From Ginglymostoma cirratum (lineage: Eukaryota): a DNA stretch of 64,000 bases. Of this stretch, positions 1-64,000 are shown piece by piece. The DNA is taken from assembly GCA_024137785.1 (NCBI GenBank), contig JAHRHZ010000002.1, forward strand, positions 5,614,661 to 5,678,660, read 5' to 3'. Numbering within the stretch: position 1 is the first letter of the stretch; every line of letters begins with the position of its first letter. Below the pieces are notes generated by a model. That model ran no database searches and had not been told where the DNA came from. It saw nothing but the letters and a program-made list of their open reading frames with translations. A program made the position numbers and the translations under genes.

Positions 1-530
1 ACTAATGGAGAGTGAGGGGAGGGAGTCACACTAACGGAGAGTGAGGGAAGCGAGTCATTCTAACACATAGAGAGTCCGGGGTGGTTATCACACTCAGGAG
101 CGGATTGGTGGAGTGAGTCACACTAACAGGAAGAGAGTGAGGGGTGGGAGTCACACTGACAAGAGGAGAGTGAGGAGAGGGAGTCACACTGACAGGGGGA
201 CAATGATGGAAGGGAGTCGTACTAAGACGTGGAGACCAGGGCAGGGAGTAATACTAACAGTACCAGTTTGAGGGGAGGGATTCACATAAACAGGAGGGTG
301 AGGGGAGGGAGTCACACTGGCAGGAGGACACAGGGGTCTCTNNNNNNNNNNCATTAACACCCATACTGGGCTCTCTGTACATGACCCACTGCATTAACGC
401 TCACACAGGGCTCTCTGTACACGACCCACTCCATTAACACCCAAACTGGGCTCCGTGTACACAACCCACTCCATTAACCCTGCACTGGGATCTCTGTTCA
501 CGACCCACTCCACTAATTCACACCTACTGA
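1..530. repeat. Two minisatellites separated by an assembly gap (~30-bp GAGGGAGTCACACT.AC unit; ~40-bp CATTAAC...TGTACACGACCCACT unit)
   Basis: Tandem units visible; N run at 342-351. Confidence 0.85.
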
Positions 531-1824
531 ATTGTCTAATTTTGAGACAGGTTGCTAAGTTCGGCTTCTCACTCATCCCATTAATCACTGACTTACATTC
601 GTTCCCAGTAAACAACATCCAAATTATAAACATCTCATCCCGGGTTTCAAATCCTTCCACACCTTTACCTGACAGTTCCTGTGATCCCCTCTGGGTCCCA
701 ATCCATCTGAGATATCTGCCCCCATCACATTCTGGCATCTCGATCATCCCACATTAAAATCAGCCCACACTGGGGGCTGTACCTTCAGTTAGCTGGGCTA
801 TAACTCACTCCCCCACCCATACCTTTCCATCTCTCTTCAAAAAGCTCCTTGTCACCCTGCCACTTGTGAAAAAGGGTCACTGGACGTTAATTCTGTTTTC
901 TATCCACAGACTTGCTGAGTTTCTCCAGCAATTTCTGCTTTTTTGCTTGTTCCGCTCCAGGACTAGTTGCCCCGAGGTCATAACCTGACCAAACGGGGTG
1001 TTTATCAGCCCATTGATCTTTCCAATCCACCTGGTGGCATTCACTGAGAGCATGGTAAAGAAATCCTGCAGAAGGCAATGTCGGAGCATTTCAGTATTTT
1101 ACCCGAAATTATCAGAGACCCCATTCGCCCTGTGGCTCACCGTTGGGTACAGGGAGGATTGAAACTGAGAAAATGTTGGTTGGTACGTTGTTTTGTAAAA
1201 TTACCCCGAAAAGACGTGAGGTGGAATAGAGGGGCACAGTCCGTAGAAGGGTTGGGGGTTTTAGTTGCGATGGGCAGCATGTCAGTGCAGGTTCGGAGGG
1301 CCAAAGGGCTTGTTTCTGTGCGGTAATCTTTTTTTTTGTTCTTTATTCTTTGTCTATCACTGCCTGAGAGAAACATGATGTGGACGTGCTGGTGTTGGAC
1401 TGGGGTGGCCAGAATCAGAAATCATACAACACTAGGTTACAGTCCAACAAGTTAATTTGAAAACACAAGCTTTCGGAGCATAGCCCCATTGTCAGGTGAA
1501 GTGAGAAAGAAGTACACAGAGCACAGTATTCATAAGTAAAAGACCAAAGGGTCACACAGTTGGGATGAGGGTGTATTAAATAAATCTAAGATGCTGTTAA
1601 ATCTTTAATCAGTTAGAATTAATTGTTTAATTGATTAATATGTATATGTTAATCCCCAAATTTCTTTCAAGTCACTGTACTGAGAGAACTATAGATTTTA
1701 TCAGTGCAAAGAAGAGATGATATTTTACGTCAGACAATGCATGTTAGGCGTGAGACCTTAGATAACAAGGTGTAGAGCTGGATGAACACAGCAGGCCAAG
1801 CAGCATCAGAGGAGCAGGAAAGCT

Positions 1825-1851
1825 GACGTTTCGGGCCTAACCCTTCATCAG
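1825..1851 (-). ncRNA. Minimal hammerhead ribozyme motif
   Basis: Reverse complement CTGATGAAGGGTTAGGCCCGAAACGTC. Confidence 0.65.
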
Positions 1852-3982
1852 AAATGGGGGAGGGGAAGAGGCTTCTGAAATAAATAGGGAGAGAGGGGGA
1901 GGCGGATAGAGGATGGATAGAGGAGAGGATAGGTGGAGAGGAGACAGACAAGTCAAAGAGGCGGGGATGGAGCCAGTAAAGGTGAGTGTAGGTGGGGAGG
2001 TAGGGAGGAGATAGGTCAGTCCAGGAAGGATGGACAGGTCAAGGGGGGCGGGATGAGGTTAGTAGGTAGGAGAGGGGGGTGCGACTTGAGGTGGGAGGAG
2101 GGGATAGGTGAGAGGAAGAACTGGTTAGGGAGGTGGGACGAGCTGGGCTGGTTTTGGGATGCCGTATGGGGAGGGGAGATTTTGAAGCTTGTGAAATCCC
2201 CCTTGGTCCAGGTACTCCCTACCTACGTCTGTGACACCACCCACGCCCTCCACCTCCTCCAGAACTTCCAATTTCCCGGTCCCCAACACCTCATTTTTAC
2301 TATGGACGTCCAGTCCCTATATAGCTGCATTCCCCACGCAGATGGCCTAAAGGCCTTCCGCTTCTTCCTGTCCTGCAGGCCTGACCAGTCCCCCTCCACT
2401 GACACCCTCATCCACTTCGCCAAACTCGTCCTCACCCTCAACAACTTCTCTTTCAATTCCTCCCACTTCCTACAGACAAAGGGGGTGGCCGTGGGTACCC
2501 GCATGGGCCCAAGCTATGCCTGCCTCTTTGGAGGTTACGTGGAACAATCCCTCTTCCGTACCTACACTGGCCCTAAATCCCACCTCTTCCTCCGTTACAT
2601 TGATGACTGTATCGGCGCCGCCTCGTGCTCCCATGTGGAGCTCAAACAGTTCATCCACTTCACCAACACCTTCCACCCCAACCTTAAGTTCACCTGGACC
2701 ATCTTTAACACATCTCTCTCCTTCCTGGACCTCTCTGTCTCCATCTCGGGTAACCACCTAGAAACTGATATCCATTTCAAGCCCACCGACTCCCACAGCT
2801 ACCTAGAATACACCTCCTCTCACCCACCTTCCTGCAAAAATGCCATCCCCATTCCCAATTCCTTCACCTCTGGCGCATCTGCTCCCAGGATGAGGCATTC
2901 CACTCCTGTACATCTCAGATGTCCTCGTTCTTCAAGGACCGCAACTTCCCCCCCGCAGTGGTTGAGAACGCCCTCAACCGTGTCTCCTGCATTTCCCGTA
3001 ACTCATCCCTCACACCCCATCCCCGCAATAACTACCAAAAAAGAATCCCCCTCGTCCTCACGTACCACCCCACAAACCTCCAGATCCAACGTATCATCCT
3101 CCGACACTTCCGCCATCTGCAATCTGACCCCACCACCAAAGACATCTTTCCCTCCCCACCCTTGTCTGCTTTCCGGAGGGACCATTCTCTCCGTGACTCC
3201 CTTGTCTGCTCCACATTCCCCTCCAGCCCCACCACACCCAGCACTTTTCCCTGCAACCACAGGAAGTGCTACACCTGCCCCCACACCTCCTCCCTCACCC
3301 CCATCCCAGGCCCCAAGAAGACTTTCCACATCAAGCAGATGTTCACCTGCACATCTGCTAATGTGGTATACTATATCCGCTGTTCCTGATGTGGCCTCCT
3401 CTACATCGGGGAAACCAAGCGGAGGCTTGGGGACCACTTTGCAGAACACCTACGCTCAGTTTGCAATAAACAACTGCACCTCCCAGTCGCGAACCATTTC
3501 AACTTCTCCTCCCACTCCTTGGACGACATGTCCATCCTGGGCCTCCTGCAGTGCCACAACGATGCCACCCGAAGGCTGCAGGAACAGCAAATCATATTCA
3601 GCCTGGGAACCCTGCAGCCCAATGGCATCAATGTGGATTTCACAAGCTTCAAAATCTCCCCTCCCCCAACCGCATCCTAAAACCAGCCCAGCTCATCTCC
3701 ACCTCCCTAACCTGTCCTTCTTCTCACCTATCCCCTCCTCCCACCTCAAGCTGCACCCCCATCTCCTACCTACTAACCTCATCCCGTTCCCTTGACCTGT
3801 CCGTCCTCCCTGGACTGACCTATCTCCTCCCTACCCCCCCACCTACACTCACCTTTACTGGCTCCATCCCCGCCTCTTTGACCGGTCTGCCTCCTCTCCA
3901 CCTATCCTCTCCTCTATCCATCCTCTATCCGCCTCCCCCTCTCTCCCTATTTATTTCAGAACCCCCTTCCCCTCCCCTATTT

Positions 3983-4010
3983 CTGATGAAGGGTCTCGGC
4001 CTGAAACGTC
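3983..4010 (+). ncRNA. Minimal type I hammerhead ribozyme motif (Penelope terminus)
   Basis: CTGATGA-A-GGGTCTCGGCCT-GAAA-CGTC. Confidence 0.65.
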
Positions 4011-4331
4011 AAGCTTTCCTGCTCCTATGATGTTGCTTGGCCTGCTGTGTTCATCCAGCTCCACACCTTGTTATCTCGGATTCTCCAGCATCTGCAGTTC
4101 CTTTTATCTCTGATCGGTGTGAGACCTTGTTTAGAATCTGTTTGTGTTTTGGTATGGAGACAGACTGGTTTTATTTCTAAAATAGGAATTTATAAAATGC
4201 CACATTGACTGACCGCCTATGAATTGTGTGTTTTTTGAAGAAAATAGAATGTATCTGCAAATACAGAGTCACCCCGTCGATTCACCTTTCTGTGTTTCCT
4301 GTGTGTGAAGAGGTAATACGTGAGTAATTCT

Positions 4332-4405
4332 GTTTCGCTTTCTGAAAAGTAAACTGTCTGAGAAACCACATCCCAGTAACTAGTGACGAGCAACTGCCTA
4401 ATTGG
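4332..4405 (+). promoter_or_regulatory. MHC class I-type promoter: ISRE plus X1/X2 and Y boxes
   Basis: GTTTCGCTTTC (ISRE, 4332-4342); CCCAGTAACTAG-TGACG (X1/X2, 4372-4388); CTAATTGG (Y box, inverted CCAAT, 4398-4405). Canonical order upstream of the leader exon. Confidence 0.75.
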
Positions 4406-4592
4406 ATGTTTTTTTTTGGAGTCTTTCCCGTCACTGATGCTGCAACCAGGAAATGGTCGATATTGCAACAAGTAATGGTGCTTCGATAAATTTTGCTGTT
4501 GTTTTCAAGTTTATGAACAGCACTTGTTTTGTTCGCCCTCAGGGTGTTTTATTCCCTATCCCTGATTGCAACAGGGACAGTGGATTCCCGGA

Positions 4593-4644
4593 ATGTTGTT
4601 GATCCTTTTCTCCATCTCCCTGTGTTTTTCCTGGGTCTCTCCCG
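4593..4644 (+). CDS. Gene A exon 1, signal peptide MLLILFSISLCFSWVSP
   Basis: Hydrophobic 17-aa leader ending CCC G|gtaagt (phase 1), about 190 nt downstream of the Y box. Confidence 0.85.
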
Positions 4645-7600
4645 GTAAGTACCGAATCCATTTCCATTCTCTCCCTCTCTCTCTCTCTGGGGTGAATGTG
4701 AATCTCTTGGTGAGAGTTTGAAATGGGGGATGTTTGACCAGACCCCTGTTATACAGCCAGCCTGATATTTTACACATTGAAGGCAGCACAGTCTGGCAGA
4801 CTCTGATGGGTCCAGGCCTCCTGACAGCAGGATGTAGAAACCCCGAGTTCAGAAAAGCTCGGAGCAACTGGGAAGTGGTTCCAATGGACAATTTTAATTT
4901 CACATCGATTGGGAGAAGCCAAACAGCTTTACTTGTCCTGGTCTAAAATCTTGTAAATACTGCGGGGAGGAGGAGGATATTTTATTTAAACCAATGCACT
5001 GATGTGGTGAATTAAAGGAAAATCACACTCTGGGAGACTTTCTGAACTTTTGGAATCTTCCTTGGTCCATCTTTCAATGTGTTTTGAACATGACAAGGGA
5101 GCAGGTTGTGGTCATGATCTGATGAAACAGAAATAATTTACACCATGCCCTTAAGGGGAGAATTTGTAAACTGGAAATGTGGTGGCACATAAATCAAAGC
5201 ATTGAATTTATGTAGAAGGGCGGATTTCCCGCCAAAAACTGAACTGCTTCAACTTCTGAGGTGTCAGGGATGGATCGATGGGGGGGATAAAAACAAGAGG
5301 AGAAGTCTTGAGGAATACAAGGTTGAAATAATTCCATTAAAGGATGAGAATTCCACCTGTAGATCCAAAGTCCACATATAGGGCAACGCCTAGTCCGAAG
5401 TCTAAGTATCTGCAAATGCAAAATGCATGTGATAAGGGGAGAAATAAATGAAACAATAAAGAAGCAGACGGATTTTTCTGAGAAAGGAAAGTTCAGGTAC
5501 TAAAAAGGCCAATAGAAAAATGAGTGTAGGAACATGTTTGACAGTGTGCATGAGACTGTTATTGGACGCTGCAGGAAATGTTGCAGATGACCGTATTTCA
5601 ACAGGCCCAATCCACTGCTCCTTATGGTCAAGGAAGTGTTTTTGTAAATGAGATGCCAGAGGAAGTGGTGGAGACTCGTACAATTAAAACATTTAAAAGG
5701 CATCCAGATGAGTACAGTCACTGTTGTCATGTGAAGGGCCACACTTCCAATGGTGCCAACCCCCTCCAAATGTAGCACTTAACAGTTTCCCTTTGACAGT
5801 GTAACATTCCCACAGTACTGACCCTTCGACGGTATAGCGCATGCTCAGTACTGTCGCTCTGACACTGCAGCATTCCTACAGGACTGACACTCCTGCAGTG
5901 TAACTATTTACTCAGAACTGACCTTTGACAGTGCAGTGTTCCCTCAGTTTTGTTTCTCTGCCACTGTAGCATCCCCACAATACTGACCATCCAACAATGC
6001 AGTGTTCCCTCAGTACTGAGCCTCTGCCAGCATCGCACTTTGTCAATGTTGTTCCTTTGACACTGTAACATTTCCGCTGTAGCAGGTCTGGCAGCATTCA
6101 AAGTTCTGAAGTAGGGTCGCTGGACCCGAAAGGTTAACTCTGCTTCCTGTCCAGACCTGCTGAGTTTTACCGGCAACTTCTGTTTTTGTTTCCGATATCC
6201 GCAATCTGGGATTTGTTTAACATTCCCTCTGTACTGATAGTATAACAATGCGGTGTTCCCTCTGTACTGCTCCTCCGAGAGTGTAGCATTCCCATAGTAG
6301 TGACCCTTGAACAGTGTTGCACCATACTCAGTACTGGCCTTCCTGCGTCCCTCCTCTCTTATGTTCCTAACTTTGTGTAGAAACATCTTTTTTTCTCTGG
6401 AAGTGTCAAACTGAAACTGCAAGATTGCTGTAGGATAGTCCTGAAACTTTAAGACAGAAGTGCTGCCAGACAAAGAGACCTCAGAGTGCAGGTTCATTGT
6501 TCCTTGAAAGTGGAATTGGAGGTAGACAGAGTAGTGAAGAAGGTGTTTGGTACACTTGCTATTATTGGTCTGTGCATTGAGTCTCGGAGTTGGGAGGTCA
6601 TCCTGTGGCCATACGGGACATTAGTTAGGCCACTTTTGGAATACTGTGTTCAATTCAGGTCTGCCTGCTATAGGAAAGATGTTGTGAAATTTCAAAGGGC
6701 TCAGAAAACATACAAAATGTTGCCAGAGTTGCCAACAACCCACAGCCACTCTACGACAAACACTCACAAGGATTAAAGGCCCCATTCCCACAACATGCAG
6801 AGCCAACATGTTTAAAAAATACCACATGACGACTGCCACAAACATTAAATTGGACAGACAGAAAGGAAACTAACCATCAGAATGCACAAACATCAGCTAG
6901 CAGCAAAACAACATGACAAACCTTTCCTAACATCAGTGCACTCGTTCAATGAAGGCCATCAGTTTAACTGGGACAATGTAACCATCGTAGCCCAAGCCAA
7001 ACATAGACATGCACAGGAATTCCGAGAGGCTAATCTAGAGGCTGGATCCAGTAATGTGTAGGGAGGCAGGTTTAATAAATGTTGTTAGAATCAAAATAAG
7101 TAGAATTTAACATGCAGTTTAAGAGGGAGGAACTTGGGTCAGAAACAACTGTAAATAAGCGTATTTAGAAAGAAATAAGGGCAGAGTTGGCTGGAATGAG
7201 CTGGGAAAGAAATTTGATGCAAAATTTGTTGAGGGAAAAATGGCCGATATTTCAGAAAAGAGTTCAGAGCCTCACAGCAAAGATACATCCCAATGGGTAG
7301 GAAGGGGACAAACCGACCATGGTTAACCAGGGAAGTTAAGGAAGGCGTCAAAATAAAAATAAATGTAAGTTAAATGTGGCAAAGGTTACTGGCAAGCCAG
7401 AGGATTGGGAATATTTTAAAAACCAACAAAAGAAGACCAAGAAATTAATAAAGAGGGAGAAGATAAAATTTGAGGGTAAACTTGAAAGTAATAGGAAAAC
7501 AGACAGCCAGAGCTAATTTAAATATCTGAAAAGGAAGAGAAAGTGATCATAGGTCTCCAGGAGAAGGAGGCTGGGGATATAATACGGGGGAACCAGGAAA

Positions 7601-10600
7601 TGATAGAGGAGCTGAATAAATACTTTCCATCCATCTTGACAGTAGAAGATACTAATAACATTCCAAATTTACAAAATAATCAAGTGACAAAAGGAGAAGA
7701 GGACATAAATGCCTTTCAATGGAGGAAAAAATGGGTGGGAAAAATAATGGGGCTAAAGATCATTAAGTCCCATGGAGACCTGATGAGATGCATCTGAGGA
7801 CACTGAAGGAAGTAGCTACAGAGATAGTCAATGCACTGGCCAGAATCTTCTACCACTCCTTTGATTTGGAAATGTCCCAGTGGATTGGAAAACTGCCAAA
7901 CACCCCTATTTAAGAAGGAAAGAGAGGAAAAAGACAGATATCTATAGGCCAGTTAGCTTTAATGTTTGTTATTAGGGAAATATTAGAGTCTATTTGAAAT
8001 GATGTAATAGCAGAGCATTTCGAAACATATGATATGATTGAGCAGAGTCAGGGGAAATCATGCCTGACAAATTTATACAAATTCATTGAAGAAGTAATAA
8101 GCAGGATAGATAAAAGCGAAATAGTAGATGTAATAAACTTGGATTTTCAGAAGACACATGACTAAGTGCCACAAGCTGAGTTACATAACAAGATACATGT
8201 CCTTGATGTTGGAGGCAGTACATTTGCATGGATATAGGATTGACTAACTAATCGAAGTCAGAGAGTTTGGGTGAAAGGGGGTATTTTCTGGATGGCAACC
8301 TATAACTAGTGGAATGCATCAGGGGTCTGTGCTGGGGCCACAGTTGCTTACAATATATGTTCATGAATTGGATGAGGAAAATGAACATATGTAGTCAAGT
8401 GTGTGGATGGCACAAAAACAAGTGGGAAGGCAAGTGCGAACGCTGATACAAAAAGCCAATAAGAGATATAAACAGGTTAACTGAGTGGGCAGATGCATGG
8501 CAGATAGAATGTATTGTGGGAAAATATGAAGTGATTCACCTTGGCAGGAAGAATTGAGGAGCTGAATATTATCTAAATGGAGAATGACTGCAGAAAATTA
8601 CAGCACAGTGAGATTTGAGAGTCCTTGTGTATAAATCACAAAAATGGCTTGTCAGTCCAGCAGGTATTAGAGAAAGCAAATAGAATGTTGGCTCTTATGT
8701 CAATGATAATGGAGTATAAAATGCGGGAGATTTTGTCAGACCACTGCTGGAATACTGTGAACAGCTTTGGGCCCTTTATGTGGGGATAGATGTGCTGGCA
8801 TTGGAGGTAGTCTAGAAAAGGTTCACAAGGCTGGTACTGGGATTGAAAGAACTGGATTACGAGGAGAGGTTGAACAAGTTGGGCCTGTACTCCTTGGAGT
8901 TTAGGAGGATGAAAGCTGATCTTATTGAGACATACAAGATTTTTCAGGGCTTTGACAGGGGAGATGCGGAAAGGTTGTTTCCCCTTGGAGGGAATAATCT
9001 CAGAATGAGGGATCGCACATTTAGAGTTGAAGTCATTTTCCTCTCAGCGGGTGGTGAGTCTGTGGGATGTAGTGGCTGGCTTGTCAAGAATTTTCAAGGC
9101 TGAGGTAAACACTTGAATCAGTCAGGGAATCAAGTGTTATGGAGGAATAGCTAGGAAAGAGCATTTGAGGACTATCAGATCAGCCATGATCTCATTGAAT
9201 GGCAAAGCAGACTCGATGGGCTGAATGGGTCACCTCTGCTCCTAAGTCTCATGGTCTTATTGTCTTCGCTGAGATAGATTTGGTTTTTATATTTGACAGA
9301 GTCACACTCTCTGAGGTATTACTACACCTCGATGCTGAACAGTGGGGACTTTCCTGAATTCATTCATGTTGGAGTTTTGGATAGTGTCCAGATAACCTAC
9401 TATGACAGCATTATCAAGAAGGATATCCCTCGGCAGCCATGGATGCGGACATCACAGGACGATCAATATTGGGAACAGGAGACACAGAGATTGATCGACC
9501 GAGAGAAACTGTCCCTCGCCAATGTGCAGATAGCAACAAGGAGAACAAACAGCAGTGAAACAGGTTAGTACACACATGGGTTACAGAGTGGCACGTGTTC
9601 ACAGAGTGTTGGGGCAGCACGGTGGCTCAGTGAGCCTCACAGTACCGGTGACCCGGGTTCGTTTCCAGCCTTGGGTGACTGTCTGTGTGGAGTTTGCACA
9701 TTCTCCCCGTGTCTACGTGGGTTTCCTCCGGGTGCTCCGGTTTCCTCCCACAGTCCAAAGATGTGCAGGTTAGGTGGATTGGCCATGCTAAATTTCCCAC
9801 AGTGTTCAGGGATGTGTAGATTAGGGGGATGGGTCTGGGTGGGATGCTGCGAGGGTCTGCGTGGACTTGTTGGGCCGAAGAACCTGTTTCTACACTGTAG
9901 GGATTCTACGATCTATTCTATGTTGTATGAAATACTCATGTTAGAGTGTGACCCAGGTTCTTGGGAGGGTTGTAACGGTGAACACATGCTTGTGTTAGAG
10001 TGTAATCCAGGTTCACAGGAGGGCTGCAGTGGGTAGGCATATTCTTGCGTTAGGGTGTCACCCAGGCCACAAGAAATTTGTCATGTTGAACACATTTTTG
10101 TGTTAGTGTGAAACCCAGGCCACAAGAGATCTTTACTGGTGAATATACACTCCTGTCAGTTTGTAACCCAGATCCGTAGGGAAATCTGTGATGGTGTATA
10201 TGTACTCCTGTTAGTGTGTGACCCAGATCCTCAGGGAGATCTGTAATGGTGAACAAATAGTCATGTTAGTGCAACGAGTATAACAGGTAAGGTAGATGAG
10301 CTTGGAGCCTGGATTAGTACGAGGTGCTGTGATGTTACAGTCATCACAGAAACTTGGTTCAGAGAAGGACGGGACTTGCAGCTCAACATTCCAGGGTTTA
10401 AATGTTTCTGCCATGATAGAGAGGAATGTGACACCAGCTCGGCGAGCCAACGAACCACAACACCCACAACCCGAGCTACGAATTTACTCTAAAACCTTAG
10501 GAATATAAAAGGGATGGGGTTGTTGCATTACTGATTAAGGACAAGGTACAACTGCGCTGAGCGAGGGCATCTTGGAGGCTTCATCCAGCGAGGCTATATG

Positions 10601-13600
10601 GGTAGAACTGAGAAAGGTACATTGACTATGATGGGGTTATACTACAGGCCTCCCAATGGCCGGCGGGAAACAGATACTTAAGTAGATCATGGAAAGATAT
10701 TTTAAAAAACGGCAGGTCTGAAAAGGTGGGTGATTTTTATCTTCCCCAATATTGACTGGGACTCCCTTACTTCCAGCATGGCTTTATGCAGCAGCAGTCT
10801 TGTCTCACAAATTCAGTTGGGTTTTTTGAGGAAGAAACAAAGATGATGGTTGAGGGAAAAGCACTGGTTATTGTCTGCATAGACTTCACGAAAGCATTTG
10901 ACAAGGTCACAAATGGGAGACTGGTCCAAAAGATTTTGACACTTGGGATCCATGTTGAGTTAGGGGTTGAATGAGACAAAATTTGATTGATTGATTTATT
11001 GCTGTCACATGTACTAAGATACAGTGAAAAATGTTGTTTTGCGGGAAGTATTGATGGAGTCAATGGATGGAAGGCCGCTTTGCATGATGGACTGGGCTGT
11101 GTTCATGACACTCTGTGATTTCTTGCGATCTTGGGCAGAGCTATTGCCATACCAAGCTGTGATGCATCCAGATTAAATGCTTTCTATGGTACATCCATAA
11201 AAATTAGTAAGATTCCTTGTGGACTTTCCAAATATCCTTAGCCTCCCCGAGGAAGCAGAGATGTTGTTGTGCTTTCATGACCGTCATATTGATATGGGTG
11301 GACCATAGGTTGATAGTGACCATCACTCCTAGAAACATGATGCTTTCGACCATCTCTACCTCAGCACCATTGATGTAGACAGGGGTGTGCCCTCCACTCT
11401 GCTTCCTGGAGTCAGTGATCAGCTCCTTCATTTTCCTGATGTTGACGAAGACATTATTGGCTTTACATCACGCCACTGAACACTCAATCTCCTTCCCGTA
11501 TTCAGTCTCAACATTGTTTGTGATCTGACCTACAACAGTGATGTTGTCAGCAAACCTGTAAATGGAGTTGCATCAGAATTTGTCCATACAGTCGTGAGTG
11601 TATAAGGAGTATCGTAGGGGCCTGAGTGCCTAGCCTTGCGGAGCACCCGTGTTGAGGATTATGGTGGAGGAAGTGTGGTCCCCTATTCTTATTGCTTGCA
11701 GTCCATGGATCAGGATGTTGAGGATCCAGTTACAGAGGGGTGGGCCAAGACTTAGGTCTCAGAGTTTAGAGATGCGTTTGTTAGGAATTGTGATGTTGAA
11801 GATGGAATTGTAGTCAATAAATAGGAGCCTGAAATAGGTATCCTTGTTATCCAATGTTCCAGGGATGAGTGTAGGGCCAAGGAGATGGCATTTGCTGTGG
11901 GCCTGTTGCGTAGACAGGTGAATTACTACTGAACAAGGCAGTTTGGGAGGCTGGAGATGATGTGAACCATGACTAACGTCTTGAAATACTTCATAATTAC
12001 AGAGGTCAGTGCCTCTGGGCAGTAGTCATTGAGGCATGTTGCGTGACTTTTCTTTGGCACCGGCACATTTGTTCCATACAGCCAGGAGGGTTTCTTGAAA
12101 TGATATGTAGATAGTCCAACTGGGGAAAGGCTGTGCTATATTTTTTATTGAGAAATGAGCCAGGATAAGTGATCACATTCTCTGTGGTGAAGCATTTTAG
12201 GAACAGTGATCATAATTCCGTAAGTTTTAAGATCATTTTAGATAAGGGTAAAACTGGTCCTCGGATGAAATATATTGAGGGAGGCTAATTACAACAAGTA
12301 TTAGGCAGGAACTAGAGAAATTAAATTGGGTGTGGCTGTTGAAGGGTAAATTCCCATCTGAAATGAGGGAGCCTTTTAAAGGCAAGTTGATCAGAGTTCA
12401 GGACGAGCTTGACATTGAAAGATAAAGATGGCAAGATTCAGGAGAGTCCCAAGGCATTTTACACATATATATGCAACAAGAGGGTAACTAGGGAAAGAGT
12501 AGGTTCACTGACAGACAAAGAGAGAATGTATGCATGAAGCCCAGGGTAAGTGGGTGAGGTCCTTACTGAGTACTGTTCATCAGTATTTGCCAAGGAGAAG
12601 GGCATGGATGATGTTTAAGTTTAGGGAGGGGTATATGATTGAGGAGGATTAGGTTGATATTCTGAGTCATATCGATGCCAAGAAGGATAAGGTGTTGGGT
12701 ATCTTGAAAAACATTAATTTAGATAGGTTCCCAGAGCCTGATGGGATCTACCCGGGGAATACTGAAGGAGGCAAGGGAGGAGATTGCTGGGGCCTTGACA
12801 GAGATCTTTGTATGCTCTTTAGCCACAGGCAAGGTCCCAGAAGACTGGAAGGGTCAGTGTTGTTCTTTTTTTTTTAAGAAGGACAAAGGGATTATCCAGG
12901 AAATTATAGGCTGGTGAGCTTTACATCAGTGATAGCGAAATCATTGGAGAAGATTCTAAGGGGCTAGAAAAGGGATGGACTTAGAAGGGATAGTCAGCAT
13001 GGCTTTGTGCGTGGGAGGTCTTGTCTCACAAATTCAATTGAAGTCTCAAGAAAGTGACAGAGATGATCGTTGAGGGTAGGCCAGTGGATATTGTTTGCAT
13101 GGACTTCACTAAAGTATGTGACAAGGTTGCATATGGTCCAGAATGATGGTCCAGAAGATTAAGTTGCTTGGGATCCATAGTGTGTTGGCAAGCAGGGTGC
13201 AAAATTGACTTCGCCATGGAAGACAGAGAGTTGTTATGGAGCCGTATTTTTCTGACTGTAGACCTGTGACCAGTGGTGCTCTGCAAGGATCGGTGCTGAG
13301 ACCTGTTTCTAATATTAGATGAAAGATAGGTGGTCTGATTAGTAAGTTTTCAGATGACTCGAAAATTGGTGGAGTTATGGATATTGAGGAAGGTTGTCAA
13401 GGGATACAGTTAGGATATAGATCATTTGGAAAGTTGGGCAGAGAAATGGCAGATGGAGTGTAATCCGGACAAGTATGAGGAGATGCATTTTAGGAGGTCA
13501 AGTGCAAGAGGAAAGTATACAGTAAAAGCTTAGGAGCATTGATATACAGAGGGATCTTGGGGTGCAAGTCCTTAGCTTCCTGAAGGTGGAACACAAGTGG

Positions 13601-16600
13601 ATAATTTGGTAAGGAAGGTGCACGGCATGCTTGCTTTCATCTGTCAGGACATTGAGTATAAAAGTTGGCAGTTCATGTTGCAGCTGTTTAAGCCTTTGGT
13701 CAGATGACATTTGGAGTAATGCATGCATTTCTGGTGACCACACCGTAGGAAGGATATGGAAGCTTTGGAGAGGGTACAAAAGAGGTTTACCAAGATGTTG
13801 CCTGGATTAGAGTGTATTAGCTATAAGAAGAAGTTAGACAAACATGGATTCCTTTTGCTAGAGCATCAGAGGCTTGGGGCAATCTGACAGAAGTGTATAA
13901 AATTATGAGAGGTGTGGATAGTTGCAATCTCTTTCCCATGGTGAAAATGTCAAATACTAGGGGACATAGAATTAAGGTGAGAGAGAATAAGTTTAAAGAA
14001 GGTGAACGAGGCTAGTGTTTTTATGCAAAGGATGGTGGGTGCCGGGGGTGGGGGAGGGGGGACGGGGTGCGGGAGGTGGGGTGGTGGTAGAAGCAGATAC
14101 AACAACAAAATTTAAGAGGCTTTTACACAGACAAAGGGAAGGAATAGAGGAATATGGACCATATGCACGCATATGGGTTTAGTTTAGAATGGCATCATAG
14201 AATCCCTACAGTGCATGTAGAGGCCATTCGGCCCACTGAGTCTACACCAACCCTCTGAAGAGCATCCTTTCCCAGCCCCACCCCATCCCACTAACCCTAC
14301 AACTCCCATGGCTAATCCAATTAGCGTGCACAACTGGGGACACTACAGGACAATTTAACATGACCAATCTGTCTAACCTGCACGTCTTTGGACTGTGGGA
14401 GGAAACCAGATCACCCAGCGGAAACCTCACAGGCATGTAAACTCGACACAGGCAGTCACCCAAGGCTGGAATCAAAACTGAGTCCCTGGTGCTGTGAAGC
14501 AGCAGAGCTAACCACTGATCTACAGTGTCACCCTATTGGCACCCTATTGGTTAGCACATTCAATTAATGGCCCTTATGGTCAGCACCAAAATGGTAGACC
14601 AAAGGGCTTGTTCCTGTGCTCTACTGTTTTTACAATCTGACTGTAATAGTGAATGGATACTTGCGTTAGAATATCAATCAAGGTTTGAGGTATGGTCGCG
14701 CGTGATAGAGAAGATGTGTTTAACCATGTGTCCATCATCTCTTTTGGGCTCTGGCTGTGGTTAGGTTTGAACTACCTGCAGTACACCTCGGGCTGTGAGC
14801 TGCTAGAGGACGGGACAGTCACTGGAAAACGGCATTACGCCTTCAACGGGCGAGAGCTGATCAGCTTCGACCTGGAGCACAGCACCTGGGTTGCCGTCTC
14901 CCCTTATGCGGAGTCTACCCAGAGAAAGTGGAACAGCAATGCAGGTGACAATGAGTACAAGCGATACTACACAAAGAAGATTTGCATCGAGTGGTTAAAC
15001 AAGTACCTTCGTGAAGGTGCTGCAGTACTGAATCGCAAAGGTAGGTCAGACCCGAACTGTGCTGTCACAAGGCAGCCATAAAATCCATGGAAATCGCTCT
15101 CCTGCATGCTCACGCCATGCAGAGACAAAACCTAGCTTGCTCAGGCACAGTGCAGACATCATTGCAGCTGGGTCAATACAAGATCCACACACACAGGGCA
15201 GAGAGTTCAGGGAACAGAGGCCGCCCCCCCCAGGTCAATATACAGGGCACAGAGCATGACACAACAGTGTACACAGTGCACAGCACAAAACAGTCTACAC
15301 AGAGCACAATAAATGTGTACACAGAGCATAGAGCGCAGTAAATGTGTGCACAGGGCATGGAGCACTGGACACAGCACAGTACACAGGGCACGGTGCACAG
15401 TACACAGCACAGTACAGAGGGCACGGTGCACAGTACACAGGGCATGGTGCACAGTACACAGCACAGTACAGAGGGCACGGTGCACAGTACACAGGGCATG
15501 GTGCACAATACACAGCACAGTACACAGGGTACTGTGCACAATACACAGGACAAAGTACACAGGGCATGGAGTACAATACACAGCACAGTACACATGGTAT
15601 GGAGCACTGCACACAGCACAGTACNNNNNNNNNNACACAGCACAGTACACATGGTATGGAGCACTGCACACAGCACAGTACGCATGTCACATAGCACAAT
15701 ACTGTACACAGGTCACAGAAAACAGGCAACAGTGTACAGTGCACAGCCCATAGCACAGCACACTGAGCTTGACTCCGGTTTCTCTCAAGGCTGGCTCTCT
15801 CAGGGAGGAGCAGGAAAATCCCAGAGCTGTTAGTAAGCTGGAAACAGGCAAACGCTGCCAAACTGCATCAAGGTGAAAGCAGTACTGAGGATGGCTAGAG
15901 GCTCTGGTGGTAAATTTACTGATTTGCCAAGAGTACGGGACTTGATTAAGCCTCTCACATAGACTGATCCCCAAGACTGTACTCTTCATTACACCAGAGT
16001 TGCAGGCAATATTAGAAACTAAAACCAGTCAGAGGGAGCCATTACAGTTAAAGTGAATGTCTCTTTCTCTCTCACTCTCTGTCTCCCCCTCTCTTTTTCA
16101 GCTGTCCCGGAGGCAAACGTCTATTACACGAATGGGCATAATGTCAACCTGCACTGCCTGGTCACCGGATTTTACCCACAATCAATCAATGTGACCTGGT
16201 TTGCAGACGGAAAGCCAGTCCCTGATACCCATAGCACAGGGATTCTACCCAACCACGATGGCACCTACCAAATAAGGGTAGTTTTCCAGATCGAACGTGA
16301 CGATGGCCGTAACTACGTGTGCCGTATTGAACACAGCAGCCTGCCTGCACCGAAGGAGATACTGTGGGGTAAGAGATGGGACTGACCCATGGGCTCCGAA
16401 TGGGAATACACTGGGGAACGGATGGGGATAACCCAGTATCAAAAACGAGAATGAAGTCAGGATCAGAAATCGGTGCAAGTGGGCGTAAAGCATGAGAGTA
16501 AGTTGGGATAAGTGATCGGAATGCAATTGGGTGAGGAATGGTGGGAGTCCGGGGAAAGGAATGGGAATGTAATAGAATAGGAATGTGGATCATCAAGAAT

Positions 16601-19600
16601 AAAGAATGGAGTGGTGTAGGGGGTAGTGTCCCTGTCTTTGAATCAGAAACCCCAGGTTTGATTCTCACTCTGGGAGATGGCAGTCCTGGAAGATGTTCAT
16701 TTTTAAACAATTATTTATTCATTTACAGGATGTGGGCATCACTGGCTAGTGCCACAGCATTTACTGCCCATTTCTGATTGTCCAAACCCATCTCTGATTA
16801 TCCAAATGGGTAGTTAAGAGTCATTGCTGTGGCACTGGAGTCACATGTAGGCCAGACTGGGATAGGATGACATTTTCTCTCCCTTAAGGAGCATTGTTGA
16901 ACCAGGTGGCTTTTTCCCTGACAACAGTTTCATGGTCACCATTAGACTCTTTATTCCAGATAGTTATTGAATTCAAAGTCCACCATCTGCCGTGGTGGAA
17001 TTAGAACCCCGGTTCCCTGGTCATTAGTTGAGTGTCCTGGATTAACAACCTAGCAATAATACCACTAAACCATTGCCTCCTCTCATGACTCGGTGTGCAG
17101 TCTTTGTGAGGAACATCTTGGTGCCAACAGCGTAGAGTTTGATCTTTGTCCCAGCTCAGCAATCTTCTTGGAGGGATATGGACTGGCCACAGGCAGGTGG
17201 GACTAGTTTAGTTTGGGATTATGTTCAGCACGGACTGGTAGGAGTGAAGGGTTTGTTTCTGTGCTGTGTGACACTATGACTCGAAGGAATGGGAATAGCT
17301 CAGGAGGAGAAGAATTAGAAATAGCCAGGGATTAGGAATGCCAGGAAGCAATGGGAATAAGAATGCAATAGGAGCAACCTGAATGGAAAGATTGGTTTCC
17401 ACGATGAGGAGATTAGGAGTGATTTTCCTGGGTCATATTCAGATTAAGCTGAAGGGATCCTTGCATGCGCTGGGAGAAGAGAAACATAGCTTTATTGTTC
17501 ACTTTTCCTGCAGTTTCCTGACTGCTAAGAGTCTGAATGTTCTCAGCAGTTAACGTCCTTGTCATTGTCTGAACTGCAAAAATATTTACCCTCTGAGGAC
17601 ACACCCCTGCCTCAGCTGCCCTTTGAACTCTCTGCAACTCTCCCACCCCTTTGCATTGGGACGCTGATCCTTCTGCATCACTGTCCCATTCAGTGTCATC
17701 TCCATCCCTTAGAATGGCCTTAGGCTCCCTCAGAACCTACTCCTGGTGTGTGCTGGGTGATTTTTGAGGACTCCCATAGCTCAAGGGCATTTGACCCATT
17801 ACTTCTCTCCTGGATAGCTGCAATGATGGCTAGAGCTGCAGAGGCCAGAGGAGAAGAAGGTTTAGCCATTCCACTGGGTTGGGACATTTCAGGCTGGGAT
17901 GAGGGCATCAGGGGCTGAGACTCAATGTGTTCCTTTATTCTTTCAGAGAAAGATGGCGGTGTGGTACCAGTGGTGATTGGCTGTAGCATTCTGCTTTTGC
18001 TGTTAATTTTCTGCATCGGAGCTGGCGTTTACTACTGGAAGCACAAGGATGAAGTGAACAAAAGAGTCACCATCTGCATGGGTCATGGTGAGAGTTATGA
18101 TTTATTGATCTCCATTCATCCGTCACAGTCATCGCACAACATTTTGCAGTTGGTTTAATGGGAACCAGTTTAAAGCAAAGCCCCGCGGTTTCAGGACACT
18201 CGTAAAGACCTTTCCAATGGGAATAATGTGGTTATGCAGAAATCAGAGCAGTGAGTTAATACACAGCAAGATCCAATTAACGGCGATTGACCAAACAATC
18301 AGCTGTCATACACACTGTTGAGGTATCAATACTACCCACAATGCATAGTGACATGTGCCCACTCTCCCCATTTGGAGTGTGCCTCAGGCTAATGACTCAT
18401 CCAAAAAATGGCCTCTTTAGAAAATGTACCTCTACCTTGCTGCAGCCGTTCAAATACTCTGCCACTGCCACAATTCGACACCTCTAGCAAAGAAGCGTTC
18501 CCTCAGCATGCACCCACTGACAGTGCGGCGCTCCCTCTGTACTGACCTGCCGATGGTGCAGCGCTTGCTCCGTACTGACCTGCCGACGGCGCGGCGCTCC
18601 CTCAGTACTGGATATCCTCACTCTCCAAATCCCTGTTTGTTTCAGTCATTTCCATTGCCTGTGTTAGCAACTCCAACAAAAGCAATCCCTAAACAATTTC
18701 ACCCAATCATTTGAAAAAAAAAAAGAATGCTGGAAATCACAGTGGGTCAGGCAGCAAGCTGATGTGTCGATTCTCGATGACTCTGATGAAGAGCTATTTA
18801 GCCTCGAAATGTTAGCTTTCTGTCTCTTCATGGATGCTGCCGGACCTGCTGTGATTCCCAGCATTTTTTGTTTTTAGTAAGTTTTCAGCATCTGCAGTAA
18901 TTTGCTTCTTCACCCAGCCATTACTCTGACTTACCACATGACAAATCCAATTGCTGACGAAGCTTGTCAATGATTTCACGATCTTCACGCCAATATCTTG
19001 ATGACTGAGGCTGTGCGTTTTTTATTTCTTTAGGGTCTATGGCAAGTAACTCTTCAACAAGCAGTGAGTATATTCGGAATGGATTGAATTCTAATGCAAT
19101 TATTTGTAAAGTCTGTTCTGGGGAATGATTGGCAGTGCCAGTCTGATTCATCACAGTACATCTCAAATCTAAGGGAGCATTGGGAAGTTTCTGGGGAGTG
19201 CTGGAAGAGAAGGGACTGAGAAGAGACAGACAGATAAGAGAATGTGGAGCTTTTGCCATGTCCTGTTTGCTGACTGAAGATGCACTGACAGTGAATACAG
19301 AATTCCACAATGAGTTTCCGTCTTCTCCCGCGTTGCTCAGGGAATGCACTGAGTTGGTTGGCTTTCTCCCAAAATCACTGCGATGGCAGGATGGCAGTCT
19401 GAACACCTTCCCTGTGATGGACAAGTATCTTGTCTTGGTTTCTAGATCAATGCTTTGGTGTGGCCTGAAGAGCTTCCCATGGTGGACAGATATCTGCACA
19501 CTACCTAGATCAATGGACTGGCATGGTCTACACAGCTCCCTATGCCAGACAGATATCTGGACTGGGTTTATAGATCAATGCACAAGTACGGTCTGCACAG

Positions 19601-20639
19601 CTCCCCATGGTGCCTAGAGATCTTAGAAACACAGAAACAGAAAAATGAGATGAAGGAGTAGGGCATTTGGCTCTTCGAGCCTGCACCACTATTCAGTACG
19701 CCTTCTCACCATATCTGTTGATCCCCGTAGCCGCAAGGGTCATGTCCAGCTCCCTCTTGCATATATCTAATTAACTAACCTCAACGGCTTTCTGTGGCAG
19801 AGAATTCCAAGGTTCACAACTCTCTGAGTGAAGAAATTCTTCCTCCTCTCAGTCTTGAATGGCTTACCCCTTATTTTTAGACTGTGACCCCGAGTTCTGG
19901 ACTTCCCCAATATCAGAAACATTTTTCCTGCTTCTTGCCTGTCCAGTCCCATGAGGATTTTACATCTTACTACGAGATCCCCCCTCATTCTTCTAAATTC
20001 CAGCGAATTCAAGCACAGTTGATCCAGTCTTTCCTCGTATGTTCCTGGATCAGTGCACTGCTGTGGTCCTCAGAGCTTCCAGCCCTGGATAGATGTGTAT
20101 TCCACGTTTACAGATCAAAACACTGGTATGGTCTCCATACTCCTCATTCTGGACGGACATCCCAGAGATTCTCAGCTGCTGGTGTTTTTGCAAATGATCT
20201 GGGAGAAGGCCGTCTTGGAATTCCTGTTTTTCTACCCCCATTGTTCTGTTGCCTGGTTATTGGAGCATGGGCAAGCAACTGGAGAAAGCGTGGCCTCCAT
20301 AGGGGTCACATGAGTCAGCACAGGTCACCTCGACCCATCGCTGGCCACAGTGACGTGGCAGAGACTGTGAACCATGTAGCCATCACTGGGGGCTGTGCAC
20401 CGAGCACAATAAGACAGCTGGTTATAAATGACTGTCCATCCACTTGACTCACTGACATTTCGCCATTTCTCTCTTCATTAGGTACTGATGGCAGCCAGAC
20501 GCTGAATGGCAGCAATTCAGACAGCAGTGAGAGTGGAAAGTGCCTTATCTCAGGTCCGCCAAGCAGTCCCAGCAATAAGCAAACTGTGCAAACACCACTG
20601 ATTCAAAACCCAGACGGCCCATTGCCACACCCTGCCTGA
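4593..20639 (+). CDS. UDA: MHC class I heavy chain gene A (nonclassical, UDA-like); join(4593..4644,9300..9563,14765..15040,16102..16368,17947..18087,20482..20639), ~385 aa
   Basis: Six exons with GT-AG borders, all introns phase 1, 1158 nt in total and open to a TGA. Order is leader, alpha1, alpha2, alpha3 (IgC1), TM, cytoplasmic. Y7, Y59, R84, T143, K146, W147, Y159 and Y171 are present and position 123 is L (8 of 9), as reported for UDA. The class I call is secure; the lineage name is an inference. Confidence 0.9.
6728..7035 (+). mobile_element. Penelope-like GIY-YIG fragment (second family)
   Basis: Degenerate PTATLRQTLTRIK..IP...YKIP...IGQT.RKL..R..HQLA. Confidence 0.7.
7100..9260 (+). 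mobile_element. CR1 LINE, decayed ORF2 3' part (intron 1 of gene A)
   Basis: RT remnants (LDFQK, SG..QGSVLGP) and the C-terminus YEERLNKLGLYSLEFRRMKADLIETYKI. Confidence 0.85.
9300..9563 (+). CDS. Gene A exon 2, alpha1 domain
   Basis: tttgacag|AG; ESHSLRYYYT...PEFIHVGVLD...YYDS...PRQPWM...YWEQET...RRTNSS; G|gttagt. N86 glycosylation sequon NSS. Confidence 0.97.
9611..9918 (+). mobile_element. HE1/V-SINE-type tRNA-derived SINE (other copies at ~14198-14520 -, 32860-33180 +, 40850-41160 -, 43030-43315 -, 46275-46600 +, 46736-46900 -)
   Basis: tRNA head GGGCAGCACGGTGGCTCAGTG...GGTTCG and V-domain GTGTGGAGTTTGCACATTCTCCCCGTG...CCCACAGTCCAAAGATGTGCAGGTTAGG. Confidence 0.85.
9935..10270 (+). repeat. 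Degenerate ~57-bp minisatellite (TGTTAG.GTGTGACCCAGG)
   Basis: About six recurrences. Confidence 0.75.
10260..14195 (+). mobile_element. CR1 LINE fragments with nested insertions
   Basis: Endonuclease-region remnants (YYRPPN, GDF.FPNIDW), SCLTN...DFTKAFDKV and a CR1 3' end; interrupted by the element at 11040-12060. Confidence 0.75.
11040..12062 (-). mobile_element. Rex/Babar-type LINE fragment
   Basis: ORF 11204-11431 KELITDSRK...INGAEVEMVES..FLGV...W..H....KAQQHLCFL. Confidence 0.7.
14765..15040 (+). CDS. Gene A exon 3, alpha2 domain
   Basis: ttag|GT; LNYLQYTSGCEL...FNGRELISFD...TQRKW...YYTKKICIEWLNKYL...RK G|gtaggt. C101-C164 pair present. Confidence 0.97.
15240..15770 (+). repeat. Minisatellite (CACAGTACACAGGGCA[C/T]GGTG / CACAG units), with gap
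   Basis: Tandem repeats visible directly; N run at 15625-15634. Confidence 0.9.
16102..16368 (+). CDS. Gene A exon 4, alpha3 IgC1 domain
   Basis: tttcag|CT; LHCLVTGFYPQSINVTW...LPNHDGTYQ...YVCRIEHSSL...W G|gtaaga. Confidence 0.97.
16715..17080 (-). mobile_element. Second SINE family (copies at ~20795-21020, 25050-25398, 27295-27450, 51490-51690)
   Basis: Shared GGAGTCACATGTAGGCCAGACC.GGTAAGGATGG...GAACCC core in all copies. Confidence 0.7.
17947..18087 (+). CDS. Gene A exon 5, connecting peptide and transmembrane segment
   Basis: tttcag|AG; VVPVVIGCSILLLLLIFCIGAGVYYW followed by basic KHK; CAT G|gtgaga. Confidence 0.9.
19630..20040 (-). mobile_element. CR1 LINE 3' fragment
   Basis: SLEFRRMRGDL...SRTRGHSLKIRG...FFTQRVV. 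Confidence 0.85.
20482..20639 (+). CDS. Gene A exon 6, cytoplasmic tail and stop
   Basis: ctcttcattag|GT in phase 1; Ser-rich GTDGSQTLNGSNSDSSESG... typical of class I tails; TGA at 20637-20639. Confidence 0.7.
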
Positions 20640-21537
20640 TGCTGGGGCTTCACTCGATCAGGAGACAGTGGAAATTGAAAAATAGCATTTTGCACTTCTT
20701 CTACATCCTCCTTGATTGTCTGTGACATTTTCTCCACTCGGTTGTCATGATTTAAATTAGATATTAATCCTTTCAAATGTGAACTTTCAGCTCTCAGACC
20801 GGGTAAGGATGGCAGTTTCCTTCCCTGAAGGTGAACCAGATGGGTTTTTCCCGACCATCGACGGTGGATTCATTGTCATCACTAGATTCTTAATTCTAGA
20901 TTTTTTTATTGAATTCAAATTCCACAAAGTGCCAAGGCAGGATTCGAACCCAGGTCCCTGGAACATTATCTGAGTCTCTGAATTAACAGTCCAACTATAA
21001 TACTACTGGGCCATCGCCTCCCCTTTGTCTAATAATTACTATGAATTGTTGTTCTGAACTGATGCAGTTGACTTGTGTCAATTCAGCAAGGAATTCTGTC
21101 ATCCTTTCCCCTATATGTGACACCAAACCCACAGCCATATGGTTGATTCTTGGGACCAGCCTATCCAGTGACACCCAAAAAGAGACCTCATGCAAGCTCC
21201 GTGATCAGCTGATCCACTCAATGCTCTTTCCATGAGTCTGATCGGACTAGCCAAAGGTGCCCTCTGAGCCTTTCATGACCCAGTGGGTGGGTGAGTCCTG
21301 TCCACACACTCCCTGCCCTGTGTATTCCTACCTTATTGGCTGCAGATGCTCAAGAGCTGCGAGAATAAGCAGTAAAGAGCAAGAGAACCCAACATCAACA
21401 GAGTGAGTGGGCACTGCTCTCTCAGCTGGGTCTGACGTGGATCAGTAACATTGTGTTGAATACAAGTCCAGTCTCATGCCTCATATAAAACTCAGATACC
21501 AAACACAAGTGGGAAATTGGCACAGAATGGCCTTTTA

Positions 21538-22320
21538 AGAACATAAGAACTAGGAGCAGGAGTAGGCCATCTGGCCCCTCGAGCCTGCCCCGCCATTTAG
21601 TAAGATCATGGCTGATCTTTTTGAGACTCAGCTCCACTTACCCGCTCGCACACCATAACCCTTAATTCCTTTACTGTTCAAAAATTTATCTAGCCTTGCC
21701 TTAAAAACATTCAGTGAGGTAGCTTCAACCGCTTCACTGGGCAGGGATTCCACAGATCCACAACACTTTGGGTGAAGAAGTTCCTCCTGACCTCAGTCCA
21801 ACATCTGCTTCCCTTTATTTTGAGGTGATGCCCTCTAGTCCTAGTTTCACCTGCTAGCGGAAACAACCCCCCTGCCTCCACCCTTCTTAATCTTATATGT
21901 TTCTGTAAGATCTCCCCTCATTCTTCTGAATTCCAATGAGTATAATCCCAGTCTGCGCTGTCTCTCCTCATAATACAAGCCTCTCAACTCTGGAATCAAC
22001 CGAGTTAATCTCCTCTGCACCCCCTCCAGTGCTAGGATATCTCTTCTCAAGTAAGGAGACCAAAACTGCACACAGTACTCCAGGTGTGGCCTCACCAGGA
22101 CCCTATACAGCTGCAGCATCACCTCCCTGTTTTTAAACTCCATCCCTCTGGCAATGGCAGACAAAATTCCATTTGCCTTTTTAATTACCTGCTGCACTAT
22201 TTTTAGTGATTCATGCACAAGGACACCCAAGTCTCTCTGACAGCAGCGTGCTGCAATCTTTCACCATTTAAAACATAGTCCATTTTGCTGTTATTCCTAT
22301 CAAAATGGATGACCTCACAC
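21538..22320 (-). mobile_element. CR1 LINE 3' fragment
   Basis: ORF 21847-22230 LYRVLVRPHLEYCVQFWSPY...LYSLEFRRMRGDL. Confidence 0.9.
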
Positions 22321-23024
22321 TCCTTATGTTCTTATAACAGAATCGGGACCGTACATGAGACTTTCAACATAATTAGCAATAATATACTTGTAAATCGATA
22401 TTGTAATTTAATCTATAATATATTCTGGGGCACTGTAGCTCTTGAGAGTAGACTAATGCTGTTTGTTCAAGGTTAGCAGAATGTGTTCCTGCTTGAGCAA
22501 ATTTTAATGTGAGAACAGGTGGGGTTTTAATGCTCAGAACAAAATAATCCTCAGTGGAGTTGGGGTGGGGGTGAGATTAATGCTCCAGACACGTTAATCC
22601 TCTGAAGCATAAAGCTCAAAAAGGGGATTTAATACTCTGAGGAAGCTTCCTAGGCCTAGAGTGTATTAATGCTCAGACTGGTTGTTGCTTGGAGGGAGTT
22701 AATGATCAAGGGTGAGGGCTAATACTTGGTGAATTTTAATGCTTGTGTGGGGGTCTTCAAAGTGGTCAGAAGTAGATTAATGCTTTGAGCTGACCTAAAT
22801 TCTCATAGAGATTAATAGTCGGAGGGACATTTAATTCTTGAATGATGGGAGAATTAACATTCCAAATGGATTAATTCTTGGAAAGAGATTAATGCTTGCC
22901 TGGGAGGGTTATTACTGTAGTTAGATTAATCCTTGAGCATTAATTTCCCTCCAGAGGCAAGAGTTAAGGCTCTGGTAGGGAGGAGAGAGGTGAGGTGTTA
23001 AGACTTGTTTGACATATGAATAAA

Positions 23025-23420
23025 GAAACATAGACAATAGGTGCAGGTATAGGCCATTCAGCCCTTCGATTCTTCACCATCATTCAATATGGTCATGGTA
23101 GATTGTGCAATCTCAGTATCCCATTCCTGCCTTCTCCCCATATCCCTTCATCCCTTTAGTCATAAGGGCCACATCCAGTTTCGTCTCAAATATATCTAAT
23201 GAAGTGGCTTCAACAGTTTCCTGTGGGAAAGAATTCCACAGGTTCACAACTCGTTGAGTGAAAATTTTTTTCCTCATCTCAATCCTGAATGGTTTACCCC
23301 TTATTGTTAGGCTGTGACTCTTAGTTGTAGACTTGCCCAACAGCAGGAACATGCTTCCAGCATCTAGCCTGTCCAGTCTCATCAGGGTTTTAAATACTTC
23401 TATGAGATCCCCCTCATTCT
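23025..23420 (-). mobile_element. CR1 LINE 3' fragment
   Basis: ORF 23113-23382 FTQRVVNLWNS.PQ. Confidence 0.8.
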
Positions 23421-24019
23421 TGGAGGGGATGTGGAAAATTTAATGATTGAGAGGATTAATGATCTGAGTGCATAATTGTTTGAAGTTGACAATTATAATG
23501 TCTTAAGATTTGTAAAGAATGGCAGTCATATTTTTCAGTTTTATCCTCACCTCTGTACAATGCCTCTTTTGTGTAATTTCATTTTGCTGTTCTACTTTTT
23601 TACTTGTGACTTTGCACCATCAAATAAAGAATAAAGAAACCAGGTGTGTGGGTGTGTCTGACACCAAATTCTCATCGTCCACTTCAACAGATAGACCCTG
23701 CGTTATCCCTGGGAACACCGTCACTCTGTGGAATGGGAGCAAAGCCCTGTGAGAAATCCGTCAATGTTTTCATTCTGATCCCATTGTACGTGCAGCTGGG
23801 AAGGACATAGGAGAGGATGGAGAGGGGAGATTAGGTGTGGATAGCAGATGGAGGGAGGGTAGAGTGGGAGGGACCAAGGGAGGAAAATTGAGCGTGAGAA
23901 TGATATGAGGGGAAAAGAGGAGGTGGGAGAGGACACCTTTCCCAGATTGCTTTACTGTGATGTCAACTGCGAGGACACAATTCCCAGAAATGGCTACTTC
24001 CTATCCCACATTTTTTATA

Positions 24020-25640
24020 TGAGCAGAAGTAGACTATTTGGTTGCCTGAGCCTGCTCTACCATTTAATGAAGTCATGCATGATTTGCCTGTGTTACAAAT
24101 TCCATGCCCCCATCTGTGCCCAATCACCTTTCACTCTACTGTCTGTAAAGAAACCTATCTGCCTCTGTCTTAAAAAATTCAATAACCCCACCTCTTACAC
24201 CTTCTCATACGCAGAATGCCAAAGTCACAAAACCACTGAATAGAAATCTCTTATTTAAAGGGTGCCCCTAATTTTAAAACTGGACCCCGGTTCTGACTGA
24301 TCCACACTGTCAAGAGCATTCAGGATCTTATGAACCTCAAGACAGTCACCCCTGATTTCTTCTAAGCTCCACTGGAACAAGCCCAAGCTTGTCCAATGCC
24401 ACCTCATAAGACAACCCACACATCCCAGGTATCAAGCTGGTTCTTTGAACGAGCCTCCAATGTATTGACATCTTTCTTTAAAAATGGAGACCAAACCTGC
24501 GCACAAAATTCAAGATGTGGTCTCACCGGTGCCTTGTACAATTGAAGAACAACTTCCTTACTTTTATGTTCAATTCTTTTTGTAATAGAGACAGTATCCC
24601 ATTAGACTTCTCAATTGCCTGCTGTGACTGCGCGCTAAGGTTTTGTGACTCGTGCACTAGACAACTTAAATCGCCCTGCACCTCAGCATTTAACAGTACT
24701 TCTCCATTTAAGTAACATTCTGCTTTTTAATTCTTCCTGCCAAAGTGAACCACATCACACTTTTCGACATTGTACTCCATCTGCCGGATTTTTGCCCATT
24801 CCTTCATTCTATCTATATTCATCTGCAACTTCTCTACATCTTCTCAACTTAACTATCCTCAGTGCCATCTGTGAATTTAACTGCCATACCTTTGCGTATG
24901 GGTTGTAGGATATTGATGTAGAATGTACAATGTTGATGCCCCAGCACAGACCTCTGCACCATCCATCTATTCTATACTCAGACAATGATTCATTGTAGGT
25001 AGTCTCCGGTTTCTTAGCCAATCTTCTTTCCATGCTAATAGGTTTTTTTAATTCATTAATGGGATGTGGGCATTACTGGCTAGGCAGCAGTTATTGCCCA
25101 TCCCTAATTGCCCAGAGGGCAGTTCAGAGTCAACCACATTGCTGTGGGCCCGGAGTCACATGTAGGCCAGACCAGGTAAGGATGGCAGTTCCTTTCCCTA
25201 AAGGTCATTAGTGAACTAGATTAGTTTTTCCAACAATCGACAATGGCTTCATGGTCACCATTAGATTCTTAATTCCAGATATTTTTATTCAATTCAGATT
25301 CCACCATCTGCCAATGTAGGATTTGAACCCGGGTCCCCAGAATGTTACCTGGGTTTCTGGATTAACAGTCCGGCAATAATACTACTCGGCCATCACCTAC
25401 AACAGGAGGTTTTATTTTCTGCAGTATCCTTTAATCTGGCACTTTTTCAAATGCCTTCTGGAAATCAAATACAGTACATCTACAGGTTCCCCTTTATCCA
25501 CAGTACACATTACACTTTCAAAGAACTCCAGTCAATTAGTTAAGCGTGATTCCCTTTTCATAAACTATGCCAACTCTTCCCAATGATCACAAGATTTTCT
25601 TCTGAGTATAGCTGTAATCTCTTTAATGATTGATTCTAAC
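24020..25640 (-). mobile_element. Old CR1 LINE fragment with nested SINE (25050-25398)
   Basis: Degenerate CR1 ORF2 3' sequence. Confidence 0.6.
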
Positions 25641-26123
25641 ATCTAAATTATTTTTTAGTAGCAGTGATTGATGATGCTACAAACTTTTTCTGCATTGCCC
25701 CACAATATATACAATGTGGAAATTTCCCCTGTCCCTCCCTACATTACATCTTACACTACCTATTGCATCCCACTATCCCCTCTCCCCTTCCAAATCACCA
25801 CTATAGTGCTACACATTAGTGCAGACCCCTCTTTCCTTCCATCCCACAGATGGTGTAAACTTCAGAGCTTTAATAACTGTTCATAGATCAAAAGAAGCAG
25901 CATTAACTCTATTTGGAATAAACCGTTAAGGGACAAAGAATGTTATCCAGGAATTGGAAGCAATTAGCCGTGTCTGGGTGTAGCAGAAGTCAAAGCTAGA
26001 TAAACAAAGCTGTTTTTCTCATCTGAGATAAAAGGTACTGCAGATGCTGGAGAATCCGAGATAACAAGCATGGGGCTGGATGAACACAGCAGGTCAAGCA
26101 GCATCATAGGAGCAGGAAAACTT

Positions 26124-26151
26124 GACGTTTCGGGCCTAAACCCTTCATCAG
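26124..26151 (-). ncRNA. Minimal hammerhead ribozyme motif
   Basis: Reverse complement CTGATGAAGGGTTTAGGCCCGAAACGTC. Confidence 0.65.
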
Positions 26152-26483
26152 AAATGGGGGAGGGGAAGAGGGTTCTGAAATAAATAGGGAGAGAGGGGGA
26201 GGCGGATAGAGGATGGATAGAGGAGAGGATAGGTGGAGAAAAACTACTGCGAAGCCTCTTCTAAGGATGCCTACCCTGAAGAAGTTACCCTCCTCCCTCC
26301 GGACAAACCTCAGGGAATCTCTCTCCCACTGCAACTCTCTCATCACCTCTTCGGCCTTGAAACTGCTCGACCACGTCCTGATATTGAGCAGTTTTTCTCC
26401 ACCTATCCTCTCCTCTATCCATCCTCTATCCGCCTCCCCCTCTCTCCCTATTTATTTCAGAACCCTCTTCCCCTCCCCCATTT

Positions 26484-26511
26484 CTGATGAAGGGTTTAGG
26501 CCCGAAACGTC
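26484..26511 (+). ncRNA. Minimal hammerhead ribozyme motif
   Basis: CTGATGAAGGGTTTAGGCCCGAAACGTC. Confidence 0.65.
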
Positions 26512-27546
26512 AAGTTTTCCTGCTCCTATGATGCTGCTTGACCTGCTGTGTTCATCCAGCCCCATGCTTGTTATCTCTGTTTTTCTCATCTGCTTGATGG
26601 CTGGTTGTTTTATACCACAAGGACAACTGACTGCCCTGCAGAAGAATTTAAGAAGTTAATGATAGGAAAGCTGTGGCTTCAAACAGACAATCAAAGCTAA
26701 ATGTACAAGGAAGAAAGATGTCACTTCTGATAAGAAGGCAAGCTGTAGACTCGATGGTTTCATAGGAGTGGCCAATACTGTGGATAAAAGAATACAAAAG
26801 ATCATTAATAATGTCGCACCAAAAACTTGAAGTATGGAAAATTGTATAAGAATTTATCTCCCAGACTCCTCAAGAGTAGAACTCCAGAGAACAACACTGC
26901 CCAAGGATTGAGACCTGGATACATCCAGAGGTAGGCACTGTTGATTAGAATTGTAACTGAGCTCCATCATTAATCAGGTAAAACCAAGTTGGGTTGTGAG
27001 GCTTAAGGTATCTTATTTTGGTTACTACGTTGAAATAAAGTTTAAATAATTGTTTCAGTATTTTGTTGTGAGAATTCTTAATAAGTAGCTTGATTAAAGG
27101 TAGCCTATGATGATTTACCCACAACCAGGGGTACAAATTAGAGGGGTAATGAAGTGAAGCAGACAGGCATGAGAGGTCTCACTCAGACGGCAGTAAAGTG
27201 AAAGCTGCATAGGAACAGAAGTAGGCCATTCAGCCCTTTAAGCTTACTCTACCATTCAATACAACCATAGCTGATCTTGCTCTTAAATCCTTCACGGGAT
27301 ACGAGCTAGACCAGCATTTCTGGCTCATTCCAGGTGCCCAGTGGGCAGTTAAGAGTTGAACACATAGCTTTGGGATTGGCTACACAGGGACCAGACTACC
27401 TGGGTTGGTAGATTTCCTTCCTTGAGGAGGCTTTAGTGAACCAGATGAGTGCGGGAAATATTGTCTCAGCATCTACTATGACAAGACCCCCTCAAAGTCT
27501 TATAGGTTTTGGTAATATCACTCCTTATTTTTCTAAGATGGTGTAT

Positions 27547-27984
27547 ACAGCCAGTTCTGCTATAAGGTAAGAGTTGTAGTCCTGTGCAACATCGCGTTAT
27601 AGAAAATTGCGCTATAGAAATACCAGGGCCTACGGGAAAAGTGGGGTTGGGGCAGACCACCAAAAAGAAAACAAGTTGCTCAAAATTGCTCCAAAATCAC
27701 TCAGAAGTCCAACCCAAAGGAGAGCACAATTTAAATAAATGTTTAATTCATATCTAATAATGAAATAAAGTAAATTTAACACTTTACCCTGAAAGATTGT
27801 CAAGATGACTTGATGGGGGAGGAGGTTGTACTGTATCTCTCACAGAAAGCACTTCATGACAAAGCCCGTGAAACAATCATGTGATCTACTCCTCTGTGCA
27901 CCAATGGAATTGCATTCCCCTATTCGCCAATGGCGTTACAGCCAATTTGGGTTCCGAAACACACACTTTAGCAAAACCAACTGT
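27547..27984. mobile_element. Possible Tc1/mariner (Tigger-like) MITE
   Basis: TA-CAGCCAGTTCTGCTATAA left end and a degenerate inverted TTAGCAAAACCAACTG right end. Confidence 0.4.
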
Positions 27985-30900
27985 GCAATAAATAAACAAA
28001 TTGCTGAAGGTGATGGTGCATTTTGAAATGTCTTCTGGGATCCTGGACTTTTAAGTGGAGGATTAGTGCGGAAAAACAGTGAAGGTATAATAAAGGTAAA
28101 ATTGCTACAGTCTTAGAAGACAATAGGGCTGCTCTCTCATCAGAGATAGATGATTGGTGGTGGTTTAACCTAAAGATCACCACACCTCAAATGAGGAGAG
28201 AGATTGAGAAGGAGAGTCTTTTACGGTCACCTCAGCCAGCGCAGGAATTAAACACATTGTATTGGCATCACCTGCATCACAGACCAGCCATACAGCCAAC
28301 TGAGCTAACCAGCCCCCTTCCATAAAGCACTCCTGTGATCTGAACTGAAGCAGTAAGTACAATTCTGGATATCACACTCCAGGCCGGCTACGAAGGTTTG
28401 AAAGAAGGTACAGAAAAGATTTAGTCAGGATGGTGTTGGGACTGAGTGATTCAGTTATGTAGACAGTATGGTGAAAGAAGGGCTGATCTCCTGAGAGGAG
28501 ATAGCATGGAAGGGTTCAGAATCAAGACGGGCTTAGACAGAGCATTGTAAAAGAAGCCTGATGAACTGGGAACCAGAGGACATCGATTCAAGGTAATTGA
28601 CAGACAAACCAATGGCAGCATGAGCAGTGAGGATCTGGAATGCAGTGCCTCAAACTGTGATGGGGGAGTTTTCAGTAGCGGCTTTCAAAAGGTTAAGCAT
28701 TTGTAGAGCAAACATTTGCAGGGCTAGAGCGCAGGGGAGTGGGACAAACGGCTGGTCTCCTGTGATGTAACCACTCTATCATTTTATGGCTTGATGATCA
28801 ATCCCACCAAGATTGAACAGGATGGAAATTGGGAAGCCATCATTGGTATTTTTTATATGTTATAGATAGAAGAGAAACTTAACACTGGCAGACCAGTGTA
28901 ATTGATGCATCTAGCCTGTTATGACACAAATGTGATTTCAACTTTGATCCAATGTAACGATGTGGGGGTAATTAACCACAAGACCGCAAAATTCCAAATG
29001 CGTTTATTTCATTCCCATCTGGAGATGTACATTACTGCTTCTGTGCAGTATTTCAGCCAGGGTGTGAAAACATTGCACAACAGGCCACAGTTTAACCTCA
29101 GAAGGGAGCACCATTCTACTGTGGGGGCACTTTGAAGGAGCCCTATTGTGCCCTCAGCTTAGTTCCATGTGTTTGTTTCCCAGAACTCAAAGCTTTGCTT
29201 AATTTAGTCTTCAGTCTATCCTGCGGCTCAGAAGCTTATTGCAGTGACCGTACTCCTGATCCAAGCTAAGGTCAGCTTTCGACATTTTTATCAATAAAGA
29301 AAGAATTAACATTATTTATGTGACATCTTTCACAGCCTCTGGATGTGTCAGAGTGTTTTGCACTTAATAAAATGCGTTTTTGAAGAGTAGTTACTTGCAG
29401 GGATACACAAGAGCCAATTTAGACACAGCAAGATCTCACATCCAGCAATCTGGTGAATGACTAGATCTGTTTCAACAGAGTCATAAACGGGATTGTGCAT
29501 TAAAAGATCCAATCTGAATGGTTGGGATAAAATGAGGAACTGGTATTGGGTTTTTGGAAGCAGCATCTGGTTTCTGGACTGTTAACATTGTAGTTCCAGG
29601 AGCATCTATCTTTGGTCAGTTCCTATTTCTCAACTACATGCTGTCCCTTGGCAACATCATCTGAAAATACAATATTCCGTAATGTCTGCTGATAAGTCCC
29701 AGCTCTGCCTCATCATTACCTATCTTGACTTGTTTAGCATCCGGTACCAGAGATAAGTGGAAATTGGGAACCATCTGAGCTTTACAACTTGAGCTTGAGA
29801 TGAACTTCCAACCACATTGGCTCTGGTATGAAGATTGTCATCTCTGCAACACTTTTAGCTGGAATGGAAATTGAGCAAGTAAAACCACTGGAAAAGGAGA
29901 GAGAGAGTTTGATGTTGGCAACAATGGTCGTTCAAGCTTCAGATGCTTCAGAAAATAACAGGCCAGGTCAAGAAGGGCCTGAATGGACAGTATCAGAAGA
30001 TGGACAGAGAGAGGAATGACAACAGTGTACTGCCTGCAGTGAACAGAGAGAGAGATGCTTACAACTCTTTGTAAAATCTGAATGAATGGATGGATTATTT
30101 TGCAATAGCCAATACAGTGAATTGTTGAGTTAAAGGACCATGCAAGAACAGGGAAACTTGAGGGTATTTGTATAGAAACATGACAGAGCGGGCTGACAAA
30201 ACAGTTAATTAAATATTTCTGATCCTGATCTTTATGGGTAGTGGAATAAATTATAACAGATACAAAGCTTTGCTAAACTTACCTAAAATGTTCAAAGAAC
30301 TGCCTTTAATTCAAGACACTACAGCACATGGACGGCAGCAGTTCAAGATGACAGCTCACTACCAGTTACTCAAGGCCTGCTAGGGATGGGCAACGAATGC
30401 TAGCCCAGTCAGAAAAGACCATATTCCGTGAATGAATAAAAATGAAACTTTATTCATTAGGAAGGACATGAACAGTTGCCAAAAAGTACAGATGAAATTC
30501 ATACGAATGGTTGCAGGGATGAGGGATTTCAGTAGATTTCAGTCTACTGATTGTTGAACTGTAAAAGGAAGGTTATCATTAACCTGGAGAGGGTTCGAAA
30601 GAGATTTACCAGGATGTTGCTGGGGGTGGAAGGTTTGAGTTATAAGGAGAGGCTGGATAGGCTGGGACTGGAGTGTAAGAGTTTGAGGGGTGACCTTATA
30701 GAGGTTTAGAAAACCATGAGAGGTGTACGACAGGTGTCTTTTCCTTAGCGTGAGGCTTTCAAGATCAGGGGGCATATTTTTAAAGTGAGAGGAGAAAGAT
30801 TTAAAAAAGACATGGGGGCAATTTTCTTATTCAATGTGGTTTATGTGTGGAATGAACTTCCAGAGGAAATGGTGAATGTAGGTACAGTTACAATGTTTAA

Positions 30901-33900
30901 AAGATTTTGGGTTACGACATGAATTAGAAATGTTTGGAAGGATATGAGTCAAGCACAGGCAGGTGGGAATAGTTTAATTTTGGGATTATGCCCAGTGTGG
31001 ACTGATTGGACCGAAGAGTCTGTTTTTGTGCAGTATTGGTCTTTGCTGAATGTCCTCAAATATTCAGTTCCCATTCTCAGTCACTATGCAGCCACATTTC
31101 CACAATAGCAATTAGATCATACTCACTTAACTCTAGATGTGCATTTAAATCATTTCTCTGGTTGTGAATGCTGTGTGCATTGATGTAGAGTGCCATTAAC
31201 CTTTTTACATTATTTTGCATTCTGAGCTCAGTTGATGCTGGATTGTAAATCACCTCCCTTTAATTTCACTTGCCACTTGTCTATATCCTGTTACTAATTG
31301 CCTCCTCTCAATTTGAGTTATTCCTCAGGTTCCTTGAGTGAGATTAAAACATTTTCAGCAGTAGCAAATCTCCTTTCATGACAAACAGTCCCAGTCCTGT
31401 CCCAACTCATCCAGTTTGCACATGTCCCTCCTGCCCGAGAACATACCTAATGTCTAGTGTAGGAGCAAATTACTGCAGATGCTGGAATCTGTACTGAAAA
31501 CAAAAATTCCTGGAAATCACAGCTGCTCCGGCAGCATCCATGGAGAGAAATTAAGCTTACGTTTTGAGTCTAGATGACTGTTCATCAGAACTGTCTTGTT
31601 CTCTCCCTCCTACATTAATTCTCTAGCCAAGTGTTCAATTAATCCATCTTTCTAATCCTATGCTTGGGACAATGGGAGTAATTGTGAGATTACTGCTCCT
31701 GATGTCCTCTTTTTATTAAAAAAATTCCTTCCTAGCTCTCTAAAATTTTCTTTCAGGACCTCATCTCTGTTCCTACCTATCTCATTGGTACCAATGTAGA
31801 GCATAACCTCTAGATGTTTGCCATCTACCAGAAGGATGCCCAGCAGCTGTTCTGGGACATTCTTGAGCCTGGAAACCGGTTGAGGGGGGGGGAGGTCGGA
31901 ACCATCCTGGAGTCACATTTATCGCTTCAGAAATGCCTGCTTGATCCCCTGCATATGGAAGTCTTTATCACCATCACTCTTGCCCACTTTTTCAGCCTCT
32001 CGCAGACAGCAGAGTGACAAGTGGTGCCATAGACTTGGCTACAGTTGCACTCTCCTGAGGGACAAATGCCTTCACCAGTATCCAAGAGCAATTAGCAAAC
32101 AAGGTCAACTCAGGGAACTTTAACACTGCCTGCTAATCAGTTTTCCATTTTGGATACTCGCGAGGGTGATTCCCACTTGACCACACTTCACCAACATGCG
32201 GTGTGACCACCTCCATATCCATGTTATGCAAATGGTTCGCTGCCTCATTATGGATAGCAGTGAGTCTAGCCACCACTGGAGTTGCAAAGCTCGGACATCA
32301 AGGTTATGCAGCTGGTTACATTTCAGTGGACACATTTGTCTAGGACATATGGTACACCCATGACTTCCCACATATTGCAGGATATCCAATCCCTTTGGCT
32401 GAGTTGGCCTGCCATACTGTAAACTTTTTAAAAATAACTTAATTCAATTAGAATAAGCATGATAAATTCAGTTACCCACCAATCAATTTTTTCCCCTGTA
32501 CCAAAGTAACAAACAATTGTTGGAGGCTGCAAAATAGTAGGAAAAGGAAAGAAAGAAAAGAGCATGAGAACTTCTTTCTTGTCCCCATCCAACTCTTTTA
32601 CTTACCAAGTTCCCACTTGACAATCTATGAGCATCCAAAGCCACACTGAGTACGAGAGTGAGATATTCAGGAGTGAGGTGCAATGGAGTGAAAGGTGCAG
32701 GTTTGCTGAATGAAGGGTGGAGGAGTGAAGGACAAAGTGTGAGAGTTGGAGGAGTGGAGGTGAGGTATACAGCATTGAGTGGTGAGTGTTTGAGAAGTGA
32801 GTATTGCAAGAGGGAAGGAACGAGGATTGAGGCTATAATGACTGCTCGAGGGAAACACAGGGGCACAGTGGGTAGCAGGTTCAATTCCACCCTCTGGCAA
32901 CTATCCCTGTGGAATTTACACATTCTCCTTGTGTTTGCATGGGTTTCCTCTGGGTGCTCTGGTTTCCTCCGACAGTCCAAAGCTGTACAGTTTAGGTGGA
33001 TTGGCCATACTAAATTGCTCATAGTGCCCAGAGATGTGTAGCTAAGGTGGATTAGCAATGGGAAATGCAAGGTTATAGGAATTAGGTGGGGGAAGGGGGT
33101 TTGGGTGAGATGTTTTTCGGAGTGTCAGCGTGGACTCAATGGGATGAATGACCTGTTTCCACACTGTTGGGATTCTATGAATGAAAAATGGGGAAGTGAA
33201 GAGTTCAGAAGTGAGGGATACAGCAGTGATGGGTCCAAAGGGAGGGGTGCAGGAATGAAAGGTGGAGGTAATGAAGAGTGCAGTGAAGGTGGAATAGTGC
33301 AGGGGGGAGGGTGCGTGGAGCTGCAGAAGTGAGGATAGAGGACTGAGGGGTGGAATGAGATGAAAGAATGAGAGGTGCAGAAGTGAGAGATTCAGGAATG
33401 AGGAGTGAAGCATTGAGTGGTACAGGAATGAGGGATGAAGCGGTGAGCATCATAGAGTTGTGGAGACCCACAGCTTGGAAACATGGCCTAACTAGCCCAT
33501 GCTGCCCAGTTTTCACAATTAAAGTAGACTCTTTTGCCTGCATTTGGTCCATATCCCTCCATACCCATCCTATCCATGTACCTGTCTAAATGTGAGGGGT
33601 GCAGGAGAGAGGGGTGCAACAGTGAATGGTTCAGTAATGAGGGATATGGTAGTGAATGGTACAGGATTGACAGATGTAAGACTGAAGAATGTGAAGGAGG
33701 AGGTGTGACATTGGGGGGTGAAGCTGCGGGGGATATGGAGTTGACGGTGCAGCTGTGAGGGGTGTGGAGTGGAGAGGTACAGCATTGAGGGGTATGGAGT
33801 CAAGGGTGCAGGAATGGGGAGAACAGGAGCGAGGGGTTCAGGTCTGAGAAATTGAGGAATGAGGGGTGCAGGAGTAACTGAGTGAGGAGTGGTGATAAGG

Positions 33901-34784
33901 ATGTTACAACTACAGGAAGTTGTGCAACTGAACATTAACATTGGAACAGGCTCCCAGGAGTGACAGACAGAAGTATAGTTGAGGGATCACCAAGCTTTTA
34001 TACCTGAATAATCTTGCGCCTAAAGTAAACACAATTGGGTGCCACATTTGCAAAACAAATACTTGACAAATTGCTAGATATCTCTGTTAGAATACATTAT
34101 AAACAAAACACATGAAATGTATCTATATATTAATGGCAAAAAATACAATCTTCAAAATAAATATCTTGACTTTTTAAAACTATAATTTATACCATAAAGT
34201 TATGCAAAAATGCACACTTTACATTCATCAAAAAAAGCCCCCAAAGAATTATGGATGCTTGAAATCTGAAACAAGACAGAAATTGCTGGAGAAACTCAGC
34301 AGACCTGGCAGGATCAATGGGGAAAAAGTAATGTTTGGAATCCAGTTACCCTTCTTCAGAACTGATAGTAGCTAGGAAAAGGTAGGATTAATGCTGAATA
34401 TGTGATGCAGGAGAATAGGTGAAGACAGAGTCCAGAGAGAGAGGGAAAGAAAGTTTGGCAGACAAAGGGATGGCTTATAGTAAGCCCGGAATAAAGAAAG
34501 AAATGATTATGGGGACGAGAAATGAGTGAAAGTTCATTGGCTGTGCATGACATGACAAGGTGCGAGCAGCTAAAGGACATCGAAGGTGGTGTTCAGGCCC
34601 TAAAATTATTGAACTCGGTATTGCGTCCCGAAGGCTCCGAGCAGAAAATGAGACCTTATTTCTTCCAGAATTGTTCTGAGCCTCGCTTGGGCACTGCTGA
34701 GTTTCCCTTGTAATTTCTGTTTTTGTTACAGGTCTTCAGCATCCGCAGTTGTTTGCTTTATTTTTAGAATTTAAACAGAAAACA

Positions 34785-36150
34785 CTTTAAACGTCAAGTT
34801 TTCCTGCTCCTATGATGCTGCTTGACCCACGCTGGTTACTTTCGGAATGAATTCTTTCAGGTGGACAGTGCCAGACTCGGTGATGGGGACAGACAGGAAA
34901 GAGCACTCCAGTAAAACCACTGAGGCTTTGATGGGCGATGTCGTTGCCGTTCCTTGGGCAGGTAGCAATCCTTTTTCGGTATCCTGTCGGCAAGCTATCA
35001 CAGGAAGCTACTGTCGTTAACTCCGTTCTCCCTTCTCCGGCCAAATGTTGATGTTGCATACATCTCTCCGCGGACTGATGTCACCCACCAATGGGGAAGT
35101 CACACGGAACTGATGTTTTGATGGGCTTTAGGTCAGGATGAGTAGCTTCCCCTCCCTGTTTCCTGTGCTGGTGAAGTCTCTAATGGGAGACCTGGTCACA
35201 CTTGGAGGGAGTGAGTGCCTTGAGGCTGGTTACTTCAGACACACTGACGCCCCGGAAGAGTTTCCCTAGGGCTGCTGCTGACGACCAGGCAGTCGGCAGC
35301 AGGTATTCAGGTGCACGGGTAGGACTCCAGGTGTCGATCCTGGTGTAGTTGCAGATGTAGTTTCCAGTGTGTCTCCTGGCGTAGTTCCCTGCGTAATCCC
35401 TGGTGCTGCTGTTCCAATTGTAGATTTTACTGTAGTACCTGGATTTGATTTGCCGTCTGATTTCTAGTGTTGGTTTCCAGTGTAGCTCCTGGTATCTCTC
35501 CTAGTATAGTTCCCTGTGGGTAAGTCCTGGTGTACTTCGCTCTGGGAAATTCCAGATATTCCTGTACCTGGTGTAGCTGCTAGTGCAGCTCCAAGTGTCT
35601 CTCCTGGTGGCAGCTCCCAGTGTCGCTCCTGTACTGCTGGTCACAGTTTGGAGAATGGAGAGTTCGAAGAGATGCGCAATGATTCTGCATTTGACTGCGT
35701 TGTCTCTCCTCACTGCAGCTGGAGCCCATGCTGGTAAGGACGGACATTCCTGGTTGGGGTGGTGGGGAATGAATGAGCTGGTGCTGGTAGCGGTCACTCA
35801 CCCGCGGACCGAGTGAAATATCTTTGCCGCTCTACGAAGTCTGCGTGACGAGTTGAGGGATTGAAATCCTGTCTCACAATCCTCTCACAAGAGTGCGGGA
35901 TAAACACAAGCAAACTCTCAAATCGTAAGTTGCGAGCAAACTGCTCATTTCGTGCCCAACGGGGTCAACTTCGCAAATAAAACTCCAGCGAAGATGCCTC
36001 CGCAGAGTCCTTCACTGAGAGACGATCAGCACAGACAGAGAGAGTGAGAGGCAGAGATAACACAGTGTGCAGCTGGATGAACACAGCAGGCCGGGGGGCA
36101 TCAGAGGAACGGGGAAGTTGACGTTTCGGGTCGGGACCCTTCTTCAGAAG
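34785..36150 (-). mobile_element. Decayed 5' part of a Penelope-like element
   Basis: Hammerhead-bearing terminus at 36055-36150. Degenerate ORF-start similarity, an internal low-complexity repeat and VPITESGTVHLKEFIPK resembling the PLE LPL.E.E.SVL..GL.FIP motif. Inverted terminal fragment at 34785-34830. Confidence 0.45.
36120..36147 (-). ncRNA. Minimal hammerhead ribozyme motif
   Basis: Reverse complement CTGAAGAAGGGTCCCGACCCGAAACGTC, with a 5-bp stem II GGGTC/GACCC. Confidence 0.65.
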
Positions 36151-36159
36151 CGTCGCGAC

Positions 36160-37940
36160 TGACAGAGTGCTGCACTGTCAGAGGGTCAGTACTGAGGGAG
36201 TGCCGCACTGTCAGAGGGTCAGTACTGAGGGAGCGCCGCACTGTCAGAGGGTCAGTACTGAGGGAGTGCCGCACTGTCAGANNNNNNNNNNGGGAGTGTC
36301 GCACTGTCAGAGGGTCAGTGCTGAGGGAGTGTCGCACTATCAGAGGGTCAGGACTGAGGGAGTGCCGCACTGTCAGAGGGTCAGTACTGAGGGAGTGCCG
36401 CACTGTCAGAGGGTCAGTACTGAGAGATGGTGCACTGGTCAGAGGGTCAGTGCTGAGGGAGTGCCGCACTGTCAGAGAGTCAGTGCTGTGGGAGTGCCGC
36501 ACTGTCAGAGGGTCAGTACTCAGGGAGTGCCGCACTGTCAGAGGGTCACTGCTGAGGGAGTGTCGCACTGTCAGAGGGTCAGTACTGAGGGAGCGCTGCA
36601 CTGTCAGAGGGTCAGTACTGAGAGATGGTGCACTGTCAGAGGGTCAGTACTGAGGGAGTGTGACATTGTCAGAGACTCAGTAAAAAGGGAGTGCCACGCT
36701 GTCTGAGGGTCAGTACTGAGGGAGTGCCGCACTGTCAGAGGGTCAGTACTGAGGGAGTGCCACACTGTCAGAGGGTCAGTACTGAGGGAGTGCCGCATTG
36801 TGAGAGATTCACTAATGAGATAGTGCTGCACTGTCAGAGGGTCAGTAATGAAGTAGCTCTGTACTGTCAGAGGGTCAGTACTGAGGGAGTGCCGCATTGT
36901 GAGAGATTCACTAATGAGATAGTGCTGCACTGTCAGAGGGTCAGTAATGAAGTAGCTCTGTACTGTCAGAGGGTCAGTACTGAGGGAGTGCTGCACTGTT
37001 AGAAAGTCCTTACCGAGGGAGTGCAGCATTGTCAGATGCCCTGTGCTGTGGGAGCACTGCAGAGACACATAGAAAGTACTGATGAGGTGCTGCTCTGTCA
37101 GAGGGTCAGTACTGAAAAATCCGCATGATCAGCGGGTCAATACTGAGGGAGTGTCTCAATCTCTGTGGGTCAGTATTGAGGGAGTATCTCACTCCCAGAG
37201 GATCACTACCATTGGAGCACTGCACTGTCAGAGCATCAACACTGAGGTAGCACTGCATTATTCTCGGGTTAATACCAAGGGAATGCCACCCTCTTAGAGG
37301 ATCAGTACTGAGGGAGTGCTGCATGGTCAGAGGGTCAGTACTGACAGATTGCCACGCTGAAAGAGGGTCAGTACTGACGGAGTCCAGTGGTGCTCCAACA
37401 TCAATACCAAGGGAATGCTGCACTGTTACATGTTCAGTACCAAGGGAATGCCGCACTGTCAGAGGGTCAGTACGGAGGGAGTGCTGCACAGTCAAGGGTC
37501 CGTGCTGAGAGATGCTGCAATGTGAGAGGGTCAGTACTGTACGAGTACCACACTAGCAGTAGATAAGTACTCAGGGAGCACTGTACTGTCAGAGAGTCAT
37601 TAAGGAGGGAGTTCTGCACTCTGAGAGGGTTAGTACTGAAGGAGTGCAGCAGTGTCAAGAGATCAGTACTGAGGAAGCTCTGCACTGACAGCAGGTCAGT
37701 ACTGTGGGACCACTGTAGAGTTAGAGGGTCAGTACTGCGGAAGAGCCGCACTGTCAGGGTAAGCACTGAGGGAGTGCTGTACTGTCAGTGTGTCAGTACC
37801 AGGGAGCACTACACTGTCAGAGGGTCAGTACTAGGGAGCACTACACTNNNNNNNNNNCAGAGGATCAGTACAAGGGAGCACTACACTGTCAGAGGGTCAG
37901 TACTGAGGGAGTGCCGCAATGTCAGTGGGTCTGTACTGAG
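36160..37940 (-). repeat. 33-bp satellite array (CACTGTCAGAGGGTCAGTACTGAGGGAGTGCCG)n, two assembly gaps
   Basis: Direct tandem units; the 33-nt unit gives spurious repetitive ORFs. Confidence 0.95.
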
Positions 37941-38189
37941 GCAGCAATCCTTTTTTAAGTAATGAAGAATGGAGTTAGGATAAAGAGGAGAGATTCTAAC
38001 AGGGATTAAGGGGATGAACGTTTATAGAAGAGGATGGTGGAATGAGTTGTTGAGGACTGAAGGATAAGGGTGGACGTCTGCTGTGGCGAATTTAAACATG
38101 TCAACATGTTGAAGAGGATACAGTCGCCACTGGGCACATGTTGGGAGAGGCGACTGGGACAGGCTCTGGCTTTAACAAGGCACTATTGA

Positions 38190-38301
38190 ATGGTTCCCTG
38201 GTCTTTCCTGTTTCTCTACTTTCTACTTTACCACAAGCTGTTACTGGAAGCTGCTCTCATTGTCTCAGTCCCCTCCTCAAGCAGCAGCACCACAGTTTGT
38301 G
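38190..38301 (+). CDS. Gene B candidate exon 1 (leader MVPWSFLFLYFLLYHKLLLEAALIVSVPSSSSSTTVC)
   Basis: Hydrophobic ATG-initiated segment between the satellite and the alpha1 exon, ending TGT G|gtgacc (phase 1, weak donor). Confidence 0.5.
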
Positions 38302-41300
38302 GTGACCACACTGGGGACTGATGTAATGACTAATGGGGAAGTGACAGTGATATCCTTAAGGCTAGCTCAGCAGAGTTGGATATATTTCAGGACATGGGTC
38401 TAACCACATATTCTGTTCTGCCTGAAGTTCCACAGTGACCTGGTTCTTGTTTGGCTGGGTGCGCATTGGACTCAGTAAATAACCTGGGAATTCTGGCCTG
38501 GCCCTGAGTGACAAACACGGTGGGGAAAAAGAGGGAGAGCCTTCGTGTATAATCAGGTCTTACTCATATATAATGGGGCTGATTAGCTCAGTTGGCTAGA
38601 TAGCTGGGTTTGCAATACCAGAGAAACACCAACAGTGTGTGTTCAGCTCTTGCGCCCGCTGAGGTCACTGCTGCCTAACTGCACCCCTTCTCTCTCGATT
38701 TATTTCTGAGCTCCTTTTCCCCTCCCCCATTTCTGAAGAAGGGTCCTGACCTCAGACGTCAGCTTTCCAGATGTTGCCTGGCCTGCTGTGTTCCTCCAGC
38801 TCCACACTGTTCTATCTCTAACTTCACCCCATACGTGAGGCATGGTGACTGTCAGGTTAAAACACTACCAATTTCTCTCTAATGAGAGAGTAGTCCTCTG
38901 TGACTTTACTGTAGTTTATTAGTCATACAGATGATGAGTCTCTTTCTACCTTATTGCTGACTGTGGGTGTTTGGTGAATGGGATTTGGCTTCCTCTTTCC
39001 AATATTACAACCATGAAGGCACTACAAATTCTTTGGATAATACTTAGGATAATCCTGAAGTGTTGAGAAAGAGGCATAATCGAGTTTGGAAATGCTGACA
39101 TTTCATTCATAAGCATCACAGGTTTAAATTCTCATGATTCATACATTCGGATTACATGCCTCAGGTCAAATGGTCAGGCCTAGCTACTGGATCAAAGGCC
39201 TCAAACTCAGGCCTCTCTGATGCACCATTCAGCTGCACTTAAAGTTTCACCCAATCTCACTGCTTCAATGTGGTTCTAACCCATGGCCCATTCTTCAGTC
39301 TCTCCTTTGGAGGGGGACAGATTCTAGACAGCCCCGTGCTTGATTGCTTCAGGATGATGATGGTGTTTTTATATGTATATGTGTGTGTGTGCATGTGTGT
39401 GTGTGTGTGCCTGTTTATGTGTGTGTCTGTGTCTGTGTGTGTATATCTGGGGTGGGGGTGTTGCAGTGTCAATTCCGATTTCTGTATTCCTCCCCCTTCC
39501 CCCGAGGCATTTCTATAGGCATCCAGGGGCATCAAGTTCAAATTCAACCTCCAACCAGAGAGGTCCCTCTCTCAACATCCTGCCTGTAGGGGACATTCAG
39601 AACCCAGACCCAAACTGCACCCCTAGCCACCCCTCATTCTCCTGTTTCAACTGGAGGGACAATCATGGGCATTTGGTGAGACAATGCCTGGAAAACAGTC
39701 AGCTCTTTTAATCTCCCTGTCTAAGGCATCATTGCAAGGAAGATCCCAGAGAATTGGCCTATGATAAGAAATTGAGTGAATTGCGATCATATTCTCTGCA
39801 GTTCCAAAGAATTAGAGGTGACATGAGTGTCCTATCAGGATAATACTGACAGCCATGCCTGGGGAAACTAAAGCACACAGACTAGGATAAAGGGGTTGAT
39901 TGTTTATGACTGAAATGAGGAGAAATGTTTTTCTTCATAGAGGGTGGTGAATTTTTGGAATTCTCTGGCCCAGACAGTTGCAGGTGCTCCATTCTCTTTG
40001 AGGTCTGAGACAAACAGAGTTTTGAGCTTTCAGGAAATCGAAGGTGAAGGGGACAGGCTCAAAGGGCAGGAAGGCTGTCTCCAGCTCCTATTACCTGAGC
40101 GTTCATTTCTTGCCCATTTTCCTGAAGGTGAGGGTGTCAAAGGCAGATCAGGGCCTGAGGCCAGCAGGTAGGGGCCGTGGGGGTGCTCTGTCCCTCATTC
40201 ACGGTCCTTGTGTGTGACTTCCCCTCAGGCTCCCACACCTTGCAGTATCTCTTCATCTACGCCCCCCAGCATCCGGACCTGCCAGAGCTCTCTATGAGTG
40301 GGATGTTGGATGATCTTCAGATCGAGTACTATGACAGCTCCCTCAAACAGATCCAGCCCAGACAGCAATGGATGGCCAGCAAGATCACGGAAGATTACTG
40401 GCAGGAACAGAACATGGCTGTAGACGCACTTCAAAACCACATCTTCAGGAAAATTGCTCCATTGGTCACAATACTTGGTATGTCACATTGGTCCTAGTGC
40501 GCCGTTGTATGTCAAAATGGAATTCGGTTGACACTAATGTATCAAGGGTATAAACTGACATGGGGCAGTGACCGACGGTTCTTCACCTTTTCAGTTTCCT
40601 AATTGTGAAAGGAAATATGGTAACAACAACTTGTATTTATGTAACAGCCCTAATTTGATTTGATTGGATTTATTATGGTCACATGTACCTAGGTACTGTG
40701 AAAAGTTTTGTTTTGCGTGCAGTGCAGGCAGATCTTAACATAAAAGAGAGCAAGGAATGCAATGTTACGCCTGCAGACAATGTGCGCAAAGAGCAAGGTC
40801 AAAGTTAAATTCAGAAGTCTAATAATGGTCTTCAATATACTAAATGTCCTAGAGGCCATTCAGCCCATCAAGTCTGCACTGATCCTTTGAGGAGCATCTC
40901 ACCCAGACCCAGACCCCTACCGTGTTCCCATAACCACACGTTTCTAATACCTAATCCACTTAGCCTGCATATCCCTGGAAACTACAGGGCATTTTGCACA
41001 GCCAATCCATCTAACCAGCATATTTTTAGGCTGTGGGAGGAAATCCGCACCTACATGGGGAGCATGTGCAGACTTCACCACAGAGAATCACCCCAACCTG
41101 GAATTAGACTTGGGTCTCTGGTGCCATGAGGCACCAGTGCTAACCACTGAGCCACCATGCTTCACAGGAGGGGCAGCAAACAAAACTTGACAATGAGTTG
41201 TCATACTTTTGTCAAAGCATCACTTTGAGGAAGAATCTTAAAGGAGAAAAATGAGGTAGAGAGGCAGAGAAGGAGATGGAAGGAATTTCAGAACTTGGGC

Positions 41301-44300
41301 TCATGGGCCATTGAAGGTGCTGTCACCAGTAATGGAGCGATTGTGATCAGACATGCTCAAAAGCCCAGAAGGGTCTGAATCTAGTACCAGAGCATTGTAG
41401 GTAAAAATGAGAGGTCGGCTATTTAGACAGATATGAGGAAAAAGTGTTCTTCTCCGAGGGTTGTGAGTCTTTGGTATTCTCTTCCACAAAATAGTTCAGT
41501 TAGAAATGTGGGTGTTGAGCAATATAATTGAGCAATACAGGGAAAGAAAATGTGCGAAAAAGGTTGACAGCCCTCCAGGTTGAAAAGTTGCCAGGCCCAG
41601 ATGGGATTCTTCAAAATAGCTGGGAGAGGTAAGAGAGCAAATTGTGGAGCCATCGTCAGAAATTTTCCAGGCCTCTCTGAACACAAAATTCGACCTGGGA
41701 ACTGAAGGATTGCAAATGTGACACCATTGTTTCAGAAAGGGTCAAAGAATAACCAAGGAAACTATAGACCTGTCAACTTGACATCAATAGTGGGAAAAAT
41801 AACAGAAGCCATTGTATGGGGTAAGATAATTATACACTTAGAAAAAATTAACTCAATACTAGGCTAACTTAATACTACCTTGTCAAGGGCAATTCATGTC
41901 TGGCAAATGAACTGAGTTCTTTGGTGAGGTGACACAGGCAGTGGATGAGGCTAATGCTGTGGATGTTGTACATTTTGACTTTCAGAAAGCATTTGATATG
42001 ATGCCACATGGCAGGTTGGGTAGCAAATTAGAAACGTTTGGGATTGATGGATTCTTGGCAGAATGGATTAGAAGTTGGCTAAAAGGCAGAAAACAGAGGA
42101 TTGGTGTAGATAGGCATTTTTCAGTTTGGAGATGAGTTGAAAATGGTGTTCCCCAGAGACTGATGTTAGGAAACTTGCATTTTTCGATTTATGTAATTGG
42201 TTCAAAGATGGGTGTTGAAGACAAAGTCACTCAGTTTGATGAAACTAAGCTAGGGAGAATAGTGAATTGTGAGGATGATGTCGTGTGACTTTGTAGAGAA
42301 TTTGACAAGTTGGCCAAATGGGCAAACACCTGGCAGAAGAATTTCAATGCAGACAATTTTGAAGTAATGCATTTTGGTAGAAGAAACATGGAGACACAAT
42401 ACAGACTAAATAGTACAACTTTGTGGGGAGTACAGGAGTAAAGGGACCTCAGGGTTCACATGCATAATGCCCTGAAGATGACCAGGCAAGTTGTAACAGA
42501 TGTTAAGAAGGCTTATAGGATCCTTGTGTTTATTATTGGAGACATAGAGTGCAAAAGCAAAGAAGTGATGCTCCATCTCTACAAATCATTGGTCAGACTA
42601 CATTTTGAGTATTGGGTTCAGTTCTGGACATCTTATTTAATGAAGTATGTTAAAGCTCTCAAGAGAGTATGCAAAGGAGATTTATTAGAATGATAACAGG
42701 ATTGAGGGATTTTAGATACAAAGAAATATCAGAGAGATTGGGCTTATTTTCCTTGGAGCAGAGAAGATAAAGATGCAATTTTATTGAGGTATTCAAAATT
42801 ATGACCAATTTAAGAAGGATATTCTGTTTTCAATAGTCACACCAATAGTGGTATGTCAGCAACTTCAAGGTGGTCAGGAGGGGAGCTAGGAGTAAGATGT
42901 GGAGAAATTTCTTTACACAGAGAGTTCTTAGGATTTGGAATGCACTACCTGGGAGAGTGGTGGAAGTGGATCCCTTCTGAGGTTTCAAAAGAGAGCTGGA
43001 TATATGTTTGAAAGTGATGAATTTATGGAATCATAGAATCCCTACAGCGTGGAAGAAGGCTATTCAGCCCTTTGAGTCCACACAAATCCTCCGAGGAGCA
43101 TTACAACTGGACTCAACACCCTAACCCAGCCCCGTAACCCTGCATTTCCCATGGCCAATTCACCTAACCTGTACATCTTTGGATTGTGGGAAGAAACCTG
43201 AGCACTCAGTGGAGACCCACGCAGACATAGGGAGAATGTGCAAACTGCACATGGACAGTTGCCCAAGGGTGGAATCAAACCTGAACCCACGGTGCTGTGA
43301 GACAGTAGTGCTAACTACAATTTAGAGGGCTAGGACTGAAGAATAGACTAGCTGGGTAACTTTTTCAATGGGTTGAACAGCCTCCTTTTGTGCACTGTAA
43401 AAATTTATGACAGTAAAAGTCAATGGATGAAAAATCCTTCAATTTTTTTAAGGCAGAGATTGATAAATTCTTGGGTACCAAGGGAATCGGGGTGTACGGG
43501 AACGTAGAGTTGAGGTTAAAATCAGATTGGCCATGATCTTATTGAATGGCAGAGTGGGCTTGAAAGGGCCCAAGTGGCCTACTGGTGTTCCTTCCTCATA
43601 TGTTTGTAATAAATGAGGTTTGATTTCTCTGACATGAGACAGAAACAGACAAACGCCACTTGAGAACAAAAGAGAAATTTTAACAAGTAATTGCCCGACC
43701 AGGAGCCAGAGTGTATCAGCATGGAATAAGGTCGTGATTAGAGACAGGATTTCCTGCCCATCAAGACATACTTGCCTCTTCAAGAGTTCCCTTAAAAGTC
43801 ACAACCTTGATCAATCTGATCTAATATCTCCCACTGTGTTTCAGTGCTAACCTTTGGGTTATAATTTCCCTGCGCAGCTCCTATGTGGTATATGAAAGAT
43901 GTTTAGCACTTCAATGGGAATAGGATAGATCGAGTAGGAGCTTGGTCTGCTGGATAAAATGAACTCCGAGACGCCGTTAGGTGCAGTTTGGCGAGACCAT
44001 AGAGAAACAGTACATCCGCAGCCTCTCGTCAATTCTGTATCGCTCATTGCCGCATACCGTACACCATACATTTACACATGATGGGTTAGGGGCTCCACCT
44101 AATACAGACATGAATGGACAGATCTATCATTAATGCCTAGTTGATCTTCTTGATCATTCGCAGGTATCCGATACATCCAGGTCCTTTGGAAATGCACAGT
44201 GGAAAATAGCCAAAACACCACAGCGTTTGTAAAGCTAAACGTCCATGGGCTTGGAGTTGTTGATTGTAACTTGTTCACAGTGCGTTGCAGGGGGCTTGGT

Positions 44301-47300
44301 GTGTTTTCTGTTCTGATTGGAATGGTTGAAGATATCCTCAAGAATGATCCCACTTTTATCCAGTTGCTGAATCCCAGATGTGTTGAAAACCTCCAGACAG
44401 TACTTCGAGCTGGTAAAACAGCCCTGGAAAGAAAAGGTAAGTGGAACAGTACAGTCAGACGCTGAGACTGACCTGGACCTTGACGCTGAGTGTGATCGGG
44501 ATCAGGATTCCGACTGTAATGCAAAACCGATTTCCGAGTGTGATCCAATTTCTGGGTGTGATACAAATTTGATTTCCCAGTGTGATCTGGATTCTGATTG
44601 TGATCCATATCCGATTTCTGAGTGTGGTCCGGATTCTGATTTTGAACCAATCCAGTTTCTTGTGTTATCCCCGGATCTGAAGTCTGAGTGTGTTCCTTGT
44701 CCAGATTCTGGCTGCGAACTAAATCCCAGTTCCGAGTGTGATCTGGATCTGAATTCTGAATGTGATCCGTTGGGTGAACATTGCATTAACTTTCAAAAAT
44801 AGAGTGCCTTTCACTTTTGCTTCTGGTTCTTCCTCAGTTACTCCCCAGGTACTGGTTTTCGAAAGGAGCTCCACTGCGGAGATGTCCACACCTCTCCTGT
44901 GCCTCATCACTGCCTTTTATCCCCGCACCATCAATGCCACGTGGCTACGTAAGGGAGAGCCTGTCTCAGAGGACCTTACAGTGATGGTTCTGCCAAACCA
45001 TGATGCCACGTACAGAATGGAGATCCTCATTGACATCAAGAACAATGACCCAAGCAACTACTACTGCCAGGTTCAGCACTGTAGCTTGCCTGAGGCACTG
45101 AGAGTAACATCGGGTAAGGTATCACACAACAATATTGCTCCAAAGATGGCCACTTGAGTCATGTTGCCTGTGAAAGACTAATCCAACTCGACCAGCTCCT
45201 TCCATGCTTATTCTTGCTTGCGCATTTTTCCCTTTAACCATATCTAATTCCTTTTTGAAAGTCATCTGCTTCTTACACAATTTTATTCCTGAACACAGCA
45301 ACACGTTGTGAAAATAAACAAAAATCTTCTCATCTCTCCTGTGCCCTCTTAGCAGATCATTTTTAAGCTGTGTCCTCTGGCCAGCAATTCTCCTGCTAAT
45401 GCAGGGGGAAGAATTTTTTTTTTAAATTCCTGATAAGTTGTCAGTTGATGAAATAGAGGGAGAGAGCTGGAAAAAGCTTGGAAAAATGTATAGATGAGCT
45501 AAGGGCTAACTTTCACGATTGACCAATGGCAGACTGCGGAGTCATTGAAATTAAACAACAAACACAGTAGCTTATTGGCCAGAGATAGTTAAGAGCTGCC
45601 GATGCTGGAGTCAGAGATAACTCAGTGTGGAACTGGAGGAACACAGCAGGCCAGGCAGCATCAGAGGAGCAGGAAAGCTGACATTTTGGCTTAGGGCACT
45701 TCTTCAGAAATGGGGAGACGGGAGGAAGCTCAGACATAGAGATTGGAGGGTGGGGCTGGGGAAGGTAGATGGAATGGTGATAAGCAAGTGCAGGTAGGCA
45801 GTGGTGGGGATTAGTCAGTGAGGCGGGGAGAGCGGATAGATGAGCAAGAAGATGCACAGGTTGTGTCAGTTCGAGTAGATGGGGGTGAGAGGGAGGGCTG
45901 GTCATGGGATGAGGCTGGGGATGGGGAGATTTTGAAACTGGTAAAATCCACATTTAGGCCATTGGGCTGTAGGATCCCGAGGTGGAATACGAGGTGGTGC
46001 TCCTCCAGTTCCTAGGTGGCGTCATTGTGACACATGAGGAGGCCCAGGATGGATGTGTCACCCAGGGAGTGGGAGGGGGAGTTGAAGTGGTTCGTGACCA
46101 GAATGTATTGCTCTACAAAGCAGTCTCTGAGCCTCCACTTGGTCTCACCGATGTAGAGGAGGCCACAGCGGGAGCAAGGGATGCAGTAGGCCAAGTTGAC
46201 GATGTGCATGTGAACCCCTGTTGTTTGTGGAAGGTTTGTTTGATGCCTTGAATGGAGGTGAGGGGGGAGGTTTAGGGGCTAGCACTGCTGCCTCACAGTG
46301 TCAGGGACCTGGGTTCAATTCCAGGGTGTGTGTGTGGAGTTTGAACATTCTCCCTGTGTCTGCATGGGTTTCCTCTGCATGCTACAGTTTCCTCCCACAG
46401 TCCAAAGATGTGCAGGTCAGGTGGATTGGCCATGTGAAATTGCCCTATAGTCAAGGGATGTGCAGGCTAAATGGGTTAGCCATGGTAAATGCAGGGTTAC
46501 AGGGATAAGGTAGGGAGGTGGGTCTGGGTGTGATGCTCTTTGGAAGGTCCTTGTGTACTTGATGGGCAGAATGGCCTGTTTCAGTGCTGTAGGGATTCTA
46601 TAATTCAATTCTAGTGTTCAAATAGCCGTTTATAGGTCTGCTGTGTTCAGGCCTTCATTTCTTCATTTCAGAAGGTATAGGGGGTTGGTTTAATTGAGGT
46701 GATGTAGTTCAGATTGTACATTTTGGTTTTCAAAACACATGGCCAATCCACCTGACCTGCACATCTTTGGACTGTGGGAGGAAACTGTAGCATGCAGAGG
46801 AAACCCATGCAGACACAGGGAGAATGTTCAAACTCCACATAGTCACCCAAGGGTGGAATTGAACCAGGACCCTTGTTCTGTGAGGCAGCAGTGCTAGCCC
46901 CTACACCTCCCCACACACCTCTATTCAGCCCACATCCCGTGCCTTGTTCCCCTTCCTCTGAGTTCCAAGGAACCAAGAGATTGCAACAGCAGCTGTTGGT
47001 TGAGGAACTGGATGGAGTTGCACAAAGAGGAAGGATGTGGAGGCTTTGGGGAGGGTACAGAAGACGTTTACCAGGATGCTGCCTGGGTTAGAGCATACGA
47101 GCTATAAGGAGAGGTTTTCAAAAGGAATTGGACAAAAGATCTGTTTCTGTGCTGTATTACTCTATAAATGGGTTTCTTCAACTTAAAAGTGCCACAGGTT
47201 GAAAGAACTAGAGACAGAGAATAAAAAAACGTGATAACCAGCGAGGTTGGCATAGGTTAGAGTATTGCGGACAATTCAAGGTGCTTCAAGGAGAATATAA

Positions 47301-48527
47301 GACTTTAGAAAGGATACAAAGGAGATTTATTAGGGAAAAGGGACAATGGATTATGAAGAGAAACCGGGAATGTCAGGATGGTACACCTTGAAACAGTGAA
47401 GGTCATATAGGTCACAGTGTAGGTGATGACTTATAATGAAAGCAAAATATTGCAGATGCTGGAGATCTGAACTAAAAACTGACAATGCTCGAGAAACTCA
47501 GCAGGTCTGGCAGCTGCTGCAGAGAGAGACACAAAGTTAGCATCTTGAGTCTGGTATGGCTCTTGTTCAAACCTGAAAGCTGTTGTAAAAAAGTTTACAT
47601 GTTGATGTTATTGACGGAAGCAGAGGAAGACCAAGGGGGTCAGAGGCCTAATGCAAAAGACAGAGGGTTGTTAAGAGTGTGTAAAAGAAGACATGTAAAA
47701 TGGGGGTAAATTGAGGTGTGAAGGAAAGAGAACGGGTGGTCTCTACTAACTGCAAAGTAAACAAGACACAAACACAACTTGGCTGTTGGGGCAGAGTTGG
47801 GAGAATGCAAGAAAAATGGAAGATACCCATGCTGCGGTCAGTTACTGAAGTTGTTGAATTCATTATTGAGATCAGCAACCTTGAATGCAGACATTCTGAC
47901 CCCCAACCCTTAATTCTGATGACCACTGGTTGACAAACCTAGCAGAGGGATTTTAATGGCACGGGAGAGTAAAACAGCTGGGTAAAGCCCTCGCCTCTCA
48001 AAAGCTGCTTCCCAGCCTGCTCTCAGCCTCCCCCACAACCCAAGGACCCACCTAGCTTTTAGCCAAAGTTTGCCAATACTCAAAGGAATGCCATTTCACA
48101 CAGGAATTGTGTTCCTTAAAGGTGAATCCCACTGGGAACTGATGGGGAACCCAAGACGAATCACTCTCAAACTCACTGGGATGATTCTCATGTCAGGCAG
48201 ACTTATGGAAATCGACAAACCCATTGGAAGTTGTCCATTTCAACGGCCCCAAATCAATGCAAAAGGAAGTGCAACCAGGGTGAATAACTGGGAGGCGTTG
48301 TGAGCAGTCACTCAGTATCTAATGCTGGCAAAATCAAACGCCCTGTGGTTTGGGCTGTGGGGAAAGATGTGTGTGTGTATGTGGTTGTATTTCACCGTCA
48401 CTCTCCTTTAATGGTCTGTGTGTGTTGTATCCGGCATGCAGGAGTTGGTCGTGTAAGTCACAGTATTTGCCCTGGCCCAATGCTGTGCCTATTCACTGTG
48501 CTGGCAATAGTGACAGGCGTGGCGTAG
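38190..48527 (+). CDS. Divergent nonclassical MHC class I gene B (CD1-like hydrophobic groove, possibly shark UFA lineage; putative GPI anchor); join(38190..38301,40229..40477,44164..44436,44838..45113,48442..48527), ~331 aa
   Basis: The alpha1, alpha2 and alpha3 exons have phase-1 GT-AG borders and are open. The leader and last coding exon are inferred. The joined CDS is 996 nt and in frame. Confidence 0.8.
40229..40477 (+). CDS. Gene B alpha1 exon
   Basis: cccctcag|GC; GSHTLQYLF...LPELSMSGMLDDLQIEYYDS...PRQQWM...DYWQEQ...; CTT G|gtatgt. 83 aa, no N86 sequon. Confidence 0.93.
41570..43030 (+). mobile_element. CR1 LINE ORF2 fragment (intron 2 of gene B)
   Basis: NYRPVNLTSIVGK, DFQKAFD, LYKSLVRLHFEY.VQFW. 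Confidence 0.85.
44164..44436 (+). CDS. Gene B alpha2 exon
   Basis: ttcgcag|GT; IRYIQVLWKCTV...RCVENLQTVLRAGKTALERK G|gtaagt. C101/C164 spacing and the ...L.RK end are typical of alpha2. Confidence 0.88.
44480..44770 (+). repeat. Degenerate (TCCGAGTGTGATCCGGAT)-type repeat filling the short alpha2-alpha3 intron of gene B
   Basis: Recurrent GAGTGTGATC with 6n periodicity, which gives spurious Cys/Asp-rich ORFs. Confidence 0.75.
44838..45113 (+). CDS. Gene B alpha3 IgC1 exon
   Basis: tcctcag|TT; LLCLITAFYPRTINATW...LPNHDATYRM...YYCQVQHCSL; TCG G|gtaagg. Confidence 0.95.
45590..46270 (-). mobile_element. Penelope-like 3' fragment (GIY-YIG)
   Basis: ORF 46012-46209 CSRCGLLYIGETKWRL, plus a 3' terminus like that at 3680-4100. 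Confidence 0.85.
48442..48527 (+). CDS. Gene B C-terminal hydrophobic exon (GVGRVSHSICPGPMLCLFTVLAIVTGVA*); exon continues to the donor at 48569
   Basis: catgcag|GA in phase 1; TAG at 48525-48527; strong donor CAG|gtgagt after 48569. Next acceptor ttcccag| at 48677 and AATAAA at 49199-49204 suggest a 3'UTR exon. Confidence 0.65.
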
Positions 48528-49529
48528 GGATCAATTTCAACGAAGGCTGTGGGAAAGGCGCGAGCACAGGTGAGTAAAGACCTGCATCCAGGTCTCACAT
48601 CCCGTTCATTATCTAAAAGCAAGTGATAATAAGTGGCAATATTCTATACGTAATCACCTGCTCCTTCTCTTTCCCAGATGAGCATTAATTCCTGCAAGTC
48701 TCTCACCAGCTGCCCAGTACTGAATCGATGACTGAGATGCTGCCAATTGTTTCATGAAAGCAAGCCTGTTTGCAACCGTTTCACTGTCACCTCTAACATG
48801 CTAATTGGCTGGACTTTGTTCTTTTGCATTGTATTATCGCTTTCTAATAGATTTTGAAATGTTTGTTAAGTTTCAGTCTGCGCCTCAGTTCAGTATGAAG
48901 CACCATGAACTTTGAAACCTGACTTCTGTACAGCTTCCTTTTCTTTTCATTCCTGATTTTTTCAATATAATGTCACCACCCCTTGTGGATAGGCCTGTGA
49001 TATCCAGGAATTGATGACAAAATCATTGCTGTGTGCAACTCAAATGAAAAGAACCGGACAGGAATGTTTAAACAAAAGTGATTTTTTTTTGTCATTTGTC
49101 CAACTCCAATTTCCTAACTAAAATTATAGACTCAACAGACACTGGATTGTGAGTCTGGACAATGATCAGACTCAAGAAGTAATCTGCTGCCATACCAAAA
49201 TAAAATGAATATTATAAATTTAATCTGTGACATTTATTGCTGAGATTTTAGTTTGCCATGTTTCTTTCAGAGGGCTATAGTAACACCTTTCAGCTGTGGT
49301 ATATTCCAGTACACTTTACAACCTCTTTTGCAGTGTGGTCACTGTTCTAACAAAGGGACTGAGACAGCCAAATAGTGCACACCAAGTTCCCATAAACAGG
49401 AATTTGCTAATAACCGAAAAATGTTTCTTTTTAGGCGTTGATTATGTAAAATGAACTCCCCTGTTGATCGTCCAAAAGTGCCATGAATATGTTGCACAGG
49501 TGGGACACACAATCCATCTGTATATGCAA

Positions 49530-50310
49530 CACTCCTTCAGTACAAACCCCCTAGCACTGCTGCAGTCCCTGAGTACTGACCATCAAACTATGCAGCACTC
49601 CCTCAGTACTGACCCTCTGACAATGCGGCACTCCCTCAGTAATGACCCTCTGATAGCGCAGCACTCCCTCAGTAATGACCCTCTGATAGCGCAGCACTCC
49701 CTCAGTACTGACCCTGTGACAGTGCTGCACTCCCTCAGTACTGACCCTCTGACAGTGCGGCACTCCCTCAGTACTGACCCTCTGACAGTGCGGCGCTCCC
49801 TCAGTACTGACCCTGTGACAGTGCTGCACTCCCTCAGTACTGACCCTCTGACAGTGCGGCACTCCCTCAGTACTGACCCTCTGACAGTGCTGCACTCCCT
49901 CAGTACTGACCCTCTGACAGTGCGGCACTCCCTCAGTACTGACCCTCTGACAGTGTGACACTTCCTCAGTACTGACCCTCTGACAGTGCGGCACTCCCTC
50001 AGTAATGACCCTCTGATAGCGCAGCACTTCCTCAGTACTGACCCTCTGACAGTGCGGCACTCCCTCAGTAATGACCCTCTGACAGTGCTGCACTCCCTCA
50101 GTAATGACCCTGTGACAGTGCTGCACTCCCTCAGTACTGACCCTCTGACAGTGTAGTGCTCCCTCAGTACTGACCCTCTGACAATGCGGCACTCCCTCAG
50201 TACTGACCCTCTGACAGTGCTGCACTCCCTCAGTACTGACCCTCTGACAGTGCTGCACGCCCTCAGTACTGACCCTCTGACAGTGCTGCACTCCCTCAGT
50301 ACTGACCATC
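49530..50310 (+). repeat. 33-bp satellite array (CACTCCCTCAGTACTGACCCTCTGACAGTGCGG)n
   Basis: About 23 tandem units, opposite orientation to 36160-37940. Degenerate copies at ~5790-6340 and 18500-18610. Confidence 0.95.
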
Positions 50311-50406
50311 ACAGTGGGCATTTTCCTGAACTCAGTTTAGTTGTTATCGTTCGGGAGTTACAATGTTTGACATCACTGAAATGTCACCTAGAGCATTCAA
50401 AATGAT

Positions 50407-52076
50407 TCCCTACAGCAATTGGGTTGCAGTGGTTCAAGAAAGCACCTCGCCACCACTTTCACATGGGCAACTAGGAATGGATCAATAGAACAGAAATGGA
50501 ACGGAGACAATGGGCAATAATGGAAAACCATTTCCTACGACTGAGAAATGAAAAGGTAACATCGTTTTATAAACGTTCACTACAACCTCCTTTGTTTGTT
50601 GGAATGTAAATATTATGAATATTAATCGAGAACAAGTTTTTAACCAACTTTCACCAACTCTGCCACTTCCAAAGAATCACTGGCCGACACCCCAGGTCTC
50701 TGACCCTGCATCCACTTCAAAATTAGATTATGTCACCTCTCTTCATTCTGCCTTCCAAAATGCATGTGTTGCCACTTGAAGTTACGCCAAGTCAATCAGT
50801 TACAATAGAACGCAGAACATCGGACTGTACAGCACAGGAATGGGACCTTCAGCCCACAGTGTTGTGCTAAGCATGACATCAAATTAAACTAATCCTTTCA
50901 GCCTGCCCGTGGTCCATATCCCTCCATTCTTTGCATATTCATGCGCTTATTGGAGAACACCTTAAATGCACCTATTGTATCTGCCTCTCCACCAACTCAA
51001 GCAGAATGTTCCAGATTCTTACCACTTTCTGTGTCAAAAACTTGCCCCTCACATCTCGTTTGAACTTTCCCCCTTTTATATTATATGCACTCCCCCTAGT
51101 ATTAGATATTTGAACTCTGGGAAAAAGATTCTGACCGTCAACCCTATCTGTGCATCTCATAATTTTATAGACTTCTATCAAGTCTCACTTCAGCCTCTGC
51201 CACTCCACAGAAAACAAACTGGTTTTTCGAGACTCTCCGTACAGCTCATGCCCCTCTAATCCAGGCAGCATCCTGGTAAACCTCTTCTGCACCCTCCCCA
51301 AAGCCTCCACATCCTTCCTCTTTGTGCAACTCCATCTGGTTCCTCAACCGACAGCTGCTGTTACAATCTCTTGATTCCTTGAAACTCAGAGGAAGGGGAA
51401 CAAGGCAGAGGATGTGGGCTGTCAGTCTGACATTGTGTGAAAGTGACCTGATGAGGAAAGCCGCCTATTGTTCTTCTGTTTTTTTTCCCATTAATTTGTG
51501 AGATGCGGGTGATACCAGCTGGGCCAACATTTATTGTCGATCCCTAACTGCCTCTTGCACTGGCTGGCTTGCGGGGCCACTTCAAAGGGCAGATACAAAT
51601 TAGTCACATTGCCATGGGTCTGGAGTCTCATGTAGGCTAGACCTGGTAAGGATGCCCAACTCCCTTGCTTAAAGGGCAATAGTGAATACTTTTGCTGTAC
51701 TGACCCTCTGGCAACACATGCATTTTGGAAGGCAGAATGAAGAGAGGTGACATAATCTAATTTTGAAGTGGATGCAGGGTCAGAGATCTGGGGTGTCGGC
51801 CAGTGATTCTTTGGAAGTGGCAGAGTTGGTGAAAGTTGGTTAAAAACTTGTTCTCGATTAATATTCATAATATATACATTCCAACAAACAAAGGAGGTTG
51901 TAGTGAACGTTTATAAAACGATGTTACCTTTTCATTTCTCAGTCGTCGGAAATGGTTTTCCATTATTGCCCATTGTCTCTGTTCCATTTCTGTTCTATTG
52001 ATCCATTCCTAGTTGCCCATGTGAAAGTGGTGGCGAGGTGCTTTCTTGAACCACTGCAACCCAATTGCTGTAGGGA
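50407..52076. repeat. 368-bp near-perfect inverted repeat (50407-50774 / 51709-52076)
   Basis: Arms are reverse complements with about 4 mismatches by eye; 934-bp spacer. Confidence 0.9.
50810..51320 (-). mobile_element. CR1 LINE 3' fragment
   Basis: ORF 50972-51181 IEVYKIMR..DRVD...FLTQKVV.IWN. Confidence 0.8.
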
Positions 52077-52877
52077 CACACACAGAGCTGTTAGGAAGTG
52101 AGTTCCATGGTTTTGATCCAGTGACAGTAAAGGAACGGTGAAATATTTCCAAGTCAGGAAGCTGTGTCACTTGGAGGGGGACGTGTATGTGGTTGTCTTC
52201 CCAAGTATCTGCTGGTCTTGTCGTTCTGGGTGACAGAGGTCGAGGTTCGGCTGTTTAAAGAGCCATCTGGACCTGGGCCTCCTGGCTTAAAGATTCACAC
52301 TACTGCTGCACTACAGGAGTCCCTCAGTTCCTCAGGATAGTATTCTAGACCCAGCCATCTTCAGCTACTTCATCAATGATTTTCCTTTATCATAACGTCA
52401 GAAGTGGGGATGTTTGCTGCTGATTGTACGATGCTCAACACCATTCGTGACTCCTGAGATTCTGAAGCAGTCCATGTCCAAATGCAACAAGACAGGGAAA
52501 ATACCCAGGATTGGCCTGACAAGCAGCAAGTAACATTCAGATCAAATAAATGCCAGGCTATGACTGTCTCTCACAAGACAGACTCTAACCATTTGTAGAG
52601 TTGGATGAACACAGTGATAAAAGGGCAATACTGAAGCTTTAGCAGATGAAGGCTAATGGAAGAAGAAACAAGTCACTATTGAGACTGCAGAAAAGGCACA
52701 AGATCTATTTCTTAAAACTGCTATAAGGTAAGGAAGAATTTATTAAACTGTAGAGAGTAGTGTTCATCCAGGAAAAGAAACCTAAGCCAACAGCACAATT
52801 AACAGTATGGATCAGCCATTATTATGAAACTGTTAAATGAATGGGATTCATTGTACAGAACTGCAAAGACAGGGACT

Positions 52878-53440
52878 CATTGAGTAAAGCTTTTTTCATC
52901 AAAAATGTACTTTATTCATGAAAATATCTTTGTGTATATATATTGTCATGGATGCAGTTCAGTTCAAGTAAACAAACAAACATTTGACTTTGATTCTGTC
53001 CCAAAAAACCAAAGGTTTCTTTTACACATACAAAACTGTATTTACATGCATTGAGGCACTACGATGGTCCGATAACTGAACGAACCCCCAGTTAACTTCA
53101 GTAGGAAGACCTCAGACAGTGGTCGTTCCCCGCTGCGTTTTGGCCGCAGTTGCCTCAAGCTTATTGAGTAAAGTACTTTTTTTAATTTCAAAAATATACT
53201 TTATTTATAATAAAATCTTTTTGCATACATACATTGTCACAAACGCAGTTCAGTCCTGTCCAGTTGCATATCAAGTAAACAAACGAAACACTGGACTTTG
53301 ACTCTATCCAAACAAAAAACCGAAAACCTCTCTTATACATAACAATACTAATATTTATATATATTTGAGGCACCAGGAGGGTCCAAAAACTGAACTGACG
53401 CCGAATTATCTTCAGCAGGACGACCTCAGACAGTGGACAT
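52878..53440 (-). repeat. Tandem pair of ~285-bp L1/Tx1-like 3' tails
   Basis: ATTGAGTAAAG...TACTTTATT...GACCTCAGACAGTGG occurs twice (52880-53122, 53163-53436). Confidence 0.6.
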
Positions 53441-53828
53441 TGGACAGTGGACAGGTCTGCAATACTCGGTCAGGATCGTCTCCTTGTTAAGTGACTGGGT
53501 GAAGATGAAGAGAGCAATTTGCCTGGTTTCTAGCCACAGTCATACCAACACTCCTTCTTTGTCGTATGGACACAATGGAGATTTTGTCAATCATTGTGAA
53601 TATCTGAACCTCAAGTGCAGGTTTTAACAAGAGGTCACTTTTGAAAAATGTGAAATGCCCCTAAGTTATTTTTGAAGAGAGTGCTTGACCATTTCTGAAT
53701 TAGTTATTGGGCTGCTTTAGCATTCGTTCATTTATCCCAGTCGGGTTGAGAGGTTACACCTCTAAGAGAGAAGCTGCTGTCCTCCTTAATCCATGCTAAT
53801 CCATTCCAATCCTTTGGCCCTTCCCGTC

Positions 53829-56800
53829 TGTTAATTCCTTAAAAAATAAGGAATGAGTCTGCAATCTTTTTAAATGTCCAGCTTTACTTCTTATTGTGTG
53901 TTGATTACAAGTTTGCAAGTTAAGACCTTCACAGTAACAGCCTTTTCTGTAACTTTATACATTTTTTTTTATATTTGATCCTCCCCAAAACAGCAAACCG
54001 TTCTCCACACCCTAAATACAAACCTCGGCCATTGTCCGTTTGTGACATATGCTCATGTCTGCTTCAAACCAATTTCAACCAAACTGGCAAATCCCCTTTT
54101 TGCTCTAGCATTTGTAATTTAACCCTTGTTATGCTGTAGTTCAATCACACAATTTTCAATATACTCCACAACTCCCCCCTTTTGATTCTTCCCAAACATG
54201 AGTAAAGCAAGCTAACAATAACATACAGGTTCCCTGGTATGTTGAATAGCAGTAAAACACCACAACTTTAGGCTTCAGTATTTGCTGAATACAACATTTG
54301 AGCAATATAGATCAAAAATGCAGAATAAGAATCACAGCAATAAAGACTAATACAAGCAACCTCCCCATCTTGGGCTTTAATTTTAACAATTCTTATCAGG
54401 CTTCAAGTTCAGTCACTGGTTGCTCGTTAACATCATACTTGGTCTCAAAATTCCCCAGTTCTCTTTTTTAAAGTATCTGTATATCATCATTTGTGGGCCA
54501 TTCCACTTCAGCTCACTATCACTTGAGTATCGCACCCAAAATTCCTTTTCACTAAAATGCATATTAACTTCAATTGCTGTTTCAACCCACTATTCTAATT
54601 TACTTTTCTTCTGTGACTACTGTCCACCCCTAATTACTTCATCTCATCCAATTTTGCTATTTAATCATTACCACATACCTAATTCCAGAGCTCTAGAGAG
54701 ATCTGTAGTACATCTTATAATATTTTACAACAGAAGTCCAACATTTTTGTTTGATTCAGGCAAAACATACTTTGTTTGTTCTTTGTCTAAGATGACCCAT
54801 ATATTTTGAACTTACTTTATCGCTCATTCTAGATATTTGATATATCTCTACTCAGATTTGTCCAAATACAAAATTCTGTTTACTCCCCCAAATTCACAGA
54901 CAATTTTTATGCATTGAATTTCCTGAATGTTTTCTCAATAGTTCTTCACTGCTGAGATGTGTTGTTGACCAATGGCTTGATGGTTTGAGGATGCCTCGTC
55001 CATCACTGTGTTGCGACACTGAAAGCCTGCAGACAATACAATATACAATACAATATCCTTTCATTGTCACATGTGCCCCATTGTTGGAGTACAGTGAAAA
55101 ACCTTTACAATGTCCACCTTCTTATGGCAACATCTTAGGTACAAATATCTAGGTATAATTCTTGGATACAGTAGAGAGATAAAAGTAGTTGCTTATTTAC
55201 ATAGTTGAAAATAAGTTAAAATAGGAATATATTAAGGGGTATATTAAGGGATTAACATTACAGTGTTCTAAGGTAAGGATTGCCCCTCACATCGGTGGTT
55301 CAAAAGTTCACACACTTATCTGATTAAAAAAAGGTATCCATCCATTCCAGTTCAAGCAGAATTGATTAATTCGCAGTGGTATAAGTGGTGGGGTGAAAAC
55401 CCCTGAACATTATTACATCAACTGTCTATCTTCCTGCTCTACAGAAATAAGTGTGTTATAATTAACAAAACAAAAGCCTACCTCCTTTGTTAGATTGCAT
55501 TCTCCTTTCTAAAACTCCTTGATATCAGTTTTTCTTGTAATTTAGAACATATCATCAGAATTTTGTTCACTCTAGCCAGAAAATGAAATTCCAAACGTGA
55601 TAATTTCCAATTCCAAGAGGATAAATTTTTACCAAGCTATACAAACCAATTTTTAAATCAACTTTTTGTCACAAATTTTTGCTTTACACAACCAATGATA
55701 GTTCCTGAAAAGGACATTATATTAACTCAGAGATAACAAGCATGGGGCTGGATGAACACAGCAGGTCAAGCAGCATCATAGGAGCAGGAAAACTTGACGT
55801 TTTGGGCCTAAACCCTTCATCAGAAAAGCATGTTCTACGCTGATACAGGAACACAATACTTTTCAAATCACCAAGCTTCCCAAAATGCAAACTAAATTCA
55901 AAGAGTTCCTGGATCTCAAGCTCAAGGGAACAAAAACAAAATATTACACAAGGTAACATTTAACCACCGACGAATAAAGGTGCATTAAAACCAGACCACA
56001 AAGAGTTAACACTTAGTTCAGTGAAACGCAGCACCAAAAATGGATCTGCCTCTCTGTCTCTGTTTCTTTTTTCTTCGCAGCTATTCCAGTTGCTTCCAGG
56101 TCTTTTCTATTCCCCTACTCCAACTTTAGCCTTCTGCTCAACATCAAAGGGCAGATTAAGTCTGTCAATCAAAAATAAACATGTCAATTCAGCACCAGCA
56201 TCCAAAAGACAATTTATGCAGGAGTGCCTTCTGATGTTCAGATTACATGCCCTTGATGCATTCCAGTAACACCCATTCAGTCACAGATTCCCAGATCGGT
56301 AAGATTCCTGTCTCTGAGCTTAGGGCTTTCTGCAGCCTTCTTCTTAATCCTACATGTCTTTGCCCAATGCCCTTCTCGCTCACAGTTGTGACATTCAAAC
56401 AGGCGCCTATCTGCCAAGATTGCCAGCATTGTAACTCCGGTTTGCATGGTTCTAAGTTTAGATTCCATATTCTTTTCTAAGCAATTAGCCTCTTCAACGA
56501 TTTCACCATACATTCTGCGACTGGTCTCCCAATTGGGGACTGTAACCTTTAATATTTTTGCTCGTGTGGGTTTTAAGCCTTCGACAAAGGTAGATTTCAG
56601 GGATGCTAGATACTACTCTCAATTTCTTTCACAACTGTGCCCTCTGCCAGGCTGGAATATTCTATTCAGATTGCCACAACCTTTCTGCATAGTCCCATAA
56701 TTCCTCATTGCCTTTCTGCTGACATGCTGTGAATTTACTCCAATCTATTTTAGGTGGGCCGTAATCCTTCAACCAATCGTTAATAGCTATCCATCTGTTG

Positions 56801-58449
56801 TTGGGGTCTTGTCCATTGTCACCTAATTCCTCCCGAATTTTCTTAACGTTTCCTGCTTGCCTTATTTTCTACCATGATAGACAACGCATGTATCCCATCC
56901 ATTGGGTTCAGACTATATATATTTTTAAGCTTTTCCAATTCATTCCAAGTTTTCGTGTCTCCCTGTTTGGGTGAGGCAGTTCTTTGGACCACCTTTCCAC
57001 CAGTTTGGCATTGGGAGGCTTGTGGGCTGCCCATTGTGCATATTCATAACTATACCCTTGTCATCCTCTGTGTCTTCCTCCTTATGGATCCTGGTATATC
57101 TTGGCTCAAAATTAAATGGTTGGTCCTCTTCTTCAGACTCACTAGAGTTGAGACCAGATTGTTTGCCCTCATATCCCATAAACCACACTTTACCCTGGTC
57201 TTGGGGAGACCTATAGCCGGTATACAGGGGAGAACTTGGAAATGGTGGGGGTGGAGGAACTTTCATACGTGGAACTTTCTCCTTCTCACCCAATTTTTTT
57301 TGTCATTTTAAGTTCTTCACAACCAGCTTTCAATTATTCCTTTAGATTATTAATTTCACGATCATGATTAGATTTGTCAATAATTTATTGTTGCTGTCTA
57401 TTTTGTCACATTACACATCGAAAACCATCAAATCCATTTTTTATCTTTTAATCAGGTGGCTTTACCCCAAATATGTTTAATATCAGCTGGGGACCATTGT
57501 GCCGTGGAGGTTCCATACCTCTAATGGATTTCCATCAAAGTGTCGAGAGGTCAAATTGTTGTATTCGTTTAATCTTTGGAGACTTCATCTTCAGAAATAT
57601 CAGGTGGAGCCTGTCATTCTTTCACTGTTGTAGGTAATTTGGACTTGGACATTATGCAGGATAATAACATGGACTTGGAGCCAATGGGACTCAATGAGCC
57701 ATAGGCTAGAGATCACACTCTTTGCCTGTCAATTACAGACCTCAATTAGGGGACCTAGAACCATATTTCACTCACCAATGGGGCTTGGGCCATAGGCTAA
57801 TAATAGAGGTGGGGGGCCAGAGCTATTATTTCTTCTGCCGGGGTTGGGAGGTGGGGGCCAGAAGTTTTATCTCCTCTGCCAGGAGGGCCGGAAGTTTTAT
57901 TCCCTCTGCTGAGTTGGACGTCTATAGGTAATATGGGATCAAGTCATAAATTGCAGACAGGTTATGGATCGCGTTCGACAAAATGGGTCAGAACTTTCAC
58001 TATGACCTGAGGAATTTAAGAATTGAGGCGTCCTTACCTCTCCAATAGGATGCAGGGAGTATTCAGTGCTCCAACATTTTGTCCTTGCGATCCTGCAACT
58101 ATGCCAAGTTAGATTCCCTACAAAATTAGGAACAAGTCCATGATCTTTTTAAATATCCAGCTTTATTTCTGATTGTGTGTTGATTACATGATTGCAAGTT
58201 CAGACCTCTGCAGTGATAGCCTTTTCTGTGCATGAACACATGTTATTTTTCACTTGATCCTCCCCAAAATTGCAACCTGTTCTCCATACCCTAACCACAA
58301 GGTCTAGGCCACAGTCTGTTGTGACTTATGCTCATTACTGCTTCAAACTGATTTCAAATGGACTTGCAAATTCCCTTTTTGAACTCGCACTTGTGATTTA
58401 ACCCATGTTACACTGTAATTTAGTCACACAATTTTCAATATACTCCACA
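53829..58449 (-). mobile_element. Degenerate endogenous retrovirus (LTR-gag-pro-[pol absent]-env remnant-LTR)
   Basis: Direct ~342-bp LTRs at 58107-58449 and 53829-54170 starting TGTGGAG. PBS TGGCATAGTTGCAGGATC (tRNA-Ser-like) at 58089-58106. PPT AAAAGGGGGGAGT at 54171-54183. Gag CCHC knuckle CHNCEREGHWAKTC at ~56355-56397. Protease-like CLLDAGAE at ~56188-56212. Env TM-like LLVLVFIAVILIL...KCCIQ at ~54280-54375. Confidence 0.85.
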
Positions 58450-59904
58450 ACAGCCTATCTCCTCTCTTCCACTGTCTACATCTCTTTACCTGTAATAGTG
58501 AGGACTTTTTAATCGGAATCACAAGTTTCAAGTTTAAATACTCCTCATGCCTTCCCCTAACCGAGTTTAAATCTGACCTCCACCGCTGTTGATCCTCTGA
58601 CCGTACTGCATTCTCATTCCGAAAGGAAAGCACTGGAAGTCTGAAATAATAACAGAAAATGTTCAACAGGTTAGGCAGCAATTATGGAGACTCAAAGGGA
58701 GCCAGTAGATGTCAGGACTAGGCAGTAAAGTGGAGTTGAGACTGTGTTAGGCGTATTCTTATTGAATGATGGAACAGGTTTGAGGGGCTGAATGGCCTAA
58801 TCTTGTTCCTAATTTGTACGTTCGAATGTATGCATGGAAAGAGTTTACATTTTAGTTAGATGATCACACATCAGAAAAGAGCTGACATTTTAAATTTACA
58901 TTTCCTGCTGTGCCTACAGCACTTCATAGTGTTAATTCATCAGTTTTATTTTGAACCGATGAATCACTTGGTCACAAGTTGGTTTTCCTTCTGCCTTCCT
59001 GTCATTTGTGGATCTCTCGTCTTCCAGCTTGCAACCCCTGCCAGCTATTCAATTGTCGTAGGTCTGGCACTCAATGTGTGGTTCCATACTCGCTAACACA
59101 CTTCCCTCTATCTCTCTTATGGAGCAAGTTGGCCCACCATAGATGGGCAGCTAAGAGGTGCCCAGGGTCTGGGCAAGCTTGGCTGCCTGTGCCCATTTCA
59201 GGAGCCACCTGGAGGCATTGTGGTCAGAGGGCAGTGAAGAGGTTGGGTCAATGTGGACCCCTGAGAGTGAATGGTCTCAGGTCAGAGCTGAGTCGAGGAG
59301 AAACCAAGGGCAGGAAGGTTGAAAAACAGAGATAGTTGTTTGAGGAATCTAAATTTGGAATTTCAGTCCAAATGGATAACAGTTGATAAAAGAAGCTGCT
59401 GACACTGCTCTGTATTGCAGTCATATCCTCTGAAATTGCCTAAGGCATTACAATATCTTAGAGGTTTCAGGCAGTATCCAGCGAAACAGATGGATGCAAG
59501 CAAAAGAAAGGGAAATTGCATTTGCCTTGTACCTTTTGTGACCCTGTGATAAAAATGTAAGACATCCACTCCCAATTCCAGCTCTCCCTCTCCTCCACTC
59601 GAATCAAACATCATACCAGGAACCCCCTGAATCCAGCCACTTCCCAATGTTGTGATCCCCTCTTTCGGAAGAAGTCCTATGAATTTGATCTCCTGGAGTC
59701 AGCATTGGGCTCGGACTGAGAAAGGCTGACTCCTGAATCAGGCCTCAGGGAGTGTGAGAGTTTTCCAGTGCTGAGATAGGCCAGTCATAAAATAATGCTA
59801 AGAACTACAGAAGCTGGAAGTCCGCTCCGAAGAACATTCACTGGATGTGAAATTTTAAGCATTTTTCCTCTCCATTGATGCTGCTAGATCTGTTGGCTTT
59901 CTCC

Positions 59905-60574
59905 TGTGACTGATCTGACCAAAGCACCTCAAAACATATCAAGGATATAGCCTAAACCCAAACTTTTATCTTATTTACAGGGAAGTATAAGGTGCTGTTT
60001 TCCAGATGTGATCTGATTGATTAATCTGCTAGGTTTTAAGCAAAATACACTTTATTCTTAAACCACAATTAAAATACAAACAAAAAAGAAGAACTGGCAT
60101 AGCTTTAACTCTACTGAAATGCTTAGCAAAATAATATATATTTTAACTGCTACTCATCGACTGTTCCAATATAGCAGCATCCCATCAACACATCTTTGGC
60201 AAAGGCAATTTCAGCAGAACAGACTTCCCTGACTTGCTATCCTCTCCAGTCCAGGGGATAAAACACTGACAGAATGAATCTAGCAGCAGAGAAAGAACTC
60301 AAGTTTTTTTTTTGCGGCAGCAGCAGAGAGAGCTGTATCTAGCAGCTTCAACTCCAAAACCCCAACTTCAACAAATGGAAGTAAAACTAAAATCTTGAGG
60401 CTGCATGAGCCTGACTCCACCCATTTATTCTTCTTTTGTCTACATTTTTAAAAAAAAACCCAAAGCTATTTACTCTGCTTTCCATAGAGCAGACACCTGG
60501 GCACCAGATTTATAACATACCTTCTTCAAGGGAACCAGACAGACAAATTCCTCTTAAAGGCACATATTGTCATA
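59905..60574. mobile_element. Solo LTR
   Basis: TGTGAC...GTCATA inverted ends with 4-bp CTCC duplication on both sides; splits an older repeat. Confidence 0.6.
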
Positions 60575-62167
60575 CTCCAGCTATTTCTGCTTTTTATTCA
60601 GGACAGTTATAAGGCCTGCCCCAGTTTGTTGGGATATAGAGCAAGTCCTGTTCATGTTTTTTAGGATTCCTTACATTCCCCTAACCCCTGCCACCGCCCA
60701 CCACCACAGTCTTCACCATTCCCCTCATTGTCCTCATGCTCCTTCCCAGTCCCCTTATATTGCCCATACTCCGTCATTTTGCTATCTGTTCTCCATCCCA
60801 GCACTCCTTCTCAATTCCTCCATTATTCCCATACTCCTTTCATGCCTCTTGTGTATCCTTTATATGTACATGATCCACATTGTCCGGAGTGAATGAGCCA
60901 TTGGCAAGTCTCTAAGATTCTCCACAAATTGGCAGAACAGCTAAAGAGGTTCTGAAAATCTCCTCTGCAAAAAAGAATGCACATCTTACAACTTTACAAA
61001 ACAGTTAATCCACCAGAGGCATCCACAGTATCATTGTGTAAAGCTTTAATTCCTTATAATTTTGTGCAAATAAACAAAAAGGCACTGAAAAATCACAAAG
61101 AATAGCTTTTATAACTTATTGAACACATCAAAATTAAAAAGTTCGCACTCCCTATCAGGCTGAGTAAACTGACTCAAGCTGAGTTGAGTGCATGAGTAAT
61201 CTGACAAGTGAGCCATAATAAGGCCAACTGGAAAAACAGATGTCTATTTGTGAAAACTGCCTCTATTAATACAGTCACTTCACAGTAATGAGAAGGCACA
61301 ACCTGCATAGGATTTCTTTTTGAGATGGGGATGGGAGGATATGAGGTGGAAGTGGGGAAAAGAGGTTGAATTGTTGCTCCTTTCGGCTTACAAGGTGCTG
61401 AAAAATACTTTAAAAATCTAAAATACAGCAAACGCAGGAAATCTTAAACATGACCTGAAGTCAAAAACATAAGCGGGCATCTTGCCCCTAAATGGTAACT
61501 GTGGTTCTTCCCGCAGATGCCATATTATGTTTTATTACTTGAGAAAAGCTTTCTGAAGCTTCTGGTTACCTCACCCCTTGGGAGATCTGAGTGGGTAGCT
61601 TTATATTTGAATTACATTCTCAATTACATACTCGCTCAAGTTTAGAAAAATGAGAGGAGGTTTAATCGAGGTATATAAGGTGCTCAAAGGGATTGACAAA
61701 GTAGAAATATAGAGGGGATGTTTCCCCTTGTGGGGAAATCTGGATCAAGAGGCCTTAGTTTTAAGCTGAGTGGTTGCAGATTTAATACAGAGCTGAGGGA
61801 GAATTACTTCTCTCAAAGTGTCTTGAACCTGTGGAACAAAACCAGAAATTGTGGAAAACCTCTGCAGGACTAGCATCATCTGTGGAGAGAAACCAGAACC
61901 CTTCCTCAGAACTCAACTCGAAATGTTAACTCTGATTTCTCTCCACAGATGCTGATTTCTGGGGTTTTTTTTTTTTCTGATTTACAGCATCCACAATTCT
62001 TTCGGTTTTTATGAATCTGTGGAATTTGCTACCCACGAGGATGCTGAGACACTGAATAATTTAATGAGGGGAAAGAAAGATTTTTAATTGGTAAATGGAT
62101 TAAAGGGTTGTGGGAAGCAGGCAGGAAACCCCACACAGAGCGGACACAAAACTGTGCCGTTTCTTGT

Positions 62168-63279
62168 ATAGAGAGATGATCGCTTTAATTTCCTTCCTCA
62201 CTGTGTACAGTAATGGGCCTTGAAATCTGTGTAATTCCCTCTTGGAAGTGCCTGTATTTCTTCACCTTCACCTTTTTAGTATGCGCTTTCTTCAACCTCA
62301 CCGTCCTCCAAATCCTGGATTTTATCATTTTCTTCTTCAAATGTCCTCCATCTGCACTCTTCTGCCCCTTTGTCCAGGTACCTGTTTAAATGGGATTGAT
62401 CTAATCACTCACTGCAGAGTTAACCATGACTACAGCGTAAAGTCATGTGCGAGTTTAAATTAGCTACTCACATTTCTCGCAACCCTTTCAGTTCCTGCAG
62501 GACAGAGAATCAAAAACATATTTTTTCTGATGAAGGGTCTAGGCCCGAAACGTCAAGCTTTCCTGCTCCTATGATGCTGCTTGGCCTGCTGTGTTCATCC
62601 AGCTCTACACCTTGTTATCTCTTAATAAATATATGGCGCTGTTTAGATGGCATTTTGTTGTGATGTATAATCAATAGTTTGACTAAAAAGGTGTAGGGAT
62701 CTGATCGAACATTAACTGACAGTTTGCAATGATGTGATATCATGTTTAGTTACCTCAAGCACCCCCAGCAAACCGAGGCATGTAAATAACAAACGGGACA
62801 GAACACCAATGCTTCACTGGAGGTGCTCTGACAATGTTACCTAGCAGGGTGACGAAGCGTTTACAACCAAACCCACTGGCTCAGCAAGCATGTCTACAAC
62901 CTCATCCACAACCCGAGTTACAAATCTTCTCGAAAACTTTAAAAATTCCATTTTTATTCTACTCAGGTTCTCCACCATTAGTTGCAGGTCTTCCTCATTT
63001 TGTTTTATGAGCTCTTCAATTAAATATTTCTCTTTGTCTTCAAGATACTGATGGATTCTGGCAAATTGAGTGGAGATGACTTTCTTCAGGGATGCTGTGA
63101 ATTCCTAGGAAAGTGACAGCAATGATTTAAACAGAGTGCTGTTAAAGGGGTTACAATATTTAAATTGAACTAAAGTCATAATCACATCCAGTTCTGATGC
63201 CCCTCTCCTGCTGCTGCTTTAATTCACTCTTGCGTTTCTTTTCTGCCTCCTTGGAGTCCAAGGCTGATTTCAGCTGGTT
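62168..63279 (-). pseudogene. TRIM E3 ligase pseudogene (class IV TRIM39/TRIM27-like exon structure), coiled-coil and linker exons
   Basis: Exon 63279-63186 NQLKSALDSKEAEKKRKSELKQQQER is 94 nt instead of the usual 96 (frameshift). Exon from 63104 EFTASLKKVISTQFARIHQYLEDKEKYLIEEL... is interrupted by a Penelope fragment. 23-nt exon 62494-62472 ELKGLRE. Exon from 62381 YLDK...GFQGPLLYTVRKEIK has an in-frame stop and a frameshift. The 96/231/23 exon pattern is characteristic of these TRIMs. Confidence 0.85.
62527..62554 (+). ncRNA. Minimal hammerhead ribozyme motif
   Basis: CTGATGAAGGGTCTAGGCCCGAAACGTC. Confidence 0.65.
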
Positions 63280-64000
63280 CTAAAAATGGAATCAACATCT
63301 CACTATGATCCAATGTCAGCTGTTATAGCACCATCAGGCTATGGGACAAGTACTGGAAAGTGGGAATAATGTAGAGAGGCAGGTGTCATCTCAATGCGCC
63401 GAAGGGTCTCTTCTGCATTGTAATGTCTATGAAACTGTGAGGACAGTTGCTCAGCCTTTTAACCACATAATCGATGTTATACCGTATAACATGCAAGGTT
63501 AATGCAGCTTTACTGATATTTTATTGGGACTTCCAATGTTTTTCCCAGCATTGGCTTGTCAATGTTGATGTGAAACCGCTAGAGATATTGGTATTCTTAC
63601 ACTCAAAATTGTTTAAAATATTTTTGGAAGAAGCACTCTGTCATTTTTTTTCACTTATTAACTGATACCTTTCATTTCCAAATAATATTTTAAAAAGCAA
63701 TTTTAAAGTAAGCATTGTTCACAAAACCATGATTAAATTTACCTTTGATGCCTTTAAAGCATTTGATGAAATTTTTTTAATGTGAAGGCCTCTGTCTTTT
63801 GCAAGAGTCAGAGTTTGCAGGTTTTTTTTCACTGAGTATTTTGATTCTGTTTACTGCATATAGACAGTGTGGTCTGAGCTTCTTTATATTTATTTATGGG
63901 GTGTGGGTGCCAATGGCTACACAATGACATTTATTGCCCCTTGCGGAATCGCCTCTGTGAAAGTGGTGATGGTGAGCTACCTTCTTGAACTGCTCCATGC

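What the first reader, a model, noticed from the sequence alone, without database searches (positions are those of the whole stretch)
40229..44436. Gene B has a CD1-like hydrophobic groove that has lost the peptide anchors
Seen (HLA numbering aligned by eye): Y7 and Y59 are kept, but 84=I, T143/K146/W147 are absent (helix reads FSVLIGMVEDILK), Y159=L, W167=N and Y171=V. Floor and helix positions are aliphatic or aromatic (F9, V97, W99, V114, L116, V67, L70, I74, L81). alpha1 is 5 aa shorter than in gene A and lacks the N86 glycan. Known: this pattern is typical of lipid-presenting CD1 and EPCR. Inference: a non-peptide, probably lipid-binding class I in the oldest jawed-vertebrate lineage. It may be the CD1-like UFA lineage reported in sharks or an unnamed one; I cannot tell from sequence alone.
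Basis: partly seen in the sequence, partly recalled or inferred. Interest (0 to 1): 0.8.

Follow-up and report, generated by a model that had tools for sequence, protein, structure and literature searches.

The report
Nurse shark UFA, a known lipid-type class I

Summary
Gene B is an intact five-exon MHC class I gene: leader 35655-35733, alpha1 40229-40477, alpha2 44164-44436, alpha3 44838-45113 and tail 48442-48527.

- **Peptide anchors:** it keeps Y7 and Y59 but has lost the other six peptide-end anchors.
- **Groove:** 26 of 37 groove positions are hydrophobic, against 15 of 37 in neighbouring gene A.
- **Alpha1:** it is 5 residues shorter than in gene A and lacks the glycan site.

The encoded ectodomain matches 263 of 265 residues of PDB 8GM8, titled "Crystal structure of shark nonclassical MHC CLASS I, UFA" (released 2024-11-27, Ginglymostoma cirratum). 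Two papers call UFA CD1-like and lipid-binding, citing unpublished data. I found no primary paper.

New here:
- UFA is one copy per shark species and multi-copy in rays, and its gene tree follows the species tree.
- Its groove hydrophobicity is conserved in 23 elasmobranch sequences.
- Neither sequence nor fold places it specifically with CD1.

The scan had already noted this gene's tail and extra cysteine pair on this window, and a UGA-sister gene 214 kb away.

Verdict: already known.

The parts
35655..35733 (+). Leader (signal peptide) exon of gene B: ATG, 26 codons plus 1 base, GT donor at 35734
   Evidence: tblastn with the leaders of four orthologues all hit 35655-35735; the best was P0008, 55% identity, E 0.015. 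The sequence was read. The split codon with alpha1 gives G, which is residue 1 of the 8GM8 construct.
40229..40477 (+). Alpha1 exon, 249 nt, phase 1; 5 codons shorter than gene A's and without the end-of-alpha1 glycan site
   Evidence: AG/GT borders. 82 of 82 residues identical to 8GM8 residues 2-83. Pfam MHC_I scores 26 bits, below the 28.3 cut-off.
44164..44436 (+). Alpha2 exon, 273 nt, phase 1; keeps the C101/C164-equivalent pair, adds a second Cys pair, and has lost W133, T143, K146, W147, Y159, W167 and Y171
   Evidence: AG/GT borders. 88 of 90 residues identical to 8GM8 residues 85-174; the differences are N119 for D and V138 for I. No Pfam family matches, and no other PDB sequence matches at E<=10.
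44838..45113 (+). Alpha3 exon, 276 nt, immunoglobulin C1-set domain
   Evidence: Pfam C1-set 46.9 bits. 90 of 90 residues identical to 8GM8 residues 176-265.
48442..48527 (+). Tail exon, coding part: short stalk, hydrophobic segment, then TAG at 48525-48527 with no cytoplasmic tail. The exon continues as UTR to the donor at 48569.
   Evidence: Sequence read; translation and split codon. The same tail type is seen in 20 of 22 full-length relatives. This is the subject of scan note s1-879100.

Best explanation
Gene B is the nurse shark (Ginglymostoma cirratum) UFA gene. [quoted passage not shown]

The heavy chain has the normal class I build: leader, alpha1, alpha2, a C1-set alpha3 and a short hydrophobic tail. 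The groove between the two helices has lost six of the eight residues that hold peptide ends. It is lined with aliphatic and aromatic side chains.

The most likely working is CD1-like. The acyl chains of a lipid sit in the hydrophobic groove and the polar head is left at the top for a receptor, probably a T-cell receptor.

- **Shown here:** the gene model, its identity with the crystallised UFA protein, the residue pattern, and its conservation across elasmobranchs.
- **Taken from the literature:** that lipids are bound.
- **Inferred:** presentation to T cells, pairing with beta2-microglobulin, and where the lipid is loaded. There is no cytoplasmic sorting motif, because there is no cytoplasmic tail.
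For: - **Identity with UFA:** 263 of 265 residues match PDB 8GM8 chain A, and all three split codons agree. The 8GM8 title names UFA. The same sequence is filed as G. cirratum.
- **Anchors and groove:** 2 of 8 peptide-end residues are kept, against 8 of 8 in gene A. 26 of 37 groove positions are hydrophobic, against 15 of 37.
- **Conservation:** in 23 shark and ray relatives the equivalents of HLA 70, 74, 95, 99, 114 and 116 are hydrophobic in all. The K146 equivalent is L/F/I in 21 of 23.
- **Gene tree:** it follows the species tree, with one copy per shark species. The shark/ray split has 100/100 support. This fits an old gene under constraint.
- **Literature:** UFA is described as CD1-like in its binding region and maps in the class Ib cluster (PMC10751288). 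Crystal structure and mass spectrometry suggest lipids like those of CD1d (PMC12562908).
- **Fold:** the AF2 model has a class I fold, pLDDT 82.7.
Against: - I could not see the 8GM8 coordinates or ligands, so I did not observe lipid occupancy.
- The two papers cite unpublished data or a personal communication, and I found no primary paper.
- Y7 and Y59, the residues that hold a peptide N-terminus, are kept in most relatives: 16 and 21 of 23.
- The nearest structural neighbours after UFA itself are chicken YF1*7.1, FcRn and classical molecules, not CD1.
- No receptor is known.
Confidence: 0.85

Rival explanations
1. UFA carries a lipid only as a structural filler and works as a ligand or receptor for something other than a T-cell receptor. 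The endothelial protein C receptor, with its bound phospholipid, works this way, and FcRn, HFE and ZAG also use the class I fold for non-presenting jobs.
For: A hydrophobic groove alone does not show presentation. FcRn, HFE and ZAG score about as well as CD1 in the fold comparison (Z 20.5, 19.3 and 18.7, against 19.5 for chicken CD1-1 and 18.8 for human CD1d). The gene is one copy per shark species with low variation: 2 of 265 residues differ between this genome and the crystallised allele. The GPI-type tail lacks any sorting motif.
Against: The published remarks compare the bound lipids with those of CD1d and treat UFA as an antigen-presenting type. UFA keeps a full alpha3 domain, unlike EPCR (Z 13.5, alpha1-alpha2 only). 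Rays have expanded the gene to several copies, which is more usual for recognition molecules.
Confidence: 0.1
2. UFA binds lipopeptides or very hydrophobic short peptides rather than plain lipids. Chicken YF1*7.1 and macaque Mamu-B*098 do this with N-myristoylated peptides.
For: After UFA itself, the best structural matches are the chicken YF1*7.1 entries (Foldseek ranks 3, 4 and 7; Z 20.8-21.3) and Mamu-B*098 with a myristoylated 5-mer (Z 20.6). Y7 and Y59 of the A pocket are kept.
Against: All class I-like chains lie within about one Z unit, so the ranking does not discriminate. The whole C-terminal anchor set (84, 143, 146, 147) is gone. The literature speaks of lipids like those of CD1d.
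Confidence: 0.05

Closest known systems
Nurse shark UFA (PDB 8GM8, released 2024-11-27)
   Same: It is the same gene product. 263 of 265 ectodomain residues are identical, with exon junctions falling exactly at residues 1, 84 and 175 of the construct.
   Different: The window allele has N119 where the crystallised protein has D, and V138 where it has I. The construct lacks the leader and the hydrophobic tail that the gene encodes.
CD1 of tetrapods (lipid-presenting class I-like molecules)
   Same: Both have a hydrophobic groove without the peptide-end anchors, a C1-set alpha3, and reported lipids like those of CD1d. Chicken CD1 gives the best class I-like match in the PDB to the UFA alpha3 exon (57.8 and 57.1 bits). 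It also gives a weak match to the alpha2 family profile (21.6 bits).
   Different: - UFA is below the Pfam CD1-type model cut-off (MHC_I_3 21.6 bits against 35) and scores slightly better on the general MHC_I model (26.8 bits).
- CD1 is absent from the 60 listed PDB matches (of 150) of alpha1.
- UFA has no cytoplasmic tail, hence no tyrosine sorting motif.
- Its alpha1 is shortened and it has an extra alpha2 cysteine pair.
- Fold scores do not set CD1 apart from FcRn, HFE or classical molecules.
Shark UGA (PDB 9CH4, released 2026-03-18)
   Same: UGA is the other shark class Ib described as CD1-like. It is the best non-self PDB match to UFA alpha1 (44.3 bits) and has 27% identity in the structural alignment.
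   Different: It is a separate lineage. The UFA alpha2 exon does not find it at E<=10, and only the family profile does, at 26.8 bits.
Chicken YF1*7.1 (nonclassical class I that binds lipids and N-acylated peptides)
   Same: It is the top structural neighbour after UFA itself, and it has a hydrophobic groove in a molecule that is otherwise class I-like.
   Different: Identity is only 23%, and the Z difference from ordinary classical molecules is under 1. There is no evidence of shared descent beyond the class I family.
Endothelial protein C receptor (EPCR/PROCR)
   Same: A phospholipid-filled hydrophobic groove in an alpha1-alpha2 platform.
   Different: EPCR has no alpha3 domain. Z is 13.5 over 152 residues and the alpha2 profile scores 14 bits, E 0.5.

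Membership tests
MHC class I superfamily | Exon-per-domain gene with phase-1 introns: leader, alpha1, alpha2, alpha3, tail | tested here: met
   All borders are AG/GT, and split codons give G, G, V, G.
MHC class I superfamily | Alpha2 disulfide (C101-C164 equivalents) and a C1-set alpha3 domain | tested here: met
   C94 and C156 are invariant in 23 relatives. C1-set scores 46.9 bits against a cut-off of 21. The AF2 model has a class I fold, with Z 19-21 to many class I chains.
MHC class I superfamily | Pfam MHC_I (PF00129) above the gathering score | tested here: not met
   26.8 bits against 28.3 for the 265-residue protein, and the match covers alpha1 only. The alpha2 exon has no Pfam match. 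22 of 23 relatives match at E<=0.01, so membership is carried by the fold and by the relatives.
Shark UFA lineage | Sequence identity with the protein deposited as UFA | tested here: met
   263 of 265 residues match 8GM8 chain A, whose title names UFA.
Shark UFA lineage | Location in the MHC class Ib cluster with UDA and UEA (PMC10751288) | tested here: inconclusive
   The window holds a second class I gene about 17 kb upstream of gene B's leader. No framework gene lies in the window to show MHC linkage. Scan note s1-879657 places a UGA-sister gene 214 kb away; I did not check that.
Classical peptide-presenting class I | The eight conserved peptide-end residues: Y7, Y59, Y/R84, T143, K146, W147, Y159, Y171 | tested here: not met
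   Only Y7 and Y59 are kept. The others read I, I, V, E, L, V. Gene A keeps all eight.
CD1 | Sequence membership: Pfam MHC_I_3 (PF16497) above the gathering score, or CD1 as the best relative | tested here: not met
   21.6 bits against a cut-off of 35, and only 5 of 23 relatives match at E<=0.01. The alpha2 profile scores fish class I at 29.1, UGA at 26.8 and MR1 at 22.6, all above chicken CD1-1 at 21.6.
CD1 | Deep hydrophobic pockets that hold lipid alkyl chains | not testable with these tools
   The sequence pattern fits and the literature says lipids are bound. Neither the 8GM8 coordinates nor the model coordinates could be inspected.
CD1 | Cytoplasmic tyrosine-based endosomal sorting motif (CD1b, c, d) | tested here: not met
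   The reading frame stops directly after the hydrophobic segment. The same holds in 20 of 22 full-length relatives.
EPCR | Alpha1-alpha2 platform only, with no alpha3 and no beta2-microglobulin | tested here: not met
   UFA has a full C1-set alpha3 exon.

The most novel reading that the evidence does not exclude
UFA and tetrapod CD1 descend from one lipid-presenting gene that already sat in the MHC of the first jawed vertebrates; they are not two independent conversions of a peptide groove. Hints seen here: chicken CD1 is the best class I-like PDB match to the UFA alpha3 exon, it appears among the top matches of the alpha2 family profile, and it has the highest non-self identity (29%) in the structural alignment. 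This idea is already raised in PMC10751288 and PMC12562908, so even if true the credit is not the scan's.
Probability: 0.3. Interest if true: 0.55.

Novelty: already known. Interest (0 to 1): 0.15.

Why it matters
UFA matters for a long-standing question: is lipid presentation as old as peptide presentation? A CD1-like molecule in sharks and rays would put it at the base of the jawed vertebrates. That point has already been made by the groups that found UFA and solved its structure.

This report adds only modest things:
- an exact gene model in this genome;
- two differences from the crystallised allele, both in alpha2, one of them at the K146-equivalent groove position;
- evidence that groove hydrophobicity is conserved across 23 elasmobranch sequences, with one copy per shark species and several in rays;
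- the caution that neither sequence profiles nor overall fold place UFA specifically with CD1.

Tried and rejected
- **Pseudogene or chance ORFs:** rejected. All five exons are open with proper splice sites, the product has been crystallised, and orthologues exist in at least 15 elasmobranch species.
- **Gene A might be UGA:** rejected. Its alpha1 gives only 44.8 bits to 9CH4, and its best match is nurse shark UAA, 6LUP, at 69 bits.
- **An unnamed lineage:** rejected by the PDB title.
- **Primary paper:** seven searches found only two secondary mentions.
- **RNA evidence:** The message describes a filter that also trips by chance.
  - Nothing was laid and no further call was available.
  - The sandbox tblastn used the whole window only as the local subject.
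  - What remains is that a run guessed to be RNA holds 0.58 of the sampled words of 44164-45113, equal to the exonic share of 549 of 950 bases. This is suggestive only.
- **Fold comparison to separate CD1 from other class I-like folds:** not informative, because all lie within 1-2 Z units.
- **Joined spliced protein of the window:** never typed, searched or folded. Exons were searched one by one, and the database protein P0013 stood in for the whole ectodomain.
- **Assembly gaps:** the N runs were left as they are.
Full report
**What is at the coordinates**

The full gene on the + strand is:

| Exon | Coordinates | Note |
|---|---|---|
| Leader | 35655-35733 | ATG, 26 codons plus one base |
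| Alpha1 | 40229-40477 | 249 nt |
| Alpha2 | 44164-44436 | 273 nt |
| Alpha3 | 44838-45113 | 276 nt |
| Tail | 48442-48527 | coding part; stop at 48525-48527; exon runs on to a donor at 48569 |

Every border is AG/GT and every intron is phase 1. The split codons give G, G, V and G. I found the leader by tblastn with the leaders of four orthologues, which all hit 35655-35735. Intron 2 is 3.7 kb and carries a broken reverse-transcriptase fragment (RVT_1 22.7 bits, below the cut-off). The product would be about 320 residues. I did not type, search or fold the joined product. Exons were handled one by one.

**Check of the observation**

I mapped HLA numbering with sequence landmarks: Y7, the YW pair at 59/60, C101 and C164. 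I also used computed alignments to gene A and the secondary structure of an AlphaFold model. The offsets are minus 2 from Y59 to the end of alpha1, minus 7 at the start of alpha2, and minus 8 from about 110 on.

- Y7 and Y59 are kept.
- Position 84 is I.
- 143/146/147 read I/V/E.
- 159 is L, 167 is N and 171 is V.
- F9, V67, L70, I74, L81, V97, W99, V114 and L116 are confirmed.

Alpha1 is 15 nt (5 residues) shorter than gene A's 264 nt and ends without a sequon. Gene A ends alpha1 with NSS.

Gene A (alpha1 9300-9563, alpha2 14765-15040, alpha3 16102-16368) serves as an internal control:

| Measure | Gene A | Gene B |
|---|---|---|
| Peptide-end residues kept | 8 of 8 (R84 form) | 2 of 8 |
| Hydrophobic groove positions | 15 of 37 | 26 of 37 |
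| Mean Kyte-Doolittle at those positions | -0.25 | +1.72 |
| Hydrophobic residues in alpha2 | 32% | 46% |
| Trp and Tyr in alpha2 | 3 W, 8 Y | 1 W, 1 Y |

**Identity**

Each exon was compared with all PDB sequences.
- Alpha1 is 82 of 82 identical to residues 2-83 of 8GM8 chain A.
- Alpha2 is 88 of 90 identical to residues 85-174.
- Alpha3 is 90 of 90 identical to residues 176-265.
- The three split codons supply residues 1, 84 and 175 correctly, for a total of 263 of 265.

The two differences are N119 in the window against D in the construct, and V138 against I.

Foldseek gives the entry title as "Crystal structure of shark nonclassical MHC CLASS I, UFA", released 2024-11-27. It gives 9CH4 as the UGA structure, released 2026-03-18. 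The same 265-residue sequence is in UniRef as an MHC class I protein of Ginglymostoma cirratum (P0013). So gene B is nurse shark UFA, and the window is from that species or a very near relative. The agreement of the construct with my exon junctions also confirms the splice model.

**Literature**

[quoted passage not shown] It maps UFA in the class Ib cluster with UDA and UEA, cites unpublished data, and notes that orthology with CD1 is hard to assess.

PMC12562908 (2025) says UFA and UGA are CD1-like, single or low copy and MHC-linked. It adds that crystal structure and mass spectrometry suggest lipids like those of human CD1d, citing a personal communication.

Seven searches found no primary paper in the library. 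Lipid binding therefore rests on these statements plus the sequence pattern. I could not inspect the deposited coordinates.

**How divergent it is, and who else has it**

The alpha2 exon has no Pfam match and no PDB match other than itself at E<=10. Gene A's alpha2 finds 506 PDB class I sequences. Against 1.84 billion representative proteins, the alpha2 exon finds only two true relatives, from Chiloscyllium punctatum and Cetorhinus maximus.

A word search with the full-length Cetorhinus protein found 25 proteins, 24 of them named as elasmobranch and one unnamed. They come from nine shark species and from rays of the genera Pristis, Hemitrygon, Amblyraja, Mobula and Narcine.

In the alignment of 23 of them:
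- the short alpha1 is shared by all;
- the extra cysteine pair is shared by 21 of 23;
- the stop right after a hydrophobic tail is shared by 20 of the 22 full-length sequences.

The equivalents of HLA 70, 74, 95, 99, 114 and 116 are hydrophobic in all 23. The K146 equivalent is L, F or I in 21. The classical residue never appears at the equivalents of 143, 146, 147, 159 or 171.

The maximum-likelihood tree separates sharks from rays with 100/100 support and follows the species tree. There is one sequence per shark species and several in myliobatiform rays. This is an old orthologous gene under constraint.

**Is it a CD1?**

Functionally it looks like one. By membership it does not pass.

- **Pfam:** on the 265-residue protein, MHC_I scores 26.8 bits (cut-off 28.3) and the CD1-type model MHC_I_3 scores 21.6 (cut-off 35). 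Of 23 relatives, 22 match MHC_I and 5 match MHC_I_3 at E<=0.01.
- **Alpha1 against the PDB:** the best non-self matches are UGA at 44.3 bits, shark UAA at 37.3, fish class I, HFE and MR1. CD1 and EPCR are not among the 60 rows listed, out of 150 matches.
- **Alpha2 family profile (A4):** 29.1 bits to grass carp class I, 26.8 to UGA, 22.6 to MR1, 21.6 to chicken CD1-1, 21.1 to chicken YF1*7.1 and 14.0 to EPCR.
- **Alpha3 exon:** its best class I-like match is chicken CD1, at 57.8 and 57.1 bits, just above MR1 and UGA.

The AlphaFold model (pLDDT 82.7, pTM 0.66) gives these Z-scores against PDB representatives:

| Chain | Z |
|---|---|
| 8GM8 (UFA) | 22.0 |
| FcRn | 20.5 |
| H-2Kd | 20.1 |
| Chicken CD1-1 | 19.5 (29% identity) |
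| UGA | 19.3 |
| HFE | 19.3 |
| Human CD1d | 18.8 |
| ZAG | 18.7 |
| EPCR | 13.5 |

Among all PDB chains, the first after UFA are the chicken YF1*7.1 entries, a lipid and lipopeptide binder. All these values are within one to two units, so the fold does not discriminate.

UFA also lacks a cytoplasmic tail and hence the tyrosine sorting motif of CD1b, c and d. Shared descent with CD1 is neither supported nor excluded. The weak, repeated appearance of chicken CD1 is only a hint.

**Mechanism**

Most likely (0.85 for the whole reading; identity alone about 0.97), the heavy chain pairs with beta2-microglobulin through its C1-set alpha3. Lipid acyl chains lie in the hydrophobic groove and the head group is offered to a receptor.

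- **Shown:** gene model, identity, residue pattern, conservation.
- **From the literature:** lipid cargo.
- **Inferred:** T-cell recognition, the beta2-microglobulin partner, and loading outside the late endosomal route, since there is no sorting motif and the tail looks like a GPI signal.

Rivals:
- A non-presenting role with a structural lipid, as in EPCR (0.1).
- Lipopeptide or hydrophobic-peptide binding, as in YF1*7.1. The kept Y7 and Y59 leave this open (0.05).

**Transcription**

I could not test it properly. The look-up of sequencing runs listed runs of the same organism. One run, guessed to be RNA, holds 0.58 of the sampled words of 44164-45113, which equals the exonic share of 549 of 950 bases. 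DNA-like runs hold up to 0.98.

The message says this is a filter that also trips by chance. Scan note s1-879100 states that the stop codon is seen in mRNA. I did not verify that.

**Verdict**

- **Observation:** confirmed.
- **Interpretation:** supported.
- **Novelty:** already known. The structure was released in 2024, and the lineage was named in print in 2023 and 2025.

The scan had already noted this gene on this same window (the tail, s1-879100; the cysteine pair, s1-879142). It had also noted a UGA-sister gene 214 kb beyond the window (s1-879657).

Noticed in passing
window 9300-18100 (+): alpha1 9300-9563, alpha2 14765-15040, alpha3 16102-16368, transmembrane exon from about 17947: Gene A is an intact class I gene that keeps all eight peptide-end residues (R84 form) and the end-of-alpha1 glycan site. 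Pfam MHC_I scores 60.7 and 65.6 bits. The best solved relative of its alpha1 is nurse shark UAA (6LUP, 69 bits), so it is not UAA itself and not UGA. Its lineage (UDA, UEA or other) was not settled.
   Followed up: partly
window 44268-44270 and 44325-44327: The window allele of UFA differs from the crystallised protein at two alpha2 residues: N119 (AAC) against D, and V138 (GTT) against I. Residue 138 is the K146-equivalent groove position. This could be low-level allelic variation.
   Followed up: partly
window 44260-44290; alignment A3: The extra alpha2 cysteine pair (C118, C125) is present in 21 of 23 elasmobranch UFA sequences. C125 aligns with the W133-equivalent tryptophan of gene A. This is the subject of scan note s1-879142.
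   Followed up: partly
window 48442-48527: The reading frame ends right after a 17-residue hydrophobic segment with no cytoplasmic tail. The same is seen in 20 of 22 full-length relatives, so the C-terminus is GPI-signal-like. This is the subject of scan note s1-879100.
   Followed up: partly
proteins P0014-P0027 (rays) against P0002-P0013 (sharks): UFA is one sequence per shark species but several per species in rays: five in Mobula birostris, three in Hemitrygon akajei and two in Pristis pectinata. Two ray subclades are shared by Mobula and Hemitrygon, so the ray duplication is old.
   Followed up: partly
window 44840-45112 (alpha3 exon): Among class I-like PDB chains, the best matches to the UFA alpha3 are chicken CD1-2 and CD1-1 (57.8 and 57.1 bits). 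They are tied with IgM constant domains and lie above MR1, UGA and classical molecules. This is a weak hint on ancestry and was not resolved.
   Followed up: no
window 36100-37500 and 49460-50320: Long minisatellite arrays of an 11-codon-like unit, which read as STDPLTVRHSL repeats in ORF listings. One lies in gene B's first intron and one downstream of the gene. Two of the window's N gaps (36282-36291 and 37848-37857) lie in or next to the first array.
   Followed up: no
window 41718-42700 (+) and 1933-3795 (+): Broken reverse-transcriptase fragments of retroelements (RVT_1 22.7 and 21.6 bits, both below the cut-off). The first lies inside intron 2 of gene B.
   Followed up: partly
The tool says the filter also trips by chance. 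They were left alone afterwards.
   Followed up: no

What the first reader, a model, noticed from the sequence alone, without database searches (positions are those of the whole stretch)
48442..48569. Gene B may encode a GPI-anchored MHC class I molecule
Seen: spliced in phase 1, the exon after alpha3 reads ...VTS-GVG-RVSHSICPGP-MLCLFTVLAIVTGVA-stop, with no basic stop-transfer residues and no cytoplasmic tail. The TAG lies only 42 nt before the next exon junction, inside the ~50-nt window that escapes NMD, and a further exon plus AATAAA (49199) follows. Known: small omega residues, a ~10-aa spacer and a ~15-aa hydrophobic C-terminus define a GPI signal, and GPI-linked class I molecules exist in mammals (mouse Qa-2, ULBP/RAE-1). 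Inference: a GPI-linked or sheddable, lipid-groove class I in a shark. Alternative: a 1-nt indel near 48515-48525, since the +1 frame continues AWRRDQFQRRLWERRE like a normal post-TM tail.
Basis: partly seen in the sequence, partly recalled or inferred. Interest (0 to 1): 0.85.

Follow-up and report, generated by a model that had tools for sequence, protein, structure and literature searches.

The report
Shark CD1-like class I, GPI-type tail
The early stop codon is real, is present in the mRNA, and is shared by the same gene in at least 17 sharks and rays, so this lipid-binding (CD1-like) nurse-shark MHC class I molecule has no cytoplasmic tail and ends in what looks like a GPI lipid-anchor signal, although the anchor itself has not been shown.

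Summary
Exon 5 (48442-48569, + strand) is spliced to alpha3 in phase 1. It reads G-VGRVSHSICPGPMLCLFTVLAIVTGVA-TAG, and the TAG (48525-27) lies 42 nt before the last exon junction.

- **RNA support:** Spliced RNA contigs from three studies carry exactly this sequence, with no indel. They show the joints alpha2>alpha3, alpha3>exon 5 and exon 5>exon 6.
- **Identity:** The window is nurse shark. Gene B's ectodomain matches UniProt A0ABF7PPZ1, which is identical to PDB 8GM8 chain A, apart from two allelic residues. It is one of the CD1-like MHC-Ib lineages that reviews call UFA/UGA.
- **Conservation:** Twenty-four full-length relatives from 16 other shark and ray species form one clade. All end 25-30 residues after alpha3, at the same position, with small residues (often G-V-G), a polar spacer, 13-21 uncharged residues, and 0-4 residues after that run.

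The tail-less end is ancestral to elasmobranchs.

GPI anchoring is the best reading (about 0.7). It rests on consensus rules only; I ran no validated predictor and there is no biochemistry. A tail-less transmembrane anchor is the main rival. The correct precursor is 320 aa, with a leader exon at 35655-35733, not 331 aa. No paper in the searched library describes this C-terminus.

The parts
35655..35733 (+). Exon 1 coding part: signal peptide MESSKRCAMILHLTALSLLTAAGAHA plus 1 nt (phase 1), donor g|gtaagg
   Evidence: tblastn with the leaders of orthologues and the sequence itself. The junction codon g|gc gives Gly, which is the first residue of the 8GM8 construct. Splicing to exon 2 was not checked with reads.
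40229..40477 (+). Exon 2, alpha1 domain
   Evidence: Sequence. Pfam MHC_I at E 7.9e-06, below the curated cutoff. Identical to P0158/8GM8.
44164..44436 (+). Exon 3, divergent alpha2 domain (no Pfam hit; C11..C74 spacing retained)
   Evidence: Sequence. Pfam found nothing. RNA joint 44436>44838. Matches P0158 except for 2 allelic residues.
44838..45113 (+). Exon 4, alpha3 (Ig C1-set)
   Evidence: Pfam C1-set at E 3.6e-12. RNA joints on both sides.
48442..48524 (+). Exon 5 coding part: candidate omega region G-V-G, spacer RVSHSICPGP, hydrophobic end MLCLFTVLAIVTGVA
   Evidence: Sequence. Hydropathy. RNA contigs with 0 mismatches. The same layout is seen in 24 relatives.
48525..48527 (+). TAG stop codon, 42 nt upstream of the last exon-exon junction
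   Evidence: The stop position is shared across the family.
48528..48569 (+). 3'UTR part of exon 5; its +1 frame reads AWRRDQFQRRLWERREH
48678..49204 (+). Exon 6, all 3'UTR, with AATAAA at 49199-49204
   Evidence: Joint 48569>48678 in X1, X5, X6 and X21. Contigs reach 49182-49192, and depth falls after about 49232. Sequence.

Best explanation
Gene B is the nurse-shark member of an elasmobranch CD1-like nonclassical MHC class I lineage (UFA or UGA in the literature; its ectodomain structure is PDB 8GM8).

Exon 5 is not a broken transmembrane exon. It encodes a conserved C-terminal signal with three parts: small residues at the exon start (G-V-G), a polar spacer of about 8-10 residues ending in P-G-P, and about 15 hydrophobic residues. 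The stop follows directly, with no stop-transfer residues and no cytoplasmic tail.

Most likely mechanism (inferred): the signal peptide takes the chain into the ER. There the GPI transamidase cuts off the last 20-28 residues or so and attaches a GPI lipid. The mature heavy chain then sits in the outer membrane leaflet with beta2-microglobulin.

Shown here: the splicing, the stop in the mRNA, the lack of a tail, and conservation across sharks and rays. Inferred: the GPI attachment itself, and its consequences. Those would be no tail-motif sorting to endosomes as in mammalian CD1b/c/d, raft residence, and possible shedding.
For: - Spliced RNA contigs from three studies show exon 5 joined to alpha3 and to exon 6, with 0 mismatches and no indels. 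X5 and X6 carry other SNPs (44313, 44325, 49073), so they are other haplotypes.
- The ectodomain differs by only 2 allelic residues from P0158, which is UniProt A0ABF7PPZ1 and PDB 8GM8_A.
- The alpha3 exon search and the follow-up search found 24 full-length relatives in 16 other species. They are 309-321 aa long (two models, 331 and 336 aa, have odd predicted N-termini) and all end at the same place. Their uncharged C-terminal runs are 13-21 residues (median 19), with 0-4 residues after them.
- Control class I chains, including gene A of this window, have runs of 22-28 residues followed by K/R clusters and 20-79 further residues.
- The relatives form one clade (SH-aLRT 100) that roughly follows the species tree, so the trait is ancestral.
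- A crude consensus rule (omega in SGANDC, omega+2 in GAST, 4-12 residue spacer, hydrophobic end) is met by gene B and by 20 of 24 relatives. It is met by 1 of 145 other proteins from the same search.
- A signal-peptide exon is present.
- The stop lies 42 nt from the last junction, which fits escape from NMD. In X1, exon depth is about 180-330 against about 17-25 in unique intron sequence.
Against: - No validated GPI predictor (NetGPI, PredGPI, big-PI) could be run. The rule is my own and is uncalibrated.
- The omega site is ambiguous: G-V-G, or S-H-S further in.
- Counting from ...SICPGP, the uncharged run is 21 residues in gene B. That could just span a membrane as a tail-less anchor.
- Some relatives have R, K or E two to four residues from the end.
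- Splicing of the leader exon to alpha1 was not verified with reads.
- There is no biochemical evidence.
- I could not read the primary UFA/UGA paper, if one exists, so the authors may already know or contradict this.
Confidence: 0.7

Rival explanations
1. Tail-less transmembrane anchor. The C-terminal hydrophobic stretch stays uncleaved and spans the bilayer as a short type I anchor with no cytoplasmic residues.
For: The uncharged run is 21 residues in gene B and 13-21 (median 19) in the family. The omega site cannot be fixed unambiguously. By published report, human ULBP2 exists in both GPI and TM forms (PMC3686720).
Against: The run includes P-G-P or S-G-P at its start, which leaves about 15-16 helix-forming residues. 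Control class I chains from the same data have runs of 22-28 residues plus a basic stop-transfer cluster. No basic anchor residue follows in most members. A signal peptide plus a hydrophobic C-terminal end with nothing after it is the textbook GPI layout (my own knowledge).
Confidence: 0.2
2. Recent 1-nt frameshift or assembly error in a normal TM-plus-tail exon. Under this reading gene B is a pseudogene or is misassembled, and the true protein continues as ...AWRRDQFQRRLWERREHR.
For: The +1 frame is open and basic. Only 0.2% of 54-nt positions in the window are open with at least 7 K/R.
Against: RNA contigs from three studies show no indel. The stop position is shared by 24 relatives from sharks and rays. 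The Chiloscyllium mis-model P0004 translates the same exon in frame 0 with the same length across the site, so there is no indel between the two species. The protein was expressed and crystallised (8GM8).
Confidence: 0.02
3. Mainly a secreted or shed molecule. The hydrophobic end is removed or anchors poorly, and the functional form is soluble, as with zinc-alpha2-glycoprotein or soluble class I isoforms.
For: Narcine has predicted isoforms that replace the hydrophobic end with hydrophilic ends (P0170, P0175). GPI proteins can be shed (my own knowledge).
Against: A hydrophobic end conserved in every species argues for a membrane step. No joint skipping exon 5 was listed in the nurse-shark RNA data, although 10 joints were not shown.
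Confidence: 0.06

Closest known systems
Elasmobranch CD1-like MHC-Ib lineages UFA/UGA (nurse-shark structure PDB 8GM8)
   Same: The gene B ectodomain matches 8GM8 chain A except for two allelic residues. It lies next to another class Ib gene, as reported for UFA in the MHC-Ib cluster (PMC10751288). Sharks have a single or low copy number and rays have several copies.
   Different: There is nothing different in the gene itself. The accessible literature mentions these lineages only as unpublished or personal communication, and says nothing about the membrane anchor. I cannot tell whether this gene is UFA or UGA.
Mammalian GPI-anchored class I and class I-like molecules (mouse Qa-2, RAE-1, H60c; human ULBP1-3)
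   Same: An MHC class I-type ectodomain ends in a short hydrophobic C-terminus without a tail. ULBP1-3 and H60c are GPI-linked (PMC3686720). That Qa-2 is GPI-linked is my own knowledge.
   Different: These are NK-receptor ligands or peptide binders that arose within mammals. The shark lineage is CD1-like, keeps alpha3 (RAE-1 and the ULBPs lack it; my own knowledge), and has had this end since before sharks and rays split. There is no common origin of the anchor.
Mammalian CD1 (CD1b, CD1c, CD1d)
   Same: A hydrophobic, lipid-type groove by published report (PMC12562908). Class I fold with alpha3.
   Different: CD1b/c/d are type I TM proteins whose tail tyrosine motif sends them to endosomes, which is required for part of their antigen presentation (PMC1887692; PMC2194227). 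Gene B and all its relatives have no tail at all.
Ordinary TM-anchored shark class I (for example gene A of this window)
   Same: Same exon plan: leader, alpha1, alpha2, alpha3, membrane exon, then downstream exon(s). Same strand, 22 kb away.
   Different: Gene A has a 28-residue uncharged TM followed by KHKDE and more. Gene B stops after the hydrophobic stretch.

Membership tests
GPI-anchored protein (C-terminal GPI attachment signal) | N-terminal ER signal peptide | tested here: met
   The leader exon at 35655-35733 encodes MESSKRCAMILHLTALSLLTAAGAHA, is similar to the orthologues' leaders, and has a phase-1 donor. Its splice to alpha1 was not checked with reads.
GPI-anchored protein (C-terminal GPI attachment signal) | Hydrophobic stretch at the very C-terminus with no cytoplasmic domain | tested here: met
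   MLCLFTVLAIVTGVA followed by the stop, with mean Kyte-Doolittle 2.5 over the last 15 residues. 0-4 residues follow the run in all 24 relatives.
GPI-anchored protein (C-terminal GPI attachment signal) | Small residues at omega and omega+2, then a polar spacer before the hydrophobic stretch | tested here: inconclusive
   My own crude rule finds G-V-G in gene B and candidates in 20 of 24 relatives, against 1 of 145 controls. The rule is not validated and the omega site is ambiguous.
GPI-anchored protein (C-terminal GPI attachment signal) | Positive call by a validated predictor (NetGPI, PredGPI, big-PI) | not testable with these tools
   No such program is available in the sandbox, and there is no network.
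GPI-anchored protein (C-terminal GPI attachment signal) | Release by PI-PLC, or dependence on GPI biosynthesis | not testable with these tools
   This is a bench experiment.
Elasmobranch CD1-like MHC-Ib (UFA/UGA) | Class I heavy-chain architecture (alpha1-alpha2-alpha3) | tested here: met
   Pfam MHC_I (weak) on alpha1 and C1-set on alpha3. PDB hits to class I, CD1, MR1 and ZAG.
Elasmobranch CD1-like MHC-Ib (UFA/UGA) | Same protein as the deposited nurse-shark structure | tested here: met
   P0158 is identical to 8GM8_A over 265 of 265 residues. The window exons differ from it at 2 allelic residues, and one of those is seen as a SNP in X5.
Elasmobranch CD1-like MHC-Ib (UFA/UGA) | Lipid-binding groove | not tested
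   This rests only on the literature (PMC12562908, personal communication; PMC10751288, unpublished) and on an earlier scan note.
Elasmobranch CD1-like MHC-Ib (UFA/UGA) | Location in the MHC-Ib cluster | tested here: inconclusive
   A second class I gene (gene A) lies 22 kb upstream on the same strand. No flanking marker genes were examined.
Type I transmembrane class I chain | Hydrophobic span of at least about 20 residues, followed by basic stop-transfer residues and a cytoplasmic tail | tested here: not met
   The stop follows the hydrophobic stretch directly. Controls show 22-28 residues plus K/R plus 20-79 further residues.
Pseudogene or frameshifted gene | The disruption is absent from orthologues or transcripts | tested here: not met
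   The same end is present in 24 relatives and in spliced RNA contigs from three studies.

The most novel reading that the evidence does not exclude
GPI anchoring is the ancestral, obligatory membrane attachment of a CD1-like lipid-presenting class I lineage in all elasmobranchs. If so, the oldest known CD1-type molecules would sample lipids without tail-motif (AP-2/AP-3) endosomal sorting, would sit in rafts, and could be shed or passed between cells. The basic +1 frame after the stop might then be the trace of an old frameshift that turned a TM exon into a GPI signal.
Probability: 0.5. Interest if true: 0.72.

Novelty: new member of a known kind. Interest (0 to 1): 0.6.

Why it matters
In mammals, where CD1 molecules pick up lipids depends on tyrosine motifs in their cytoplasmic tails; tail-deleted CD1d loses presentation to Valpha14 NKT cells (PMC1887692).

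A shark and ray CD1-like molecule that has had no tail since before the two groups split would show that lipid presentation in the oldest jawed vertebrates used a different trafficking logic. If it is GPI-linked, that means a lipid anchor.

The anchor type also matters in practice. It affects how tetramers or soluble forms are made, how the protein is found on cells, and whether it can be shed. The claim can be tested directly with PI-PLC.

Tried and rejected
- **The look-up of encoding contigs was closed.** I could not fetch DNA of the orthologous exons, so I compared the C-termini only at the protein level. The +1 frame could not be examined in other species.
- **Leader exon.** A hydrophobic-ATG/donor scan and an LSLC-motif scan gave only microsatellite artefacts. 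A PAM30 tblastn with the orthologues' leaders then found it.
- **No second copy of exon 5.** blastn and tblastx of exon 5 against the window found none. Gene A's TM exon is unrelated in sequence.
- **Gene A is not the second CD1-like structure.** I tested it against the PDB with its alpha2 exon to see whether it was 9CH4, and it is not.
- **Literature.** Searches for 8GM8/9CH4, for GPI plus cartilaginous-fish class I, and for a primary UFA/UGA paper found nothing relevant. PMC7002201 and PMC8454915 are not held.
- **Crude GPI rule.** It misses 4 of 24 relatives because my boundary for the hydrophobic stretch swallows the spacer. It is not a predictor.
- **Rfam on intron 4.** Only sub-threshold hits.
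- **Joined model not searched.** Exons were searched one by one by reference, and the database proteins P0008 and P0158 stood in for the full length. Exons were joined once, inside a script, only to translate and read the C-terminus.
- **Assembly error, private mutation and pseudogene** were all considered and rejected (see the rival explanations).

Full report
**1. What is in the sequence**

On the + strand, alpha3 ends ...aca tcg g|gtaagg at 45113. An exon follows 3.3 kb downstream, after gcatgcag, starting at 48442. Read in phase 1 it gives G-V-G-R-V-S-H-S-I-C-P-G-P-M-L-C-L-F-T-V-L-A-I-V-T-G-V-A, then TAG at 48525-27. The exon runs on to 48569 (cag|gtgagt), so the stop is 42 nt before the junction. 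A last exon starts at 48678, and AATAAA starts at 49199. The last 15 residues have a mean Kyte-Doolittle value of 2.5. The +1 frame after the stop reads AWRRDQFQRRLWERREHR and ends at TGA 48679-81.

**2. Is the stop real and is the exon used?**

I laid four runs on 44100-49400. Contigs of X1, X5 and X6, and raw poly(A) RNA reads of X21, show these GT..AG joints:
- 44436>44838 (X1, X5, four X21 reads);
- 45113>48442 (X1; one 765-nt X5 contig runs alpha3, exon 5, exon 6);
- 48569>48678 (X1, X5, X6, one X21 read).

Over exon 5 the contigs have 0 mismatches and 0 gaps, and the table of inserted or deleted letters is empty. X1 has exon depth of about 180-330 against about 17-25 in the unique parts of the introns, so it behaves as RNA. 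X5 and X6 differ from the window at 44313, 44325 and/or 49073, so they are other haplotypes. The TAG is therefore neither an assembly error nor private to one animal.

**3. What gene is it?**

- Pfam finds MHC_I (weakly) in alpha1, nothing in alpha2, and C1-set in alpha3.
- A HMMER search of 1.84 billion representatives with the alpha3 exon gave two close single-domain hits. P0004 is 78% identical and P0008 is 67% identical.
- A follow-up search with P0008 found 25 relatives, all from sharks and rays.
- One of them, P0158, is UniProt A0ABF7PPZ1 from Ginglymostoma cirratum. It is 265 aa, runs from GSHTLQY to ...ALRVT, and differs from the window's exons at only two residues. One of those two is the G>A SNP at 44325 seen in X5.
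- P0158 is identical to PDB 8GM8 chain A.

So the window is nurse shark, and gene B's ectodomain has a solved structure. Two reviews mention CD1-like, MHC-linked elasmobranch class Ib lineages called UFA and UGA. They report crystal and mass-spectrometry evidence for lipid binding, cited as unpublished or personal communication (PMC10751288; PMC12562908). Gene B is one of these. I cannot tell which. Another structure, 9CH4, is a distant relative.

**4. Gene model**

The leader exon was found with the orthologues' leaders. It runs from the ATG at 35655 to 35733 and encodes MESSKRCAMILHLTALSLLTAAGAHA, with donor g|gtaagg in phase 1. The junction codon gives the Gly that starts the 8GM8 construct. 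The precursor is 320 aa, in line with its relatives, not 331 aa. I did not check the exon 1 to exon 2 splice with reads.

**5. The decisive comparison**

All full-length relatives end the way gene B does. Examples:
- Chiloscyllium punctatum: ...SGVGRVSQRIWPGPALCLFTMLAMAVGAV
- Cetorhinus: ...SGIKGVSETIHSGPVLGLLLAIMGGVI
- Pristiophorus: ...SGGRGSSDTISPGPVLGLLAVLAIMAGVV
- Heptranchias: ...GSGVGGSKEAIRSAPVLGLVAVLATIAGLI
- Pristis: ...GGVGEPRGAGPMLGLMAVLAMVIGAV
- Leucoraja: ...GGVGGPRDAFGASYMLVLVATLVMIIGTW
- Mobula: ...GGVGEPHGAGPMLGLMTVFAIIFGVM
- Narcine X1: ...AGVSRPYEVFRADPIMGLMVVLAVVIGAA

Across the 24 relatives, from 16 species besides the nurse shark, the longest uncharged C-terminal run is 13-21 residues (median 19), with 0-4 residues after it. 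Class I chains of other lineages from the same search, and gene A of this window, have runs of 22-28 residues followed by K/R clusters and 20-79 more residues.

The predicted isoforms X1 and X2 of Carcharodon and Heterodontus keep the same end. Only Narcine has extra isoforms with hydrophilic ends. One Scyliorhinus model and P0004 are mis-models. P0004 translates the Chiloscyllium exon in frame 0 and has the same length as the nurse-shark frame 0 across the supposed indel site, so there is no indel between the two species.

A maximum-likelihood tree puts the 24 sequences in one clade (SH-aLRT 100). Rays are monophyletic, and the nurse shark sits beside Chiloscyllium, roughly following the species tree. 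The tail-less end therefore predates the split of sharks and rays.

**6. Mechanism**

Gene B has these features together:
- a signal peptide;
- small residues at the start of exon 5 (G-V-G in most members);
- a polar spacer that usually ends in P-G-P, S-G-P or A-G-P;
- about 15 hydrophobic residues, and nothing after them.

That combination is the textbook GPI attachment signal (my own knowledge). A crude rule of my own is met by gene B, by 20 of 24 relatives, and by 1 of 145 other proteins from the same search. The rule requires omega in SGANDC, omega+2 in GAST, a 4-12 residue spacer and a hydrophobic end. It is not a validated predictor, and the omega site is ambiguous.

What is conserved is the physical pattern and the exact stop position, while the sequence itself drifts. 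That argues for selection on this end. I put GPI anchoring at about 0.7. The main rival is a tail-less TM anchor at about 0.2, because the uncharged run counted from ...SICPGP reaches 21 residues.

The stop lies 42 nt before the last junction, which fits the usual 50-55 nt rule for escape from NMD (my own knowledge). The RNA depth agrees with a stable message.

**7. Comparison with known systems**

GPI-linked class I-type molecules exist in mammals. ULBP1-3 and H60c are documented in PMC3686720; that Qa-2 and RAE-1 are GPI-linked is my own knowledge. They are not CD1-like, and they arose independently.

Mammalian CD1b/c/d are TM proteins whose tail tyrosine motif directs endosomal sampling (PMC1887692; PMC2194227, PMC2193251). 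The shark lineage has no tail at all.

I found no paper in the library that describes the C-terminus of UFA/UGA, mentions 8GM8, or reports a GPI-linked class I in cartilaginous fish. The primary papers on the other shark class Ib lineages are not held. The discoverers may well know this already.

I therefore rate it a new member of a known kind: a GPI-type class I molecule in a known gene. Interest is moderate to high.

**8. Left open**

The basic +1 frame is unusual. Only 0.2% of 54-nt positions of the window are open with at least 7 K/R. Yet a frameshift as old as the family should have left no readable trace, so this is either chance or some constraint on the 3'UTR.

I left out the step of searching with the joined protein.

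Noticed in passing
window 9293-18158 (+): Gene A is a second class I gene on the same strand. Alpha1 is at 9293-9568, alpha2 at about 14760-15045, alpha3 at about 16100-16375 and the TM exon at about 17950-18050. It gives strong Pfam MHC_I hits and has an ordinary 28-residue TM followed by KHKDE. It is not PDB 9CH4, and its lineage (UDA, UEA or other) was not determined.
   Followed up: partly
window 18519-18610 and 49530-50307: The same 33-nt minisatellite (core CTCCCTCAGTACTGACC) lies downstream of both class I genes: 2.8 copies after gene A and 23.6 copies after gene B. The shared 3' flank may mark an old tandem duplication or a common repeat element.
   Followed up: partly
window 48528-48681 (+): The +1 frame after the TAG reads AWRRDQFQRRLWERREHR and stops 1 nt into the last exon. 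An open and this basic frame occurs at only 0.2% of window positions, which is unexplained given how old the stop is.
   Followed up: partly
window 45516-47639: Intron 4 of gene B is packed with very high-copy repeats. RNA-contig word depth reaches about 4e5 at 45516-45692, with many loose ends. Rfam gives only sub-threshold hits (HYMAI-like at 46952-47190, SNORD104-like at 47420-47484).
   Followed up: partly
window 44268, 44313, 44325, 49073: These are allelic differences in gene B. N/D (44268, inferred from 8GM8) and V/I (44325, seen in X5) lie in alpha2, alongside a silent change at 44313 and a 3'UTR change at 49073. The X5 contigs break exactly at 44267-44268, as expected at a heterozygous site.
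   Followed up: partly
window 41929-42770 (+): Reverse-transcriptase-like ORF fragments (a LINE remnant) lie in intron 2 of gene B. Similar fragments occur around 8843-9103, 10786-10974 and 21847-22230.
   Followed up: no
window 15173-15861: A 21/33/54-nt tandem array (unit GCACAGTACACAGGGCA...) lies in the alpha2-alpha3 intron of gene A and is interrupted by the N gap at 15625-15634.
   Followed up: no
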